Assembly: GCA_934162655.1 (NCBI GenBank)
Contig: CAKPJL010000005.1
Location: 1 to 62,095 of the forward strand
Length of the DNA stretch: 62,095 nucleotides
Reading direction: 5' to 3'
Origin: an uncultured Clostridia bacterium
Lineage (GTDB): Bacteria > Bacillota > Clostridia > TANB77 > CAG-465
Shown: piece by piece, positions 1 to 62,095 of the stretch
How positions within the stretch are numbered: the first letter of the stretch is position 1
Layout of the letters: every line of letters starts with the position of its first letter
Notes under the pieces: generated by a model
The model's database searches: none
What the model was told of the DNA's origin: nothing
Seen by the model: only the letters and a program-made list of their open reading frames with translations
Translations under genes and position numbers: made by a program

Positions 1-18
1 TAATTAGGAGGTCTACAA

Positions 19-528
19 ATGTATAATAGTATTGGTAAACGAGATATATTAATTTTCCCTAAATTTGATAATATGAATATAATTGATGGAATTAGAAATA
101 AATACGATAGATTAGCAAATTTAGTAGAGCCACATATAACTCTAGCTTTTCCTTTTAAGGATAAAATAAGCAACAATGATTTAATTAATAAATTATCATC
201 GTTACTAAAAAATTACCATCCTTTTGATGTTACTTTTAAAGGAGTTTCTTTATCTGATGATAATTATATTTTATTAAATTGTATAAAAGGAGATAAAGAA
301 ATCTTAAAATTACACGATGATATATATATGGGAATAATCCCCCATCATTTAAGAAAATCAATACAGTACATTCCACATATAACGCTTGGTCAAGCTGATA
401 ATTTAGAAGATTTTCCTAGTTTCAATCATGAATTCATCACTACAATTGATGAAGTTTCTATTGAATTTATAGGTGAAAATGAAGAATCTATTATTATTAA
501 AAATATAAAATTAGGAGAAATATCATGA
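19..528 (+). CDS. 2H phosphoesterase superfamily protein (LigT / 2'-5' RNA ligase-like)
   Basis: AGGAGG RBS before the ATG. Twin HxT motifs (EPHITLAFPF and IPHITLGQ). Stop overlaps the next start (ATGA). Confidence 0.75.
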   Translation: MYNSIGKRDILIFPKFDNMNIIDGIRNKYDRLANLVEPHITLAFPFKDKISNNDLINKLSSLLKNYHPFDVTFKGVSLSDDNYILLNCIKGDKEILKLHDDIYMGIIPHHLRKSIQYIPHITLGQADNLEDFPSFNHEFITTIDEVSIEFIGENEESIIIKNIKLGEIS

Positions 529-1277
529 ATAATTTAGAATATTTAAATAAAATTTTGGAAATTAAAATAGATAGACCTCTAGGTAGTAAACATCCTAAGC
601 ATGGTTTTATTTATCCTGTAAATTATGGATATATTCCAAATACAATAAGTGGAGATGGTGAAGAATTAGATGCTTATGTTCTAGGAGCTTATGAACAATT
701 AGAAACTTTTACTGGGAAATGTATTGCAATAATTCACAGAACTAATGATAATGATGACAAACTAGTTATTGTGCCAGAAAGTAAAACATTTACTAACGAA
801 GAAATTAAAGTATTAACTGATTTTCAAGAACAATATTTTAAAAATATCATTTTAAGACCTGATAATTATATAAATTGGAATGAAAATATTCCTGAGTTAT
901 CTGTAACTAATTTAGAAAACAGCTTAAACTTTTATAAAACTGCCGGATTTAAAATAGAATATGATAGACCAGAAAATAATTTTGCATTTATTTCTTTAGG
1001 CAATATTCAATTTATGTTACAAGAGCTATCTGATAATGATAAGTGGAATGTAGGAGAATTAAAATATCCTTTCGGTAATGGAATAAACTTTCAATTAGAA
1101 GTTGAAAATGTTAATGAAATATATAATAATTTTAAAAGTAATAGTTATACAATAACTTTCGACATTGAAGAAAATTGGTATAGACAAGACGATAAAATGT
1201 TAGGAAATAAAGAATTTTTAATACAAGATCCTGATGGGTATTTACTAAGATTTATGCAAGATTTAGGTAAAAAATAA
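525..1277 (+). CDS. Fusion protein: inorganic-pyrophosphatase-like N-domain plus VOC/glyoxalase-like C-domain (copy A, intact)
   Basis: N-terminal KHPKHGFIYPVNYGYIPNT..DGEELDAYVLG resembles the family-I PPase core. The C-terminal half resembles the glyoxalase/bleomycin-resistance fold. Translationally coupled to the upstream ORF. Confidence 0.65.
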   Translation: MNNLEYLNKILEIKIDRPLGSKHPKHGFIYPVNYGYIPNTISGDGEELDAYVLGAYEQLETFTGKCIAIIHRTNDNDDKLVIVPESKTFTNEEIKVLTDFQEQYFKNIILRPDNYINWNENIPELSVTNLENSLNFYKTAGFKIEYDRPENNFAFISLGNIQFMLQELSDNDKWNVGELKYPFGNGINFQLEVENVNEIYNNFKSNSYTITFDIEENWYRQDDKMLGNKEFLIQDPDGYLLRFMQDLGKK

Positions 1278-1413
1278 GCATAAAAAAACAAATAAATTGT
1301 ATACAGTAAATATATGAAAATATATGAAAAAATAATCTAAACAATTTATTAAGGATATAAAACTGGTAAGAAAAGTTATGATGAATTTGATGAATGGTTA
1401 GATAGTAAAAATT

Positions 1414-1437
1414 AAAGAGCATTTTATCTTGCTCTTT
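1414..1437. terminator. Bidirectional hairpin between convergent genes
   Basis: AAAGAGC (1414-1420) pairs with GCTCTTT (1431-1437). A/T runs lie on both sides. Confidence 0.5.
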
Positions 1438-1448
1438 AATTTTTGCTT

Positions 1449-3686
1449 TTATTCAAATCTAATATCTTCTTCTGATTTATTGTAAATTTCCAACTTATTA
1501 TCTATTTCTATTTTTTCAGCCAACCAATGATTTAAAAAACATCTCTGTATAAATTCATCTATCCTATTTTGTCCATTAATTTCTTTTAATGTTACAACTA
1601 GTCCATATTTTATTTTATCTCTATTGTTTCTATTATTAAATCGATATGTTCTTATTAATTTTATACCCCATAATTTATTTTTATATGATTTTCTCTCTCC
1701 GTTTTGCATACTATATTTCTCTTTTATACATTTAGAATTATCCCATTTTCTAAATTCGTTTCTAGATCTTTTTTCGTTAACATATGTTCCGATTTCTCCT
1801 TGTCCATCATTATTTATAGGTTTAATTCCTTCTTCATTTTTTAGCCTACCTATTTTTAAGTCTATCTCTTCATTTGTATAATCAACACCTTGTTCTCTAC
1901 TACATGTTGTAAAATAACACATTGTAGCTTTAACTATGAATGGATATTTATCATCATGAATTGGTATTGGTAATGTATAGTTATAGGTCTCATATTTTTC
2001 AACATACCCAGACATAACAAACCTAATCTCATCATTTTTAGATTTTATTATATCATTAATATCTATTGGTACTACCCCATGTCCTATCAGTTCTATTTCT
2101 TCCTCTTTATATTTATTTCCCCACTTTTCAGCTGAATCTATTATAAGTGCTTTTGCTTCTTCTCTTGAAAATCCTAATATATGTATCAAATATGCCACCT
2201 TTCTTGCAATCCAAGGCGCAGCAAAAGAAGTACCAGACTCAAGATATTCTACATTATTAGCTCCAACTGTATTTATACATTCATTAATAGAAGTAGAATC
2301 ACCGCCATAATAACTCACATCTGGTTTTATATAAAATGATAATACTGGTCCTTTTCTTGAATAAGTAGTAGGTTTATCTAAGCTATTAACTGAATTTACA
2401 ACTAACGCATTTACAGAATCAGCTGGCGAAGCAATTTTTAAACTGTTTTTTGTGTTCTTTCTGTCATTTGTTCCTGCTATTATAAAAATAACATCATTGT
2501 CAGTCTGTATTTTATCAAGTAAATATGCAATTGGCGAAATAAAATTCTCTTCAATTTCAACATTAGCACCTAAAGACAAATTCCATACTTTTATGTCTCT
2601 ATTTTCAATAACAATATCATTAATTTGTTTAATAATATTAAATGCACTAAATCCATAATGTAATGCAACTCCAAAATGTCTTACTTTAAATCTCCCACAA
2701 TTATCATTTAATTTTGGATTTAATGCTGGACCATCCACTATTATTGATGATACTTTTGTTCCATGTTGATAATTTAATATATTTTCAACGTCCGGTAAAT
2801 TATCATCTAACATATTTTTTGATTTTACCCATTTTGAAAAATATGTTTTATCATCAAATAATGTATCTATTACTCCAATGGTTGGTTCATTGCTTGGATC
2901 TGGAATCAGCCTTCCGAATTTATTATCGTTTATTATAACATCTTCTTTGTTAATTGTCGAAAAATCTTTTACTGTCATTGATATTAGATATGGAGCTTTA
3001 GATTTAATTAAATCTATTTCATCTTTTTCTAATAAAACTGTGTTATTCTCAAATATTCTATTTCCAACTATATTAATATTTAAACTTTTTAATAATTTAA
3101 TTGTCTCTGTTCTTGTATCAAATAACGATACTATACTTCGTTCATTATAACTTCTACCGTTGTTGTCTAATCCTAAATACTCAATATAAAATGAATCTAC
3201 GACTAAATTTTTGAATCTACTACAACTCATTTCATATTTTTCCGGAAAATTTTCAGCATTTATTTTATCAATTTCTTCAAATGATAATTTTCCTTTATAT
3301 TCTTGGTTTAATATTTTTATTGCTTTATTTAGTTCCTCTATTGAATTAGTAATAGTTTCTTTTTTTACATAATGAGTAATAACATGTTTTTTATCATTTG
3401 TATATCTAGCTCCTACAACAGATTCATTTGGTGGATTTCCAGTTTCATATAATATACCTGCAATTCTATTTGTTTTTGAAATCATACGATTATAATGGAC
3501 ACTTATTAATGCCCCCTCAAAATAGTTTTGTGTTGCCCAAAATTTTGCTAACTCTTGTAATTCATTAACTCTTGCAAGTAAAGTTTCAACTGAAACTGTT
3601 CCATTAGATGAAATATTTCTACTTCCAATATTTCTATCAAAGTTTTTACTTTGAAATTGACCCTTTAATCTTAAAATACTATTCAT
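1449..3686 (-). CDS. S8 (subtilisin-like) serine peptidase with large N- and C-terminal extra domains; IetS-like
   Basis: Catalytic triad motifs in D-H-S order: GVIDTLFD, HGTKVSSII, SGTSFAAPW. ATG at 3686 is preferred over GTG at 3692 because AAGGAG lies 5 nt upstream. Confidence 0.85.
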   Translation of the reverse strand: MNSILRLKGQFQSKNFDRNIGSRNISSNGTVSVETLLARVNELQELAKFWATQNYFEGALISVHYNRMISKTNRIAGILYETGNPPNESVVGARYTNDKKHVITHYVKKETITNSIEELNKAIKILNQEYKGKLSFEEIDKINAENFPEKYEMSCSRFKNLVVDSFYIEYLGLDNNGRSYNERSIVSLFDTRTETIKLLKSLNINIVGNRIFENNTVLLEKDEIDLIKSKAPYLISMTVKDFSTINKEDVIINDNKFGRLIPDPSNEPTIGVIDTLFDDKTYFSKWVKSKNMLDDNLPDVENILNYQHGTKVSSIIVDGPALNPKLNDNCGRFKVRHFGVALHYGFSAFNIIKQINDIVIENRDIKVWNLSLGANVEIEENFISPIAYLLDKIQTDNDVIFIIAGTNDRKNTKNSLKIASPADSVNALVVNSVNSLDKPTTYSRKGPVLSFYIKPDVSYYGGDSTSINECINTVGANNVEYLESGTSFAAPWIARKVAYLIHILGFSREEAKALIIDSAEKWGNKYKEEEIELIGHGVVPIDINDIIKSKNDEIRFVMSGYVEKYETYNYTLPIPIHDDKYPFIVKATMCYFTTCSREQGVDYTNEEIDLKIGRLKNEEGIKPINNDGQGEIGTYVNEKRSRNEFRKWDNSKCIKEKYSMQNGERKSYKNKLWGIKLIRTYRFNNRNNRDKIKYGLVVTLKEINGQNRIDEFIQRCFLNHWLAEKIEIDNKLEIYNKSEEDIRFE

Positions 3687-3712
3687 TTCCACTCCTTAAT
3701 TTATTTGCTACA

Positions 3713-4726
3713 TTACTTTTTGAAACTCCTGTCAAAATTTCTATTTCTCTTACAGTAAAACCGCTCTTTTTTTAATTCTTCCAACTTCATATCTTCATCA
3801 TTTGCTCTAATAGAATAAAATAGCCTTTTTAAATAGTCATAAGGTTTTGATATATCACTAAATGCAATAGAAGTTTTAATTATATTTTTAAGTTCTCCAG
3901 GATATGGAATATTTTTAGATAAATTTAATATTTTATAAAACAATCTCTTGTTTTTTCTAAGATTAGGATAATTTGATAAGTATTTATCTAACATAAATTC
4001 TGAAATCTTTATTAAATCTTCCCTTTCATATTTATTGAAAGAAATAACGGTATCAAATCTTCTTGATAAAGCTTTATCTATAGATTTATATAAATTTGTA
4101 GTTGCTATTAATACTACATTCTTATTTAAATTATCTAATTCTTTTATTATTGATGATGTGACTCTTCCCATTTCTCTTAAATCATTTGAATTTATTCTAT
4201 CTAGTGCAATAGCATCAATTTCATCAAAAAGAATTAATGCTTTTTTAGGATTTGGTAAAGAATTTATTTCTTCAAATAGTTCTTTTATATTTTTTGAAGT
4301 TTGTCCTAATTTACTATCAATTACATAATTAAATTCTACTGAAAATAAGTCTCTATCCAATATTCGAGCGATTTGTTTTACTGTTTCAGTTTTTCCTGTT
4401 CCTGGCGCTCCTTCAAAAAGAAATTTATTCATTTTTAAATTTCCATTAATAGCATTTATAATTCCTATAGTTTCTTCTTCTAATTTTTCTGGCAAAAACA
4501 AACTATCATTTGTAATAATAACTTTTTCAAGAAAGTTTGTATTGTATCCAAATTCTTGTGGTAAGAGTACATTAGTATTAGATACTAATCCTAATATATA
4601 CTCTGATAATTGATAATCTCCATCTTTTTCAAATTCTCGAGCAATTGTTCCTGCTTGCTTGATGAAACCATCATTATCATTTTCAAAATGTAATTTTATT
4701 AAATTTAAAACATCTTTTTTTTTCAT
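3713..4726 (-). CDS. Classical AAA+ ATPase; IetA-like; C-terminus apparently frameshifted
   Basis: Walker A is GAPGTGKT and Walker B is LILFDEIDA. Sensor is ATTN and the Arg finger region is SRRFD. The last ~17 codons look like out-of-frame reading after an A7 run (3767-3773). Confidence 0.85.
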   Translation of the reverse strand: MKKKDVLNLIKLHFENDNDGFIKQAGTIAREFEKDGDYQLSEYILGLVSNTNVLLPQEFGYNTNFLEKVIITNDSLFLPEKLEEETIGIINAINGNLKMNKFLFEGAPGTGKTETVKQIARILDRDLFSVEFNYVIDSKLGQTSKNIKELFEEINSLPNPKKALILFDEIDAIALDRINSNDLREMGRVTSSIIKELDNLNKNVVLIATTNLYKSIDKALSRRFDTVISFNKYEREDLIKISEFMLDKYLSNYPNLRKNKRLFYKILNLSKNIPYPGELKNIIKTSIAFSDISKPYDYLKRLFYSIRANDEDMKLEELKKERFYCKRNRNFDRSFKK

Positions 4727-4805
4727 ACGTAAACCTCCTATTACATACTATCATTCATGTGGACAAAAATCAATATAATTGGACAAAGTTTTTTACATTT
4801 TTCTA

Positions 4806-4834
4806 TTGTTTTTTGTTAACTGCTATGTTACAAT
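4806..4834 (+). promoter_or_regulatory. Candidate sigma-A promoter for the integrase
   Basis: TTGTTT (4806-4811), 17-nt spacer, then TACAAT (4829-4834) preceded by TGT. It is embedded in a 9-bp inverted repeat, TTGTTAACT (4813-4821) and AGTTAACAA (4841-4849). Confidence 0.35.
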
Positions 4835-4899
4835 ATCAATAGTTAACAATTGTATTCTCCCCACCCATTAAGTAACTCGAAAGGAGGTGAAACAGAGTA

Positions 4900-6087
4900 A
4901 TGGCCGGGAGTATTGAAAAAAGAGGAAAAGATAGTTACAGGCTAATAGTTTGTCATGGTTTTAATTTAGATGGAAAGCCTATACGTCATACAAAAACTAT
5001 TCATGGAACTAAAGCACAAGCTAAAATTGAACTTGCAAAGTTTGTTGCTGAAGTAGAACAAGGTACAGTTATTGAAGGTAAATCAATAACATTTAAAGAG
5101 TTTACTGAAATTTGGAAAAGAGATTATGGCTCTAAAGAATTAGCACCTTCTACTTATAGAAGATATTTAGGAATGTTAGAATCTAGAATCCTACCTTATC
5201 TTGGACATTTTAAACTAGATAAGATCAAACCAACTGATATAATGAAGTTCCATGATATGTTGGATAAAGATACTCAAATAAGACGTATTAAATGTAACAA
5301 TGGCTATAGAACATTAAAACCTTTATCTCAAAAAACTATATTAGAACACCATAGACTAATTAGAGCCATGCTACACAAAGCAGTATATTGGCAATTATTA
5401 TTTACTAATCCATGTGAAAGAGTTCAAGCACCTAGAAGTAGAAAAGCAAAAAGAAAATATTATGATGATAAACAATGCAAAGTTCTTCTTTCAAACCTTA
5501 ATAAATTGTCTACAGATAACATTAAGTATAAAACAGCAATAACTTTAACATTGTTTACTGGAGTAAGGCTTGGTGAACTTATGGGATTAGAATGGTCTGA
5601 CATTGATTTCACAAACGGAATTGTTAGTATTAATAAATCAAGTCAATATTTATCTGATAAAGGTGTCTTTACAAAAACACCTAAAACAGAAAGTTCAATA
5701 AGAGATGTTGCAATTCCAGATTTTGTTGTTTCTTTGCTTGAAGAATATAAATCATGGTATGAAGATCAAAAATCAATTTACAACGAATTATGGATTAATT
5801 CAGATAGGTTATTTGTTCAGTCAGATGGTAAGCCTATGCACCCATCTACTATTAGTAAATGGTTTGTTAAGTTTGTTAAAGAAATTGGTCTACCTGTAAT
5901 TAATTTTCACGGTTTAAGGCATACAAATGCTACTTTGCTAATATCGCAAAATATAGATGTAGCAGTTGTTGCTGCAAGACTAGGTCATGCACAAATTACT
6001 ACAACATTTAATTTTTATGTGCATCCTATCATTTCCCACAATAAGAGTGCAGGAAATGTATTACAAAATTTATTAATACCAAACTAA
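4900..6087 (+). CDS. Tyrosine recombinase / phage-type integrase
   Basis: GGAGGTG RBS. Catalytic signature: GVRLGEL (Arg), HGLRHTNATL (H-x-x-R), LGHAQITTTFNFYVH (Tyr). The N-terminal arm-binding-like domain resembles Tn916-family integrases. Confidence 0.9.
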   Translation: MAGSIEKRGKDSYRLIVCHGFNLDGKPIRHTKTIHGTKAQAKIELAKFVAEVEQGTVIEGKSITFKEFTEIWKRDYGSKELAPSTYRRYLGMLESRILPYLGHFKLDKIKPTDIMKFHDMLDKDTQIRRIKCNNGYRTLKPLSQKTILEHHRLIRAMLHKAVYWQLLFTNPCERVQAPRSRKAKRKYYDDKQCKVLLSNLNKLSTDNIKYKTAITLTLFTGVRLGELMGLEWSDIDFTNGIVSINKSSQYLSDKGVFTKTPKTESSIRDVAIPDFVVSLLEEYKSWYEDQKSIYNELWINSDRLFVQSDGKPMHPSTISKWFVKFVKEIGLPVINFHGLRHTNATLLISQNIDVAVVAARLGHAQITTTFNFYVHPIISHNKSAGNVLQNLLIPN

Positions 6088-6325
6088 AACTACTTTTTTC
6101 AATAAATCACAAAATTACTTTGTCGGAAGAAAATCAGTAAAAAGCAATTTACAAATTCCCATGTTTTTTACTGATATATATAGTCTTTTGAGGAATAAAA
6201 AAGTTAAAATACTTCCCAATTATTCCCCAATTTGACATAAGAGTGCTATTTAAAAGCATTATCGCAACCATTCTAAATGCATAAAAAAATACCCACAGTC
6301 ATTGAAACTGTAAGTATTTATTCTT

Positions 6326-6370
6326 TGGTTGCGGGGGATAGACTCGAACTATCGACCTTCGGGTTATGAG
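6326..6370 (-). other. tRNA-Met/fMet (CAT) 3' half remnant (att-like relic)
   Basis: The reverse complement reads CTCATAACCCGAAGGTCGATAGTTCGAGTCTATCCCCCGCAACCA. This gives the anticodon loop, 3' anticodon stem, variable region, T arm and acceptor 3' strand plus CCA. The 5' half is absent. Confidence 0.7.
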
Positions 6371-7073
6371 ACCTATGGGTAACAAACATCCAAAGCATGG
6401 ATTTATTTATCCAATAAATTATGGTTATGTATCTAATACAGTAAGTGGTGATGGTGAAGAATTAGATGCTTATGTTTTAGGAGTTTATGAACCATTAGAT
6501 ACTTTTACTGGAAAATGTATTGCAATAATTCATAGAACAAATGATAATGATGATAAATTAATTATTGTTCCTGAAAATAAAACATTTACCAATGAAGAAA
6601 TTAAGGTTTTGACTGATTTTCAAGAACAGTATTTTAAAAGTACAATTTTAAGACCTAATGATTATATAAATTGGAATGAAAATATTCCTGAGTTATCAGT
6701 AACCAATTTAGAAAACAGCTTAAACTTTTATAAAACTGCCGGATTTGAAGTAAAATATAATAGACCAGAAGATAAATTTGCATTCATAACTTTAAACAAT
6801 ATTCAATTTATGTTACAAGAGTTATCTGATACTGATAAATAGAATGTTGGAGAATTAAAATATCCTTTCGGTAATGGAATCAATTTTCAATTAGAAGTCG
6901 AGGATGTTGATAAAATATATAATAATTTTAAAAATAACAATTACGCAATAACTTTTGATATTGAAGAAAATTGGTATAGGCAAGATAATAAAATGTTAGT
7001 AAATAAAGAATTTTTAATACAAGACCCTGATGGATACTTATTAAGATTTATGCAAGATTTAGGAGAAAAATAA
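6369..7073 (+). pseudogene. 5'-truncated, nonsense-interrupted copy B of the PPase-like/VOC fusion gene
   Basis: Collinear with codons ~22-250 of 525..1277, about 85 percent aa identity by hand alignment. TAG at 6840-6842 replaces the TGG at 1044-1046 of copy A. The reading frame otherwise continues to TAA at 7071-7073. Confidence 0.8.
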
Positions 7074-7105
7074 GTATTAAGTGCTTATTTTTTATTGATA
7101 TCAAA

Positions 7106-7140
7106 AAAACACCATATAAAAAAACTTTATATGGTGTTTT
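7106..7140. terminator. Strong bidirectional terminator
   Basis: 15-bp stem: AAAACACCATATAAA pairs with TTTATATGGTGTTTT. The loop is 5 nt and the hairpin is flanked by A and T runs. Confidence 0.6.
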
Positions 7141-7149
7141 ATATTAGAG

Positions 7150-7410
7150 TCAAAACAAGGCTTTTAAAACTTCCCTTTTGACATCTAATACTATGCCGAA
7201 ATCCATAAAGGAAAACTTCTTTCCTTTAAGCTTGCTTTCAAGATGATTCCGCATTATTTCAGTAACATCTTTTGATGTAACCGAACGAATAATTGGAAGT
7301 AAATCGAGCTGGTATTTTTCGCCGTTAGAATCCATAAATTCTGCCAGATAACACATTTTGCCCGTATTTTCTTTTATCCATTTGCATTCTTTAAGTGTTA
7401 ATTCTTTCAT
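7150..7410 (-). CDS. Hypothetical small protein (86 aa)
   Basis: GGAGGAG RBS. Isolated between two terminators. G+C is visibly higher than the neighbours. No motif recognised. Confidence 0.5.
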   Translation of the reverse strand: MKELTLKECKWIKENTGKMCYLAEFMDSNGEKYQLDLLPIIRSVTSKDVTEIMRNHLESKLKGKKFSFMDFGIVLDVKREVLKALF

Positions 7411-7532
7411 TACTTTCTCCTCCTAAATTTTTACTTGGATTTTTTAAAATATGAATCATTATATCATATTTTATGTAATCTTTCAATAGTTATTACAAAA
7501 TAAGAGCCTATTTTTTAAAAATAGACTCTTTT

Positions 7533-8285
7533 TTATTTATTCATTAATCTAAAAATCCAATCAAACATAACACTTCCAAGCCAACTACAAAAAGTAATAT
7601 ATATATCTATTATAATATCTGCTTTTACAAACATTAATATTATAGCCCCTATTACTATAAAAGGACCAAACGGAATATAACTTCCACCATCTTTTTTCTT
7701 TGTAATTAAAAGCACGCCACCTATAACAGCTCCAAATACAAAAGATACTAGTGCTATAACTATAATATACTTTAATCCAAAAAATAGTCCAAGTGAAGCC
7801 ATTAACTTAACGTCTCCAAATCCCATTCCCTCTTTTTTAAATATCAATAGTGCTAGGAGTCCAAGTAACCAAAAAATTAGTCCACCGGCAAGTGCCCCAA
7901 GTAAATAAGACCACCATGAGGACAAATTTACCAGTAAATTTACCACTCCACAAAGTGAAATTATTATATGGACTTCATCTGGAATCAACTGAAATCTATA
8001 ATCTATGGAAAACACAAGCATTAGAGCAAATATTATTATCATATAAAAATATATGCTATACACATTTCCAATAAAATATACTAAGCTATTATATAAAACT
8101 AACAATATTAAAGAATATTTAAAATCAATTTTAAAGTCACTATCAAGCCCATTAAAGAACTCCTTATATGTTATTTCCTCTTTTACTACTGGGGGCATTT
8201 TTTTTACTAATTGTCCAAGCATTTGACCAAGCACAATAGCAACAACACTTACAATTAAATATGGCAATATAACGCTAAAACTCAC
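7533..8285 (-). CDS. A24-family prepilin peptidase (no Cys-rich methyltransferase N-domain)
   Basis: Polytopic membrane protein with both catalytic Asp motifs (SIDYRFQLIPDE and GMGFGDVKLM). GTG start overlaps the upstream stop. Confidence 0.8.
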   Translation of the reverse strand: MSFSVILPYLIVSVVAIVLGQMLGQLVKKMPPVVKEEITYKEFFNGLDSDFKIDFKYSLILLVLYNSLVYFIGNVYSIYFYMIIIFALMLVFSIDYRFQLIPDEVHIIISLCGVVNLLVNLSSWWSYLLGALAGGLIFWLLGLLALLIFKKEGMGFGDVKLMASLGLFFGLKYIIVIALVSFVFGAVIGGVLLITKKKDGGSYIPFGPFIVIGAIILMFVKADIIIDIYITFCSWLGSVMFDWIFRLMNK

Positions 8286-8839
8286 TACTTACTTTCCTTT
8301 CCTATTTCCCTTTTATAATATTTTTTAAGTATCCATCTTTCAAGTGGCCTCTTTACTTTAGTAACAATTATTTCCTTTTCAGCTATAGGACAAACTAACA
8401 CCGTTTTTATTCCAAATCTATTTCCACCCCATATATCAGTAAATAGTTGATCACCAACCATCAAGATATTTTCTTTTTCAACTTGCATTTCATCCAAAAC
8501 TACTTTTTTAAATCCTCTTTTAAAAGGTTTTGATGCATTATAATGATACTTCATTCCAAGCTCTTTTGCTACTCTTTTTACTTTTTTACCCATTGCGGAA
8601 TTACTTAATATATGTAGCTTTACACCCTTTGAAGCTATATATTCTGTCCATTTTTTTAACTTATCACTATATTTATAGTTGTTATCTACAAGAGTATTAT
8701 CCATATCAAATAAAATAAGTTTTATATTTTGCCCAATAATTAAATCAAACGGTATACTTTCAACATCTGGATAAACATATGTTGGATAAAATCTATCAAA
8801 AAAGGTCTTATTTTCTACATTTTTTTTCATATTTAACAC
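8285..8839 (-). CDS. YqeG-family HAD-IIIA phosphatase
   Basis: Motifs LILFDMDNTLV, LSNS and MVGDQLFTDIWGGN. Confidence 0.8.
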   Translation of the reverse strand: MLNMKKNVENKTFFDRFYPTYVYPDVESIPFDLIIGQNIKLILFDMDNTLVDNNYKYSDKLKKWTEYIASKGVKLHILSNSAMGKKVKRVAKELGMKYHYNASKPFKRGFKKVVLDEMQVEKENILMVGDQLFTDIWGGNRFGIKTVLVCPIAEKEIIVTKVKRPLERWILKKYYKREIGKESK

Positions 8840-8960
8840 CTCTTATTTCAAATTTATTAATATACATTTTACTATATATAAAATCATTTTTCAATCGATT
8901 TTATGAAATATTTAAATATTCTAAATCTTGATACTAAGTATTGGTTTTTTATGTAATCTA

Positions 8961-8989
8961 TTGATTTTGAATCACATATATGTTATAAT
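8961..8989 (+). promoter_or_regulatory. Near-consensus sigma-A promoter
   Basis: TTGATT (8961-8966), 17 nt, TATAAT (8984-8989), about 55 nt upstream of the VanW-domain gene. Confidence 0.5.
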
Positions 8990-9042
8990 ATTAAGTATGA
9001 GTAAACCAAACTCAAAAATAAATATTTTTGGAGGACAAAAAA

Positions 9043-10212
9043 ATGAAAAAAATTATAAGGCTTTTTACATGCGTGATCGCAACATCTCTTTTAGCTTCTT
9101 GTGCGGCAGAGACTAAAGAAGATTCACCCATTGTTACAAGCCCAGAGACGACATCTTCGATAACTACAACACAGCCGACTACTACAAAAGAATTTATAAC
9201 TACGACTCAAGAAAAAGTCGAAAATGTGATTACCACATTCGATATTGATGTTCCACAGACTGATATATCAGAAGAAATAAATACTCAGATTGAGAAAGAT
9301 GCAGAACCTCAAAAATACGATGATAAGGACTTATTTAGCATTTGTGGTACTATTACGAATTCTGTAAACATGCGGTCTACCCCTAATACCCAAAGCGATG
9401 AAAATATAATAAAGGTACTTTCTCCGGGAACTAAGGTAATTGCAACTAACTTAAATATCCAAAATGGATTTGTAAAAATTCATTTTGGCCAAGATGTTGG
9501 CTACGTTGTAAGTGACTACTTAGAATTAAGCAAAGTAGAACTTTTTGCGGCAAAGGATACCTCAATTGATAATGTTGTAATAGAATGCGGAGAAAGCGTT
9601 GTATTATATGAGGGTGAAGCAAATACTTTTTACGATGAAGGCTACAATCTGGTTAGTATAGAAAGAAGTGACTTTTTAGAAAAGTCAGAATTCTTAAAGA
9701 CAAGACTCGATTGTGCTACAAAAGAGCTTGTTACTTCTTTTTACACTTATTATTCATATGAAGAAAAATATGAAACAAAAGGATACAATATTGACCTTTG
9801 TTGCACAGAAGTAACAACAATAATTCCTTCTGGAAAAAACTTCAATTGGTTTGAGGTTGTAGGTAACACAGGAAAAGAAGAAGGATACAAACTTGCAAAT
9901 ACATTCTCAGGCGGCAAGGTAGTACCTGGTTACGGTGGCGGTGTGTGTCAAGTTGCCTCTACAATTTACAACTGTGTTTTAAACTTAAATATGGGGGTAA
10001 TAGAACGTCATCCTCATGGAATGGCAGTAAGCTATGTTGACTGGTATAACGGTAAAGATGCCACAGTAGGTGATATTGGTGGTCCAAACCTAATATTTAA
10101 GAATAATCTAGGATATGATCTGTATATTAAAGCCTACACAGAAGAGGCTCCTCAAAACGATATTACCACTCGTGGTAAATTAATTGTGGAGTTTTATAAA
10201 CTTACATGGTAA
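9043..10212 (+). CDS. Lipoprotein with Thr-rich linker, SH3-like domain and VanW domain
   Basis: Lipobox LLASC. GGAGG RBS before the ATG at 9043. C-terminal GGGVCQVASTIYNCVL ... HPHGMAVSYV ... GKDATV is typical of VanW. G+C is visibly higher than the surroundings. Confidence 0.8.
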   Translation: MKKIIRLFTCVIATSLLASCAAETKEDSPIVTSPETTSSITTTQPTTTKEFITTTQEKVENVITTFDIDVPQTDISEEINTQIEKDAEPQKYDDKDLFSICGTITNSVNMRSTPNTQSDENIIKVLSPGTKVIATNLNIQNGFVKIHFGQDVGYVVSDYLELSKVELFAAKDTSIDNVVIECGESVVLYEGEANTFYDEGYNLVSIERSDFLEKSEFLKTRLDCATKELVTSFYTYYSYEEKYETKGYNIDLCCTEVTTIIPSGKNFNWFEVVGNTGKEEGYKLANTFSGGKVVPGYGGGVCQVASTIYNCVLNLNMGVIERHPHGMAVSYVDWYNGKDATVGDIGGPNLIFKNNLGYDLYIKAYTEEAPQNDITTRGKLIVEFYKLTW

Positions 10213-10221
10213 AAACTATTA

Positions 10222-10251
10222 ATGCATCCAATTTTTTGGATGCATTTTTTA
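10222..10251 (+). terminator. Intrinsic terminator
   Basis: ATGCATCCA pairs with TGGATGCAT, followed by a T run. Confidence 0.6.
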
Positions 10252-10331
10252 TTTATGTTCTTATAGATTTTTTTTAAATAATATGATATACTATTATGCG
10301 TAAATGTTATTTTATAAAGGTTGTGAGTTAT

Positions 10332-11573
10332 ATGGATAATAAAAATGTTTATGATATATTAAAAGAAAGAGATTTAATAAAACAAATTATATATGAAGAT
10401 GAATTTAAAGAACTAGTTAAAAATAAAAAAACTTCTGTATATTTAGGAATTGACCCAACGGCTGATAGCATTCATATTGGACACTTTATACCACTTATGT
10501 TAATGTCATATTTTCAAAAATGTGGTCATACTCCTATTATATTAGTTGGTGGAGGAACAGCTTTAATTGGTGATCCTAGTGGTAAAACTGATATGAGAAA
10601 AATGTTAACAAAAGAAGACATATCAAGAAATGTAGACAAAATAATAAAACAAGTCAGTCGTTTTGTTTCATTCGAAGGTGAAAATGCAGCAAAAATAGTA
10701 AATAATGGTGATTGGATACTTGACCTAAATTATATGGATTTTATAAGAACATATGGAATACATTTTAATGTAAATACTATGCTTTCTGCTGAATGTTTTA
10801 AACAACGTATGGAACGCGGAGGGCTTACATTTTTCGAGCTTAACTATATGCTTATGCAAAGCTATGATTTTTTAAAATTATATGAGCAATATAACTGCCA
10901 AATAGAAATTGGCGGAGATGACCAATGGTCAAATATGATTGCAGGCGTTAATTTAATTAGAAAATTACATAAACAAGGAAGTTTTTGCGTTACATGTCCT
11001 CTTTTACTAAACAAAGATGGTATAAAAATGGGTAAGACAGTAAACGGTGCTTTATGGCTTGATAGCGAAAAAACATCTCCATACGAATTCTACCAATATT
11101 GGAGAAATATAGATGATAAAGAAGTATATGATGTTCTTCGCATGTTAACTTTTTTACCAATGGATGAAGTAAAAAGACTCTCTTTGCTTGAAGGTGAAAA
11201 GATAAATGAAGCAAAAAAAATAGCTGCATTTGAAATAACAAAACTTATACATGGTGAAGATGCAGCAATAAATGCCAAAAAATCAGCAGAGGAACTATTT
11301 GAAAACTCTAACATTGCAGAAAATATGCCAACTGTTGAAATAAAAAAAGAAGATATTCAAGATTCTGGATTATCTATTGTTGATAGCTTGATTATAACAA
11401 GAATTGTACCTTCAAAAGGTCAGGCAAGAACACTTATTGAACAAGGTGGTATTTCTATTAATGATAAAAAAATAACTGATGTTAAACACTTAATTTCTAG
11501 TTTAGATTTTAAAAATGGATATATAATAATAAAAAAAGGTAAAAAAGTTTATATTAAGTTACAGTTAATCTAA
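10332..11573 (+). CDS. tyrS: Tyrosine--tRNA ligase
   Basis: HIGH motif (SIHIGH), KMSKS-type KMGKT, and a C-terminal S4-like domain. The internal ATG at 10332 is preferred as the start. Confidence 0.95.
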   Translation: MDNKNVYDILKERDLIKQIIYEDEFKELVKNKKTSVYLGIDPTADSIHIGHFIPLMLMSYFQKCGHTPIILVGGGTALIGDPSGKTDMRKMLTKEDISRNVDKIIKQVSRFVSFEGENAAKIVNNGDWILDLNYMDFIRTYGIHFNVNTMLSAECFKQRMERGGLTFFELNYMLMQSYDFLKLYEQYNCQIEIGGDDQWSNMIAGVNLIRKLHKQGSFCVTCPLLLNKDGIKMGKTVNGALWLDSEKTSPYEFYQYWRNIDDKEVYDVLRMLTFLPMDEVKRLSLLEGEKINEAKKIAAFEITKLIHGEDAAINAKKSAEELFENSNIAENMPTVEIKKEDIQDSGLSIVDSLIITRIVPSKGQARTLIEQGGISINDKKITDVKHLISSLDFKNGYIIIKKGKKVYIKLQLI

Positions 11574-11593
11574 TTTATGAAAGAAGTGATGAT

Positions 11594-12241
11594 ATGTTAT
11601 ATACAGTTGGTGAAGAAATATTTAATGCAGTAACCCATGGTATAGGTGCTCTACTCTCAATTGCTGCATTAGTTATAATGATTATATTTACTAGCCTTTA
11701 TGGTAATATATGGCAAATTGTTAGTGTCTCTATATATGGTGGAACTCTTGTTATACTATATACCATTTCAACAATTTATCATTCACTTACACATGTAAAG
11801 GCAAAAAAAGTCTTTCAAATACTTGACCATTCTGCTATATATTTACTTATTGCAGGAACTTATACTCCATATACACTTGTACTATTAAGGCAAGAAAGTA
11901 TAAAAGGATGGATACTGTTTGGAGTAATATGGGGACTTACTATTTTAGGAATAATTCTTACATCTTTGTTTATGGAAAAACTATTTAAAATTGAGGTTTT
12001 TACTTTTTTAATAATGGGATTTTCAATACTTTTTGCTCTTCCCGAGATGATTAATTATTTTAATTTATATAGTAACAATTTAATGGGTATATTTTGGTTA
12101 GTATGTGGTGGTATTTTATACGCAACTGGCTGTATATTTTATAAAATAAAAAAAATTAAATACTTCCATTCGATATTTCATATCTTTGTTTTACTTGGAA
12201 GTATATGCCATTTTATATCAATAATGTTTTATGTACTTTGA
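11594..12241 (+). CDS. Hemolysin III / PAQR-family membrane protein
   Basis: Seven TM segments. Motifs NAVTHGIG, YHSLTH, DHSAIYLLIAGTYTP and HIFV. Confidence 0.85.
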   Translation: MLYTVGEEIFNAVTHGIGALLSIAALVIMIIFTSLYGNIWQIVSVSIYGGTLVILYTISTIYHSLTHVKAKKVFQILDHSAIYLLIAGTYTPYTLVLLRQESIKGWILFGVIWGLTILGIILTSLFMEKLFKIEVFTFLIMGFSILFALPEMINYFNLYSNNLMGIFWLVCGGILYATGCIFYKIKKIKYFHSIFHIFVLLGSICHFISIMFYVL

Positions 12242-12258
12242 GTTTTTAGGGGAAAAAA

Positions 12259-12702
12259 ATGAATAATAAACTGATGATTTTTATAATTATATTACTAATA
12301 GTTTTATCAATTGTTGGAATAAAATATTTAAGCATTATAATAAACTATGATTCAGATAGCCAAAAATACTTTCCTATAACAGAGGAAGAAAAGAATTTTA
12401 TTTTAAATTTCTATTACTATAAAAAAGTTCCAAATGAAAAACAAACAGAAAAAATATTTAATCAATTAGAAGGTAAAATAGACTTGAGTAAAAAAACTAT
12501 CGACATGCTAGAAGTTTACAGAGTAGCAAGAAAATATTATAAAGATGATTTTAAAGTCATAGAATATAAACATCCTAATTTCTTAGTAAATAAATTTTAT
12601 ACTATATCACTAAATTTTTCTAATGGTTATAAAAAGACTTTGTTAATTGAAAACATAAATAACAAAAAAGTAGTTTTTAGTGAAAACAATTATAATGATT
12701 AG
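12259..12702 (+). CDS. Hypothetical membrane-anchored protein
   Basis: RBS, N-terminal TM helix, no recognised motif. Confidence 0.5.
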   Translation: MNNKLMIFIIILLIVLSIVGIKYLSIIINYDSDSQKYFPITEEEKNFILNFYYYKKVPNEKQTEKIFNQLEGKIDLSKKTIDMLEVYRVARKYYKDDFKVIEYKHPNFLVNKFYTISLNFSNGYKKTLLIENINNKKVVFSENNYND

Positions 12703-12800
12703 TTTATTAAAAAGAGTAAAAAAACCAAGATTAAACTAGGTATTGTACAAATACTATTACAAAAAAGAATAAAATATTTCTGATTATTATAAGTTTATAA

Positions 12801-12838
12801 AAGTTCTGAAACACTTATTATAAGTAATTTCAGAACTT
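12801..12838 (+). terminator. Intrinsic terminator
   Basis: AAGTTCTGAAA pairs with TTTCAGAACTT, followed by a T-rich tail. Confidence 0.5.
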
Positions 12839-12844
12839 TAATTT

Positions 12845-12919
12845 TGGTGACCCATACGGGAATCGAACCCATGATTCGGCCTTGAGAGGGCCGCGTCTTA
12901 ACCGCTTGACCAATGGGCC
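12845..12919 (-). tRNA. tRNA-Glu (CTC)
   Basis: Hand-folded cloverleaf. Acceptor is GGCCCAT/ATGGGTC. Anticodon stem is CGGCC/GGCCG with loop CTCTCAA. T loop is TTCGATT and CCA is encoded. Close to the Bacillus tRNA-Glu sequence. Confidence 0.85.
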
Positions 12920-13044
12920 ACATATACATTTATTATAACATACTTTTTTTAATTAGTAAACAGTTTATCTAAAATTTAATTTTATAAACCAATAAAACGA
13001 ATATATTTAATTAATTTACACAAAACATATTTAGGTGATATATA

Positions 13045-14373
13045 TTGGAAAAAATTTATCATAAATATAGCAAATATAATAGTTCCCAAATATTAACTAT
13101 ATATGTCGAATATCCAGACAGTTATGAATTTTCACTAGATTTTCAAACATTAAAAAAGAATGCAAAATCTCTTGCAAATAAGATTAGAGAATATGCTTTT
13201 AAAAATATTGGAACGGTAAGTAATCAAACAGCCCTTCTAGTTCTCAACGGAGTTGTTGTAGGAACTATTTTGCTTACTTCATTAAATTCCAAATTACAAT
13301 CTAGGCAAATAACAAACTTAACAAATAAGAATGAAGGAGAAATGTCTGTATCTACAATTAATAACATAGATAATGAAATCCAAGAAATGACTTATACTAA
13401 ACAACTAGAAGAAGAAAAAAATGATATTGTAAATACATCTATCAATCCAAATGCCACAAATAAAACGCAAACTAAGAATTCAAATACCACAAACACAAAT
13501 TCAAAAACACAAAAACCAAATGCTAGTAGTTCTAATTCCAACTCTCAAAACACAAATTCATCTTCTACTCCCCCACAAGAAACAAATGAAAAACAAGTTT
13601 CAGTAAGGTTAGCATCTGGTCAAGTTTTATCTATATCACTTGAAGACTATGTTGTAGGCGTGGTGGCTTCTGAAATGCCAGCCTCATTTAATATAGAAGC
13701 ACTAAAAGCTCAATCGGTAGCAGCAAGAACTTATGCATTAAAGAGATCTAATACGACACTTAGTGCCACAACATCAGATCAAGTTTATAAAACAGTGGAT
13801 CAGCTAAAGGCAATGTGGGGAAATTCATTTAACACATATTATAACAAAGTAAAAAACGCAGTAAATGCTACAAGAGGAAAGTATATTACCTATAATGGAA
13901 CATATATAGATGCCTTATATTTTTCTACAAGCAATGGAAAAACAGAAGATCCAGTATATGTCTGGGGAAAAAGCTATCCTTATTTGAAAAGTGTGGATAG
14001 TCCCTATGATACTTCTCTTCGTTCTTATTCTTATACTACATCTATTCCACTAGCAACTTTCAATAAAAAATTAGGTGTAAATGTATCAGATAATTCTCAG
14101 ATTAATATATTAAGTAAAACCACAGGAAATAGAATAAACCAGATCTCAATTGGTGATAAAACTTTTACAGGAGTAAAGGTTAGAACACTCTTAGGTCTGC
14201 GTTCAGCAGATTTTGACATATCAATTTCCAACAGTACCGTTACAATTTCTACACATGGTTTCGGACATGGTTGTGGAATGAGCCAATATGGTGCAAATGA
14301 AATGGCTAAGCAAGGAAAAAGTTATATTGAGATACTAAAGTATTATTATACTAATGTAGAAATAAAAGGTTAG
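13045..14373 (+). CDS. SpoIID/LytB-domain protein (amidase enhancer family)
   Basis: TTG start with AGGTGA RBS. Motifs ALKAQSVAARTYAL, YFSTSNGKTE and GHGCGMSQYGA. Asn/Ser/Thr-rich linker. Confidence 0.85.
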   Translation: MEKIYHKYSKYNSSQILTIYVEYPDSYEFSLDFQTLKKNAKSLANKIREYAFKNIGTVSNQTALLVLNGVVVGTILLTSLNSKLQSRQITNLTNKNEGEMSVSTINNIDNEIQEMTYTKQLEEEKNDIVNTSINPNATNKTQTKNSNTTNTNSKTQKPNASSSNSNSQNTNSSSTPPQETNEKQVSVRLASGQVLSISLEDYVVGVVASEMPASFNIEALKAQSVAARTYALKRSNTTLSATTSDQVYKTVDQLKAMWGNSFNTYYNKVKNAVNATRGKYITYNGTYIDALYFSTSNGKTEDPVYVWGKSYPYLKSVDSPYDTSLRSYSYTTSIPLATFNKKLGVNVSDNSQINILSKTTGNRINQISIGDKTFTGVKVRTLLGLRSADFDISISNSTVTISTHGFGHGCGMSQYGANEMAKQGKSYIEILKYYYTNVEIKG

Positions 14374-14388
14374 ATATTTTCTAACCTT

Positions 14389-15120
14389 TTATCTTTCATC
14401 ACTTGTCATATTCTTTTTAAATACAATACCTGAAATTACCAAGATTATAATCATGTACATTAAAAATACAATAACATTTTTTAGTGTTATGATTCTTATA
14501 TTATTTTGCATGACTCCCTTTACTATATTTACGCACGCTTCAAATGGTAAATATTCACATATTTTAGAAAATAAGTTTCCTACCAATTCTTTTGGAAAAT
14601 ACATACCACTAGTGAAACATACTAATTGAACTATAATACTTGAAATTCCGGAAGCTGCTTTATCAGAGAATACACTTCCTATAAGTATTCCTATTGAAAT
14701 AAATAGTATAGATATAAAAAGTGAAATAAAAATAGCATATATAATATTTATACTAAAACTTAATCCTAAAATAATTGAAAGTAAAAAAAACAATACATTT
14801 TGTATAATTACTAATAATAATATAGAAAATATATATCCTAATATATACTCTGTTGTTTTCATTGGACTAACACACAACCTAACTAAAAAGGATGTTTTTC
14901 TATCTTTTGATACTAATATGGCCGTAAACATTTCAATAAATGAAAAACCAAATATAATTATACCAGGAGTAAAATTTTCAATTTTATAAGAATCACTTGG
15001 AATATTAAATTGTTGAAATATAAAAAGTAGAAACATAGGTAGTATTATAGCAAATATAACGCTAAGTGGATCTCTTATTATCTCTTTAAAATTTCTTTTT
15101 ACAAAATTAAGAATTACCAT
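14389..15120 (-). CDS. ABC-2 type transporter permease
   Basis: Six TM segments. GGAGGA RBS before the ATG at 15120. Overlaps the end of the ATPase gene. Confidence 0.75.
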   Translation of the reverse strand: MVILNFVKRNFKEIIRDPLSVIFAIILPMFLLFIFQQFNIPSDSYKIENFTPGIIIFGFSFIEMFTAILVSKDRKTSFLVRLCVSPMKTTEYILGYIFSILLLVIIQNVLFFLLSIILGLSFSINIIYAIFISLFISILFISIGILIGSVFSDKAASGISSIIVQLVCFTSGMYFPKELVGNLFSKICEYLPFEACVNIVKGVMQNNIRIITLKNVIVFLMYMIIILVISGIVFKKNMTSDER

Positions 15121-15835
15121 AAGTATCTCCTCCTGTGACAATTGATATAAAAGCATCTTCAAAATTTTTAGTATTAGTTTTTTCTATGATATAACTGGTT
15201 GTTCCTACACACATTAAGTTTCCTTTATTTATTATTCCAACTCTATCTGATAGTTTTTCTGCTTCTTCCATATAATGAGTCGTAAGAATTATAGTAGTAT
15301 TACTTTTTATTTTATTAATTATTCTCCATAGTTCTTGCCTTGCTATTACATCAAGTCCTAATGTAGGCTCATCTAAAAATAGTATTTTTGGACTATTAAT
15401 TAGTGAGATAGCAATAGAAAGCTTTCTTTTCCATCCACCAGAAAGTTTTTTTGCCTTTTTATTTAATACCTCATCCAAACTAAATTCCTTTATTAAAGTT
15501 TTAATTCTCTCATCCTTATTTTCAATATTATATACCCCTGCCATAAATTCTAGATTTTCTTTTACAGTTAAATTTTCTGCAACAGCATTCTCCTGTGGTG
15601 ATATATTTAAAAGTCTTTTTATTTTTTGTGGATCTCTTAAAATATCATAATTATTAATCCTAACCGTTCCAGAAGTCGGCAAAATAAGTGTTGAAAGTAT
15701 CTTTATAAGTGTGGTCTTTCCAGCACCATTAGTTCCTAAAAGTGCAAAAATTTCCCCATCTCTAATTTCTAGATTTATATTATTTAATGCAATAGTGCCT
15801 TTATAACTTTTACACAAATTTTTTATGGTTATCAA
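15107..15835 (-). CDS. ABC transporter ATP-binding protein
   Basis: Walker A is GTNGAGKTT. Signature is LSGGWKRKLS. Walker B is ILFLDEPT. A TTG start at 15835 after GTGAGGGG is preferred over the longest ORF. Confidence 0.9.
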   Translation of the reverse strand: MITIKNLCKSYKGTIALNNINLEIRDGEIFALLGTNGAGKTTLIKILSTLILPTSGTVRINNYDILRDPQKIKRLLNISPQENAVAENLTVKENLEFMAGVYNIENKDERIKTLIKEFSLDEVLNKKAKKLSGGWKRKLSIAISLINSPKILFLDEPTLGLDVIARQELWRIINKIKSNTTIILTTHYMEEAEKLSDRVGIINKGNLMCVGTTSYIIEKTNTKNFEDAFISIVTGGDTYGNS

Positions 15836-15845
15836 ATATATCCCC

Positions 15846-16046
15846 TCACTTTTTTGGAAACACTTTGTTTGAAAGTTCATCTTGAATACTATCTGCTTTT
15901 ACAAGTGCTATACCTTGATTTTTATCACAAAGAACTATTATAGAGTCGCCTGTATTAATTAAGAACATATCTCTTACTTCCTTTGGAATTACTATCTGTC
16001 CTTTTTCCCCTACCTTACATATTCCCACATATTTATCTTTATTCAT
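15846..16046 (-). CDS. AbrB/MazE/SpoVT-family DNA-binding protein
   Basis: GQIVIPKEVRDMF swapped-hairpin motif. AAGGAGG RBS before the ATG at 16046. Confidence 0.75.
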   Translation of the reverse strand: MNKDKYVGICKVGEKGQIVIPKEVRDMFLINTGDSIIVLCDKNQGIALVKADSIQDELSNKVFPKK

Positions 16047-16275
16047 ATATTCCTCCTTTATGTTATACTTGTTATACTTTTCATACTTATTATACTTTAT
16101 ATTATTAAAAATGTCAATCTTATTCATATGTTAATAAAAGTAAGTATTCACATAAAAGCTACTTATGATTTTTAAAATTGTCAGATTTATAGTGAAAAAT
16201 AATGAATTTTGTCTAATATTATGATAAAATAGTTTTTACAAATACATAGATTTGTGTTCCCTAAAGGAGAGAAAC

Positions 16276-17859
16276 ATGAAAAAAGTTATTATAATTGGTG
16301 CTGGACCAGCGGGTTTAACCGCCGCATACGAATTATTAAAAGATAATAAAGAAGGATATGATGTAACTATACTAGAAGAAAGCGATTGTATAGGTGGAAT
16401 ATCCAAAACTGTTAACTATAAAGGAAATAGAATGGATATAGGTGGGCATAGATTCTTTTCTAAAGATAAAAGAATTATGAATTTTTGGGAAGAATTAATG
16501 CCTATACAGAAGGAAAAATCACTTGAAACAATAGATTTAAGTATTAACAATACATTAAAAGAAAATTTGGTAAATACTAAACAATCTGATAAAGTCATGC
16601 TAGTAAGAAATAGAGTTTCAAGAATATATTATCTAAAAAAATTTTTTGATTATCCAATAACAATGAAAAGAGAAACTTTTAAAAATATGGGAATTGCTAA
16701 AACAATGAAAGCTGGATTTAGTTATTTAAAAACAATATTTATTAAAAGAAAAGAAGATTCATTAGAAAATTTTTATATCAATAGATTTGGAAAAACACTA
16801 TATCAAATGTTCTTTGAAGAATATACCGAAAAGTTATGGGGAAGACATCCTTCACAAATATCAGCTGATTGGGGGGCTCAAAGAGTAAAAGGGCTATCAA
16901 TAAAAACTGTAGTAAAAGATATGTTTTGTAAAGGATTAAAAATAAAAAAAAGTGACAAAGTAGAAATATCACTAATAGAAGAGTTTTGGTATCCTAAGTT
17001 TGGGCCTGGTCAGCTTTGGGAAACTTTAGCTGACAAAATTGAAAAATTGGGTGGAAAAATATTAAAATGTCATAGAGTAAAAAATATTATTATTGATAAC
17101 GATAAAATAAAATCTGTTATATGTAATATAGATAACAAAGATATAATTTTTCATGGAGACATTTTTATATCTTCTATGCCATTAAAAGATTTAATAAACG
17201 GATTTTTAGGACAAGAAATCCCTTTAAGCATAGTCCAGATAGCAAATGGTTTACCCTATGTTGATTTTCAAACTGTAGGTTTACTAGTAAAGAAATTGAA
17301 ACTTGAAAATAAAACAAATATAAAGACATTAGGTAACATCATTCCAGATTGTTGGATATATGTACAAGAACCAGAAGTAAAAATGTTACGCTTTCAAATA
17401 TTTAACAATTGGTCGCCTTATTTAGTAAAAGATGTTTTAAATACAGTTTGGTTGGGACTAGAATATACATGTCAAGAAAATGATGATTTTTGGAATATGA
17501 GCGAGGAAGAATTTTCAAATTTTGCAATAAATGAGTTAGTCAGTATGCAAATTATTGACAAAGAAGATGTAATAGATTTTCACAGGGAAAAAATAAAAAA
17601 AGCTTATCCTTCATATTTTGATACTTATGCAAGAATTGATCAATTAATAAAATACTTAAATAAGTTTGAAAATTTATATTGCGTAGGTAGAAATGGACAA
17701 CATAGGTATAATAATATGGATCATTCAATGGCAACATCAATAGAAGCCGTAAAAAATATTAAATTAGGTATAAGTTGTAAAGATAACATATGGAATGTAA
17801 ATACAGAAAAAATTTATCATGAGGTGAAAAAAGCAAATGAAAAAATTTATAAAGAATAA
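16276..17859 (+). CDS. FAD/NAD(P)-binding oxidoreductase (amine-oxidase / UDP-galactopyranose-mutase-like)
   Basis: Rossmann motif [29 protein letters not shown] before the ATG at 16276. Confidence 0.8.
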
Positions 17860-19352
17860 AAAAGAGTTAATCATATGGATAATATACTGTTGCTTTACTT
17901 TTGCTCTAATATTCTTTCATGAAAATTGGCGTGACGAGGCTCAAGCTTGGCTTATAGCAAGGGATTGCAGTATACTAGAACTCATCCGGAGCCATGAAAT
18001 ATGAAGGACACTTTCTTTTATGGTATTTAATATTAATGCCATTTGCTAAATTAGGATTTCCATATATAACAACAAACATTATAAGTTGGATAATAGTAAG
18101 TATATCTGTATTGTTAATATTAAAAAGAGCACCTTTTAAATTTTACAAAAGAATACTATTAATATCATCATTTCCGTTTTTATACTTATTTCCTATTATA
18201 TCTCGATGTTATTGCTTGATACCACTTGCAGTCACACTTATGTGCATTTTTTACAAAGATAGAAAACAAAAACCTTTTAGATATCTAATTTCTATTGTAA
18301 TTCTTGTAAATACACATATAGTCATGCTTGGAATGTCTGGTATAGTATTACTAGATTATATATTAGAACTTATTTCAAATTGGAAAGTTTTATTAAAAAA
18401 TGAGAAGAAAGTTGCAATAATTAGTCTTACAATTTGCATTATTTTACTAATAGTTTCTATATTACCACTAATTGGTTGCCTAACAACAAACCAGGATATA
18501 TTATATAATAATAATAATATATTAACCAAAACATTTAATGCAATAGTTTTTATGCCACTAAGTATAATAAAACAATTATATAGTTTATATATAACAAATC
18601 AAATAATAATTAATGTTATTCTACTTTCAACAACTTTTTTGATATTCTGTGGAATAAAAAATTGTCTACTAGATACTTTAAAAATATGGTTGTGTATTTT
18701 ATGGCAATGTGCAATTTATTCATTTATATACAGTCTTTCACCTCAAAGATCAGCAACAGTTATATTTATTTTGTTATATTTTATTTGGACGAATAAATAT
18801 AAAAAACAAAAGCCAGCAACAAGCTTTGATAATAATATAGCAAATATTTGTTGTATTATTTTAATATCTTTAAGCGTTATACAAGGATTATTAACCATTG
18901 TATCTTATGAAATAAAATACAATTATTCTAATGCATATAAAGTAGGAAATTATATAAACAATAATATAGATAATGATAGCATAATATTAAATGGTTCCCG
19001 AGTTGAATATGCAAGTAGCATAATCCCATATGTAAATAAAGACATAAAATTTTATCACATAGAAGGAGATAGATATTTTAGCTATGCAATATGGGACAGT
19101 CAAAATAAAGCTAAATTATGTATAAAACATATTGAAAATTTAGCTAACATTTTTGATAAAGACCAAAAATTATACTATATACATTGTACTGGCAAATCCA
19201 AGGTCATAAAAGATATTTCAACTATTAGTGAAAATAATTTAATTGATGAACTAATAAAAAAAGGAGCTTTTAAACAAATTTTTTATACAGACAATACATC
19301 ATTATGTTCAGAAGATTATATCATGTATGAAGTAATCTTAGAAAACTTATGA
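17837..19352 (+). pseudogene. Large polytopic membrane protein (GT-C-like glycosyltransferase candidate) split by a +1 frameshift
   Basis: A 55-codon ORF (17837-18004, GAGGTGA RBS, one TM, ending RDEAQAWLIARD...) runs into the 452-aa ORF that starts at 17994 without a usable RBS. The frames can only join within 17979-18001. Confidence 0.6.
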
Positions 19353-19377
19353 TAATGTAGACAATATCTTTATAAAT

Positions 19378-19420
19378 CCCCTTTACACATATTAGTAGTG
19401 TAAAAGGGGATGATTTTTTC
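19378..19420 (+). terminator. Intrinsic terminator
   Basis: CCCCTTTACAC pairs with GTGTAAAAGGGG, followed by a T run. Confidence 0.5.
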
Positions 19421-19760
19421 CTTACAATGTCTTATTTGGTATTTAGGATAGAAATATACTATCATGTCTATGAAGCTCCATAAGCATATCACTAGATTCA
19501 ATTTTGTAGCCTATTCCTCCATATCAGGGATGAAATCATTCTTTCCAAGAAAAATTATTACTTCAAATTTATTTCCTTATATAACTGAGAGTGCAAAAAA
19601 GCTTCATCAATTTATCAAATTTTATTCTTGCTTAACTACCCGCATTTAACGGCATTCTTTGATTTTAATATTGTTTTTAAACAACAAAAAATCAACCAGA
19701 TTTTATTTTCTGATTGATTTTTGTATCTATCTGTTTTATTAGTTCGAACAGATACATCAT

Positions 19761-19849
19761 TGGTGGGAATGATCGGAATCGAACCGATACGACTTTTAAG
19801 GGTCGCAGGATTTTAAGTCCTGTGCGTCTGCCAGTTCCGCCACACTCCC
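19761..19849 (-). tRNA. tRNA-Leu (TAA)
   Basis: Acceptor is GGGAGTG/CATTCCC. Anticodon loop is CTTAAAA. It has a long variable arm, T loop TTCGATT, and CCA is encoded. Confidence 0.9.
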
Positions 19850-19904
19850 ATAACTGACAACATTAATTATAGCATTTTAATTTAATATTGTCAATATTTT
19901 TTTC

Positions 19905-20258
19905 CTATTTTTTTATTTCTATGTCACTTGCAGATATAGAAGGTGGAAAGGTTTCACTAACTATTCCATCATATTCTATGATGATTAATTGTCCTTCTTC
20001 TATTTTGGACATTATTTCTTCTGAAATGTTTGAAGTTCCAACTAACACTATACCTGTATAATTATTTTTATTCTTAGAGGTAACATTAACATTTATACTA
20101 GAGTTATTTTTAGATATTACTGTTCCTTCAATTTTATAAGAAGACTTTACCATATATTTTCCATCTAGAAAACTTATAAAGTAAGCAAAAAATATTCCTA
20201 CTAATATTCCTAGTGCTATACACACTGAAATTATAATATATTTAGACTTTATTTGCAT
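19905..20258 (-). CDS. Hypothetical membrane-anchored protein
   Basis: GGGAGGAA RBS. Single N-terminal TM helix. Confidence 0.5.
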   Translation of the reverse strand: MQIKSKYIIISVCIALGILVGIFFAYFISFLDGKYMVKSSYKIEGTVISKNNSSINVNVTSKNKNNYTGIVLVGTSNISEEIMSKIEEGQLIIIEYDGIVSETFPPSISASDIEIKK

Positions 20259-20314
20259 AAAAATATTCCTCCCTATATGTATATAATATCATTAATATTT
20301 AATTTAATCAAGAA

Positions 20315-20344
20315 AAAGTAGAGTATTAAAAAACACTCTACTTT
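20315..20344 (-). terminator. Terminator after tsf
   Basis: AAAGTAGAGT pairs with ACTCTACTTT. Confidence 0.5.
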
Positions 20345-20348
20345 ATTA

Positions 20349-20999
20349 TTAGCCATTAACTTGCTTCATAACTTCTTCTGCAAAATTTGTTTCTTCCTTT
20401 TCAATTCCTTCTCCACGTTCAAATCTAGCAAATCTTCTTATAACTATATTTTCACCTATTTTTGCAATAAGCTCTGTTAAAAGTTGACCTACTGTCTTGT
20501 CTGGGTCTTTAACAAAAGGTTGTTCTAAAAGACAAATTTCTGCACAATAACTATCAATAGCACCTGGTAATATTCTTTCTTCTACAACTTTTTCTGGTTT
20601 GCCTTGTGCAATATATTGAGCTTTAAGAGATTCTTTTTCTGCTTCTAACTCAGCTGCTGGTATCTCTTCACGTCTAACATATTTTGGTCCAACCGCTGCA
20701 ATATGCATAGCAACATCTTTTACAAATGCTTTGAAATCGTCATTATTTGCAACAAAGTCTGTTTCAGAATTTACTTCAACTAATGAACCATATTTACCAT
20801 TATGTATGTATGCTTCTACTAATCCTTCTGATGCAACTCTACCAGCTTTTTTGGCTGCTTTTGCAATTCCTCTTTCTTTTAAAAGTTCAACTGCTTTTTT
20901 AATATCACCATCAGTTTCTACTAGAACTTTCTTACAATCCATAATTCCAGCACCTGTCATATCTCTTAACTCTTTAACTTGTTCAGCTGTTACTGCCAT
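20349..20999 (-). CDS. tsf: Translation elongation factor Ts (short form)
   Basis: N-terminal UBA-like VKELRDMTGAGIMDCKKVL, plus SETDFVA. Confidence 0.95.
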   Translation of the reverse strand: MAVTAEQVKELRDMTGAGIMDCKKVLVETDGDIKKAVELLKERGIAKAAKKAGRVASEGLVEAYIHNGKYGSLVEVNSETDFVANNDDFKAFVKDVAMHIAAVGPKYVRREEIPAAELEAEKESLKAQYIAQGKPEKVVEERILPGAIDSYCAEICLLEQPFVKDPDKTVGQLLTELIAKIGENIVIRRFARFERGEGIEKEETNFAEEVMKQVNG

Positions 21000-21018
21000 A
21001 AAAAATACCCCCTTAAAA

Positions 21019-21879
21019 TTATTCTTCTGTTGTTACTTTTTTAGCTTCTATTTCTTCTGATTTTTCTTTTTTTGCATATCCATTTTGTCTTGGTTGTCTA
21101 TTATTTTGTCTTGGTTTTCTTTCTATTTTATCTACGCCTACTTCTTTAACTAATTCGTCCATTGTTAAAGTATCTTGGTCATTAGATTCTGTTAAATTGC
21201 CTTCTTTTGCTTCAATTATAGCATCTGCAATTTTAGAAGCAATTAAAGATACGGATTTTACAGCATCATCATTTCCTGCTATAACATAATCAACATCTTC
21301 TGGATTACAGTTAGAATCGATTAATCCAATAGTAGGTATTTCAAGTTTTCTAGCCTCTTTTGTGCAGATGTATTCTTTTTTAGAATCTGCCAAAAAGATA
21401 AGTGATGGAAGTTTTTCCATAGTTTTAATTCCACCTAAATTTGTGTTAAGTATTTGCATTTCTTTTTTAAGACCAATTACTTCTTTTTTAGGTAAAACAT
21501 CAAATGTTCCATCTTGTTCCATTTTTTCTAATTCAACAAGTCTTGCAATTCTTTTTTTAATAGTTGCAAGGTTAGTTAGTGTACCACCTAACCATCTACT
21601 GTTGATGTAGTACATTCCACATCTTTCAGCTTCTGTTTTGATAGTTTCTTGTATTTGTTTTTTAGTACCAACAAATAAAACTGTACCACCAGCTGCTACA
21701 ACTCTTTTTGTTAAATTGTAAGCATCTTGTACTTGACTTAAAGTCTTTTGCAAGTCTAGTATATAAATACCATTTCTTGCTGTGTAGATGTATGGAGCCA
21801 TTCTTGGATCCCATCTTTTTGTTTGATGTCCAAAGTGAACACCAGCTTCTAGTAATGATTTCATAGGTATAATTGCCAT
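21019..21879 (-). CDS. rpsB: 30S ribosomal protein S2 with a charged C-terminal extension
   Basis: [19 protein letters not shown] and WLGGTLTN motifs. Immediately upstream of tsf. Confidence 0.95.
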
Positions 21880-22031
21880 TTAAATTCCTCCTTCTTTTAA
21901 TAAAATCCTCCATAGATATCAACATATTTTGAAACCATAATGGCAGAAGTCAAAATACTACTTCTATGTGTGTATATCTTTTGCATAATGCAAAAAACAC
22001 TTGCCAAATGCAAGTGCTTTAATTATAACAT

Positions 22032-22068
22032 AAAAGCACCAACAAATCAATAGTTTGTTGGTGCTTTT
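22032..22068. terminator. Strong bidirectional terminator
   Basis: AAAAGCACCAACAAA pairs with TTTGTTGGTGCTTTT. Confidence 0.6.
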
Positions 22069-22075
22069 TTTACAT

Positions 22076-22381
22076 TTAAGCTATTTCAACTTCTTCGTCT
22101 TCGATACCATAGATATTTACCTTCATACCATCCAAATGGACATGTCTGCTAAACTTTGCAAACATTATCTCATCAAAATCTTTTTCAAGACACTCCATTA
22201 CATTTGGTGCGTCAGATGCAATTAAAATCTTTTCGTGCGTGAGTTTGCCCTCAACATATACTCTTAACTCATAGCACTGCTTAAAGAATTTTTCTTCGCC
22301 TGCTATTGCCTGCAAAAAACTCGCAAGCATCATAGCCTCTGTTTTTGCTTCTGAAACTGTCTTCTTAACTAAGTTTGCCAT
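22076..22381 (-). CDS. Hypothetical small protein (101 aa)
   Basis: RBS present. G+C is visibly higher than the neighbours. No motif recognised. Confidence 0.5.
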   Translation of the reverse strand: MANLVKKTVSEAKTEAMMLASFLQAIAGEEKFFKQCYELRVYVEGKLTHEKILIASDAPNVMECLEKDFDEIMFAKFSRHVHLDGMKVNIYGIEDEEVEIA

Positions 22382-22537
22382 TACTTGTATCCTCCTGTTT
22401 TTTATTTACCTTATAATAATTACATAAGATATTTGCCAACAAAATTATTTAAGGCATAGTCAATTACAAGTAATAATATTATACTCTACATTGCTGTCAT
22501 TTGTCAACACTTTGTCGAATTTTGTCTAATTTACATA

Positions 22538-23143
22538 TTAAAATAATACAACGACTATACTTATTATTGCTTTTACAATTTTCCATCCAAATAAAGATAG
22601 TATAAAAAGTGGCAACAAACTTTTAGTAGATCTATAATAAATACTAGCGAGTTCTTCTGCCTCACTATTATCAATCTTACTTAATAAGTATTTTTTTGAT
22701 ATCTTTGTAGAGCTAAACACTGCATCAAATTCTAGTATTGACCTAAATATTATTGACAATACTAATACCCCTAAATATATATACATTAACATACTATTTT
22801 TAATAAAAATATTTGCAATAAAAGTAATCAAAAACAATACCATTTCTAAATTTGAAAAAATAAAGTTTAACCATTGCATTAATTTAGATTGTATTGAATG
22901 CCTACACTCATGTGCAATCAAACAAATTCTTGAAACTCCACTATTATTCTTTTCATTATCTGCTAAATATATTGTATCTTTTAAAAACACATAATAACTA
23001 TTAGCCAAATCCTTATCTTTTTGGACTTTTGTAGTTTTATTTCCAAGCAACTTTAAAATATCATCTGTAACTTTTTCATTATCTGGAAGTTTTTTTACTA
23101 TATCTTTTAATCTCTCATCATTTTCATATTCTAAAAATTTCAT
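22538..23143 (-). CDS. Membrane protein with HExxH zinc-metallopeptidase motif
   Basis: HECRH followed by three or four TM segments. Start overlaps the upstream stop. Confidence 0.55.
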   Translation of the reverse strand: MKFLEYENDERLKDIVKKLPDNEKVTDDILKLLGNKTTKVQKDKDLANSYYVFLKDTIYLADNEKNNSGVSRICLIAHECRHSIQSKLMQWLNFIFSNLEMVLFLITFIANIFIKNSMLMYIYLGVLVLSIIFRSILEFDAVFSSTKISKKYLLSKIDNSEAEELASIYYRSTKSLLPLFILSLFGWKIVKAIISIVVVLF

Positions 23144-23481
23144 TAAAATTCAACTATCTCCTTAACCGTCTCTCCCATTATTTTTTGCATGTCAGCAAGC
23201 ATGATATTAAGTCTCATCTCATTTTCTAATAATTTTCTTATATCTTCTTTTTGAACTAGAATTGAATATAAATTTTCAAGTTCTTTTTGTGTAGCTTCAT
23301 CTGCATTTCCTTTTGTCATATATTCAACTTGTTGTTTAGCTTGTTTTTCTTTAAATTCCTTTAGTTTTGAATAATCATCTTCATTTAGCTTAATTCTATT
23401 TTTTAATTCTATAAATTGTTTATATTCTTCTGTTTCTTTAAAACTCCTTGTTAACTCATGTATTTTATCATAAAAATTCAT
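23143..23481 (-). CDS. YlbF/YmcA-family helical protein
   Basis: Size and pattern (FYDKIHEL...EEYKQF...LKEF...) resemble UPF0342/YlbF. Confidence 0.55.
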   Translation of the reverse strand: MNFYDKIHELTRSFKETEEYKQFIELKNRIKLNEDDYSKLKEFKEKQAKQQVEYMTKGNADEATQKELENLYSILVQKEDIRKLLENEMRLNIMLADMQKIMGETVKEIVEF

Positions 23482-23578
23482 AATATCACCCTTTCTTGTT
23501 TTATATTATATCACACTTACAAAATATTTCACTACTTTTTTTAATAAATAGAAAAAAAGCGAAAATAAAATCGCTTTT

Positions 23579-24781
23579 TTACTGATTTGTACTTTGTTTT
23601 GTAGACTCAACTATCCTCATATTTGTACTATAATCATTGTTAACTTGAACTTTTACTCTAATAGAATCTTTTACTAACATATCTTTACTTTCATAAACTA
23701 TATTCCCATATATATCTTTTCTTATTTTTTTTGTAAATTCTATATTTGCTATCAAACTTTCCTTATTTTTAGTAGTTTTATATTCACCTATAAAATCACC
23801 TAAAGAATATATAGCATAAACATGTAACTGTTCTTCATCTTTTTTTATTAAATCTTCCACTTCTTCTTGAGGTGCCTTTGTACCTGTACCAAGTACCACA
23901 TTTACTCCAGCGTCAAATAACATCTCTGTTCCTTGCTTTTGAGCACTACTTACAATCTCTTCATTGTCATTTTTCACATTTAAATATGCAATTATAAAAT
24001 CAACATCTTGGGATTTTAAATAATCTATATCTGTTTTTAAGTCGTCTTCATTTAAAACATCCAAAACATATTCATTACTTTTACCCATAAGTACATTAGA
24101 ATTTCTTGTATATGAAAGTATACCAAGTTTTATATTGTTTTTTTCAACTATAATTGGTTTACCATCATCTAAACTGCTATTTAATCCAACTTGATTTAAT
24201 TTAGCCTCTTTTATATTTTTTATAGTATCTAGTGCTCCAGCCTCACCTTTATCAAGGCTATGATATGAAGCCGTTGCAACATCAGATACATTTAACTTCT
24301 TTAGCAACTGAAGTATTTCAAGTGGTGCATTATAACTGTCCGATTTGGTATATCCATATTTACTACCAGCAACCGGTGTAGATAAAGAAGATACAACTAC
24401 ATCATAATCTTTTAATTTTTCTTGTATATCCTCTGTACCAGAAATAAAATCATATCCATTTGATATTTTAGAACCATTTAATATATTTTGTGTTATGTAT
24501 ATATCTCCTAGTCCAGCAAATTTCAAGCTATATTCTTCTTGTGTAATTTTATTTTTATTTATTAAAAATTTATTTGAAACAAAATTGTACAATTTGGCCT
24601 CTTCTTTATCTATTTTTCCAAACGTATAATAAGTTAACTTTATTACCTCAAATATCATAAATATTGAAAGTAGTAAAAATATAATCATAAATAACACATG
24701 ACTTTTTTTTAACTTATTTACTTTGACACTATCATTAATATTTTCAATATTATCTTGACAATTTAAATTACCTTTTCTCAT
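23579..24781 (-). CDS. CapA-family (PGA_cap, metallophosphatase-fold) membrane-anchored protein
   Basis: N-terminal TM helix. FAGLGDIY and other motifs resemble poly-gamma-glutamate synthesis CapA. Confidence 0.65.
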   Translation of the reverse strand: MRKGNLNCQDNIENINDSVKVNKLKKSHVLFMIIFLLLSIFMIFEVIKLTYYTFGKIDKEEAKLYNFVSNKFLINKNKITQEEYSLKFAGLGDIYITQNILNGSKISNGYDFISGTEDIQEKLKDYDVVVSSLSTPVAGSKYGYTKSDSYNAPLEILQLLKKLNVSDVATASYHSLDKGEAGALDTIKNIKEAKLNQVGLNSSLDDGKPIIVEKNNIKLGILSYTRNSNVLMGKSNEYVLDVLNEDDLKTDIDYLKSQDVDFIIAYLNVKNDNEEIVSSAQKQGTEMLFDAGVNVVLGTGTKAPQEEVEDLIKKDEEQLHVYAIYSLGDFIGEYKTTKNKESLIANIEFTKKIRKDIYGNIVYESKDMLVKDSIRVKVQVNNDYSTNMRIVESTKQSTNQ

Positions 24782-24817
24782 AAAATCCTCTTATATATTT
24801 TTTTATTTTATAATTAG

Positions 24818-24846
24818 ATTATACAAGAACGCCTTAATTTTTTCAA
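24818..24846 (-). promoter_or_regulatory. Near-consensus sigma-A promoter for the CapA-like gene
   Basis: On the minus strand: TTGAAA (24841-24846), 17 nt, TATAAT (24818-24823). Confidence 0.5.
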
Positions 24847-24860
24847 GTGTTTAAATAAAT

Positions 24861-25649
24861 TTATAAACTTTTGCAAATATCAAATTGCATCGCACTAAGC
24901 TTTGTTTTAGTGTTACTTACCATTTTTGTGATATTTTGAATCAAATTGTTTTCATTTTCACACTCTCTATCATTTTGTACTGCTTTTGATTTTCTTGATA
25001 CTTCTTTGGATATATCATTCATCATATCTATATCAAATTTTTTGTATGCTTCGTGCCATTTTTCGCATATGCTCTTAAAACTTTCTACTTTTTTATTAAA
25101 TTTTTCAAAACCTTGTTTTAATTTATCTATAAAATCTTTACTTGAAATAAAATTTTTTATTGAGCTAGTCAAAGCTTTTCCAATATCAGAGAATATATTA
25201 TTTTTTAAATACTTATTACAAACTATATCAATCCCTGCACTAAGCATTTTGGTAAGTCCACCATTTAGTGCAACATTTTGTAAATTTTTTATATCTTTTA
25301 AAATTGTTACAGGCATTTTCAAAAATTCTAGTCCCTCTTTTATACTACTTAAAACAGCAGTTTTTATTATATGTTTAAAATCATTACTTTTTAGTGCCTC
25401 TTTCACATCAAGAGCAACTTCTTTTACTCCATCTGAAATAGGCAATGCCTTTATTGCATAATTTATACCCTTATCTAATATATCCTCTACTATTTTAGTA
25501 AATTGCTTAACATTTTTTACTTCATCTACATTTAACTCATTTTGTAAATCCACACTATTATCAACTACCACTTCATGACTATCTATTTTTTCAGCTTCCT
25601 GTATTAATCTATTTGCAGTTAATTCTGCTTTACTTAATTCTAATTCCAT
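24861..25649 (-). CDS. Hypothetical all-helical protein, last gene of the secretion-like operon
   Basis: GGAGGAA RBS. Starts 3 nt after the upstream stop. No TM segment and no recognised motif. Confidence 0.5.
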   Translation of the reverse strand: MELELSKAELTANRLIQEAEKIDSHEVVVDNSVDLQNELNVDEVKNVKQFTKIVEDILDKGINYAIKALPISDGVKEVALDVKEALKSNDFKHIIKTAVLSSIKEGLEFLKMPVTILKDIKNLQNVALNGGLTKMLSAGIDIVCNKYLKNNIFSDIGKALTSSIKNFISSKDFIDKLKQGFEKFNKKVESFKSICEKWHEAYKKFDIDMMNDISKEVSRKSKAVQNDRECENENNLIQNITKMVSNTKTKLSAMQFDICKSL

Positions 25650-25652
25650 AAC

Positions 25653-26561
25653 TTATTCCTCCATTTCAGACATCTTTGAAAATATTATAAATATTACTAT
25701 ATAGAATAGAATATCTATATTAACTATTAATTTTCCAATAAAACTTTGTGTTATTATTAACTTGTATTCTGGGTTTGCAAATACAAATCCAAATAACATA
25801 TAAACATTTATGACTATAAGAACTAATAACACAAGTCTTGTTCCCAAACTCTTTTCTTTTTCATCTTCCCTTTGATTACCTAATTTTACAATTATTTTTA
25901 AGTATTTATCAATTAGGGCAGTAAAATCTCCTCCGTTCATGTAACAATACTGCAAAGCAGTTATAAACTCACTTATTTTAGCTATTCCTATATCAAACTT
26001 TAATTCCTCAAAAGCATCAAATATTTTTACTCCGTTTTCAACTTTATTATTAAATTTTAATATATATGGTTCTAATTCTTTACTAGGATTTGCCTTTCTA
26101 AAAGCAATGACTATATCATTTTCTGTCTTTGTATAATTTTTTAAAGTGGCAAGATATGTTGGTAGTTCACTCATAATTTTTTGCTTAGTACGTATCTTTA
26201 AAAATTTTATAATTTGATAGGGTAACACGAACATATATAACGATAAAATAACTGAAGATGATATAATTTGTAAAACTTTATATGAGCTAATAAACATTAT
26301 AAAAGACAAAACTAATGAGATAAAAATAATAATTACAGGAGAAAATTTAAATTTTCCAACTTTATAATTTAGATTTGTTAAAATAAACTTCTTTATACTA
26401 TAAAAAGAACTTTTATTATATAATTTTTCTTTAAAATTCAAATTCTTAACTTTATATATATATTTACTTGATTCTTTAAACTTTATTATAATCATAACTA
26501 AACAATATATAATAGTAATTAATAGTATACTAAATAATATACTAAAAATATTATTCTTCAT
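25653..26561 (-). CDS. T2SSF-domain platform protein (TadB/TadC/GspF-like)
   Basis: One N-terminal TM, a second TM, a cytoplasmic helical domain (LPTYLATL...DAFEEL...FITALQ...GGDF), then C-terminal TMs. Overlaps the upstream gene. Confidence 0.75.
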   Translation of the reverse strand: MKNNIFSILFSILLITIIYCLVMIIIKFKESSKYIYKVKNLNFKEKLYNKSSFYSIKKFILTNLNYKVGKFKFSPVIIIFISLVLSFIMFISSYKVLQIISSSVILSLYMFVLPYQIIKFLKIRTKQKIMSELPTYLATLKNYTKTENDIVIAFRKANPSKELEPYILKFNNKVENGVKIFDAFEELKFDIGIAKISEFITALQYCYMNGGDFTALIDKYLKIIVKLGNQREDEKEKSLGTRLVLLVLIVINVYMLFGFVFANPEYKLIITQSFIGKLIVNIDILFYIVIFIIFSKMSEMEE

Positions 26562-27738
26562 CCCTTTTACCTCTCTTATATTCTAAATTTATAGTTATTT
26601 TTTCTTTATCACTATCGTAGCTAACACTTGCAATTTCTTCTACCTTATAATTTTCCATATATACTAAATAATCAATACTGTTTGCAAGTAAAACTTTTAT
26701 AAAATCTTCTTTATAATCAGAGTATCTAACATCTCTTTTTATTAATGTTATAAGTCTATCAATTGTATTTTTAGAACTATCTGAATGTACTGTTCCCATG
26801 CCAATATGTCCTGTGGATATAGCGTCAAGAAATACAGCGGTTTCTGCACCTTTTAATTCTCCTACAACAAGTACATCATTTGACATTACAAGGCAGTGTC
26901 TTAACAATTTTTCTAGATTAATCTTTTTTGAAATGTCTCTATTTTCTAAGATTTCTCTTTCTATAACATTTCTATCTTTAATATATAATTCTGCTGTTTC
27001 CTCACTAATTGTAATTGCAAATTCTTCAGGAATTTTATATATCATTTCTCTTAAAAGGGTCGTTTTACCACTTCCTCCTCTTCCAGCCAAAATAACATTT
27101 TTCCCTTTGCTAACTATTTTACTAATTATTTTATATGATTTTGCATCAAGCATTTCATCATCTAAATACAAAGTTTCAAGGCTTACAGAGGAATTTAACC
27201 TATGTATCCTTATAACTAAACTAGGTGATATAACATTAACTGGAGAAATTCCTGCTTCTATTCTTAAATTATATTTTTTATCACTTACAACCACTATTGG
27301 AGTTTCAAAGTTTATACTAGCATTATTTTTTAAGATTATATATCGTATATAATCAATAAATTCTTCCTCTGATTTAAATTTTTCTTCTACTTTTTTCCAC
27401 TTTCCAAGTGATTTTACATAAATTAAATCATATTTAACAACCCTAATATCTGTTACATTTGGCATAGTAATATATTTATGCAAAATGTCATACCCAAATA
27501 ATTTTGAAAACAATACTTGAATAATTTGATTTATTTCAATTTCAGATTTTATATAATATTTTGTACATATATATTCTTCTAATTTATTTTTTAATGCATC
27601 CTTTAGCTCATCTTTTAAATAATCAATATAATTATTTATAACATACTTTTGAAGCTCTGCAACTATGGAATCTCTATCTTGTTTTATATTACCTATCTTA
27701 TCATCTTGATTTTGATTAACAAATGGATTAACAATCAT
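26551..27738 (-). CDS. CpaF/TadA/VirB11-family secretion ATPase
   Basis: ITDIRVV N-domain. Walker A is LAGRGGSGKTTLL. Asp/Glu boxes, VVGELKGAE, and His box TGHIGMGTVHS. Confidence 0.85.
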   Translation of the reverse strand: MIVNPFVNQNQDDKIGNIKQDRDSIVAELQKYVINNYIDYLKDELKDALKNKLEEYICTKYYIKSEIEINQIIQVLFSKLFGYDILHKYITMPNVTDIRVVKYDLIYVKSLGKWKKVEEKFKSEEEFIDYIRYIILKNNASINFETPIVVVSDKKYNLRIEAGISPVNVISPSLVIRIHRLNSSVSLETLYLDDEMLDAKSYKIISKIVSKGKNVILAGRGGSGKTTLLREMIYKIPEEFAITISEETAELYIKDRNVIEREILENRDISKKINLEKLLRHCLVMSNDVLVVGELKGAETAVFLDAISTGHIGMGTVHSDSSKNTIDRLITLIKRDVRYSDYKEDFIKVLLANSIDYLVYMENYKVEEIASVSYDSDKEKITINLEYKRGKRDEE

Positions 27739-28951
27739 TTCTTATCACCATCACTTTTTTTAAGAGATTATACTTAGACATTAGTCCTTTACTTTTATCA
27801 ATATTTCCAATATTTAGCCAATTTAAAATCTTATTTATATTAAAATTAATATTTATATCATTTATTTCTCCATTTATATATGATTCTACCTGATCACTAT
27901 AATTTATAGTTGCAACAATATTATAATCTGGTATCAAACTTTGTATTTGTGATATGTCAAGTGAACTTTTTTTATATTTATTTACTATTATAGCTATTTT
28001 TTCTTTTGGTATATTTAGGAGTTTATTAATTAAATCTAAATATTTAATAGCTTGTCTTATACTTATATAATTAGCATTTAATATGAAAAAGATTTTTGTA
28101 GAAGCTAACAAACTATAAGGTACCACATCTAAAAATGGTGATGAGGGCAAATCTATTAACATATAATCATAATTTTTAAATACACTAAAATATATTTTTT
28201 CATAATATTTGTTTGATAGCTTGTTTTGACATTCATATAAACTAACATTGCTGGTAAGGTAAGATAAATTTTTATTTGACTTATCTTTTATTAAATAATC
28301 TTTTACTACATCTAAAATTTCATCTCTTTTATCCACACTATCAACAATTTTTGATAACATATTACTCTCACCTTGTATATTTGCCAAAATATCTATACTG
28401 GGATTTTGTATATCCATATCAAGTAATGCAATATTTATGTTTAAAATTTCACTCAATTTCTTACTAATAATAGTTGATATAAAGGATTTTCCAGCTCCGC
28501 TTGTACCATATATTGATATTGTTTCTTTTGGTATTATAATATTTTTACTTACATTATAGGTACAATTAACATTGTCTTGTATATCTTTTTTATATATTAT
28601 CCTTTGTTTACTTTCTATCAACTCTTTTATTTTCTCTATATCTACAACATTTCCTTCTATAATATCAAATATACCATATGAAAATAAAAATCTTCTTTTT
28701 TCTTCATCCAGTTTATTTACTATTACAATTACCCTTACCCTTCCAGATATAGATCTAATATATTCTTCAAAGCTCACATCTCCTGCAAGGTCCTCTTTTG
28801 TTATTAAAAAATTTTCTTCCTGGAGATTAATATTATTTATATATTCAATAGCATCGTCTCTGCTATTAAAATCATATAAATACACTTTATCACCATAAAT
28901 TTCTTTTAATTTAATACTTATTTGCTCGTTTGAAAGTGCAGTAATTATCAT
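27728..28951 (-). CDS. TadZ/CpaE-like protein: receiver-like N-domain plus ParA/MinD-fold ATPase
   Basis: P-loop is IYGTSGAGKSFIS. LLDMD and MLIDLPS are Walker-B-like. The domain order matches TadZ. Confidence 0.65.
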   Translation of the reverse strand: MIITALSNEQISIKLKEIYGDKVYLYDFNSRDDAIEYINNINLQEENFLITKEDLAGDVSFEEYIRSISGRVRVIVIVNKLDEEKRRFLFSYGIFDIIEGNVVDIEKIKELIESKQRIIYKKDIQDNVNCTYNVSKNIIIPKETISIYGTSGAGKSFISTIISKKLSEILNINIALLDMDIQNPSIDILANIQGESNMLSKIVDSVDKRDEILDVVKDYLIKDKSNKNLSYLTSNVSLYECQNKLSNKYYEKIYFSVFKNYDYMLIDLPSSPFLDVVPYSLLASTKIFFILNANYISIRQAIKYLDLINKLLNIPKEKIAIIVNKYKKSSLDISQIQSLIPDYNIVATINYSDQVESYINGEINDININFNINKILNWLNIGNIDKSKGLMSKYNLLKKVMVIRNDC

Positions 28952-28952
28952 T

Positions 28953-30683
28953 TTATTCCCCCTTTAACAACTCTTCTTCAAATTTACTTGCTGTAATTTT
29001 TATTTTTACATTATTATCATTAAAACTAAGGTACATATATCCTTTACTTAACTTAGAGATATTTATAATATCTGACTTATTTATAACACTTACATTTTTT
29101 AGTATTTCTAAATCTGAATAATCCATTTTAAAAAATAGCTTAAATTGTGAATTATTTAATATGCTCTTAGCATACTCAATATTATCTCCTAAAAATAAAT
29201 CTGACATATCTTGAGTAATAAGCACAATAGATGCAGATTTTTTTCTTATGGTTTTATACATAAGAAATATTAAATCAGAGATATTATTTTTAAACGTGTT
29301 TTTAATATACTTCCATGCCTCATCAATATATATAATCGTTTTCCTGTCTTTATAAAAATCAAATGATATATTTTGATGGTTTATAATGTATCTTATAATT
29401 ATTGCCGATGTCTTTAAATCATAACATTTTAAATCAATTGCCTTTAAAGAATTTTGTGTATCAAAATTAGTAACTTTGCAAAAACATGGTATGAATTGCA
29501 ATATTTTCTGATTAAATTTTCTTTTTATAGTATTTTGTTTTATATTATTATACACATCATAAAGACATGGAAAACATTCATCGTTTACTATTTCATTTTT
29601 TAAATAAACCTTACTCTCATTAAAGTCTTTTTTATATATACAGTTAAGACTTCCATCTATACCTTTATTTTTATATGATACTTTTATAGCTTCCTCTATT
29701 ATTGCTATCTCATTTTCTTTTTCTATCCCAATAATTAAAACAATAAAATTAAGTATCATATCTATCTTTTGTACCAAATAATTATCACCATATAAGTTTA
29801 TATCCTCTTGATAAATTTGCATTATATTATAATAATATTTACATTTAGAGCTAGAAGTAAGATATATGCCTTGCAGCTTATTGATTAAATTTTCATATTC
29901 ACTTTCTGGATCAAATATAAGCTGATATTTACCATTCAAATAATGTTTCAATATACATAACTTAGTATAAAAAGATTTACCAGAGCCACTACTTCCAAAT
30001 ATACACATATTTGCATTTATATACTTTTTATCAAATATGTCTAAAATACATAATTTATTTTCATCTATATTTCCTATAACAATTCCGTTTTTATCTAATA
30101 ATGATTTTGTGTAAAAAGGAAATATGTTTGCAAGACTACCACTTGTCAAAAATCTAAATGTAGTATCTTTTTTATCTATATCTATATATGGAAGTGATTT
30201 TATATACGAATTTAAATGTCTAAAATTTGAAATACTTGTTATAATTTGTTTAGAATATAATTTGACTTGAAAACTTTTGATTAAACTATATAAACTATTT
30301 AAATCTTCATGAAAAAAAGTTATACTAAAAGACGTTTTGAAAATTTCTTCATTATTTACTTGAATGTCTTTCCTTAAAGCTTTAGCATCGCACCTTGATA
30401 ATTCTAAAACATCCATATCTATCTGACTTGACTTTACTAAACTGAACTCTGAATTTAAATTTGAAATTTGATAGCTAAGTTTTTTTAATATATTCATGGT
30501 GTTTTGTTTTTCACATTCTATCGCAATGTCTATTACATATTCTTTTGGAATACACTCTATTAATTCCAAAAATCCTAATTCTTTTGGATACTCCTTAATA
30601 TATACCGTTGATATATATTTATTATCAAGCAAAATATATTTATATGATGTATCCTCTATAACATTTGGATATATATCTTCCAT
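28953..30683 (-). CDS. VirB4/TraC-type (AAA_10/DUF87-like) conjugation-family ATPase, C-terminal part
   Basis: Walker A is IFGSSGSGKSFYTK, followed by IFDPESEYENL. Walker B is IIYIDEAWKYI. Also LITQD and NSQFKLFF. The pattern matches Gram-positive VirB4 homologues (TcpF / Tn916 Orf16 type). Confidence 0.75.
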   Translation of the reverse strand: MEDIYPNVIEDTSYKYILLDNKYISTVYIKEYPKELGFLELIECIPKEYVIDIAIECEKQNTMNILKKLSYQISNLNSEFSLVKSSQIDMDVLELSRCDAKALRKDIQVNNEEIFKTSFSITFFHEDLNSLYSLIKSFQVKLYSKQIITSISNFRHLNSYIKSLPYIDIDKKDTTFRFLTSGSLANIFPFYTKSLLDKNGIVIGNIDENKLCILDIFDKKYINANMCIFGSSGSGKSFYTKLCILKHYLNGKYQLIFDPESEYENLINKLQGIYLTSSSKCKYYYNIMQIYQEDINLYGDNYLVQKIDMILNFIVLIIGIEKENEIAIIEEAIKVSYKNKGIDGSLNCIYKKDFNESKVYLKNEIVNDECFPCLYDVYNNIKQNTIKRKFNQKILQFIPCFCKVTNFDTQNSLKAIDLKCYDLKTSAIIIRYIINHQNISFDFYKDRKTIIYIDEAWKYIKNTFKNNISDLIFLMYKTIRKKSASIVLITQDMSDLFLGDNIEYAKSILNNSQFKLFFKMDYSDLEILKNVSVINKSDIINISKLSKGYMYLSFNDNNVKIKITASKFEEELLKGE

Positions 30684-30691
30684 ATTTCCTC

Positions 30692-31207
30692 CTATATCTT
30701 ATTTATGCTTTCATACATTAAATTATATATCTCGTTTTTAGATAACGATTTAATAATTAAATTAACACTTCTAAGCCTATTAATTCCCTCTTCTATTTCT
30801 TTTTTACAATCTTTGCCTTTACATATAAAACATATATATATTTTGGATGTATATATTGATTGACTTGATATCTTTTCTCTTAAATCCTGTATATACTTAT
30901 CGTATATATCTAAATTTTTGATTTTATCACTACAATTTACTACATGTTTTGAAATATACTCCTCTTCATTAAATTTAAAATTCCTTACAATTACTTTAAA
31001 CTTTGTATTAATTCCTTTTAAAAATTCTACATAGCAATTCAAAATGTTATATATTTTTTCATCTGAAAAATTTAATATACTTATAGGAACTACCTCATAT
31101 ATATACTGTTTTTGAAGACCTTCCTTATTTCTTATACACACATAACCCTCTTCTATTGATTCAAGTGAATATATAAGTTTTATATTTTTGTATTTACCTG
31201 TAAACAT
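30692..31207 (-). CDS. VirB4 N-terminal-domain-like protein (split from the ATPase)
   Basis: AGGAGG RBS before the ATG at 31207. The pattern IEEGYVCIRNKEG...YIYEVVPISILNFSDEK...FLKGINTKFKVIV resembles the start of Gram-positive VirB4 proteins. Its TAG stop is embedded in the RBS of the next gene. Confidence 0.45.
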   Translation of the reverse strand: MFTGKYKNIKLIYSLESIEEGYVCIRNKEGLQKQYIYEVVPISILNFSDEKIYNILNCYVEFLKGINTKFKVIVRNFKFNEEEYISKHVVNCSDKIKNLDIYDKYIQDLREKISSQSIYTSKIYICFICKGKDCKKEIEEGINRLRSVNLIIKSLSKNEIYNLMYESINKI

Positions 31208-31479
31208 AACCCTCCTAAAAAACAATATTTTAATTTACTATTAACATAATTTATAATACTTGAAATCTTTTCGAAACGAAAATGAAAAAATAATTTAAAA
31301 TAAAGATTAATGATTCGAACTTTTAACAATATAACATTTTTAATAGTTATTGTCAATATAATCATTGCAACTTTTCATCGCAAATTTCGACAAAAAAATT
31401 TTTACACTCCATTTATTATCACATTTTTTCTTTAGTTGCATATAATTAATTATAAATATAAATTAAGGAGATGATGTAT

Positions 31480-31671
31480 ATGAATAATAATCAAAACGAA
31501 CCAATGAATAATATGTTAAACTCAAAACTTTTTGATATGTTAAAAACAATAGACAAAAATAAATTAGAACAGGTAAGTAAAATGGTCCAGAATATGTCAA
31601 AAGAAGATCTAAATAATTTAGTTTCAATGTTAAATAAAAATCAACAGTCAAATGCCAATAATAATAATTAA
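31480..31671 (+). CDS. Small Asn/Gln-rich helical protein
   Basis: AAGGAG RBS. First gene of a three-gene coupled set divergent from the secretion-like operon. Confidence 0.45.
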   Translation: MNNNQNEPMNNMLNSKLFDMLKTIDKNKLEQVSKMVQNMSKEDLNNLVSMLNKNQQSNANNNN

Positions 31672-31673
31672 AT

Positions 31674-32075
31674 ATGAATGATAATACTAATCAATTATTT
31701 GATCTAATTTCAAATATTCAGGCCAAACTAAATAGTAATGATGATAATAATTCTTCCCCAAATGATTCTTCTAGCCAAAGCACAAAAAACAACGAAACCT
31801 CAAGTAATACAAATGGAAAAAATGAAGAAAATAATTCTAGTTGCGATAATACAAATGGATTTGATTTTTCTAACATAGATATTAACACCATTTTAAAAAT
31901 GCAAGGAATACTTTCTAGTTTTAATAAAAATTCTCCCAAAAAAAATTTACTTTACTCACTAAAGCCATTTCTAAATCAATCAAGACAAGATAAACTTGGT
32001 GAATACATAACTATACTCTCTATTATAGATGCAATAGATATATTTGGTAAAAAAGGTAGTGATAAAAATGTTTAA
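31674..32075 (+). CDS. Asn/Ser-rich protein with conserved-looking C-terminal helical segment
   Basis: Starts 2 nt after the previous stop. The low-complexity N-half is followed by ILKMQGILSSF...LLYSLKPFLNQSRQDKL. Confidence 0.45.
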   Translation: MNDNTNQLFDLISNIQAKLNSNDDNNSSPNDSSSQSTKNNETSSNTNGKNEENNSSCDNTNGFDFSNIDINTILKMQGILSSFNKNSPKKNLLYSLKPFLNQSRQDKLGEYITILSIIDAIDIFGKKGSDKNV

Positions 32076-32496
32076 TTATAATCCATACTTAAACTATTAT
32101 AAAAATAATCCTAACTATTATAGATATAATAATCCTACCTTCTTTAACATGCATAACATGAATAATTTTAATCAAAATAAAAATGCAAAAATGTACAACT
32201 TTAATAATGATTATAATAAACAATATAATAATACTAAAAAAGAGGAAAATGAAAGTAATTTTGAAAACTCTACTAAAAACACTAATGAAGAAAAAACTAG
32301 ATTTAGTATAGGAAATTTTTCTATTACAGATAGAGGAATAAATGCCTTCGGTTACCATCTAAATTTTGATGATTTAATAATAATACTTTTAATTTTATTT
32401 TTATATTTTGAAACAGACACTGATTTATCTGTAATTATTGTTTTAGGACTAATGCTATTTAATATTAATTTTTCAACTATAAAAAATATATTCTAG
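32068..32496 (+). CDS. Asn/Tyr-rich protein with C-terminal hydrophobic segments
   Basis: The ATG at 32068 overlaps the previous stop (ATGTTTAA). The N-half is YNPYLNYYKNNPNYYRYNNP. Two hydrophobic helices lie at the C-terminus. Confidence 0.45.
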   Translation: MFNYNPYLNYYKNNPNYYRYNNPTFFNMHNMNNFNQNKNAKMYNFNNDYNKQYNNTKKEENESNFENSTKNTNEEKTRFSIGNFSITDRGINAFGYHLNFDDLIIILLILFLYFETDTDLSVIIVLGLMLFNINFSTIKNIF

Positions 32497-32520
32497 TATC
32501 AAACACTAATACTAGAATAT
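32488..32520. terminator. Bidirectional terminator between convergent genes
   Basis: ATATTCTAGTAT pairs with ATACTAGAATAT in a 12-bp stem. Confidence 0.5.
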
Positions 32521-32524
32521 ATTT

Positions 32525-32728
32525 TTATGATTTTGTTATAGTAAATTTATCATGCTTATTTCCACTTATACCATACTTTCTATAATACCTTACTAATAAT
32601 TCATCTATCGCGACACTTGTTTCATAGATTTCACAATACGGCCTATTGTCGCGTATTTGATTTTCCATTTTTTCTTTTAATAAATCAATTTGTCTTATCA
32701 ACAAAACAACCATCTCCTTTTTATACAT
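32525..32728 (-). CDS. Spo0E-like aspartyl-phosphate phosphatase family protein
   Basis: 67-aa helical hairpin. The IDLLKEKM...SVAIDELLVRYY pattern resembles the Spo0E family. Confidence 0.5.
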   Translation of the reverse strand: MYKKEMVVLLIRQIDLLKEKMENQIRDNRPYCEIYETSVAIDELLVRYYRKYGISGNKHDKFTITKS

Positions 32729-32857
32729 TACTTATACCATGCAAATCATTTCATGTCAATACTTTAATTACAACAATCGACCGCGACTTTCGACACATTT
32801 CAACATATCGTATACATAACTTTTTATTATAATATGCAGAAAAAGATTAATTATACA

Positions 32858-34156
32858 TTATTTTTTAATTATTACAGACTTTACTAAATTATTATTATTA
32901 TCTAACAAATTTAAAAAAGATTTTACATCATTTATTGATAAGTTTTTTAATATTTCGATATCATCATACATATTAGTACCATTTAATGCTTTATCTATTA
33001 TTCTTCTATAACTTGTGTCAAATCCATCAGAAAGTAACAACATTTCCCCTATCTTTTTATTCTTTGCAAGATTAAATAAATCTAAATCAATTTCTTCCTT
33101 TTTGATTTTTTCTATGTAATTATATATATTTTTATATAAAGAGTCTACATCTTTGCTTTGTGCCATTATTATTACATGTGAAAATGTACTTGATCCTTCA
33201 TAAGAAAAGGATATTTCATCATTTATAAGTCCCAAATTATATTGTTCCTCATAAAATTTAGAAATCTGTGAAAAATACATATCTCCTATAATATCTGCTA
33301 CAATTTGTCTTTTTATTAATTCTTGTTTAGAAACCAAATTTAATTTATATCCTAAACATAACTCTTGCATATAAACATCCATATTTTGTATAATTTCTTT
33401 CTTATTTATTTTATCATCTTCTTCACAGTCAAAAACTTTGATATCACATAGATTAATTTTATTATCTTTTTTATCGTATTTTTTTATATTTTCCTCTATT
33501 ATATTAATTGTATCATTTACATCCACATCTCCAACTATTATTAAGAACATATTTTTCATATTATAAAATGTATTATAGCATGTATATAGTGTTTCCTTTG
33601 TTATTTTTGATATACTCTCAATAGTACCTGCGATATCAATTCTTACGGGATTTTTTTTGTACATTGCTTGTAATGCATTAAAATAGCACTTATAACTTGG
33701 CTCATCATCGTACATAGATATTTCTTGACCTATTATTCCTTGTTCTTTCTTTACATTTTCATCTGTAAAATACGGAGTTCTTACTAATCTTATCAAAAGT
33801 TCCAATGCTTCTTTATACTTATCAGAAGTTTCAAAAAAATATACAGTTTGATCAAAAGATGTATATGCATTAGAACTTACGCCAAGTTTTGAAAATAAAT
33901 CTAGTGCATTAGCTCCTTCTTGTTCAAATAATTTATGCTCTAGAAAATGTGCTACACCATCTGGAACTTCTACTTCCTTACCATTTGTAATATCAATAAA
34001 GTGATTTATAACAGAACCATATTTAGTTCCAAACATTCCTATTTTTTTACTATAACCCTCTTTTTTGCAAATATATACTTCAAGTCCATTTGGAAGAGTA
34101 TAAGAATATGTTTTCTCATTTAATTCATTTGATATCTTACAATCAACTTTATACAT
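32858..34156 (-). CDS. M16-family (pitrilysin-like) zinc peptidase, catalytic subunit
   Basis: Inverted zinc motif HFLEH. GGAGGTGA RBS before the ATG at 34156. Paired with an upstream M16 paralogue. Confidence 0.85.
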   Translation of the reverse strand: MYKVDCKISNELNEKTYSYTLPNGLEVYICKKEGYSKKIGMFGTKYGSVINHFIDITNGKEVEVPDGVAHFLEHKLFEQEGANALDLFSKLGVSSNAYTSFDQTVYFFETSDKYKEALELLIRLVRTPYFTDENVKKEQGIIGQEISMYDDEPSYKCYFNALQAMYKKNPVRIDIAGTIESISKITKETLYTCYNTFYNMKNMFLIIVGDVDVNDTINIIEENIKKYDKKDNKINLCDIKVFDCEEDDKINKKEIIQNMDVYMQELCLGYKLNLVSKQELIKRQIVADIIGDMYFSQISKFYEEQYNLGLINDEISFSYEGSSTFSHVIIMAQSKDVDSLYKNIYNYIEKIKKEEIDLDLFNLAKNKKIGEMLLLSDGFDTSYRRIIDKALNGTNMYDDIEILKNLSINDVKSFLNLLDNNNNLVKSVIIKK

Positions 34157-35399
34157 TTTCTTCACCTCCAAGTAAATACCATACTTTAAGTTCCATTTTA
34201 TTTGCTACATCTTTTACATCATTTAATGAAATTTTATTTATTTTTAATTTCATATCCTCAATACTATTAGTTGGTTTAAAATATGTAATTAAGTCTGTAT
34301 ATAATGATTTAGCCATCATTATTTTTGAATCATTCCACTCACTTAAATCTGCAATTAAACTTTGTTTTGCTGCCTCAAACTCCTCATCTGTTATATTAAG
34401 TCTTTTAATACTTTGAAGTATATCTAAAATTACTTCTTTTCCTTTTTCGTAATTTTTAGCTTCAATCCCTGCATATATTATTATAATATCTTTAAACCTA
34501 TAAAATCTAGATCTAGCAGTATATGCAAGAGATTCCTTTTCTCTAAATATTTGAAATAATTTAGAACTAGGTGTACTTCCAAGTATTGCATTATATACAT
34601 TTAATGCATACATATCTTCTTTATCAACATCTTTTATTTTAATACCGACAGACATTACGCTTTGGGTACTATCACATTTTTCATACACATTTTCCTGATT
34701 TGATACATCTTGATGTATATTATAAATTAAATCTTTGTAACCTAACTTTGAATTATACATGTTGAATTTTTCAGCTATTTTTTCATCTATATTTAAATAT
34801 CCCTCTAAGTTACCAGATACAATAAATGTTGCAACTGAATTATTTATCAAATTATCGTATGCTTTTATTATATCTTTCTTATTCAAACTCCTTACTACTT
34901 GTTCATCACCATATAAAAATGTTCCAAATCCTGTGTTATTACACATAATTTCTTCCATTCTATTTACACCATATTTTAGTTTTTCATCTTTTCTTGCAGA
35001 AATTTTCTCCAAAATAGTAATTTTTTCTCTTTCAAATAATTCATTATTAAATTCAATGTCATTTATATTAGTATTAAATACCATACTTTTCAAAAATGTT
35101 ATACATTTATCTACTATATCTTCTTTTTCATTTATTAATTTAGGATTTATACATTCAACTCTAAATTCTACATTTTCTAAATCACCATATTTTTCAACAT
35201 TTGCACTAAAACTTGCACCATATAGTGATGCCATATACCTTTTTATATCACGCCTATTACCATATTCTTTCGTATCTTTTGAAATCATACTTGTAAGAAC
35301 CGAATTAGATGATATAACGCTCTTATCTGCCTGCATTAAAAAGTTAAGTGATAAGTATATTCCCTTAAATTTTTTATCATTTATTTTATAAATATTCAT
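34149..35399 (-). CDS. M16-family peptidase paralogue lacking HxxEH (non-catalytic partner)
   Basis: Length and collinearity with M16 proteins. No HxxEH motif. Overlaps the downstream partner. Confidence 0.75.
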   Translation of the reverse strand: MNIYKINDKKFKGIYLSLNFLMQADKSVISSNSVLTSMISKDTKEYGNRRDIKRYMASLYGASFSANVEKYGDLENVEFRVECINPKLINEKEDIVDKCITFLKSMVFNTNINDIEFNNELFEREKITILEKISARKDEKLKYGVNRMEEIMCNNTGFGTFLYGDEQVVRSLNKKDIIKAYDNLINNSVATFIVSGNLEGYLNIDEKIAEKFNMYNSKLGYKDLIYNIHQDVSNQENVYEKCDSTQSVMSVGIKIKDVDKEDMYALNVYNAILGSTPSSKLFQIFREKESLAYTARSRFYRFKDIIIIYAGIEAKNYEKGKEVILDILQSIKRLNITDEEFEAAKQSLIADLSEWNDSKIMMAKSLYTDLITYFKPTNSIEDMKLKINKISLNDVKDVANKMELKVWYLLGGEENV

Positions 35400-35419
35400 A
35401 TCTTACCTCCTATTAAAAC

Positions 35420-35445
35420 AAAAGACAAGTTCTAACTTGTCTTTT
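35420..35445 (-). terminator. Terminator after the yqeY-like gene
   Basis: AAAAGACAAGT pairs with ACTTGTCTTTT. Confidence 0.55.
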
Positions 35446-35452
35446 TGTACTA

Positions 35453-35896
35453 CTATAAATTTGCCAAACTTTCTTTTACTATTTCGCTCAAAAGTTTTCC
35501 ATCACATTTTCCGGCTGTATCTTTTTTTAATAGTTGCATAACTTTTCCCATGTCACGTGGTGATGTAGCTCCAACCTCACTGATGGCATTTTTAACTAAA
35601 TTTTCTATTTCTTCTTTTGTTAACTGTTCTGGAAGATACTTAGAAAGTATTTTTATTTCTTCTTCTACTTGTTTTACAATATCTTCCCTTCCACCCTTTT
35701 TAAAATCCTCTATTGATTCTCTTCTCTTTTTTACTTCACGTGCAACAATTTCTATCATTTCATTTTGTGTAAGTTCCTTTTGTGAGTCTTTTTCTACTTG
35801 TAAAATTGCTGCTCTAAGCATTGTTATAGTATTTTTCCTTAATTCATCTTTACTTTGCATTGCATCTTTTAATTCTTTTAATAACTCTTCTTTCAT
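35453..35896 (-). CDS. GatB/YqeY-domain protein
   Basis: LKEELLKELKDAMQSKDELRKNTI..MLRAAI and GKVMQLLKK.. are typical YqeY patterns. Confidence 0.85.
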   Translation of the reverse strand: MKEELLKELKDAMQSKDELRKNTITMLRAAILQVEKDSQKELTQNEMIEIVAREVKKRRESIEDFKKGGREDIVKQVEEEIKILSKYLPEQLTKEEIENLVKNAISEVGATSPRDMGKVMQLLKKDTAGKCDGKLLSEIVKESLANL

Positions 35897-35897
35897 A

Positions 35898-36995
35898 TTA
35901 TTTCTCCTTACTTAAAATATTATTCTTTTCTTGACATTCAAGCTGTAACATTTTTTTAGATTTTCTTATGCTTAAAAATCCGATTACTATAAAGCATATT
36001 GTTGCAATAATTAATAATATAGCTTTCCAAATATCAGCAGATATTATGAGTACAGCAATTATACAACAAATACTAGTTATAGTATAAAGTATTAATACTG
36101 CCTGACGTTGAGTAAAACCTCTTTTTATTAATCTATGATGTATATGTGCCCCATCTGGTCTTAATGGTGGTTGACCTTTTAAAATTCTTCTTAACATAGC
36201 AAATACAGTATCAAAAAGTGGCACGCCCATTGCAAGTATTGGTGCAACAATTGCTATCATTGTATAACCTTTTGCAAATCCCATTATTGAAACAGTTGCA
36301 AGTGTAAAACCTAAAAAATTAGATCCGACATCTCCCATAAATGTTTTAGCTGGATTAAAATTATATGGTAGAAATCCAAGTGTTGCTCCAACTAAAATGG
36401 CTGTTATTATTATTGCCTCAAGTGAGATAGATGTAGCAGAGAATATTATTAGTAATGCAACTGCAGAAATTGAGGCAATTCCTGCCGAAAGGCCATCAAG
36501 GCCGTCTATTAAATTTAGAGCATTAGTTACTCCTATTACCCAAATCATAGTTATCGGATAATCTAAAATACCAAAGTTTATTATATCTGTATGTATAAAT
36601 GGTATTTTTATTCCTGATATTCTAACTTCAAATATATAAAGTAAAGTTCCAGCTAAAAACTGAAATATTGCCTTATACCTTGCTTTAAGTGTTATTGCAT
36701 CATCTATAAAGCCCATTAAAGCAATAATAAATGACCCTAAAAAATAGCCTATAAATCTTTTATTTAGTGCAATTCCTTCTATATTTTTAGTTAATAAGTA
36801 ATAAACTAAAAAAGCTATATACATAGAAATTACCATTGCTAGCCCACCTATACGTGGCATAGGCTTAGTATGAACTCTTCTACTGTCATTTGGTATATCA
36901 ACAAATCCGAATTTATTTGCAAACTTAATTACAAACGGAGTAATTATTAAACACAGTACAAATGATAATATACCTATAATACAAACAAACCACAT
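35898..36995 (-). CDS. Glycosyltransferase family 4 (MraY/WecA/TagO-type polyprenyl-phosphate sugar-1-phosphate transferase)
   Basis: Eleven TM segments. Motifs NALNLIDGLDGL, FMGDVGS and HIHHRL. Confidence 0.85.
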   Translation of the reverse strand: MWFVCIIGILSFVLCLIITPFVIKFANKFGFVDIPNDSRRVHTKPMPRIGGLAMVISMYIAFLVYYLLTKNIEGIALNKRFIGYFLGSFIIALMGFIDDAITLKARYKAIFQFLAGTLLYIFEVRISGIKIPFIHTDIINFGILDYPITMIWVIGVTNALNLIDGLDGLSAGIASISAVALLIIFSATSISLEAIIITAILVGATLGFLPYNFNPAKTFMGDVGSNFLGFTLATVSIMGFAKGYTMIAIVAPILAMGVPLFDTVFAMLRRILKGQPPLRPDGAHIHHRLIKRGFTQRQAVLILYTITSICCIIAVLIISADIWKAILLIIATICFIVIGFLSIRKSKKMLQLECQEKNNILSKEK

Positions 36996-37011
36996 CTATA
37001 TATTATCTCCT

Positions 37012-37467
37012 TTAAATATTTTCTTTTTCTATTTTTTTTATCTTTTCAAGTCTTGCATCATGTCTTCCACCTTCATAAAAATTATTAATAAAAGCATCCA
37101 CTATCTTAGTTGCATTTTCTAAGTTTGACATAGCATCAAGCCTTGCACCTAAACATAAAACATTTGCATTGTTATGCTTTCTTGACATTTCAGCCATGTA
37201 CTCATCCATACAAAGAGCAGCTCTAATTCCTCTTACTTTATTTGCTGCAATTGACATACCAATGCCTGTACCACAAATAGCAATTCCTAAATTTAAATTA
37301 TTTTCAAGAACTTTTTTACATATTTTTCTTGACGTATCTGGATAATCATCATTTTTAATATTATTATCTTTTGATAAATCAATATACTCTATTTTTTTAT
37401 TATATAAATAATCAATTAATTTATTTTTTAATTCAATTCCTGCATGATCTGCACCTATTATTATCAT
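37012..37467 (-). CDS. rpiB: Ribose-5-phosphate isomerase B
   Basis: Motifs IIIGADHAG and CGTGIGMSIAANKVRGIRAAL. Confidence 0.9.
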   Translation of the reverse strand: MIIIGADHAGIELKNKLIDYLYNKKIEYIDLSKDNNIKNDDYPDTSRKICKKVLENNLNLGIAICGTGIGMSIAANKVRGIRAALCMDEYMAEMSRKHNNANVLCLGARLDAMSNLENATKIVDAFINNFYEGGRHDARLEKIKKIEKENI

Positions 37468-37478
37468 TTATTCACCCC

Positions 37479-37934
37479 TTAAAGCATATCAACTAATTTA
37501 TCTAGATATTTTACTATTTCACCTGCACATGAATTATATACCTCTACACCGTATCCCCATGGATCATCGATATCATCATAACTGTCATCATGTCCTACAT
37601 ATTCTTTTAAAGTATAAACTTTTCCTTCTAAAGAAGGATAAATTTCAAGCACATTTTTTTTATGATTTTTAGTCATACAAAGTATTAAATCTGATTTCAA
37701 TATATCAGAATCATGTATATTAGTAGCTCTATGTGAACTTGCATCAACTCCATATTTTGCTATTGCCTTGCATGCAAAATCTGTTATTTTATCCCCTGTA
37801 TACGCATTAGTACCACATGAACTGACAATAATATCATTTTCCTTTTTTGCATCATATAATTTTTTTTGTAAATAGTGATGTGCCATTGCACTCCTACATA
37901 TGTTCCCTGTACAAACAAAACAAATAGTTTTCAT
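37479..37934 (-). CDS. Low-molecular-weight protein tyrosine/arginine phosphatase
   Basis: P-loop is CTGNICRS and a DP motif is present. AGGTGA RBS before the ATG at 37934. Confidence 0.85.
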   Translation of the reverse strand: MKTICFVCTGNICRSAMAHHYLQKKLYDAKKENDIIVSSCGTNAYTGDKITDFACKAIAKYGVDASSHRATNIHDSDILKSDLILCMTKNHKKNVLEIYPSLEGKVYTLKEYVGHDDSYDDIDDPWGYGVEVYNSCAGEIVKYLDKLVDML

Positions 37935-38044
37935 ATTTTCACCTAGTAGTAATATTATCACAGTAGTCACACAAAGTCAATTATGTAAGCATTTTTTGAT
38001 ATACTTTTAATCAAAAATATAAGATATAAAATATTAATTTTAAT

Positions 38045-38069
38045 AAAAAACTACCGTATTATACGGTAG
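38045..38069 (-). terminator. Intrinsic terminator
   Basis: CTACCGTA pairs with TACGGTAG, followed by a T run on the minus strand. Confidence 0.55.
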
Positions 38070-38081
38070 CCTTTCTTTAAA

Positions 38082-38378
38082 TCATACTATAGTCTTTCTT
38101 CCAAGGAGATACATATCACCTGACTTGGTGAAAACAACATAATTTCCTGCTCTACTTTTTTTTATTGTTACAATGGGAGAAGATTTAATAAAATTATAGC
38201 CATCATAAAAGGCCAAACAAAATTCATTTTGTTCAATGAAAATCTTCACCCTTGTAGGGACATCAGTTCCCTGATATTTTAGTTTTTGCGAAACTATTGA
38301 AATAGGAAATTCCCTTCCAACCTCAACCATTTCTTTTAAATACTCAAAGCCAGGAATTAATTCTCTGTAATCACACAT
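38082..38378 (-). CDS. Hypothetical protein (98 aa)
   Basis: RBS present. No motif recognised. Confidence 0.45.
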   Translation of the reverse strand: MCDYRELIPGFEYLKEMVEVGREFPISIVSQKLKYQGTDVPTRVKIFIEQNEFCLAFYDGYNFIKSSPIVTIKKSRAGNYVVFTKSGDMYLLGRKTIV

Positions 38379-38456
38379 ATTAGCCTCTTTCCCTCCTTAT
38401 TTTAGGAGAAACTATATTTTTATACACTTATATTATATCATTTTATGTTAACTTTG

Positions 38457-39164
38457 TCAATTTTTTGAAAGAATAAGTCCAATAATTATCCCTACTATGT
38501 ACATAAAAGATATTATTCTTTTATCTGTTATCTTTTTAGAATTAGGTATTAAATCACATGCTACAATATAAAGCATTGCACCAGCTGCAACTGATAATAC
38601 AAATGAAACTCCAAAATTAGATAACTCACCTACCACCCTTCCTATAAGACCTCCTACACCTAAAAAAGCTCCCACAAATATACTAGATATTATGCTTTTC
38701 TCTTTTTTGTTTAATATTCCTACAACAATACCTTCTGGTATATTATGTAATGCTATTGCAATTAACATATTTATTCCAAGAGAATTTGATATACAAAAAG
38801 ATGCTCCTATTGCCAGTCCTTCCGGCATATTATGTAGTGCCATTGCTGTTGTTACTGCTATTCCATTGGAATTTTTTATATCTTTTTTTTCAATTATTTC
38901 GCTCATAATAAATACAAAAATAGCACCTATTAATACTCCAACTATTGAAGTTACTATACCATTTAACATATAACCTTGATCTATCATATCAAAACAAACA
39001 ATTCCAGTCATGATACCCGCTGTTATTTCATACATAACAGCCAATACCTTTTTATTTTTTATATTAATAAGATATGAAATAATTCCACCAATACCTGTAC
39101 TTATTATTCCAATCAATGCAAATATAATAAAACTTAATATATACTTTAACATAAAAAACCTCAC
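38457..39164 (-). CDS. ZIP-family metal (zinc) transporter
   Basis: Repeated HNMPEGLAIG and HNIPEGIVVG motifs. Polytopic. Confidence 0.8.
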   Translation of the reverse strand: MRFFMLKYILSFIIFALIGIISTGIGGIISYLINIKNKKVLAVMYEITAGIMTGIVCFDMIDQGYMLNGIVTSIVGVLIGAIFVFIMSEIIEKKDIKNSNGIAVTTAMALHNMPEGLAIGASFCISNSLGINMLIAIALHNIPEGIVVGILNKKEKSIISSIFVGAFLGVGGLIGRVVGELSNFGVSFVLSVAAGAMLYIVACDLIPNSKKITDKRIISFMYIVGIIIGLILSKN

Positions 39165-39211
39165 AAAATTTGAATTATCACTACATTTTATTCAAACTTT
39201 ATAAGGTTTAT

Positions 39212-39763
39212 TTATATTACTTTATTAGTATAAATATTTTTTAAATTTTTTCTTTTTATGGTTTGATATATTCCGTTTCTTGCCACTTGCTCAAAAACCT
39301 CTGTAAAACAATCTCTAATTTTACTGTTCATCTTAATATTTTTATTATTTCTATTCCAGTAATTTATTTGTGTTGAAGTATTCCAATTCTTACCGTTATA
39401 TGATATACCAGCAGACAACATATCACATACCATTTCACAAAAAATGTTAAATGGTATAAGTGGCATATTTTCTTCTAATACATCTTGATCATACCAATAT
39501 TCAAAATGATGCTTATTTCTCCCCTTGTGATGAAGCCATGCAAGTGAATATCCTATGTCATTTTTGCACTCTGTTATTGGACTACCATTTCCTATATAAT
39601 ATGCGGCAGATTCAAAAAACTCTTCTTTACTATATTTAGATAAATCATGAACTAATCCCCTAAAAGGAATACCTGCAAAACATGAGAATTTAAAGACTAA
39701 TGCCCTATGTTTGTTTACCAAAAAAAAATGTTTAAATAACTTATGTAGAGTTAATTTTCTCAT
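39212..39763 (-). CDS. Hypothetical His-rich protein (DUF5662-like by recollection)
   Basis: HDLSKYSKEEF and WLHHKGRNKHHFEYW motifs. The family assignment is from memory only. Confidence 0.4.
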   Translation of the reverse strand: MRKLTLHKLFKHFFLVNKHRALVFKFSCFAGIPFRGLVHDLSKYSKEEFFESAAYYIGNGSPITECKNDIGYSLAWLHHKGRNKHHFEYWYDQDVLEENMPLIPFNIFCEMVCDMLSAGISYNGKNWNTSTQINYWNRNNKNIKMNSKIRDCFTEVFEQVARNGIYQTIKRKNLKNIYTNKVI

Positions 39764-39809
39764 TTATTTCACCAAACAAATTTTAGCATAAATTCCTTAT
39801 CATTTCAAC

Positions 39810-40499
39810 TTATTTGCCCAAATACTCCATATTAGAATATACTTTTTTTATAACTTCATCCGTATAGTATTTATCATATAAAGCTCCTATATATGTTTTT
39901 GGTTTGTTTCCCATTGCCCTTAGATTATATCTATAAAGTGCAGTAAAAGATATAAGTATGTTAAAAAACATAAAAACAGATAAAACACATGTAACTATAT
40001 ATAACATTTTACCTTTAATTTTATTTATTAATTTTTCTTCTAACGGATACAGAAATTTCATAAATAAAACTCCTACTACACCCCAACAAATTATAAACAC
40101 ACCTGTAGTTTTATTATAAATATTTAAGAATTTTCCATCGTAATTCCAAAACCTCATATTATAAAATTTTTCTATAAAGCAAGCACTTAAAAATTCAGTT
40201 ACTCCTCCTATTAAACAAGACATTATAAAAGTATAGTACCATTTTCTTTTAGTATTATTTTTTCCAAAAATAATTGCAAATAATGCAAGACCAGCACCAT
40301 ATTCTATATTAAATGGTCAATAAATAACAGATGCTCTGGATTCAAAGTTTCCACTTCTTATAAAGTTTAATATCTCCTCATAAAAAGTTCCAATTATACT
40401 TCCAACAATAAAAATCCAAAATATTTTTATATAATTATTTTTAACATGCAAATTATCCATACTATCACCAATAATAGTATGGATAATTATTTTATACAA
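39810..40499 (-). pseudogene. Membrane protein of the putative ABC-transporter type IV / DUF1113-like family, interrupted by one in-frame TGA
   Basis: ORFs 40317..40499 and 39810..40223 are in one frame. The 31 codons between them are open. The single TGA (40317-40319) sits where Gly is expected in ...RASVIY-x-PFNIEYGAG. Confidence 0.65.
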
Positions 40500-40508
40500 A
40501 TTAAATTT

Positions 40509-41288
40509 TTACTCATAATCTTCACTATAATGAGACATATGCCAAGCTTTTAAATTTATAGGCTCCATATAAGTACCACAAAATTGGCAAGTTTTTGAGT
40601 CTAGACTTTTTATTGGAGCACCACAGTTTTTACAATTTATTCCAAAAGCCACCTGAGATGGATTAAAATTTGATTCATCATATACATAAACAAAATCAGT
40701 AGTATATCTTGTCTGCTTTTTTAGACCGTCAAATTTTTTAGAAAGTTTTATATTACTATCTCCTGTTTCACTATAATAATATTCAAGTGTTGAAGAAATT
40801 TGAACAGTTGCAACTCCATCTATTTTAGTATATTTTTTAAGTGCATGTCTATGAAATTTTACCCCATCATATTTCAAATTTTTACCCATGCTATTTAAAT
40901 CTTCTATCTTTTGTTCTACTTCATTTTTTACAAAACTTAATTCTCTATCTGATTTTATAATATCTATATTTTTACTTTCTAATGCATTAAATATTTTTCT
41001 AAGATTAGATTCAACTTTTGAATACAACAAACTTTTATTAAAATTATTAAAATCTTCACATATTCTTGGCTCAACTAATTTAGTCATGCCACAAACATCT
41101 TTTTGCCTTTCATATTCTTGCATTTCTATATTTTTTGCATTTTTTGCAGCAGATATTATCTGTCCCATAAATGAAGTAGATAAATTTCTTTTTATCTTTT
41201 TTATTATATATATTATTAATGATATAAAAATAATTGAAAAAAGTATTATACCTAGTATGATTAATAGCCTTATATCTGTGTTATCCAT
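40509..41288 (-). CDS. Membrane-anchored protein with C-terminal zinc-ribbon
   Basis: N-terminal TM helix and C-terminal CKNCGAPI...CQFCG. Confidence 0.5.
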   Translation of the reverse strand: MDNTDIRLLIILGIILFSIIFISLIIYIIKKIKRNLSTSFMGQIISAAKNAKNIEMQEYERQKDVCGMTKLVEPRICEDFNNFNKSLLYSKVESNLRKIFNALESKNIDIIKSDRELSFVKNEVEQKIEDLNSMGKNLKYDGVKFHRHALKKYTKIDGVATVQISSTLEYYYSETGDSNIKLSKKFDGLKKQTRYTTDFVYVYDESNFNPSQVAFGINCKNCGAPIKSLDSKTCQFCGTYMEPINLKAWHMSHYSEDYE

Positions 41289-41290
41289 AA

Positions 41291-41998
41291 TCAGTTACCC
41301 CCGCCATACTTTCTAGTTCTTTTATTATATTCTTCAATTGCCATATCTAAATCTTTTTCATTAAAATCAGGCCAATTTTTTTGTACAAAATATAATTCAC
41401 TATACACAAGTTGCCATGGTAAAAAATTACTAGTTCTAATCTCACCACTTGTCCTTATCATGAGGTCAGGATCTGGTTGATCCTTCGTATACATATTTTT
41501 AGAAATTATCTCTTCTGTTATGCTATCTATGCTTAAATTATTGTCCCTAACTTCTTTTACTATATTTTTTACTGCATTTAGTATTTCACTTCTACCGCCA
41601 TAGTTTAAAGCTATATTAAAAGTTATACCGGTATTTTTTTTTGTTACTTCCATTACATTATTTATACTATTAATTAAATCAAAAGATAATACAGAAAAAT
41701 CACCTATAACATTTACCTTTATATTTTGACTATCTGCTTTTTTTGCATAGTCATCTAAATATTTTTTAAGAAGCCTCATAAGTTCATCTACTTCTTCTTT
41801 ATCTCTTTTCCAATTTTCCGTTGAAAAAGCATAAACTGTAATATAAGAAAGACCTATTTTATTAGCATACTTTACTATCTTTTCTAATGTTTTTGCACCC
41901 TCTCTATGTCCCATTTTAGGTGCAAGTCCTCTATTTTTTGCCCATCTCCTATTACCATCCATAATAATTGCTATATGTTTTATATCTGAATTTATCAT
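41291..41998 (-). CDS. uppS: Undecaprenyl-diphosphate synthase
   Basis: Motifs HIAIIMDGNRRWA, FSTENWKR and RTSGEIRTSNFLPWQ. Confidence 0.95.
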   Translation of the reverse strand: MINSDIKHIAIIMDGNRRWAKNRGLAPKMGHREGAKTLEKIVKYANKIGLSYITVYAFSTENWKRDKEEVDELMRLLKKYLDDYAKKADSQNIKVNVIGDFSVLSFDLINSINNVMEVTKKNTGITFNIALNYGGRSEILNAVKNIVKEVRDNNLSIDSITEEIISKNMYTKDQPDPDLMIRTSGEIRTSNFLPWQLVYSELYFVQKNWPDFNEKDLDMAIEEYNKRTRKYGGGN

Positions 41999-42009
41999 AA
42001 AATATCTCC

Positions 42010-42900
42010 CTACTTTTCCCTATCTTTTATGTAATCTGCCATATCTTTTAGAAATTGTGCTTTAGAACCATATACTTTAAGTGAATTTTTGGCCTCTTCT
42101 ACTAAATCATCTAAAATCTTTAATGATTTATTAACACCATACATTGACACATAAGTGCATTTTTCTCTTTCCTTATCATTTCCGACAGGTTTGCCTGTAA
42201 TTTTTTTGTCACCTAATTCAGATAAAATGTCATCTTTTATTTGAAAAGCAAGACCTATATCTTTTGCATATTTTTTTAAGTTATTAATATCATCATCATT
42301 TGCATTGCAAAGTATTCCTCCACAAACTAAGGCGGCCTCTATTAACGCACCCGTTTTGTTGTTATGTATATAATTTAGTTCATCTATATCTATTTTTTTA
42401 CCTTCATCTACTGTATCTAAATACTCTCCTACAATCATTCTATTTACAGCATTTGATAAATAATTTAGTGCTTCCACTTTTCTTTTTACATTAATATTAT
42501 TACTATCTAAAAGTATACTATCTGTAACTATTTTATAAGACATATTTAAAAGATTATCTCCTGCAAGAATTGCAGTTGCCTCACCATAAACCTTATGGTT
42601 AGTTGCCTTAAAATGTCTAAAATCATCATTATCTATTCCTGGCAAATCATCGTGTATTAAAGAAAAATTGTGAATCATTTCAAGAGCCACAGCATATGGA
42701 ATGCAAATACTAAAATCATATCCTAACATTTCACATACAGACATCATAAGAATGGGTCTTATTCTCTTACCACAAGAAAATAGACTATATTCCATTGATT
42801 CAAAAAGTCTACCTTCTAAACATTCTTTATTAAATCTATACCTTTCAAGATTACTATTAAAAATTTCTGCATATTTTTCAAATTCTTCTCTAAATTCCAT
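42010..42900 (-). CDS. Polyprenyl (farnesyl/geranylgeranyl) diphosphate synthase
   Basis: First DDxxD region is LIHDDLPGIDNDDFRH and the second is FQIKDDILS. The internal ATG at 42900 is preferred. Confidence 0.85.
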   Translation of the reverse strand: MEFREEFEKYAEIFNSNLERYRFNKECLEGRLFESMEYSLFSCGKRIRPILMMSVCEMLGYDFSICIPYAVALEMIHNFSLIHDDLPGIDNDDFRHFKATNHKVYGEATAILAGDNLLNMSYKIVTDSILLDSNNINVKRKVEALNYLSNAVNRMIVGEYLDTVDEGKKIDIDELNYIHNNKTGALIEAALVCGGILCNANDDDINNLKKYAKDIGLAFQIKDDILSELGDKKITGKPVGNDKEREKCTYVSMYGVNKSLKILDDLVEEAKNSLKVYGSKAQFLKDMADYIKDREK

Positions 42901-43000
42901 ACATTTCACCATAAAAACTTTACCATATTTAAATATTAAAGTCAATAGAAAAAATTTCTACATATATACTAATACTTTAAATAAAATAGGGTCATTTTTA

Positions 43001-44831
<1,831 letters not shown>

Positions 44832-44892
44832 AATTCCTCCTTTATTTTCTTTTACTTATATATTAAAAATATAATAATTTTATACTAAAAAT

Positions 44893-44917
44893 ATGTACAC
44901 TTTATTTAAGTGTACAT
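44893..44917 (-). terminator. Terminator after pyrG
   Basis: ATGTACACTT pairs with AAGTGTACAT, a 10-bp perfect stem, followed by a T-rich tail on the minus strand. Confidence 0.55.
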
Positions 44918-44934
44918 ACTTTAATAATATTTTA

Positions 44935-46533
44935 CTATTTTTCTTTTGCTGCCTTTACTAGCCCTACAAATAATGGAGCTGGTCTATCTGGTCTTGATTT
45001 AAATTCAGGATGAAATTGACATGCTATAAAAAACTTTTTATCTTTTAATTCCACTATTTCAACAAGTTTTCCATCTGGCGATGTGCCAGAGCATATTAGT
45101 CCAGCATTTTCTAAGTCTTTTTTATAATAATTATTATACTCAAATCTATGTCTATGTCTTTCTAAAATTCTATCTTTTTTATATAATTTATATGCTAAAC
45201 TATCTTTATTCAATATGCACTCATACTTTCCAAGTCGCATTGTTCCGCCTTTTTTATCTACTTGTTTTTGTTCATCCATAATGTGAATAACTTGATTTTT
45301 AGAATTACTATCAAACTCCTCTGAATTTGCATCTTTAAGTCCTAAAACATCTCTTGCATATTCCACCACCGTCATCTGCATTCCTAAGCAAATACCAAGA
45401 AAAGGTATATCATTTTGTCTTGCATACTTTATAGTATTTATCTTCCCTTCAATTCCTCTATTACCAAATCCACCTGGAACAACTATTCCATCCAAGTCAC
45501 CTAACAAAATATTTGAATTTTTTGCTGTAACTTCTTCTGAATCTATATATTTTATATTTACTTTTACATTATTTTCAAAACCAGCATGATATAAACTTTC
45601 TGTAACAGATAAATATGAATCTTCAAGCTTCACATATTTTCCTACTATACCTATTGTAACTTGCCTATCTTTCTTTTGTCTTATATTACTAATCATTTTT
45701 TCCCATTTTTGGTTATTTGCTTCAATTTTTGGAAGATTTAAATGTTTGCAAACCTGTCTTGCAAGACCTTCATCTTCAAGCATTAGTGGAACTGCATACA
45801 AATTGTCAGCTGTTAAGTTAGCTATAACATTTTCTTTTTTCACATTACAAAACAAAGATAATTTTTCCTTTATACTATCTGGTATTTTAGTGTCACTTCT
45901 ACATACTAAAATATCTGGTTTTATTCCAAGAGATTGTAATTCTTTTACAGAGTGTTGTGTTGGTTTTGATTTAATTTCATTTGAACCTGTTATATATGGA
46001 AGTAAAGTAACATGTATATATATAACATCACTATTTTCTTTTTCAATGCCAACTTGTCGAATTGCTTCTAAAAAAGCTAAACTTTCAATGTCACCAACAG
46101 TCCCCCCAAGTTCAGTTATTACAATATCTATATTGCTGTTTTCAAAACTATAAATGTTTTCTTTTATTTCATTAGTTATATGAGGTATTACTTGAACTGT
46201 TTTTCCTAAATAATCTCCTCTTCTTTCTTTATTTATTACACTTTGATAAATTTTCCCAGAAGTTACACTGGAATTTTTAGTTAAATTTTCATCTATAAAT
46301 CTTTCGTAGTGACCTAAATCTAAATCTGTTTCTGCACCATCGTCAGTTACGAAAACTTCACCATGTTCATATGGACTCATTGTTCCTGGATCAACATTAA
46401 TATATGGATCAAATTTTTGTATAGTTACTTTGTAACCTCTATTTTTTAATAATCTTCCAAGTGAAGCCGCAGTTATACCTTTTCCAAGACCAGATACTAC
46501 CCCGCCTGTAACAAAAATATATTTTGTATTCAT
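44935..46533 (-). CDS. pyrG: CTP synthase
   Basis: Motifs [16 protein letters not shown], the GATase-domain GICLGMQ, and HRHRFE. Confidence 0.95.
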
Positions 46534-46550
46534 AATTACCTCCTATAAAA

Positions 46551-46579
46551 AAACAAAAAAATAGATTTAAAAAATCTAC
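46551..46579 (-). terminator. Candidate leader (attenuator) terminator upstream of pyrG
   Basis: The minus-strand RNA reads UAGAUUU-UUU-AAAUCUA followed by U7-G-U7. It ends about 5 nt before the pyrG RBS. Confidence 0.4.
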
Positions 46580-46741
46580 TCCAAAAAGGGGTTTTTTTTA
46601 AATCTATATTTATATTATATATACTAGCACTTTATTTTTAATAAATCAATCTCTTTTGTAAAATTTTTTTATATTTTGTAAATTTATATAACACAATTTC
46701 ATATAATTTTTTAGTTAGATTTTTAATAATGGAGGTATTTT

Positions 46742-48596
46742 ATGTGTGGTTATTCAGGCTTTTGTAATTTAGATTGTAACATTTCAACTTCTAACAATAT
46801 ACGTGTTATAAAAAAAATAACAAATAAACTAGCTCACCGTGGCCCGGATGAAGAAAATTACTTTATAAATAAACATATTAACTTAGGTCACAGAAGATTA
46901 ATAATTGTAGATGCAAAAAATGGAAAACAGCCAATGAGTGCAAAATACAAGGGAAATACTTATATTTTAGTATATAACGGACAATTATATAACACAAAAG
47001 ATATTAGAGATAAGCTAATTAACGCTGGATTTAGTTTTAATGGCTATTCTGATACAGAAGTAATACTAAAAGCTTTTATACATTATGGTCCAAAAATTCT
47101 AAAAGAATTTAACCGGAATATTTAGCTTTGCTATATGGAATGAAAATAAACAAGAATTGACTTTAGTAAGAGATCATTTTGGAATTAAACCCCTATATTA
47201 TACAATTTTTAACAATACACTTATTTTTTCATCAGAAATAAAATCAATATTAAGCTATCCAAAGTTTGAGGCCAAAATAGACAAAAATGGCATATGTGAA
47301 TTATTTGGTATAGGACCTGCACATACACCTGGCACTTGTGTTTTCAAAAATATATATGAGATAAAACCAGCACATTATGCTATATTTAACAAAAATGGTT
47401 TTAAAACATATAAGTTTTGGGAAATGGCAACACAGCCACATAATGACGATTTTGAAACTACATGCAAAAAAGTTCATTTTCTACTAGATGATTCTATAAA
47501 AAGACAATTAGTATCTGATGTTCCACTGTGTTCTATGCTATCTGGTGGACTTGATTCTAGTATAATTGTTGCATATGCAAGCAATTACTATAAATCAATA
47601 AATAAACCTGCATTAAAAACTTTATCGGTTGATTATGTTGATAATGATAAAAATTTTATTAAAAGTGATTTTTTACCAGATTCTGATAAATACTACATTG
47701 ATATAATGAAAAATACATTTAATACAGATCATTCAACAATAATACTTGACACCCCAGAACTTGCAAAATACTTAGAAGATGCTATGATAGCAAGAGATTT
47801 TCCTGGTATGGCAGATGTAGATTCATCAATGCTCCTATTTTGTAAGAATATAAAAAAATACGCAACAGTTGCATTATCTGGCGAATGTTCAGATGAGATA
47901 TTTGCAGGTTATCCTTGGTTTTTTAGAGAAGATACACTAAATAGTAATACTTTCCCGTGGTCAATAGCAACTTCCGAAAGACAGGAATTATTAAATAAAA
48001 ATATTTCAAATAAAATAAATTTAAAAGACTATATTGATTATAGATATAATCAAAGTATATCAAATATCAAATTTGATAAAAGTGATTCTAGTCAAACAAA
48101 GGAAAAAAGAGTAATATCTTACTTAACTATAAATTGGTTTATGCAAACACTACTTGATAGATCTGATAGAATGAGTATGTATAATGGTTTGGAGTTAAGA
48201 GTTCCTTTTTGCGATTATAGATTAGTACAATACATGTGGAATGTACCATGGGAAATGAAGGCTTATAAAAATAGAGAAAAAAGTATGTTAAGACATATAG
48301 TAAAAGATTTACTTCCCGATGAAATAGTTAACAGAAAAAAAAGTCCATATCCTAAGACTCATAATCCTACTTATTTAAATACGGTGAAAAATATGATTAC
48401 AAAAATCATGGAAGACCCTAATGCACCAATTAACAGCTTACTTAATAGAGAGTATATTTTAGAAATTTTAAGGACAAATGGTGAATCGTTTAAGAGACCA
48501 TGGTTTGGTCAACTTATGACTGGACCTCAACTCATGGCATATCTTTGCCAAATAAATATGTGGCTTGAGAGATATAATCCGAAATTAGACATTTAA
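46742..48596 (+). pseudogene. asnB: Asparagine synthase (glutamine-hydrolysing), interrupted by a +1 frameshift
   Basis: N-terminal MCG Ntn-amidotransferase domain (46742-47125). The remainder lies in the +1 frame (GIFSFAIWNENKQELTLVRDHFGIKPLYY..., SGGLDSS PP-loop). The frames can only join within 47103-47122. Confidence 0.8.
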
Positions 48597-48679
48597 AATT
48601 TATCACCATTATAACTAATTTTTTAAAAACACTATACAAAAGTATTTTTTATATAGTATAATTAATTTTAGGTGGTACT

Positions 48680-50146
48680 ATGGATACAAATGAAATATTA
48701 GAAAACTATTTAATAAGTAATGGTTGCAGCATATCTAATAAATATGGATATATCTTAGATGATGATTACGATTACCTAAAAGATGAAAAATCAAAAAAAG
48801 TAGAAATTGCTTCAAAAACTATATCACTTGATAAACCAAGTAAAAATACAGTAAAACTTAATGTAGTTATGTTTAACTCCAAATATATACTACATAGCTA
48901 TATGACAAAACATTTAAATGAAATGACAAGTGACATAGCAAACTTTTCCAACTTTTTATTTAACGCTGGTTTGGTATATTTTACTGATTATTTAAAATAT
49001 TTAAATAACAAATTTAGTATTGATGAGAAGCTATTAAACAATTTAATAAATCTAACAAATGCTAACATAAAGAGTTTAAAAGAAAGTTTAAACCAAACAA
49101 TTATAAGACATCAAAATAAGATGAATCAAATCAATCAAGATATAACAAATAGTATTAATAACAGTAACGCTAGAACAATAGCTGAAGCTGCAAACGCTGC
49201 AAGATATACTTTTGGTCAAGTTGATTATTCTTCATCCCTTTTTGGAGATGGATATTTAGCATATGGTTCTAGTTTTTCTGTAACAGGAAAAAGTCAGGCA
49301 ACTCTAAACAATGAAATTAATTCAAATATATCTTATGCTAATTTTTTAGGAAGCAAAAATAAAAACATAGCAAATCAAGAAATTTTAATTGAAACTTATG
49401 ATATGTTTTTAAATTTAATTGACAAATTTAACTTTGATTTAAAAGAGATACTTATGTTAAAATTGCCAAATTTATTTAATGAATATATTATAAAAAATGA
49501 TAGTGATTTACAAAAAAATCCTACTAACTTAAATTCATGGATGAAAATAGTAAAAGATATTAATAAAGAAGATTTTGATAAACTAAAAGAAATTCTTGAC
49601 TTTTATGAATTAAATATATTGTCTTATATTAAATCAAAAGCCATTTCTAATATATTAAACTATTATAATGAAAATAATAAATGCGATTACGAGGATAATT
49701 ATCTTCAATTATATAGATTTTTCACCAATAATGGCGATATAACAGTAGAAAAAGATTTTCAAAATAAAATTTACAATAGTGTACTTTCAAAGGCATCAAG
49801 TGATAAGTTAAAATTAGATGATAAAGTAATTATTATAAATGATTGTGATTATTTAACTAAGGAAAATAAAGATAAAATAATAAAAAAATTTAGGGACGAA
49901 AAAAAAGCCACAAAAAAATTTAACAAATCTATTCTTACTAAAGTTATACTTTTGATGATTCCACTTATAGCAATAATTGCATTTTTAGTATATTTTATTT
50001 TAGGCTATTTTGGAAAATATGTGCTTATTGAACCTATATATAATTTAAAAGATGTCATATTTACACTAGGAATTGCCCCTTTACTACTTGTTACTATATT
50101 ACTCTTTGTAAATATAATAAGGGCACTTAAAAAATTATTTAAATAA
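48680..50146 (+). CDS. Hypothetical 488-aa protein with two C-terminal TM helices
   Basis: AGGTGG RBS. Asn-rich helical soluble part. No recognised motif. Confidence 0.5.
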   Translation: MDTNEILENYLISNGCSISNKYGYILDDDYDYLKDEKSKKVEIASKTISLDKPSKNTVKLNVVMFNSKYILHSYMTKHLNEMTSDIANFSNFLFNAGLVYFTDYLKYLNNKFSIDEKLLNNLINLTNANIKSLKESLNQTIIRHQNKMNQINQDITNSINNSNARTIAEAANAARYTFGQVDYSSSLFGDGYLAYGSSFSVTGKSQATLNNEINSNISYANFLGSKNKNIANQEILIETYDMFLNLIDKFNFDLKEILMLKLPNLFNEYIIKNDSDLQKNPTNLNSWMKIVKDINKEDFDKLKEILDFYELNILSYIKSKAISNILNYYNENNKCDYEDNYLQLYRFFTNNGDITVEKDFQNKIYNSVLSKASSDKLKLDDKVIIINDCDYLTKENKDKIIKKFRDEKKATKKFNKSILTKVILLMIPLIAIIAFLVYFILGYFGKYVLIEPIYNLKDVIFTLGIAPLLLVTILLFVNIIRALKKLFK

Positions 50147-50187
50147 AAATATACCGATTAGCTAGTAACTAATCGGCATATTTTATT

Positions 50188-50277
50188 TGGCGGAGAGTGA
50201 GGGGATCGAACCCTCGCGCCCGTTACCAGACCTAACAGTTTAGCAAACTGTCCCCTTCACCACTTGGGTAACTCTCC
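50188..50277 (-). tRNA. tRNA-Ser (GCT)
   Basis: Acceptor is GGAGAGT/ACTCTCC. Anticodon loop is TTGCTAA. It has a long variable arm and CCA is encoded. Confidence 0.9.
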
Positions 50278-50324
50278 ATATATTTTTAAAGCGGAATTAC
50301 TAAAAGTATATTCCGCTTATTCTT

Positions 50325-50413
50325 TGGCGGAAGAGGTAGGATTCGAACCCACGGTACCTTTCGATATCACCAGTTTTCAAGACTGGCTCCTTAAACCACT
50401 CGGACACTCTTCC
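50325..50413 (-). tRNA. tRNA-Ser (TGA)
   Basis: Acceptor is GGAAGAG/CTCTTCC. Anticodon loop is CTTGAAA. It has a long variable arm and CCA is encoded. Confidence 0.9.
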
Positions 50414-50450
50414 ACAAACTTGGTACAACATATATTATACCAGTTTTTTT

Positions 50451-50885
50451 TTATTTGTCAATACTTTTTTCCAATTTAGATGCTATTTCTTTCGGTAAAA
50501 TATTATAATATTTAATTTCATCAATATAAATTCTTTCAATTTCATATTTTCCATATTTTTCAATATTTACATTAGTCCATTCAGGGCCAGTCCCTGTTCC
50601 TATTATGCCTGATTTATGTTCACATAAATAAAACTTTTCATCTCTATTTAAATCTTCGTTAAATATCGATTCAAATTCACTTACTATTAAAATTTCTATT
50701 CCTAGCTCTTCTTTTACTTCTCGAATTAGAGTTTCTTCAAAAGTTTCATTTTCCTCTACATGTCCACCTGGAAATGTATAATAAACATATTCACTATCAC
50801 CATTATATTTTGTTCTTTTAATAGATATAAAATATTTACCTTTGTCATCCTTTTTTAATATAATTGCTCTTGATGTACTTTCCAA
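50451..50885 (-). CDS. NUDIX hydrolase
   Basis: Nudix box GGHVEENETFEETLIREVKEELG. Confidence 0.85.
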   Translation of the reverse strand: MESTSRAIILKKDDKGKYFISIKRTKYNGDSEYVYYTFPGGHVEENETFEETLIREVKEELGIEILIVSEFESIFNEDLNRDEKFYLCEHKSGIIGTGTGPEWTNVNIEKYGKYEIERIYIDEIKYYNILPKEIASKLEKSIDK

Positions 50886-50893
50886 AATATCAC

Positions 50894-51784
50894 CTACATT
50901 TTTATATTAAGTTTATTTAATATACTATCTAATCCTTCTTCATCATTATATTCAATAACAATTTTCCCATTTTTAGAACTAGAATTTAACTTAACATTAT
51001 ATCCAAAAAATTCTTTTAATTTGGTTTCTATATTCTTATAGTATACAGCATTAGGGCATTTTTTTTCTGGTTTTCTTACATACTCCTCTGAGCCATACAC
51101 TATTTTTTCTGCTTCCCTTACACTCAACTTTTTATCTATTATTTTTTGTGCAACTTCTAATTGCCTTGTTTTACTATCAAGTGCTAGAAGTGTTCTAGCA
51201 TGTCCTTCTGAAAGTTTGCCATCTAGTACATAATCAATAATTTTGTCTTGTAATTTCAAAAGTCTAACAGTGTTAGATACAGTTGAGACATTTTTTCCTG
51301 TAAGCTTTGCAACTTCTGTTGCAGAATACCCATCGATATCCATAAGTTCTTTTATAGCACGAGCTACCTCAATTACATTTAAATCTTCTCTTTGAATATT
51401 CTCTATTAATGCAACCTGTTTTTTCTTTGTATCAGTATAATCTTTTACAATTGCTGGTATAGTTTTAAGCCCTGCAAGTTTAGCTGCACGCCATCTTCTC
51501 TCACCTGCAACTATTGTATATCCATTTTTAGATTTTACTACAAGAATTGGTTGTATAACACCTTGCTCTTTTATAGAATCAGCAAGTTCTTGCAATTTTT
51601 CTTCATCAAATACTTTTCTTGGTTGTTCTACATCTGGCTCTACATCTACTATTTTTAATTCAATAACACTACCTAACTCTTTATTTTTTTCTTTTAATGG
51701 TTTTAATTCTGCTTTTACTTCTTCAGTATCCTCACCAAAAAAAGCATTAAGTCCTCTACCTAAACCTTTTTGAGTCTTTGCCAT
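50894..51784 (-). CDS. parB: ParB/Spo0J chromosome partitioning protein
   Basis: GLGRGLNAFF, IQPILV, AGERRWRAAKLAG and an HTH. The ATG at 51784 with AAGGAAG RBS is preferred. Confidence 0.9.
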   Translation of the reverse strand: MAKTQKGLGRGLNAFFGEDTEEVKAELKPLKEKNKELGSVIELKIVDVEPDVEQPRKVFDEEKLQELADSIKEQGVIQPILVVKSKNGYTIVAGERRWRAAKLAGLKTIPAIVKDYTDTKKKQVALIENIQREDLNVIEVARAIKELMDIDGYSATEVAKLTGKNVSTVSNTVRLLKLQDKIIDYVLDGKLSEGHARTLLALDSKTRQLEVAQKIIDKKLSVREAEKIVYGSEEYVRKPEKKCPNAVYYKNIETKLKEFFGYNVKLNSSSKNGKIVIEYNDEEGLDSILNKLNIKM

Positions 51785-51791
51785 AGATTTT

Positions 51792-52562
51792 TTACACTTC
51801 CTTTTCATTTAATTTTATTAATTCTTTTGCTAATTTTTTATAAGTTTCTGCCCCTTTTGAGTCAGCATCATATAAATTTATTGGTAATGCGTGTGAAGGT
51901 GCCTCACTAAGCCTTATATTTCTTGGTATTACAGTTTGAAAAACCTTATTACCAAAAAATCTCTCAACTTCATCTGCAACTTGTTCTGATAGATTAGTTC
52001 TAGAATCATACATAGTAAGAAGTACACCTTCTATAACTAAATCTTTATTTAAATGTTTTTGAACAAGTTTAATAGTATTAACTAGTTGTCCAAGTCCTTC
52101 TAGTGCATAATACTCACATTGAATAGGAACAAGAACACTATCAGAAGCCGTAAAAGAATTAAGTGTAATAAGTCCTAAAGATGGTGGACAATCTATAAAT
52201 ATATAATCATATTCATCTTTTATAAGGTCTACTGCATCTTTTAATCTAGTTTCCCTTGAAACCATAGATACAAGTTCAATTTCAGCACCAGCAAGATTTA
52301 TATTTGCTGGACAGACATCTAATTTTTTAATCATAGTATGACAAATAGTGTCCTTTATTTCTATATCATCTATCAATACATTATATATAGATTTTTTATC
52401 CTTTGCATCCACCCCAAGTCCACTTGTAGCGTTTCCTTGTGGATCTATATCAATAAGAAGTACCTTTTTTCCTTTTTCAGCTACACAAGCACTAAGATTA
52501 ACGGCTGTGGTAGTTTTACCCACTCCTCCTTTTTGATTTGCTATCGCTATTACTTTTGCCAT
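51792..52562 (-). CDS. soj: ParA/Soj ATPase
   Basis: Deviant Walker A NQKGGVGKTTT, plus DIDPQGN and IDCPPSLG. Confidence 0.95.
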   Translation of the reverse strand: MAKVIAIANQKGGVGKTTTAVNLSACVAEKGKKVLLIDIDPQGNATSGLGVDAKDKKSIYNVLIDDIEIKDTICHTMIKKLDVCPANINLAGAEIELVSMVSRETRLKDAVDLIKDEYDYIFIDCPPSLGLITLNSFTASDSVLVPIQCEYYALEGLGQLVNTIKLVQKHLNKDLVIEGVLLTMYDSRTNLSEQVADEVERFFGNKVFQTVIPRNIRLSEAPSHALPINLYDADSKGAETYKKLAKELIKLNEKEV

Positions 52563-52640
52563 ATTTTCACCCCATTAAATTTGATTATACTACAAAATTA
52601 TATAAAAAAAAAGAGAAAAACAAAAAATTATATGTTTTCT

Positions 52641-52823
52641 CTAATTATTATTTTTAGATTTGTTATATACATCTTGCATAACATCTAAAAAAGTTTCTTC
52701 TGACTTTTTTAAAATGTCTTTATTGGTTCTATTCTCCTTATTTTTATTACTTGACATGCAACAAGCATTACTAGATATATTTATTATTTTTCCTACTTTT
52801 TTTATATCATTATCATAATTCAT
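52641..52823 (-). CDS. Hypothetical small protein
   Basis: GGGAGGA RBS before the ATG at 52823. No motif recognised. Confidence 0.4.
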   Translation of the reverse strand: MNYDNDIKKVGKIINISSNACCMSSNKNKENRTNKDILKKSEETFLDVMQDVYNKSKNNN

Positions 52824-52911
52824 ATATACATCCTCCCACAAATTATCACAAGAAAATTAAATTTACTATCTATATTAATATTATACTATTTATTTCTAAA
52901 AAAATCCACTT

Positions 52912-53637
52912 TTATAGTGGATTTTTTTTAATTTTACCAAAATTTCTTGGATACTTATTTGGAGTCTTTCCTATCTTTTCTATATCTATTATATACCTTT
53001 TATATTCTTCATTATTAACTATATATGAATATTCATATCGATCTACTATGTTACATTTTAATATTTCCAATGCTTTTTTTGAAATTAATATCTCATCTTT
53101 TATTTTCTCACCTTTTAAAAGCAAACATTTACCTTCTACTTTTACAAAAGGAGAATTAAATTCTAAAAGTGTATTAAGAGAAGAAACTGCTCTTGCAGTA
53201 GAAATATCAAATTTTTCTCTATATATTTGATCATTTGATAATTCCTCAGCTCTTCCATGAACTGTTTTAACATTTTTTAATTCTAGTATTTTGATAACTT
53301 CATTTAAAAACTTTATTCTCTTATCTAAAGCATCAAGCAATGTTATATCTAGATTTCCATTAAAATATATTGCTATAACTATACCAGGGAAACCTCCTCC
53401 AGTACCGACATCGATAATATTTTGTCCTTCTTTTATATATTTTACAATTTCTAATGAATCTACAAAATGTTTTAATATTATATCATGTTCACCAGTTATA
53501 GCAGTCAAGTTTATTTTCTCATTCCATTCTAAGAGTAAATTTTTATATATTTCAAATCTTTCTAGCATTTTATCTGTTAAATCTATTTTATTATATTTTT
53601 TTACTTCTTCTTTTAGAAGCTCCCTAAAATTTTCCAT
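52912..53637 (-). CDS. rsmG: 16S rRNA (guanine527-N7)-methyltransferase
   Basis: WNEKINLTAI and the SAM motif DVGTGGGFPG. Lies in the position after mnmG. Confidence 0.9.
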   Translation of the reverse strand: MENFRELLKEEVKKYNKIDLTDKMLERFEIYKNLLLEWNEKINLTAITGEHDIILKHFVDSLEIVKYIKEGQNIIDVGTGGGFPGIVIAIYFNGNLDITLLDALDKRIKFLNEVIKILELKNVKTVHGRAEELSNDQIYREKFDISTARAVSSLNTLLEFNSPFVKVEGKCLLLKGEKIKDEILISKKALEILKCNIVDRYEYSYIVNNEEYKRYIIDIEKIGKTPNKYPRNFGKIKKNPL

Positions 53638-53661
53638 CTATTTTCCTTTCAAGATATATAT

Positions 53662-55545
53662 TTATTTTTTGTTTTGACTTAAATAAATAAGTAGTACTGA
53701 AATATCTGCCGGTGATACACCAGATATACGTGATGCCTGTCCAACAGAAGTAGGTTTTTGTTTGTTTAATTTTTGCCTTGCTTCCAAACATAATCCTTTT
53801 ATTTGTTCATAATCAATATTAACACTTAGCTTCTTTTGCTCCAATTTTTTAAATTCTTCAATTTGCTCTAATTGTAACTTAATATATCCCTCATATTTTA
53901 TTTCAATTTCTGCTTCTTCTTTTACTGATTCTGGCAAATCAGGTCTTTGACTATCAAGTGGTAATATATTTTCATAGTTAAGTTCACTTCTTTTTAATAA
54001 TTCTGAAATTTTTGTTCCCTCAGTGATTTCAGAACTCTCTAAGCTTTTTAAAATATTATTTATCTCCTCACTAGGCTTTACATTAGTATTTTTAAGTCTC
54101 AATACTTCTTTATCTATTAATTCTTTTTTATTTAAAAATCTATGATATTTTTCACGTGAAACTAAACCTATGTCATACCCTTTCTGTGTTAATCTTAAAT
54201 CAGCATTATCTTGTCTAAGCATCAATCTATACTCAGCTCTTGATGTCATCATACGATATGGTTCATTGGTACCTTTAGTAACTAAGTCATCTATTAGTAC
54301 ACCTATATATGCTTCTGATCTATCTAGTATAAATGGTGATAGTTTATCAATTTTTCTAGAAGCATTTATTCCAGCTATTATTCCTTGTGCAGCAGCTTCT
54401 TCATACCCAGAAGAACCATTAACTTGACCAGCAAAAAATAATCCTTCAATTCCTTTATATTCTAAATTCAAATTAAGATTTGTAGAATCAATACAATCAT
54501 ACTCTATGGCATAAGCTGGTCTCATCATTTTGGCATTTTCAAGTCCCGGTACAGTTCTATACATTTGTATTTGTACATCTTCTGGAAGTGATGATGACAT
54601 ACCTTGAATATACATTTCTCCTGTTGCTTCTCCAAGTGGTTCAATGAATAATTGATGCCTTTGTTTGTCTGCAAATCTAACTACTTTATCCTCAATTGAT
54701 GGACAATATCTTGGACCTATTCCATGAATTTTCCCACTATATATTGGAGAACGATCTAAATTATCTCTAATTATCTTGTGCGTAGCCTCTGTTGTATATG
54801 TTAAATAGCAATCTACTTGTTTTTTATTTAAAATTTGCTCATTATTTTCATTATCAAATGACATTGGAGTTATTTTTTTATCGCCATGTTGTACTTCCAT
54901 TTTTGAAAAATCAATACATTTTTTATTTATTCTTGCTGGTGTGCCTGTTTTAAATCTTCTAAGTTTTACACCTATATCAAGTAAACTTTGTGATAAATCA
55001 TTAGCTGGGAACACTCCATCTGGTCCACTTTCATATGATATTTCTCCTATAATTACTTTACCTTTTAAATAAGTTCCAGTTGCTACAACAATTGACTTAC
55101 AACTAAATGTAGCCCCAATTTTTGTTTTAATGCCACAAACTTTATTTCCATCCATTAAAATTTTTACTACTTCTGCTTGATATACATCTAGGTTTGGCTC
55201 ATTTTCCATAGTTTTTTTCATTTCAATATGATACATTCTTCTATCAGATTGTACTCTTAATGAATGAACTGCTGGTCCTTTTGATAAATTTAACATTTTA
55301 GATTGTATAAATGTTTTATCTGCATTTTTAGCCATTTCACCTCCAAGAGCATCTATTTCTCTTACTAAATGTCCTTTGGAAGTACCACCTATACTTGGAT
55401 TACAAGGCATATTTGCAAGTGTATCTAAATTAATCACAAATGCAGCTGTTTTCTTTCCTAAACGTGCAGCGGCAAGTGCAGCCTCACAACCCGCATGGCC
55501 AGCACCTATAACTATAACATCATATTCTCCTAAACAATAATCCAT
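53662..55545 (-). CDS. mnmG: tRNA uridine 5-carboxymethylaminomethyl modification enzyme MnmG
   Basis: [21 protein letters not shown] and [11 protein letters not shown]. Confidence 0.95.
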
Positions 55546-55553
55546 AATAATTC

Positions 55554-56930
55554 CTACTTTCCTATACAAAATTTTTCAAATATTTTTTTTGTAACTTCTG
55601 CATTCACATCTTGACCTATTATTTGGCCTAAAAATTTTGTAGCATTTTTTATATGAATTGAAATAATATCAATTGGCATACCTAAATTAATTGCATTTAT
55701 AGCATCATTTAAGTTATCCATTGCCTTTTCAAGTAACATTTTATGTCTTTCATTTGTTATAATAAGCTCATTTTGATAATCAAGGTCATTAGTGTTAAAC
55801 ATTTCTTCAATTTTACTTTTCAATTCATCTATGCCATAATTTTCATAAGCAGATATCATAATTGTATTTTCGTTTTTTAATTCTTTTAATTGACTCACAA
55901 ATTGATTTAGATACATTTTATCTACTTTATCTATCTTATTTATAACCACAATATATTTTAAGCCCTTATTTTTAATTCTAGAAAGAATTTCATAATCATC
56001 TTTTTGTATTTTATTTTCTGCATTCAATACATACAAAACTAAATCTACTTCATCTAAAATTTTTATACTCTTCTCTACACCTATTTTTTCTATTAAATCA
56101 TCAGTATCTCTTATACCTGCAGTATCAGATAGATTTAAAACTAAATTTCCTATATTTACACTTTCTTCAACTATATCACGAGTAGTACCTGCTATATCTG
56201 TTACAATAGCTTTATCTGATTTTGAAAGTCTATTTAATATTGATGATTTACCAACATTTGGTCTTCCTATTATTGCAACATTTACACCATCTTTTATTAC
56301 TTTTCCTTGATCATATGTCTTTAATAATTTAGTGACCTCTTCTATTTTCTTATTAAGTAATCTTACAACATTTTTATTTTCAACTTCTTCATAATCATAT
56401 TCGGGATAGTCTATGCTTACACTTATATGTGCTAGCATTTCTATAAGTTCTTCTCTTAATTTTGTAATTTTACTTGCAAGTTCACCTTGAAGTTGTTTTT
56501 CAAAAATCTTAGTACCAACTCTTGTTTTTGCATTAATTAAATCAATTACAGCCTCTGCTTTAGATAGATCCATTTTTCCATTCAAAAAAGCTCTTTTAGA
56601 AAATTCCCCTGGCTCTGCAAGTACAGCACCATTTTGTAATACATATTCTAATATTTCTTTTGTAATTTGAACACCACCATGGCAATTAATTTCAATGGTA
56701 TCTTCACCTGTAAATGATTTCGGTGCTTTGAAATATGAAACAAGTACATTATCTATTATACTTTGATTTTTTATTATATTACCGTATATTATCTTATTAG
56801 GTTCTAACTTTTTATAGTTATCAAATATTTTATAAGCGATATCAAGACTTTTATTACCGCTAATCCTTATTATACTTATTCCACTATTTGTGAGACCTGT
56901 GCCTATTGCAGCAATTGTACTTGTTAACAT
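55554..56930 (-). CDS. mnmE: tRNA modification GTPase MnmE
   Basis: [17 protein letters not shown] and the C-terminal FCIGK. Confidence 0.95.
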
Positions 56931-56977
56931 AACTTTATTTTCCTTTCTTTAAAAAAGTCAGCGTTGCTGACTCTTAA

Positions 56978-57631
56978 TTAATATTTTTTTCTTATCATTA
57001 CTCTTCTTCTTGGTTCTTCTCCAAAAGATTCTGTTTCTACATCTGTACGTTTTGAGATTTCATTATGAATTATTAATCTTTCATATGCAGACATTGGTTC
57101 AAGTTTTATTGGCTTTCTAAATTTAATTACATTGTCTGCCATTTTATTTGCAAGTCTTCTTAGCTTTTCTTCCTTTTGTTTTTTATAACCATTAATCTCT
57201 AAAAATACTTTTCCATATTCTTCATCTTCACGTTGCAACATAGAATTTAATATTGATTGTATTGATTCTATTGTCTTTCCTTTATATCCTATAAGATGAG
57301 AAACATTATCACCATTAATTTCTACAAGTATTTGATTTTCAAAAAGTTTTACATCATATTTTATATTACTTTCCCCTGTTATTTCAAATATATCCTTTAA
57401 AATATTTTTAACTTTTTCAATTGTCTTAGTTGCCACTGTATCACTTATTTTTTTGTCAACTGTAAGCCTTACTTTTGCCATTTTAGCAGAAAGCATACCC
57501 AAAATTCCTCCATTTGATGGTTCTTCAAGTATTTCAATTCTTACATCGTCGCGTGATACTTTTAATTCTTCTAATCCTTTCCTTATTGCTTCTTCTGTTG
57601 TTTTTCCATATTGTTCACTAATTTTTTTCAT
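56978..57631 (-). CDS. jag: Jag/KhpB RNA-binding protein (Jag_N, KH, R3H)
   Basis: N-terminal Jag domain. C-terminal R3H region (ERLIIHNEI...). Lies in the position after yidC. Confidence 0.85.
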   Translation of the reverse strand: MKKISEQYGKTTEEAIRKGLEELKVSRDDVRIEILEEPSNGGILGMLSAKMAKVRLTVDKKISDTVATKTIEKVKNILKDIFEITGESNIKYDVKLFENQILVEINGDNVSHLIGYKGKTIESIQSILNSMLQREDEEYGKVFLEINGYKKQKEEKLRRLANKMADNVIKFRKPIKLEPMSAYERLIIHNEISKRTDVETESFGEEPRRRVMIRKKY

Positions 57632-58472
57632 TTACTACTCCCCCTTTATTTAACTCTAATAATTTCTTATGTTTTGAAGTTATTTTAGAAATTATTAACT
57701 GAGTAAATATTTGTAATATATTACCAAATAACCAATAAACACCTAGTGCAAGTGGCATTGTGTAAGCTATAATTCCAGACATTAAAGGAAGTGTTAGATT
57801 ATTTGTCTTTTGCATTTCCTTTTGTTCATCTGTCATATTAGTATTTTTTTGTGTTAATTTAGATTGTATAAATGAAAGTACAACAGTAATTATCGGAATT
57901 AATAAAGATATTTTATTTGATCTTTTTGCAACATCTTTATTAAATATATTTGAAGGAATATCACCTAAATTTATACCAAAAGCTACATCCATATCTATTA
58001 AATCATTTTCTTTTGCAACTTGTATTTCATAAGCCTTCATTTCATTTTCTGTAACACTATCTACTTCTTTATTTAAATAAGTTGCTGTATAAGATTTGAT
58101 TTGATCAGCTGGTGTTCTTGTTATATAAGTTAATGGTTGCTTTACTATATAAAACATCGCAAGCACAATCGGTATTTGTATTATAAGTGGTAAACATCCA
58201 CCCATTGGACTTATTTTATTTTCACTATATAATTTTGACAATTCCTCTGCTTGTTTTTGTTTATCATTTTTATATTTTTCTCTTATTTGTGCATCTTTTG
58301 GAGCAATATCTTGCATTTTTTCCGTTGATTTTATCTGCATAAGTGTCAAAGGAAAAAGTATAAGTTTAGTTAAAAAAGTAAAAATTAGTATTGATAAAAA
58401 ATAATTGTTATTTACTAGTTCATATATAAATCTAATAATTACACCAAAAAAACTTGCAATTGCAGCTATCAT
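57618..58472 (-). CDS. yidC: YidC/Oxa1-family membrane insertase
   Basis: Motifs PMGGCLPLIIQIPI and GVYWLFGNILQI. Confidence 0.9.
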   Translation of the reverse strand: MIAAIASFFGVIIRFIYELVNNNYFLSILIFTFLTKLILFPLTLMQIKSTEKMQDIAPKDAQIREKYKNDKQKQAEELSKLYSENKISPMGGCLPLIIQIPIVLAMFYIVKQPLTYITRTPADQIKSYTATYLNKEVDSVTENEMKAYEIQVAKENDLIDMDVAFGINLGDIPSNIFNKDVAKRSNKISLLIPIITVVLSFIQSKLTQKNTNMTDEQKEMQKTNNLTLPLMSGIIAYTMPLALGVYWLFGNILQIFTQLIISKITSKHKKLLELNKGGVVNEKN

Positions 58473-58486
58473 AAATTACCTCATTT

Positions 58487-58738
58487 CTATTTTAATTTAT
58501 CTACTCCACCTTTTGAAAATGGATTACATCTAAGTATTCTAAAAATACCTAAAACATTCCCTTTTATTATACCATATTTGTCAACTGCTTGTTTAGTATA
58601 TTCAGAACAAGTAGGATAGTATATACATCTATTTCCTAATGAATTAGATATATGTTTTTGATATAAGTTTATTAAGAATATCTCTAATTTACTTGGAATT
58701 TTTAATATAAATAATATCAAATTACACACTTTTTTCAT
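58487..58738 (-). CDS. yidD: Membrane protein insertion efficiency factor YidD
   Basis: CIYYPTCSEYTKQAV...RILRCNPF. Confidence 0.85.
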   Translation of the reverse strand: MKKVCNLILFILKIPSKLEIFLINLYQKHISNSLGNRCIYYPTCSEYTKQAVDKYGIIKGNVLGIFRILRCNPFSKGGVDKLK

Positions 58739-59084
58739 ATAAATCTAATTCCCTAAAACACTTTACCATTTCATCTTTTATAGTAGAAAAATTTATATCA
58801 TCTATTCTTGTAGTTTTTTTATATAAAACAACTATATTTAATCCTTTTTTTAGTTTATTTTCCTCTTCTTTATATACTTCTCTTACCCAACGCTTCATTT
58901 TATTTCTACACACGCTATTTCCATTTTTTTTAGATATACATATACCTAAAAAATTACAATTAAAATACATCTTAACTTTATTTGTGTTGTAATGTACACT
59001 TATATATTTTAATGATTTAAATCTTCCATTATTTAAAATATACTTAAAAGTTCCATTCTTTTTTATTGTTAAAGTAAATTTCAT
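58722..59084 (-). CDS. rnpA: Ribonuclease P protein component
   Basis: The RNKMKRWVRE motif (RNR box). Lies in the position after rpmH. Confidence 0.85.
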   Translation of the reverse strand: MKFTLTIKKNGTFKYILNNGRFKSLKYISVHYNTNKVKMYFNCNFLGICISKKNGNSVCRNKMKRWVREVYKEEENKLKKGLNIVVLYKKTTRIDDINFSTIKDEMVKCFRELDLYEKSV

Positions 59085-59153
59085 TTTCTATCCCCTACTC
59101 ATATTTAGAATAAAAAGTGAGTATGAAAAACATACCCACTTTCCTAAGTAGTT

Positions 59154-59291
59154 CTAAGCACTAATTACTTTTCTACCTTTTGCTCTTCTAGCCTTTAAAA
59201 CATTTCTACCAGAAGCAGAAGACATTCTTGCTCTAAATCCGTGTACTTTTTTTCTTTGTGCTTTACTTGGATTACTTGTTGATATTTTCAT
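59154..59291 (-). CDS. rpmH: 50S ribosomal protein L34 (not in the supplied ORF track, 45 aa)
   Basis: Hand translation: [45 protein letters not shown]. Confidence 0.9.
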
Positions 59292-59515
59292 TGCTACACC
59301 TCCACTTGTATCTAAAATATTAACTAAATTTATAAAAAATGATACCTAATGTATCAAACTAAAATTCAAAGTACATTAATTATACATTACTTATGTTTAT
59401 TTGTCAATATTTTTCAAAATATTTAACAAAAAATGATAAATACTTGAAAATTTTTTGAATACATGATATATTTAGTCCAAATAACTTTTTTTAAAATTTT
59501 ATTTGTCAAAATTTT

Positions 59516-59602
59516 TAATCCACAATTATTATGTAAAACAATTATTTAGTCTTATTTAATATACTAAATTTTATCAACACCTGTGGATAACTCTGTGGAT
59601 AA
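59516..59602. promoter_or_regulatory. DnaA-box cluster upstream of dnaA (oriC left part / dnaA autoregulation)
   Basis: Perfect TTATCCACA on the complement at 59582-59590 and 59594-59602. One-mismatch boxes at 59516-59524 and 59571-59579. Confidence 0.7.
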
Positions 59603-59637
59603 CTTTTTAAAACAAGTGTTTGAAGAAAGGTGGTTTT

Positions 59638-61044
59638 ATGGAAGAAAATATAATAGAGATATGGTCGCAAGCGTTGGAAATACTAGCACAAGAGATTTCT
59701 CCAGTTGGTTTTGCAACATATGTTGAAGTAATGGTTCCAAGAGCTGTGGATAACACAACAATATGCTTTTTATCGCCATCAAATTACCATATCGATATAT
59801 GTAAAAAAAGATATCTTGATTTGATAGAAAATACTCTTACTTTTCTGACAAAAAAATCATATAAAATTATTTTTGAGTCAAAAGATATAATTCCAACAGA
59901 AGAAGAAAGTTCAAGTAACGAAGAAAAAATCACAGAAAAAATCTCAAACAATAGGGAAGAAGAACAGGATAAAAAAACTAGTTTAAACAATGAAAAAGAA
60001 GAAACTGTAGTTGCAAAATGTCCAAACCTAAATCAAAAATACACATTTGATAATTTTATAATAGGCTCAAATAATAGATTTGCACATGCAGCAGCATATG
60101 CGGTCTATGAAAATCCTGGCTATAAATATAATCCACTATTCATATATGGTGGTGTAGGGCTTGGTAAAACTCATCTTATGCAGTCAATTGGAAATGAAAT
60201 GTACAAAAATAATCAAAGCACTAAAATAATATATTGTACAGGTGAAGAATTTGCAAATGAAGTTATTACATCAATAATGACAAATAAAAATGATAGTTTT
60301 AGAAAGAAATACAGAAATATAGATTTACTTTTAATAGATGATATTCAATTTTTAGCTGGAAAAGAGAAGTGTCAAGAAGAATTTTTCCATACATTTAATG
60401 CATTATTTGAAAGTGGAAAACAAATTGTACTTACATCAGAAAAACCACCAAAAGAAATACCAGAACTAGAAGATAGACTTAAAACAAGATTTGAAATGGG
60501 ACTTTCAGTTGATATAAAAAATCCTGATTTTGAAACAAGACTTGCAATTCTTAGAAAAAAAGCAGAGAAGGAAAGATATGTTATTTCTGATGATATACTT
60601 GTTAAAATAGCTACAAGAGTAAAATCTAATATTCGTGAACTTGAAGGGGTATTTAATAAACTTGTTGCATATACATCATTTACAAATAATGCTTTAACTG
60701 ATGATATTGTTGATAATACAATCGAATCTATATTAGTTAGAAATACAAAAGTTATAACAAGTAAACTTATAATGCAAGTTGTATGTAAATTTTTTAATAT
60801 TAAAGTAAGTGATATGGTAAGTGATAAACGTTCAAATAGTGTAGCGTTTCCAAGACAAATAGCTATGTACCTTTGTCGTGAAATAGCAAATATGTCATTT
60901 CCTAATATAGGTAAAGATTTTGGTGGAAGAGATCATTCAACAGTTTTGCATGCTTATTCAAAAATAAAAGAAGAATATGATAATAAAACTGAAACAAAAT
61001 CTTTAATAGATGATATCAAAAAATCCTTATCTGTTGAGGATTAG
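59638..61044 (+). CDS. dnaA: Chromosomal replication initiator DnaA
   Basis: Walker A is GGVGLGKTHL. Also LLIDDIQF, and the domain IV motif DHSTVLHA. GAAAGGTGG RBS before the ATG at 59638. Confidence 0.95.
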   Translation: MEENIIEIWSQALEILAQEISPVGFATYVEVMVPRAVDNTTICFLSPSNYHIDICKKRYLDLIENTLTFLTKKSYKIIFESKDIIPTEEESSSNEEKITEKISNNREEEQDKKTSLNNEKEETVVAKCPNLNQKYTFDNFIIGSNNRFAHAAAYAVYENPGYKYNPLFIYGGVGLGKTHLMQSIGNEMYKNNQSTKIIYCTGEEFANEVITSIMTNKNDSFRKKYRNIDLLLIDDIQFLAGKEKCQEEFFHTFNALFESGKQIVLTSEKPPKEIPELEDRLKTRFEMGLSVDIKNPDFETRLAILRKKAEKERYVISDDILVKIATRVKSNIRELEGVFNKLVAYTSFTNNALTDDIVDNTIESILVRNTKVITSKLIMQVVCKFFNIKVSDMVSDKRSNSVAFPRQIAMYLCREIANMSFPNIGKDFGGRDHSTVLHAYSKIKEEYDNKTETKSLIDDIKKSLSVED

Positions 61045-61100
61045 AAGTTATTATTACAAAAATATTACAAATATTTTACTTAAATATTACATCAAAAAAG

Positions 61101-61373
61101 TTATCCACAGAAATGTGTGAATAACCATGTGGAAAATCTGTGAATAAGTAAAAAAATGTAAAATTATCCACACAAAACAAATATTCTGTGGAAAAATGTA
61201 ACAACTTATCCACAGAGTTATCAACATTTAAAATTATAGTGGTAGCAATACTTTGATATAGTTTTCCACAATATCAACATAACCTACTACTACTACTATG
61301 AAATATATATAAATATTATAATAGTATTTATGTATGCACTTTTGAAACCCAACTTATCCACACCTGTTGATAA
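61101..61373. promoter_or_regulatory. oriC right part: DnaA-box array, trio repeat and AT-rich unwinding region in the dnaA-dnaN spacer
   Basis: Perfect TTATCCACA at 61101, 61164, 61206 and 61354. One-mismatch boxes at 61116, 61128, 61139, 61187, 61218, 61262 and 61365. AT-rich stretch at 61299-61345. Confidence 0.8.
61284..61298. repeat. Five tandem CTA (TAG on the complement) trinucleotides, DnaA-trio candidate
   Basis: CTACTACTACTACTA lies directly between tandem DnaA boxes (61262-61279) and the AT-rich stretch. Confidence 0.4.
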
Positions 61374-61404
61374 AGTTAAAAAAGAGAAGAGAGGATGAAA
61401 CAAA

Positions 61405-62095
61405 ATGAATATAAAATGTAATTTAAAAGAACTAATAAATGGATTAAATGTTGTATCAAAAACATCAGCATCTAAAACAACAATGCCTATACAAGAAGGT
61501 GTATTAATAGAAGCATATGGAAATGAAGTAAGACTTACTACATATGATCTAGAACTAGGATGTGAGCATAGATTTTCATGTAAAGTAGAGGAAAATGGAA
61601 AAACAGTTGTAGATATAAAAACTTTAAACGAAATAGTTAGAAGAATTGAAGATGAAGAAATAGAAATTACTGTAAGTGAAAACATCTTTACTTTAAAATC
61701 AGCTACTGGTATATTTAAATTAACTACTATGAATCCAGATGAATTCACTAAATTACCTGTGTTTAATGTGGATAATTCTATTGAAATTTTACAAAAAGAT
61801 TTTAAAGAAATGGTAAGAAGAACAGTGTTTTCAGTAAGTACAGATGAAAATAGACCAGTATATAATGGTTCTTTAATAAAAGTAGAAGATAATATATTAA
61901 CAATCGTGGCAATAGATGGTTTTAGATTATCTCTTAGAAAAAAGTTGAGTAATAAAAATATAAATAATTTCAAAGCTATAATTCCAGGTAGAACATTAAA
62001 TGAATTATTAAAGATACTTACAGATAATGAAGAAAGCATTATAAAAATAGGTGTAAATAAAAATCAAGCATTATTTGAAATAGATAGTAGTATTC
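61405..62095 (+). CDS. dnaN: DNA polymerase III beta sliding clamp, 5' partial (runs off the window)
   Basis: GAGAGG RBS. Hand translation reads MNIKCNLKELINGLNVVSKTSASKTTMPIQEGVLIEA...DGFRLSLRK with no stop before the window ends. The supplied antisense ORF 61296..62039 is a shadow of this gene. Confidence 0.9.
   Translation, partial: MNIKCNLKELINGLNVVSKTSASKTTMPIQEGVLIEAYGNEVRLTTYDLELGCEHRFSCKVEENGKTVVDIKTLNEIVRRIEDEEIEITVSENIFTLKSATGIFKLTTMNPDEFTKLPVFNVDNSIEILQKDFKEMVRRTVFSVSTDENRPVYNGSLIKVEDNILTIVAIDGFRLSLRKKLSNKNINNFKAIIPGRTLNELLKILTDNEESIIKIGVNKNQALFEIDSSI

Follow-up and report, generated by a model that had tools for sequence, protein, structure and literature searches.

The locus described here, in which a gene for an AAA+ ATPase is followed closely by a gene for a subtilisin-like protease beside an integrase, raises the question of whether the pair is an IetAS module and whether it can still function with a frameshift that removes the end of its ATPase. 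Throughout, the window denotes the whole stretch of 62,095 nt that was analysed. IetAS has been validated both in phage defence and as a toxin-antitoxin system. Its mechanism was still called unknown in 2026 (PMC13069673), and handles on it are of value. The window copy as one more member of the family adds little. A natural and widespread tail-less allele, on the other hand, could tell a role of the ATPase tail in neutralisation from a role in regulation only.

The gene pair belongs to a divergent subfamily of IetAS

The two genes are adjacent on the minus strand, ietA preceding ietS with a gap of 26 nt, in the gene order of PADLOC- and DefenseFinder-type definitions.

3713-4726, minus strand: ietA, 337 aa as encoded; AAA+ ATPase of the classical clade, the last 18 codons out of frame
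1449-3686, minus strand: ietS, 745 aa; cytoplasmic subtilisin-like S8 protease, start codon ATG at 3686

The ATG of ietS is preceded by AAGGAG, a strong Shine-Dalgarno sequence of its own. The mechanical list of open reading frames gives ietS as 747 aa, starting from a GTG upstream of this ATG.

The motifs that the earlier note had read from the sequence, those of an AAA+ ATPase and the complete triad of a 745-aa subtilisin, were all recovered. Pfam matched AAA in IetA (E=7.7e-26, aa 103-230) and Peptidase_S8 in IetS (E=6.8e-34, aa 268-524 only), both well outside what chance would give.

4388-4411, minus strand: GAPGTGKT (Walker A) of IetA, aa 106-113
4214-4225, minus strand: DEID (Walker B) of IetA, aa 168-171
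4094-4105, minus strand: ATTN (sensor-1) of IetA, aa 208-211
4052-4063, minus strand: RRFD (Arg fingers) of IetA, aa 222-225
2862-2876, minus strand: GVIDT of IetS, aa 271-275
2751-2765, minus strand: HGTKV of IetS, aa 308-312
2214-2237, minus strand: SGTSFAAP of IetS, aa 484-491
aa 404-407 of IetS, minus strand: AGTN with the oxyanion Asn

The suggested ietAS identity was examined with the PADLOC HMMs, where IetA (PDLC02196, E=8.5e-41 as encoded) and IetS (PDLC02197, E=4.8e-68; residues 190-735 against positions 177-748 of the 749-position profile) were the top families. This identity stood with the qualification that the NCBIfam scores of both proteins were below the equivalog cut-offs (IteA_antiphage, 115.9 bits against 510; IteS_antiphage, 175.8 bits against 900). 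The scores are far below these cut-offs; the pair represents a divergent subfamily, homologous to the type curated by NCBIfam but not an equivalog of it. In common with the systems modelled by PADLOC and NCBIfam, it has an S8 protease of ~740 aa encoded behind an AAA+ ATPase, as well as a homologous triad, C-terminal domain and AAA core; it differs in these NCBIfam scores and in the N-terminal region of IetS. The window locus is a genuine member of the IetAS family, which was known before.

Homologues are numerous (7681 for IetS, 6764 for IetA). The best 120 of IetA were all full length, as were nearly all of the best 120 of IetS, with two shorter proteins (679 aa at 91% coverage and 729 aa at 99% coverage). 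In every homologous locus read, ietA and ietS were neighbours as a gene pair, and the full-length pairs, of which there are thousands, lay on mobile or defence DNA throughout. A housekeeping protease or chaperone in a core-genome position, which the earlier note had named as one refuting case, was not seen and is ruled out, the neighbours varying between clades (integrase, relaxase or recombinase genes, plasmids, defence genes).

All ATPase motifs of IetA and all catalytic residues of IetS are present, and every family-invariant column is kept. Among 39 IetA homologues, Walker A, Walker B, N211 of sensor-1, R222/R223 and the pore-loop Leu-Gly (L140, G141) were invariant. The closest solved relatives of IetA are Cdc48, p97, Afg2 and VAT, and it is this kinship to Cdc48/p97/VAT, together with the invariant motifs and pore loop, that points to IetA as a remodelling machine.

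IetS carries a subfamily-specific N-terminal region

IetS can be divided into an N-terminal regulatory region (residues 1 to ~262), the S8 domain (~268-548, with D274, H308, N407 and S487) and a C-terminal beta-sandwich (~550-745).

2901-3686, minus strand: N-terminal 262 aa of IetS; two alpha/beta sub-domains, subfamily-specific, beginning with the invariant MNxLLxLKGxF

The four catalytic residues are retained along with every other invariant column. Nine deviations were counted, all conservative and comparable to those of relatives with an intact partner. A full-length AlphaFold2 (AF2) model reached a pLDDT of 81.9 and a pTM of 0.85, and the N-terminal domain alone a pLDDT of 83.8. In blocks of ten residues, the full-length model gave positions 1-10 and 11-20 pLDDT values of 87 and 71; for the domain modelled alone, the values were 34 and 43.

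The earlier note could assign neither flank of the protease. For the N-terminal 262 aa this holds, as a Foldseek search with this region returned nothing significant (best E 0.2 in PDB and 0.15 in BFVD) and Pfam gave no match at E<=10. The C-terminus, in contrast, aligns with the beta-jelly-roll of Tk-SP, KP-43 and SubHal (PDB 3afg, 1wmd, 5fax), in which the S8 fold is likewise followed by a beta-sandwich or jelly-roll. The best Foldseek match of IetS was 3afg (ProN-Tk-SP, E=4.8e-19), aligned over 585 columns with its propeptide included. These proteases are secreted and degradative, whereas IetS is without a signal peptide and has its 262-aa N-terminal region and an ATPase partner. Since the PADLOC and NCBIfam HMM alignments begin at residue 190-241, the N-terminal region is specific to the subfamily. 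Judging by the models, this domain, confidently predicted and with no solved relative, and the invariant peptide, for which the full-length model alone shows order, would be obvious candidates for the place where IetA or a phage trigger acts.

A fixed frameshift removes the C-terminal tail of IetA

A frameshift in an A run of ietA, with the two genes overlapping once it is repaired, had been noticed before, and the present analysis agrees.

3767-3773, minus strand: A7 homopolymer, site of a +1-nt frameshift in ietA; intact sister allele L021 GAATTTAAAAAGAGTGG, window GAATTAAAAAAAGAGCGG
3679-3766, minus strand: remnant of the C-terminal HTH-like tail of IetA, SGFTVREIEILTGVSKSNVANKLRSGNE*, an open frame that is out of frame with ietA

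Deletion of one A from the tract in silico gave an IetA of 348 aa ending in ...LKKSGFTVREIEILTGVSKSNVANKLRSGNE, whose TAG overlaps the ietS ATG by 8 nt (ATGAATAG); the overlap is the same in the intact relatives, including the 348-aa sister alleles. As encoded, the last 29 residues are exchanged for 18 unrelated ones and ietA stops 26 nt before ietS, and the tail remnant terminates in the TAG overlapping the ietS ATG. The AAA+ module (aa 1-319) is unaffected. The PADLOC IetA match, confined to positions 5-301 of the 374-position profile for the encoded protein, reached positions 5-370 after repair (E=2.8e-42). The best 120 homologues range in length from 343 to 360 aa. Their coverage of the repaired query is 96-100%, and 99-100% for every homologue except one. 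The C-terminal tail, absent from the window allele, is present in all 120.

In intact members this tail of ~30 residues is family-wide and, from its sequence, appears to be helix-turn-helix-like. Residues R326, E329, L331, G333, S335, K336 and S337 were invariant in the 39 homologues. Weak PDB sequence matches aligned to the core of the putative HTH were to DNA-binding HTHs only (AlpA, PhiH1-repressor-like protein, LacI and SpoIIID), and Pfam returned Sigma70_r4_2 alone, with weak E values of 0.03-0.13.

The frameshift is real and fixed. An identical A7 was read in 8 independent assemblies or contigs and six 337-aa variants of the protein are on record, which rules out a sequencing error. At least 13 assemblies carry the allele. 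It occurs on at least 35 contigs and in no fewer than three flanking contexts, with 0-1 SNP per 3.3 kb.

The shift lies in a homopolymer, and the tail frame downstream can be read without a stop as far as the overlapping TAG and shows no decay. Both features would suit a regulatory device, in which A7 supplies tail-less as well as full-length IetA by phase variation, by slippage during transcription or by +1 ribosomal frameshifting. We regard such a device as scarcely conceivable. Seven As are short for efficient slippage. The 90% cluster has nine members, all of which were read; the six with the window backbone have A7 without exception. In twelve further loci of the lineage, the stretch from ietA to ietS is equally long and has 0-1 substitutions, hence no change of length in the tract is possible there. 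The A7 itself was read in 8 of these 12; the other four, which lie on other contigs (L023) or elsewhere on the same contigs, are near-identical and of the same length, and they too count against a sequencing error. Phase variation was rejected on the ground that a collection of 15 billion sequences does not contain the exact A6-repaired IetA protein.

The frameshift could also have inactivated the system, which would make ietA a pseudogene and the pair a decaying remnant. The conserved 29-residue tail is indeed gone and the 8-nt coupling with ietS broken. However, loss of IetA with IetS intact is lethal or unclonable in homologues (PMC8562856, PMC13069673), yet the allele persists in these numerous contigs and several contexts, with its AAA+ module untouched and an ietS that has its own Shine-Dalgarno sequence; we consider decay very unlikely. 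The lineage is too young to show decay either way, and its 0-1 SNP per 3.3 kb gives no power to assess selection. Because it is nearly clonal, persistence of the allele is a poor guide to long-term fitness, and the module may have been disabled recently without any sign of it in the sequence. Retained neutralisation is favoured by the viability and spread of an allele whose IetS partner is wholly intact. The locus is probably an IetAS-family toxin-antitoxin and abortive-infection module, carried on an integrative element, whose tail-less IetA still neutralises IetS.

Paired direct repeats flank the -35 box upstream of ietA

4760-4785, minus strand: direct repeat TGTCCA-N14-TGTCCA, resembling an operator, with one copy on either side of the -35 box (TTGATT) of the ietA promoter

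This repeat occurs once in the window (0 expected) and is 100% conserved among close relatives, irrespective of the upstream DNA. Family-wide, the ietA promoter has two TGTCC(C)A direct repeats with a spacing of 20-21 nt around the -35 box. The TGTCCCA pair was exact in 35 of 45 loci and near-exact in 9 more, and outside ietA promoters no such pair was found in 627 kb. The recognition helix of the tail has an Arg in 35/35 full-length loci with TGTCCCA and Lys or Asn instead in the TGTCCA clade, a covariation that amounts to a single evolutionary event.

The repeats and the conserved HTH-like tail hint at regulation of the operon, and the paired repeats are a new finding of this work. From co-conservation alone we infer that the tail may bind the TGTCC(C)A repeats and autorepress the operon. 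The repeats could instead be the site of another factor, or the promoter could merely be unusually conserved. If the tail is an autorepressor, the window allele should be derepressed yet still neutralised. It is quite possible, and proposed here tentatively, that IetA is a bifunctional AAA+ antitoxin-repressor across many phyla, whose tail reads TGTCCCA pairs two helical turns apart at its own -35, and that the window allele separates the repressor from the neutralising function. If true, this natural tail-less allele is a ready-made separation-of-function variant for studying the restraint, by an AAA+ protein, of a subtilase whose N-terminal domain of 262 aa is structurally novel.

The pair is carried by a probable integrative element

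4900-6087, plus strand: tyrosine integrase of the carrying element (Pfam Phage_integrase, E=7.8e-29, and Phage_int_SAM_3; phrog_1, E=2.2e-78)
4813-4849: inverted repeat TTGTTAACT-N19-AGTTAACAA, in the interval that separates int from the divergently oriented ietA
6326-6370, minus strand: 45-nt sequence like the 3' half of tRNA-fMet (CTCATAACCCGAAGG...CGCAACCA), which may be the att core and the right-hand end of the element
19-528, plus strand: LigT-like 2H phosphoesterase (Pfam), element backbone beside ietS
525-1277, plus strand: pyrophosphatase-glyoxalase fusion (Pfam), element backbone beside ietS

The ietAS pair lies in a mobile context, most probably as cargo of an integrative element whose integrase end it occupies. 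The inverted repeat belongs to the int side rather than to the ietAS cassette, since it is conserved in the integrase-linked relatives only (window, L013, L020 and L021). The tRNA-fMet-like 45-mer is unique in the window. Copies also lie ~240 nt beyond the int stop in the int-linked loci L003, L004, L013, L020, L022-L024 and L026, in three T-stem variants that keep the base pairing; no match was obtained in L001 at <=9 substitutions. Contig-to-contig synteny stops at the 45-mer, and neither an intact tRNA nor a second copy nor the left end of the element was found within the window or the fetched loci.

The LigT-like and pyrophosphatase-glyoxalase genes are always linked to int-ietAS in sister contigs. 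These contigs show both genes to be backbone and place the putative boundary of the element at the 45-mer and not at the pyrophosphatase repeat; an island of 5.8 kb bounded by a duplicated pyrophosphatase (87% repeat, 573-1264 and 6369-7060) was dropped. The integrase-bearing island of the earlier note is thereby kept as an element with defence cargo, but it is not small: the window starts inside a larger element and shows its integrase end, the rest running off the window. The other variable cargo comprises restriction-modification and candidate defence genes.

Adjoining the integrase and travelling with it, ietAS might chiefly be an addiction system that stabilises its element by post-segregational killing, with no meaningful antiphage role in the host. 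Relatives are found beside relaxase or recombinase genes and on plasmids, and the first description of IetAS, cited in PMC13069673 and PMC8562856, was of a toxin-antitoxin system that stabilises plasmids. Addiction and defence are compatible, however, homologues protect against phage (PMC13069673; bioRxiv 10.1101/2022.08.27.505566), and the remaining cargo is of the defence type. A role confined to addiction is therefore unlikely. As IetAS is also an established toxin-antitoxin and addiction module, stabilisation of the island or plasmid is an equally documented role beside the defence that we favour.

Proposed mode of action and relation to known systems

In Mycoplasma mycoides, the pair TA132/133, an AAA-ATPase of 353 aa and a subtilase of 757 aa, is a functional toxin-antitoxin pair, and removal of the antitoxin alone is lethal (PMC8562856). 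An ietA mutant could not be cloned, and defence requires protease activity (PMC13069673). The ietAS system acts by abortive infection, with the SPbeta gene yosG as trigger (bioRxiv 10.1101/2022.08.27.505566).

The window pair resembles TA132/133 in gene order, in the lack of an intergenic gap in intact alleles, in low-GC hosts and genomic-island context and in size (353/757 as against 348/745 aa). The alignments used other Mollicute homologues, which matched over their full length and were overall 40-59% identical, among them a Mesomycoplasma IetS-like protein (39.8% identity, 100% coverage) and a Metamycoplasma IetA-like protein (59% identity). The window pair differs in its frameshifted ATPase tail, and the M. 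mycoides pair was studied as a toxin-antitoxin system and not in phage defence. By analogy, we infer that the window copy retains antitoxin function and would be active against phage, its defence, toxicity and neutralisation being extrapolated from homologues of 24-59% identity.

In the proposed mode of action, IetS would be the toxic effector, a cytoplasmic protease with an intact triad, and IetA the antitoxin, a single-ring classical AAA+ protein of the Cdc48/FtsH type. Neutralisation of IetS by IetA has genetic support from the published homologues; its manner, presumably an ATP-driven restraint, is our proposal. A phage-encoded trigger would lift neutralisation, upon which proteolysis by IetS would halt the cell before the phage is completed. 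The same toxin-antitoxin property could make the pair an addiction module stabilising the island. In intact members, the IetA tail would sit on the two TGTCC(C)A repeats bracketing the -35 box and autorepress the operon, and translation of ietA and ietS may be coupled through the ATGAATAG overlap. With loss of the tail, autorepression of the window allele would be lost and expression of ietAS higher and unregulated, neutralisation being kept.

The founding Agrobacterium IetA/IetS plasmid-stability toxin-antitoxin pair is said to be located on pTiC58, and the type of the IetAS (IteAS) antiphage system reportedly goes back to Gao et al. 2020, with homologues from E. coli and B. cereus tested. 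The only Agrobacterium hit obtained here, on pAtG3_79a and not on pTiC58, likewise has overlapping ATPase and subtilase genes and an HTH-like ATPase tail. Its IetS differs, with 24% identity over residues 265-701 only (the S8 domain and part of the C-terminus), and upstream of the pair lies an inverted repeat, not TGTCCCA direct repeats.

An analogy of logic only can be drawn to TRIP13/Pch2 of CBASS, an AAA+ remodeller that restrains an immune effector pathway. IetA matched the TRIP13 model of PADLOC at E=4.4e-17, much more weakly than the IetA models, and no HORMA or CD-NTase genes were present. The best-scoring profiles overall were phrog_3757 and phrog_3964 (IetS, E=1.4e-121, 50-736; IetA, E=1e-63, 1-325). 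These phage and prophage families have no function in PHROGs and no earlier link to IetAS in that library, and are now tied to it.

An IetAS-type module on an integrative element

The locus is a module of the IetAS type, borne by an integrative element with defence cargo, and has the following features:

1449-3686, minus strand: ietS-like ORF (S8 protease, 745 aa), start ATG at 3686 with AAGGAG ahead
3713-4726, minus strand: ietA-like ORF (AAA+ ATPase, 337 aa)
4760-4785, minus strand: TGTCCA-N14-TGTCCA, upstream of ietA
4900-6087: tyrosine integrase (int), divergent from the ietA/ietS pair
6326-6370: tRNA-fMet 3'-half-like sequence, 45 nt, putative right-hand element end, about 240 nt beyond the int stop

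The motifs quoted in an earlier note were all located where expected, both in IetA (GAPGTGKT, DEID, ATTN, RRFD) and in IetS (GVIDT, HGTKV, SGTSFAAP); the oxyanion Asn of IetS was found within AGTN. Pfam matched AAA in IetA (E=7.7e-26, aa 103-230) and Peptidase_S8 in IetS (E=6.8e-34, aa 268-524), with zero matches in the IetS flanks outside the S8 domain. The note's IetAS-like assignment was borne out by PADLOC, whose top families were IetA PDLC02196 for the ATPase (E=8.5e-41) and IetS PDLC02197 for the protease (E=4.8e-68). The NCBIfam 'anti-phage' equivalogs IteA and IteS were also top matches, yet reached 115.9 bits versus a cut-off of 510 and 175.8 bits versus 900, respectively, and HMM alignments to IetS began at residues 190-241, none earlier. 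The highest-scoring profiles, phrog_3964 for IetS (E=1.4e-121, residues 50-736) and phrog_3757 for IetA (E=1e-63), are of unknown function in PHROG.

A large protein database contained 7681 IetS-like and 6764 IetA-like homologues. The best 120 matches were full length in 120/120 cases for IetA (343-360 aa) and 118/120 for IetS (737-751 aa; the remaining two 679 and 729 aa), and stemmed from Clostridia, Bacilli, Fusobacterium, Streptococcus, Mollicutes, Sulfuricurvum and others. Full-length relatives with 40-48% identity were found on plasmids of Clostridium perfringens, Carnobacterium and Macrococcus, and in Mesomycoplasma. The sole Agrobacterium plasmid homologue found was on pAtG3_79a, not the founding pTiC58, and has only residues 265-701 in common with IetS, at 24% identity. 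By sequence, the pair belongs to a divergent subfamily of IetAS. It is nearly equal in size to a Mycoplasma AAA-ATPase/subtilase pair (353/757 aa), an experimentally verified toxin-antitoxin pair in which antitoxin-only deletion is lethal (PMC8562856). Genetics of IetAS homologues identified the protease as toxin and the ATPase as antitoxin (PMC8562856, PMC13069673). Defence by a homologue requires protease activity (PMC13069673), and homologues act by abortive infection, for which a phage gene is the trigger (bioRxiv 10.1101/2022.08.27.505566); the molecular mechanism was still called unknown as of 2026 (PMC13069673).

The solved structures closest to IetA are Cdc48/p97/Afg2/VAT rings (E~1e-23), and its nucleotide-binding and Arg-finger residues are invariant. 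At the pore-loop position most unfoldases carry an aromatic residue, while p97 D1 has Leu, as does IetA. The IetA pore-loop Leu-Gly (L140, G141) is invariant and K139 is present in at least 90% of sequences. These features fit a protein-remodelling role.

A frameshift removes the conserved tail of IetA

In relatives with IetS 75-79% identical, IetA comprises 348-349 aa and ends in ...LKKYGFTVREIEILTGVSKSNVSKKLREKNE, the ietA stop overlapping the ietS ATG by 8 or 4 nt. The window ietA has one base extra compared with intact alleles: the nearest of these (locus L021, protein 97% identical) reads GAATTTAAAAAGAGTGG at a site where the window reads GAATTAAAAAAAGAGCGG, a T-to-A change plus one added A giving a run of seven As at 3767-3773. 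As the earlier note had stated, the genes overlap in the repaired frame; deletion of one A yields a 348-aa protein whose TAG overlaps the ietS start (ATGAATAG), and PADLOC IetA profile coverage is then 5-370 of 374, versus 5-301 as encoded. Sequencing error was ruled out as the cause, the seven-A run being identical in eight independent metagenome/run assemblies.

Within the 90% cluster, six distinct variants have 337 aa, among them the window's own, found in 25 contigs; three others are intact, with 348 aa. Nothing points to on/off switching, since the exact repaired protein (six As) was not found in the sequence collection. Twelve loci of the frameshift lineage, in at least three flanking contexts, differ by 0-1 SNP across the 3278-nt ietAS stretch, and the lineage is young. 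IetS shows no decay: every invariant column is kept, and nine deviations at near-invariant columns are all conservative and within the range of relatives having intact partners. Both the effector protease and the AAA+ core of the window copy are intact in sequence. In another relative, locus L062 (3001-4025), the ietA frame is broken after 181 codons, though the match spans residues 1-346; here an ietA gene may have been disrupted a second time, independently.

The frameshift replaces the last 29 residues, which follow the family-wide pattern F-T-[VI]-R-E-[IM]-E-x-L-T-G-x-S-K-S-x-V-[SA]-R-x-L-K-E, with R326, E329, L331, G333, S335, K336 and S337 invariant in 39 diverse sequences. The tail profile gave only weak matches against the PDB. 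Those aligning to its helix-turn-helix (HTH) core are DNA-binding HTH segments, from AlpA (E=0.018), a PhiH1 repressor-like protein, LacI and SpoIIID. Pfam returned Sigma70_r4_2 alone (E=0.03-0.13). The C-terminal end of the distant Agrobacterium ATPase is likewise HTH-like.

Conserved repeats upstream of ietA

The TGTCCA repeats flank a TTGATT -35 box, the second copy lying inside the spacer ahead of TAGTAT. The 26-mer is unchanged in all close relatives, be the upstream neighbour an integrase, relaxase or peptidase gene, and intergenic DNA outside it is not conserved among them. We surveyed 45 loci (IetA identity 39-97%), some of them from a metagenome scan and one from an Aeromonadales MAG. 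An exact TGTCC[CA] pair, 20-21 nt start to start and within 150 nt upstream of ietA, was present in 35/45, and nine further loci had one exact and one near-exact repeat at unchanged spacing. Outside ietA upstream regions, no such pair occurred in 627 kb of the same loci on both strands. The promoter consensus is TGTCCCA-atATTGACa-N-TGTCCCA-N6-8-TATAAT. In the Aeromonadales MAG (L018), three rather than two TGTCCCAGAA...CTTGTTGT repeats with a 21-nt period lie ~110 nt upstream of a gammaproteobacterial ietA, so the repeat element is not confined to one phylum.

The putative recognition helix carries Arg (V-S/A-R; IDR once) in 35/35 full-length loci with TGTCCCA repeats, and Lys or Asn in the TGTCCA clade, which includes the window. 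This replacement agrees with the loss of an Arg-G contact, although the correlation represents a single evolutionary event. We infer that the IetA tail is an autorepressor domain, a role of which we found no description in the literature searched (the founding pTiC58 paper was not covered). Loss of the tail should then derepress the operon. The frameshift allele is viable and is spreading, so neutralisation by the window IetA is probably retained. Worth pursuing further are the conserved pairing of putative operator and HTH tail, and the natural allele that lacks the tail.

Architecture of IetS

An AlphaFold2 model of full-length IetS, built with a 64-sequence alignment, was confident (pLDDT 81.9, pTM 0.85). 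The top Foldseek match in the PDB was ProN-Tk-SP (3afg; E=4.8e-19, 585 aligned columns), aligning over propeptide, S8 and beta-jelly-roll, followed by KP-43 and SubHal. All three carry a beta domain at the C-terminus, and the last ~195 residues of IetS are accordingly assigned as a subtilase-associated beta-sandwich plus a short terminal helix-strand. Of the two protease flanks left unassigned in the earlier note, the structure search thus placed the C-terminal one; the N-terminal one (1-262) is still without a match. Modelled alone, residues 1-262 confidently form two alpha/beta sub-domains (pLDDT 83.8), for which neither the PDB (best E=0.2, weak matches of tandem ferredoxin/ACT-like type) nor BFVD (best E=0.15) gave a significant match. 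The first eleven residues, MNxLLxLKGxF, are near-invariant. This N-terminal peptide probably packs against the S8 or C-terminal part, since pLDDT by 10-residue block is 87 in the full-length model versus 34 in the isolated domain for residues 1-10, and 71 versus 43 for residues 11-20. IetS has no signal peptide, and no IetS or IetA structure in the PDB was reachable by sequence search.

The carrying element

The pair had been placed in a small integrase-bearing island; the integrase stands, the small size does not, as the window begins inside the element. Sister contigs share a block of att-like 45-mer (the tRNA-fMet-like sequence), int, ietA, ietS, pyrophosphatase-glyoxalase, LigT-like 2H phosphoesterase, DUF6076, HTH_17, Phage_rep_org_N and TnpV, after which comes variable cargo: a type II nicking endonuclease with fused methyltransferase in the window-like contig L022, and PDC-S61, PDC-S41/AbiO/Nhi-like helicase and a Ppl-like protein in others. 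This restriction-modification and candidate defence cargo, with the PADLOC families, supports the proposal of a defence cargo. Synteny between contigs stops at the 45-mer, which follows the int stop by ~240 nt in seven int-linked loci besides the window (the L001 junction excepted) and has three T-stem variants, pairing being kept in each. No intact tRNA or second 45-mer copy was found within the window and the fetched loci. The ietAS cassette and its promoter repeats are also mobile on their own, relaxase/recombinase genes adjoining in L010; in L009 the neighbours are an SLFN-like helicase and an Mrr nuclease.

The element backbone at 19-1277 encodes the LigT-like 2H phosphoesterase (169 aa) and the pyrophosphatase-glyoxalase fusion (250 aa), with a 4-nt overlap and no notable PADLOC or PHROG matches. 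Since some 2H phosphoesterases break down cyclic-nucleotide immune signals, the pair could be a counter-defence or nucleotide-signal module. Directly after the 45-mer, at 6369-7060, begins a second, truncated pyrophosphatase-glyoxalase copy, 87% identical to 573-1264, with the offset constant at 5796 nt. Its first ~16 codons are missing, and a stop replaces the intact copy's Trp (ORF 6366-6842). The copy is probably a relic of an earlier related element.

A hairpin with an 18-bp stem and following T-run (1404-1447), lying where the pyrophosphatase and ietS genes converge, is the sole terminator-like site within 1250-5000 and probably a bidirectional terminator. Between int and ietA, a perfect 9-bp inverted repeat at 4813-4849 (TTGTTAACT-N19-AGTTAACAA) is kept, with GTTAAC arms, in integrase-linked relatives only and could be a site that regulates the integrase or excision. 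In L003 (1-5361) and L023 (16352-20510), a second DUF6076/HTH_17-type element, with a caspase-like (Peptidase_C14) gene and without its own integrase, lies past the 45-mer in inverted orientation, which suggests that related elements form arrays or composites here.

What the first reader, a model, noticed from the sequence alone, without database searches (positions are those of the whole stretch)
24861..31207. Chimeric secretion-like operon: split VirB4 + TadZ-like + CpaF/VirB11-like + one T2SSF platform, with no pilin, coupling protein or relaxase
Six minus-strand genes are packed with 1-11 nt overlaps or gaps, giving tight translational coupling. In order they encode:
- a VirB4 N-domain-like protein;
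- a VirB4/TraC-type ATPase (GSSGSGKS, IFDPESEY, IDEAW, TQD);
- a receiver-like plus ParA/MinD-fold ATPase built like TadZ/CpaE (GTSGAGKS);
- a CpaF/TadA/VirB11-family hexameric ATPase (GRGGSGKTT, GELKG, TGH..GTVHS);
- a single T2SSF (TadB/C, GspF-like) membrane platform;
- a 262-aa all-helical protein of unknown type.
Known Tad/Flp pili use TadZ-TadA-TadB-TadC plus Flp pilins and do not use VirB4. Gram-positive conjugative type IV systems use VirB4 but normally lack a VirB11/CpaF ATPase and TadZ. They also come with a coupling protein, relaxase, VirB6-like channel and cell-wall hydrolase. None of those genes, and no pilin-sized ORF, can fit here because the genes abut. Composition matches the surrounding core chromosome, and no integrase or repeats flank the operon. 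Three different ATPase classes in one operon suggests an undescribed envelope-spanning machine for filament assembly, DNA or protein transfer. The closest analogy I can think of is the archaeal Ced/Ted DNA-import systems, which pair VirB4-like ATPases with pilus components.
Basis: partly seen in the sequence, partly recalled or inferred. Interest (0 to 1): 0.85.

Follow-up and report, generated by a model that had tools for sequence, protein, structure and literature searches.

The report
Chromosomal split-VirB4 module with Tad-like add-ons
The six genes are real, but they are an accessorised version of a smaller, previously undescribed module (a two-piece conjugation-type VirB4 ATPase plus a novel helical protein) that is fixed next to the replication origin in a lineage of uncultured gut Clostridia and no longer looks like a conjugation system.

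Summary
Observation confirmed: six tightly packed minus-strand genes (24861-31207) encode a VirB4 N-domain protein, a VirB4 ATPase, a pseudo-receiver + MinD/ParA ATPase, a CpaF/VirB11-family ATPase, a single-domain T2SSF protein and an all-helical orphan ("H").

Interpretation partly supported. In 80 species-level genomes of uncultured Clostridia the conserved unit is N-domain + VirB4 + H. The ParA-like gene is missing in about 14 loci. T2SSE/T2SSF occur in only about 18 loci and were lost at least 3-4 times.

The module always lies near oriC. Here it is about 28 kb from dnaA. In a sister clade it sits between gyrB and gyrA. Close species pairs give dN/dS of 0.03-0.3.

The split mirrors a unsplit plasmid VirB4 (N-domain profile, hhalign 97%) and resembles TrsD/TrsE of pSK41 and Patescibacteria. 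A Vallitalea plasmid carries VirB4, receiver-like, ParA-like, T2SSE and T2SSF genes in the same order inside a full conjugation region, the likely kind of ancestor.

No relaxase, coupling protein, VirB3/6/8, hydrolase or pilin lies nearby, and every core protein is soluble.

Best reading: a domesticated, non-conjugative T4SS-derived ATPase module of unknown cellular role. A new variant of a known kind.

The parts
31328..31356 (-). Sigma-70-type promoter-like site (TTGACA-17-TATATT with TG), about 120 nt upstream of the first gene
   Evidence: (11 of 12 consensus positions) and sequence. Near-consensus sites also lie upstream of the N-domain gene in 32 of 74 related loci (no shuffled control). 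This is a consensus match only.
30692..31207 (-). 171-aa soluble protein: the detached N-terminal subdomain of VirB4 (TrsD-like)
   Evidence: No hit on its own. Fused in silico to the next ORF it raises the VirB4_plasma score to 191.7 bits, against 175.8 alone and 166.8/159.2 for shuffled or reversed controls, and the alignment extends to profile position 100. Four other family members behave the same way. The family HMM hits the N-terminus of an unsplit plasmid VirB4 at 6e-21, just upstream of the ATPase match; hhalign gives 97%. Against TrsD of pSK41, hhalign gives 33-37%, E 4e-4. No hydrophobic segment in 45 of 45 members.
28953..30683 (-). 576-aa VirB4-family ATPase lacking the first ~190 residues of full-length Gram-positive VirB4
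   Evidence: It is 23-26% identical over its full length to CD1110-family plasmid VirB4s. Walker A, Walker B and other motifs are invariant across the family. dN/dS is 0.03-0.11 in close pairs.
27728..28951 (-). 407-aa protein with TadZ-like architecture: an atypical receiver-like N-domain (~1-138) plus a MinD/ParA-type ATPase (~140-385)
   Evidence: CbiA/ParA Pfam hits. Profile against PDB: MinD 2e-20. N-domain profile against PDB: receiver domains 2e-4 to 5e-3, with the acidic pocket not conserved. No TadZ_N or Response_reg Pfam hit. The single-sequence AF2 model was unusable. Absent from about 14 sister-clade loci.
26551..27738 (-). 395-aa CpaF/TadA/VirB11-family hexameric ATPase (accessory component)
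   Evidence: The best plasmid homologues are Clostridia Tad-type ATPases at about 31% identity. The family HMM hits the pVpro T2SSE at 3e-66. Present in only about 18 of 80 loci.
25653..26561 (-). 302-aa single-domain T2SSF (TadB/TadC-like) polytopic membrane protein (accessory component)
   Evidence: PF00482 hit in 18 of 18 family members, best E 3.4e-7. About 5 hydrophobic segments. It is always present or absent together with the T2SSE gene.
24861..25649 (-). 262-aa soluble all-helical protein 'H', the obligate partner of the split VirB4 and an orphan fold
   Evidence: Present next to VirB4 in 69 of 80 loci. The family has 431 clusters at 50% identity, nearly all stand-alone proteins of 215-265 aa. 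AF2 model: pLDDT 80, pTM 0.70. No Foldseek match in PDB or BFVD, no Pfam or PDB sequence match and no hhalign match to T4SS proteins of four plasmids. dN/dS is 0.07-0.2 in close pairs. Receiver-domain + H fusions exist.

Best explanation
The locus is a vertically inherited, origin-proximal chromosomal operon. It descends from a monoderm (Gram-positive type) conjugative type IV secretion system that also carried Tad-like genes, of the kind seen today on plasmid pVpro. It has lost everything needed for conjugation and is kept for another, non-conjugative job.

Shown:
- The functional core is a VirB4 ATPase encoded in two pieces (a TrsD-like N-subdomain plus the ATPase) together with a lineage-specific soluble helical protein, H.
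- A pseudo-receiver/MinD-type ATPase usually accompanies the core.
- In the window's sub-lineage a CpaF-like ATPase and one T2SSF membrane platform are also retained.
- All genes are under purifying selection.

Inferred mechanism:
- The N-subdomain re-associates with the ATPase to form the usual VirB4 hexamer.
- H is its adaptor or substrate. It is contacted through the receiver-like domain, which is fused to H in some lineages.
- The MinD-like ATPase positions or gates the complex at the membrane, as TadZ does for Tad pili.
- Where they are present, the CpaF-like/T2SSF pair gives a membrane-embedded arm. It could act on type-IV-pilin-like proteins encoded elsewhere, since an A24 prepilin peptidase lies at 7533-8285.

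The physiological output is not established. It could be a surface filament, translocation of a macromolecule, or a cell-cycle task. By analogy with the relaxase-less, oriC-proximal T4SS of Patescibacteria, I expect a constitutive host function rather than plasmid transfer.
For: Vertical inheritance and location:
- 80 species-level loci share two fixed contexts: LMWPc-RpiB-WecA/MraY-YqeY-M16-M16 ... module ... CapA-YlbF-rpsB-tsf, or dnaN-recF-gyrB-module-gyrA.
- The window itself holds parB, soj, gidAB, trmE, jag, yidC, rnpA, rpmH and dnaA at 50.9-61 kb, and the GC-skew minimum is near 59 kb.
- The chromosomal VirB4s form one clade relative to three plasmid VirB4s.

T4SS descent:
- Sister-clade N+C fusions reach 305-309 bits on the CD1110 conjugative VirB4 model, whose cut-off is 325.
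- The N-domain HMM and hhalign hit an unsplit plasmid VirB4 collinearly.
- pVpro carries VirD4 ... PrgI - VirB4-like - 562-aa ORF - M23 peptidase - receiver-like - ParA-like - T2SSE - T2SSF, in the same order.

Not conjugative:
- No relaxase, T4CP, PrgI/VirB3, VirB6, VirB8 or hydrolase appears among the Pfam-annotated genes across almost the whole 62-kb window.
- No conserved pilin-like ORF is present.

Functional:
- ATPase motifs are invariant.
- dN/dS in close pairs is 0.03-0.11 for VirB4, 0.09-0.27 for the N-domain and 0.07-0.2 for H. For pair L006/L054, T2SSE is 0.12, T2SSF 0.28 and ParA 0.05.

Core versus accessory.

Receiver-H link: fusion proteins P0275, P0259 and P0267.

Precedents: TrsD next to VirB4, relaxase-less and near dnaA, in Patescibacteria (PMC12102498); the chromosomal VirB4-like CmdB in Streptomyces (PMC2782261).
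Against: - No experiment or expression data exist for any member.
- All genomes are MAGs, so genes elsewhere in the genome (VirB6, VirB3, T4CP, pilins) could not be surveyed.
- The direction of evolution (mobile element to chromosome) is inferred, not shown. The tree is a simple NJ tree with only three outgroups.
- H has no recognisable relatives, so its role as adaptor or substrate is a guess.
- The receiver-like assignment rests on marginal E-values.
- The pVpro 253-aa ORF upstream of its VirB4 does not detectably match the N-domain.
- The promoter evidence is consensus matching in very AT-rich DNA.
Confidence: 0.55

Rival explanations
1. It is part of a complete, working envelope machine: a pilus-assisted DNA or protein transfer or uptake system. 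The missing parts (pilins, VirB6/VirB3-like channel, possibly a coupling protein) would be encoded elsewhere in the genome. VirB4 and the CpaF-like ATPase would jointly energise filament assembly and substrate transfer.
For: - Three secretion-type ATPases and a T2SSF platform are translationally coupled.
- An A24 prepilin peptidase lies in the same window at 7533-8285.
- Plasmid pVpro shows that VirB4 and Tad-like parts can belong to one transfer apparatus.
- Uncultured gut Clostridia of order TANB77 carry a separate conserved Tad pilus cluster with pilins (PMC11680825). Whether this organism belongs to that order is unverified.
- In Patescibacteria the coupling-protein gene is often far from virB4.
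Against: - T2SSE/T2SSF were lost at least 3-4 times while VirB4 and H were kept, and the whole sister clade lacks them.
- The minimal three-gene module has no membrane protein at all.
- No pilin, VirB3, VirB6, VirB8, hydrolase or T4CP occurs within 10 kb on either side in any of about 80 loci.
Confidence: 0.2
2. The core (split VirB4 + H, with or without the MinD-like ATPase) is a cytoplasmic or peripheral-membrane cell-cycle device. It could be a DNA-handling or positioning motor used in chromosome segregation, septation or sporulation, comparable to the VirB4-like CmdB operon of Streptomyces.
For: - Constant oriC-proximal position, even between gyrB and gyrA.
- All core proteins are soluble.
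- A MinD/ParA-type partner is present in addition to the canonical Soj/Spo0J.
- The neighbourhood includes Spo0E-like and YlbF genes, with SpoIID in the window.
- The Cmd precedent: a VirB4-like ATPase needed for normal septation and chromosome segregation during sporulation (PMC2782261).
Against: - There is no DNA-binding domain or any direct link to replication or segregation genes beyond adjacency.
- CmdB works with five membrane proteins, which are absent here.
- An origin-proximal position may only reflect gene dosage, as argued for Patescibacteria.
- The MinD-like gene is dispensable in many lineages and shows relaxed selection there, with omega about 0.4-0.5.
Confidence: 0.15
3. It is a non-functional, decaying remnant of an integrated conjugative element.
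For: The gene set is drastically reduced relative to pVpro-type systems. VirB4 is in two ORFs, which could look like a frameshift. Components were lost repeatedly.
Against: - The two-ORF arrangement is conserved across genomes whose VirB4s are down to about 30% identical.
- Catalytic motifs are intact.
- dN/dS is well below 1 for every gene in close pairs.
- Chromosomal position is fixed in 80 species-level genomes.
- The H family has 431 clusters at 50% identity.
Confidence: 0.03
4. It is an anti-phage or anti-plasmid defence system built on a HerA/VirB4-like ATPase.
For: There are weak PADLOC hits of the VirB4 ATPase to mad8 (1e-9) and HerA models (7e-6). Many defence systems use HerA/FtsK-like ATPases.
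Against: - The hits are generic P-loop similarity, and no effector (nuclease, Sir2, TIR and the like) is present.
- The module is universally conserved at a fixed core position rather than variable in a defence island.
- The other five proteins have no specific PADLOC hit; the T2SSE protein gives only weak P-loop-stretch hits and the other four none.
Confidence: 0.03

Closest known systems
Gram-positive conjugative VirB4 ATPases (CD1110 family; PrgJ, TcpF, ConE, TrsE)
   Same: Clear homology over the whole ATPase. Sister-clade N+C fusions nearly reach the CD1110 family cut-off. Walker motifs are conserved.
   Different: The protein is encoded in two ORFs. It is chromosomal, fixed near oriC and vertically inherited. 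No PrgI/VirB3, VirB6, VirB8, hydrolase, T4CP or relaxase is nearby. It is paired with a novel helical protein.
TrsD + TrsE arrangement of pGO1/pSK41, and the chromosomal T4SS of Patescibacteria (PMC12102498)
   Same: A small separate protein homologous to the VirB4 N-terminus is encoded immediately upstream of VirB4. The Patescibacteria system is likewise chromosomal, relaxase-less and often next to dnaA, dnaN, rnpA and rpmH.
   Different: Direct similarity of the N-domain to TrsD is only marginal (hhalign 33-37%, E 4e-4). Patescibacteria keep VirB3, VirB6 and VirB2-like pilins near virB4, and none is found here. The host is a Clostridia lineage, and H and the Tad-like genes are specific to it.
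Tad/Flp pilus loci (TadZ/CpaE - TadA/CpaF - TadB - TadC - Flp - TadV), including those on Clostridia plasmids
   Same: Same gene order of ParA-like, T2SSE and T2SSF. The best PDB hit of the ATPase is CpaF. Clostridia plasmid Tad ATPases are its nearest plasmid relatives.
   Different: There is only one T2SSF gene instead of two. The locus has no Flp pilin, CpaB/SAF protein or prepilin peptidase. These genes are embedded between VirB4 and H and are dispensable in most lineages.
Hybrid T4SS + Tad-like cluster on Vallitalea pronyensis plasmid pVpro (NZ_CP058650). Seen in annotation only; I found no paper describing it.
   Same: VirB4-like ATPase (599 aa, also N-terminally short), then receiver-like protein, ParA-like ATPase, T2SSE and a single T2SSF in the same order. 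Family HMMs hit at 2e-39, 3e-9, 8e-10, 3e-66 and 4e-29.
   Different: pVpro also has PrgI, a 562-aa ORF and an M23 hydrolase between VirB4 and the Tad-like genes. It carries small pilin-sized ORFs, a SAF/CpaB-like protein and VirD4. It has no H homologue. Its receiver-like and ParA-like parts are separate genes.
Streptomyces cmdABCDEF (VirB4-like CmdB; PMC2782261)
   Same: A conserved chromosomal operon with a VirB4-like ATPase and a non-conjugative, developmental role in septation and chromosome segregation.
   Different: CmdB is accompanied by five membrane proteins. Orthology was not tested, the phylum is different, and there is no H, TadZ-like or CpaF-like partner.
Archaeal Ced/Ted DNA-import systems (PMC9905601)
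   Same: A chromosomally encoded VirB4-like ATPase used for something other than plasmid conjugation.
   Different: Ced/Ted are defined by a VirB6-like polytopic CedA/TedA and VirB2-like pilins (my knowledge of that paper; only its abstract was seen). None of these is present in or near this locus.

Membership tests
Conjugative T4SS of monoderms (MPF_FATA/FA as defined for CONJScan) | VirB4-family ATPase | tested here: met
   NCBIfam VirB4_plasma 9e-52 and CD1110 2e-44; PDB 4AG5 1.6e-22.
Conjugative T4SS of monoderms (MPF_FATA/FA as defined for CONJScan) | Relaxase (MOB) and type IV coupling protein (VirD4/TcpA type) in the element | tested here: not met
   None appears among the Pfam-annotated genes covering almost the whole 62-kb window or among the conserved neighbours in 80 loci. 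MOBscan and CONJScan themselves were not run, and genes elsewhere in the genome could not be checked.
Conjugative T4SS of monoderms (MPF_FATA/FA as defined for CONJScan) | Membrane channel and accessory genes next to virB4 (PrgI/VirB3, VirB6-like, VirB8-like, cell-wall hydrolase) | tested here: not met
   The genes abut, and the only membrane protein is T2SSF. No conserved neighbour cluster corresponds to these components. Plasmids L086-L088, L093 and L098, by contrast, do show them.
Conjugative T4SS of monoderms (MPF_FATA/FA as defined for CONJScan) | Carried on a mobile element (variable location, integrase or plasmid backbone) | tested here: not met
   Two fixed core-genome contexts near oriC in 80 species-level genomes. 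The nearest integrase (4900-6087) is about 19 kb away and belongs to a different small island. No relatives were found in IMG/VR.
Tad/Flp pilus system | CpaF/TadA-family ATPase | tested here: met
   T2SSE Pfam 3e-25, TIGR03819 3e-33, PDB CpaF 6e-23. VirB11 models score equally well.
Tad/Flp pilus system | Two T2SSF platform paralogues (TadB and TadC) | tested here: not met
   Only one single-domain T2SSF gene is present. Clostridia plasmid Tad loci show two.
Tad/Flp pilus system | TadZ/CpaE: atypical receiver domain + MinD/ParA-type ATPase | tested here: inconclusive
   The ATPase domain is clear (MinD 2e-20). The N-domain matches receiver domains only at 2e-4 to 5e-3. There is no TadZ_N Pfam hit, TadZ 3FKQ is not among the listed PDB hits, and the AF2 model was unusable.
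Tad/Flp pilus system | Flp-type pilin(s) and prepilin peptidase in the locus | tested here: not met
   No conserved small ORF with an N-terminal hydrophobic segment lies in or near the operon. An A24 peptidase exists 17 kb away at 7533-8285, so pilins encoded in trans cannot be excluded.
TrsD/TrsE-type split VirB4 (pGO1/pSK41, Patescibacteria) | A separate small protein homologous to the VirB4 N-terminus, encoded directly upstream of virB4 | tested here: met
   Fusion tests give +16 to +71 bits over shuffled controls in five family members. The HMM hits an unsplit VirB4 at 6e-21 and hhalign gives 97%.
TrsD/TrsE-type split VirB4 (pGO1/pSK41, Patescibacteria) | Sequence membership in the TrsD/TraD family itself | tested here: inconclusive
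   hhalign against pSK41 TrsD gives probability 33-37% and E about 4e-4 over 110 columns. No NCBIfam or Pfam hit.
Patescibacteria-type chromosomal, co-opted T4SS | Chromosomal, relaxase-less and close to dnaA/oriC | tested here: met
   Compared with PMC12102498.
Patescibacteria-type chromosomal, co-opted T4SS | VirB3, VirB6 and VirB2-like pilins retained near virB4 | tested here: not met
   None occurs among the conserved neighbours. No membrane proteins are in the core.
Archaeal Ced/Ted DNA import | VirB6-like polytopic membrane protein and VirB2-like pilins partnering the VirB4-like ATPase | tested here: not met
   No such ORFs lie in or beside the operon. The defining features are taken from my knowledge of PMC9905601.

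The most novel reading that the evidence does not exclude
The three-gene core (TrsD-like N-domain + VirB4 ATPase + helical protein H) is a new kind of machine in which VirB4 works with no membrane channel of its own. That would be the first VirB4 acting outside a type IV secretion system, as a housekeeping, origin-linked motor in a widespread lineage of uncultured gut Clostridia. H would be a new protein fold serving as its dedicated partner or substrate.
Probability: 0.25. Interest if true: 0.85.

Novelty: new variant of a known kind. Interest (0 to 1): 0.65.

Why it matters
VirB4 is the signature ATPase of conjugation and type IV secretion. Cases where it has been captured by the host chromosome for another purpose are few: Ced/Ted in archaea, the Patescibacteria T4SS and Streptomyces Cmd.

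This module would add a case in abundant but uncultured gut Clostridia, and it is stripped further than any of those. It comprises a two-piece VirB4, an orphan-fold helical protein and optional TadZ/CpaF/TadB-like parts, parked beside the replication origin.

It offers a natural series of reduction states (6, 4 and 3 genes) for asking what VirB4 minimally needs and does. It defines a sizeable new protein family, H, with 431 clusters at 50% identity. It also points to an undescribed plasmid-borne hybrid of a Gram-positive T4SS with Tad-like genes (pVpro) as the likely source.

The function remains unknown, so the value is as a well-delimited target rather than a solved mechanism.

Tried and rejected
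- **N-domain searched alone.** A single-sequence search of the big protein collection gave only 3 close hits, a wasted search. Pfam scans of 45 N-domain members found nothing, and a PDB profile search found nothing.
- **H protein.** Pfam scans of 47 members, a PDB profile search, Foldseek against PDB and BFVD and hhalign against all T4SS-region proteins of four plasmids all found no relatives.
- **Structure prediction.** The single-sequence AF2 model of the ParA-like protein had pLDDT 40 and was not used.
- **Defence and phage readings.** PADLOC and PHROGs gave only generic P-loop hits. IMG/VR gave no relative. Both readings were rejected.
- **Apparent H fusions.** Fusions to pyrophosphatase (P0240) and to a canonical receiver (P0241) come from tiny contigs and share an identical junction, so I treated them as assembly chimeras. 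P0348 (H N-half + Cna-B-like repeats + LPRTG) is also a possible chimera.
- **pVpro upstream ORF.** The 253-aa ORF upstream of the pVpro VirB4 does not match the N-domain profile, so I do not claim pVpro has the same split.
- **TANB77 pilus cluster (PMC11680825).** It has a different composition and different protein sizes, so it is not this module. I could not verify that this organism belongs to TANB77.
- **dN/dS for divergent pairs.** These values are unreliable because dS is saturated in roughly 25% GC genomes. Only pairs with at least about 85% protein identity were used.

Full report
**1. The observation**

The window is about 25% GC. Six minus-strand ORFs lie at 30692-31207, 28953-30683, 27728-28951, 26551-27738, 25653-26561 and 24861-25649.

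The first gene starts at the ATG at 31207, behind an AGGAGGG ribosome-binding site. About 120 nt upstream is a promoter-like TTGACA-17-TATATT site preceded by TG. No terminator-like site follows the last gene. The first one on this strand comes after the next gene, a CapA/PGA_cap homologue.

**2. What each protein is**

*VirB4 ATPase (576 aa).* It matches NCBIfam VirB4_plasma (9e-52) and the CD1110 conjugative VirB4 family (2e-44). The alignment starts only at about profile position 191. It matches the solved VirB4 C-terminal domain 4AG5 (1.6e-22). It is 23-26% identical over its whole length to VirB4s of Gram-positive conjugative plasmids.

*N-domain protein (171 aa).* It has no hit on its own, so I tested the 'split VirB4' claim in three ways.
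- In-silico fusion. Joining it to the 576-aa protein raises the VirB4_plasma score to 191.7 bits, and the alignment runs from profile position 100. The ATPase alone scores 175.8. Fusions with a shuffled or reversed N-part score 166.8 and 159.2.
- The same test on four other family members gives +16 to +71 bits over shuffled controls. Alignments begin at profile positions 1-5 of the CD1110 model. Two sister-clade fusions reach 305-309 bits against a family cut-off of 325.
- An HMM of the N-domain family hits an unsplit plasmid VirB4 (the Vescimonas PrgI-VirB4 fusion) at 6e-21, immediately upstream of the ATPase match (6e-82). hhalign gives 97% probability.

The split is therefore real and collinear.

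*ParA-like protein (407 aa).* Its C-terminal ~245 residues are a MinD/ParA-type ATPase; the family profile matches MinD 4V03 at 2e-20. A profile of its N-terminal 138 residues matches receiver domains at 2e-4 to 5e-3, and the acidic phospho-acceptor pocket is not conserved. That fits a TadZ-like architecture, but the evidence is weak. There is no TadZ_N or Response_reg Pfam hit, and the single-sequence AF2 model was unusable.

*T2SSE ATPase (395 aa).* It belongs to the CpaF/TadA/VirB11 family (TIGR02788 8e-37, TIGR03819 3e-33, PDB CpaF 6e-23).

*T2SSF protein (302 aa).* It is a single-domain T2SSF protein. All 18 orthologues hit PF00482, and it has about 5 hydrophobic segments.

*H protein (262 aa).* It is confidently predicted as all-helical (pLDDT 80, pTM 0.70). 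It has no structural neighbour in PDB or BFVD and no sequence relatives outside its own family.

**3. Comparative genomics changes the picture**

A scan of one genome per species returned 80 loci, all from uncultured Clostridia MAGs. I clustered all of their ORFs.
- N-domain and VirB4 genes are adjacent in 74-78 loci.
- H is present in 69 loci.
- The ParA-like gene is present in about 62.
- T2SSE and T2SSF are present in only about 18.

HMM searches of the intervals confirm that loci lacking the ParA-like gene have no remnant of it. The minimal form is therefore N-domain + VirB4 + H.

There are two fixed chromosomal contexts.
- Window clade: LMWPc, RpiB, a WecA/MraY-like transferase, YqeY, two M16 peptidases, a Spo0E-like gene and three small divergent genes. 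Then comes the module, followed by CapA, YlbF, a Zn-peptidase-like protein, rpsB and tsf.
- Sister clade: the module sits between gyrB and gyrA, downstream of yidC, rnpA, a DnaA-like gene, dnaN and recF.

The window itself contains parB, soj, gidB, gidA, trmE, jag, yidC, yidD, rnpA, rpmH and dnaA at 50.9-61 kb, and the cumulative GC-skew minimum is near 59 kb. The module is therefore origin-proximal in both clades.

An NJ tree groups all chromosomal VirB4s together relative to three plasmid VirB4s and splits them into the two context clades. T2SSE/T2SSF are present on the deepest branches of the window clade but were lost at least 3-4 times within it. They are absent from the sister clade.

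**4. Is it functional?**

Catalytic motifs are invariant. I used only close species pairs, because synonymous sites saturate in such AT-rich genomes. dN/dS values are:

| Gene | dN/dS in close pairs |
|---|---|
| VirB4 | 0.03-0.11 |
| N-domain | 0.09-0.27 |
| H | 0.07-0.20 |
| T2SSE (pair L006/L054) | 0.12 |
| T2SSF (pair L006/L054) | 0.28 |
| ParA-like (pair L006/L054) | 0.05 |
| ParA-like, sister clade | about 0.3-0.5 |

The higher sister-clade value for the ParA-like gene fits its repeated loss there.

The H family comprises 431 clusters at 50% identity at E <= 1e-3. Almost all are stand-alone proteins of 215-265 aa. This is not a decaying remnant.

**5. Where it came from, and what is already known**

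A separately encoded protein homologous to the VirB4 N-terminus is already known as TrsD. It sits upstream of TrsE in pGO1/pSK41 and is widespread next to virB4 in Patescibacteria (PMC12102498). My N-domain profile aligns to pSK41 TrsD only marginally (hhalign 33-37%, E 4e-4).

The Patescibacteria system is also chromosomal, mostly relaxase-less and often next to dnaA, dnaN, rnpA and rpmH. That is a striking parallel. However, it keeps VirB3, VirB6 and VirB2-like pilins, which are absent here.

The nearest plasmid relatives of the T2SSE are Tad-type ATPases of Clostridia. One of them, on Vallitalea pronyensis plasmid pVpro, lies in a conjugation region with this order:
- VirD4 (further upstream)
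- PrgI
- a 253-aa ORF
- a VirB4-like ATPase (599 aa; family HMM 2e-39)
- a 562-aa ORF
- an M23 peptidase
- a protein with the receiver-like domain (3e-9; hhalign 93%)
- a ParA-like ATPase (8e-10)
- T2SSE (3e-66)
- a single T2SSF (4e-29)
- small ORFs and a SAF/CpaB-like protein

The 'chimeric' combination therefore exists on a mobile element together with the accessory genes the chromosome lacks. The chromosomal operon looks like a reduced derivative. H has no counterpart on pVpro or on the three other T4SS-bearing plasmids compared by hhalign.

**6. What is absent**

Pfam annotation of called genes across nearly the whole window shows no relaxase, coupling protein, PrgI/VirB3, VirB6, VirB8 or cell-wall hydrolase. 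The conserved neighbours in the 80 loci show none either.

No conserved small ORF with an N-terminal hydrophobic segment lies in or beside the operon. N-domain and H proteins have no hydrophobic 19-mer in any member.

An A24 prepilin peptidase is encoded at 7533-8285, so type-IV-pilin-like substrates probably exist somewhere in the genome.

A tyrosine integrase at 4900-6087 belongs to a separate AAA + S8-peptidase island about 19 kb away.

PADLOC and PHROGs give only generic P-loop hits, and there are no relatives in IMG/VR.

**7. Most likely mechanism**

*Shown:*
- a two-polypeptide VirB4;
- a conserved soluble partner, H;
- an optional MinD-like ATPase with a receiver-like domain;
- an optional CpaF-like/T2SSF pair;
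- chromosomal fixation near oriC;
- purifying selection;
- loss of all conjugation-specific parts.

*Inferred:*
- The N-subdomain re-associates with the ATPase to form the hexameric motor.
- H is its adaptor or substrate.
- The receiver-like domain contacts H. Three independent 50%-identity clusters encode a receiver-like domain fused directly to H with no ATPase domain (P0275, P0259, P0267).
- The MinD-like ATPase positions or gates the complex, as TadZ does for Tad pili (established knowledge of Tad systems).
- In this genome the CpaF-like/T2SSF pair adds a membrane arm that could act on pilin-like proteins made elsewhere.

The physiological output is unknown. Because VirB4 + H persist where every membrane component has been lost, I favour a non-conjugative host function (confidence 0.55) over a complete but dispersed transfer or pilus machine (0.2). 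A specific cell-cycle or sporulation role like that of Streptomyces CmdB (PMC2782261) is possible (0.15). A dead remnant or a defence system is unlikely (0.03 each).

**8. Novelty and verdict**

Literature searches found no description of this module. The conserved pilus cluster reported for the uncultured gut order TANB77 is a different locus (PMC11680825).

The finding is real and more interesting in its reduced core than in its six-gene form. Several of its supposedly unique features have precedents: the split VirB4, a chromosomal relaxase-less T4SS derivative near oriC, and VirB4 linked with Tad-like genes.

I rate it a new variant of a known kind, with interest 0.65. The main open question is what a VirB4 with no channel does.

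Noticed in passing
window 50894-61044: The right end of the window is the replication-origin region: parB, soj, gidB, gidA, trmE, jag, yidC, yidD, rnpA and rpmH on the minus strand, then dnaA (59620-61044) on the plus strand. The cumulative GC-skew minimum is near 59 kb. dnaN, recF, gyrB and gyrA do not fit in the ~1 kb of window after dnaA; the ORF after it (61296-62039) is on the minus strand.
   Followed up: partly
window 7533-8285 (-): An A24-family type IV prepilin peptidase gene lies about 17 kb from the operon. This implies that type-IV-pilin-like substrates are encoded somewhere in the genome. None was found in the window.
   Followed up: partly
window 1449-6087: A small island holds a subtilase S8 peptidase (1449-3692), an AAA ATPase (3713-4726) and a tyrosine integrase (4900-6087). 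The same AAA + S8 pair occurs elsewhere in a different, mobile-looking context (L092). It may be a defence or mobile cassette.
   Followed up: no
window 31471-32728: Three small Asn-rich genes are transcribed divergently from the operon: 66 aa, 133 aa, and 150 aa with two C-terminal hydrophobic segments. Next to them is a Spo0E-like 67-aa gene (PF09388, E 0.003). All are conserved next to the module in the window clade but absent from the gyrB-gyrA clade. None has a Pfam or PHROGs hit.
   Followed up: partly
window 23579-24781 (-): A CapA/PGA_cap membrane-anchored protein follows H after a 79-nt gap with no terminator-like site. The first terminator comes after it, at 23553-23580. It has its own promoter-like site. 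It occurs in 14 loci, mostly those that also keep T2SSE/T2SSF, so it may be co-transcribed.
   Followed up: partly
L093 / L095 (Vallitalea pronyensis plasmid pVpro, NZ_CP058650, record 15612-43433): A plasmid conjugation region joins Gram-positive T4SS genes (VirD4, PrgI, VirB4-like, M23 hydrolase) directly to Tad-like genes (receiver-like, ParA-like, T2SSE, one T2SSF, small ORFs, SAF/CpaB-like). I found no paper describing such a hybrid.
   Followed up: partly
proteins P0275, P0259, P0267, P0348: Three metagenomic clusters encode the receiver-like domain fused directly to H, without the ATPase domain. A fourth, P0348, joins the N-terminal half of H to Cna-B/SpaA-like repeats ending in LPRTG; it may be an assembly chimera.
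   Followed up: partly
loci L030-L080, ParA-like gene (for example L043/L046, L038/L069): In the gyrB-gyrA clade the ParA-like gene evolves much faster than its neighbours. Omega is about 0.3-0.5, against 0.03-0.1 for VirB4 in the same pairs. It has been lost several times, which suggests it is becoming dispensable there.
   Followed up: partly
window 13045-14373 (+) and nearby: A SpoIID-domain protein and an AbrB/MazE-like gene lie in the window. Together with the Spo0E-like and YlbF genes they hint that the organism may sporulate. This was not tested.
   Followed up: no
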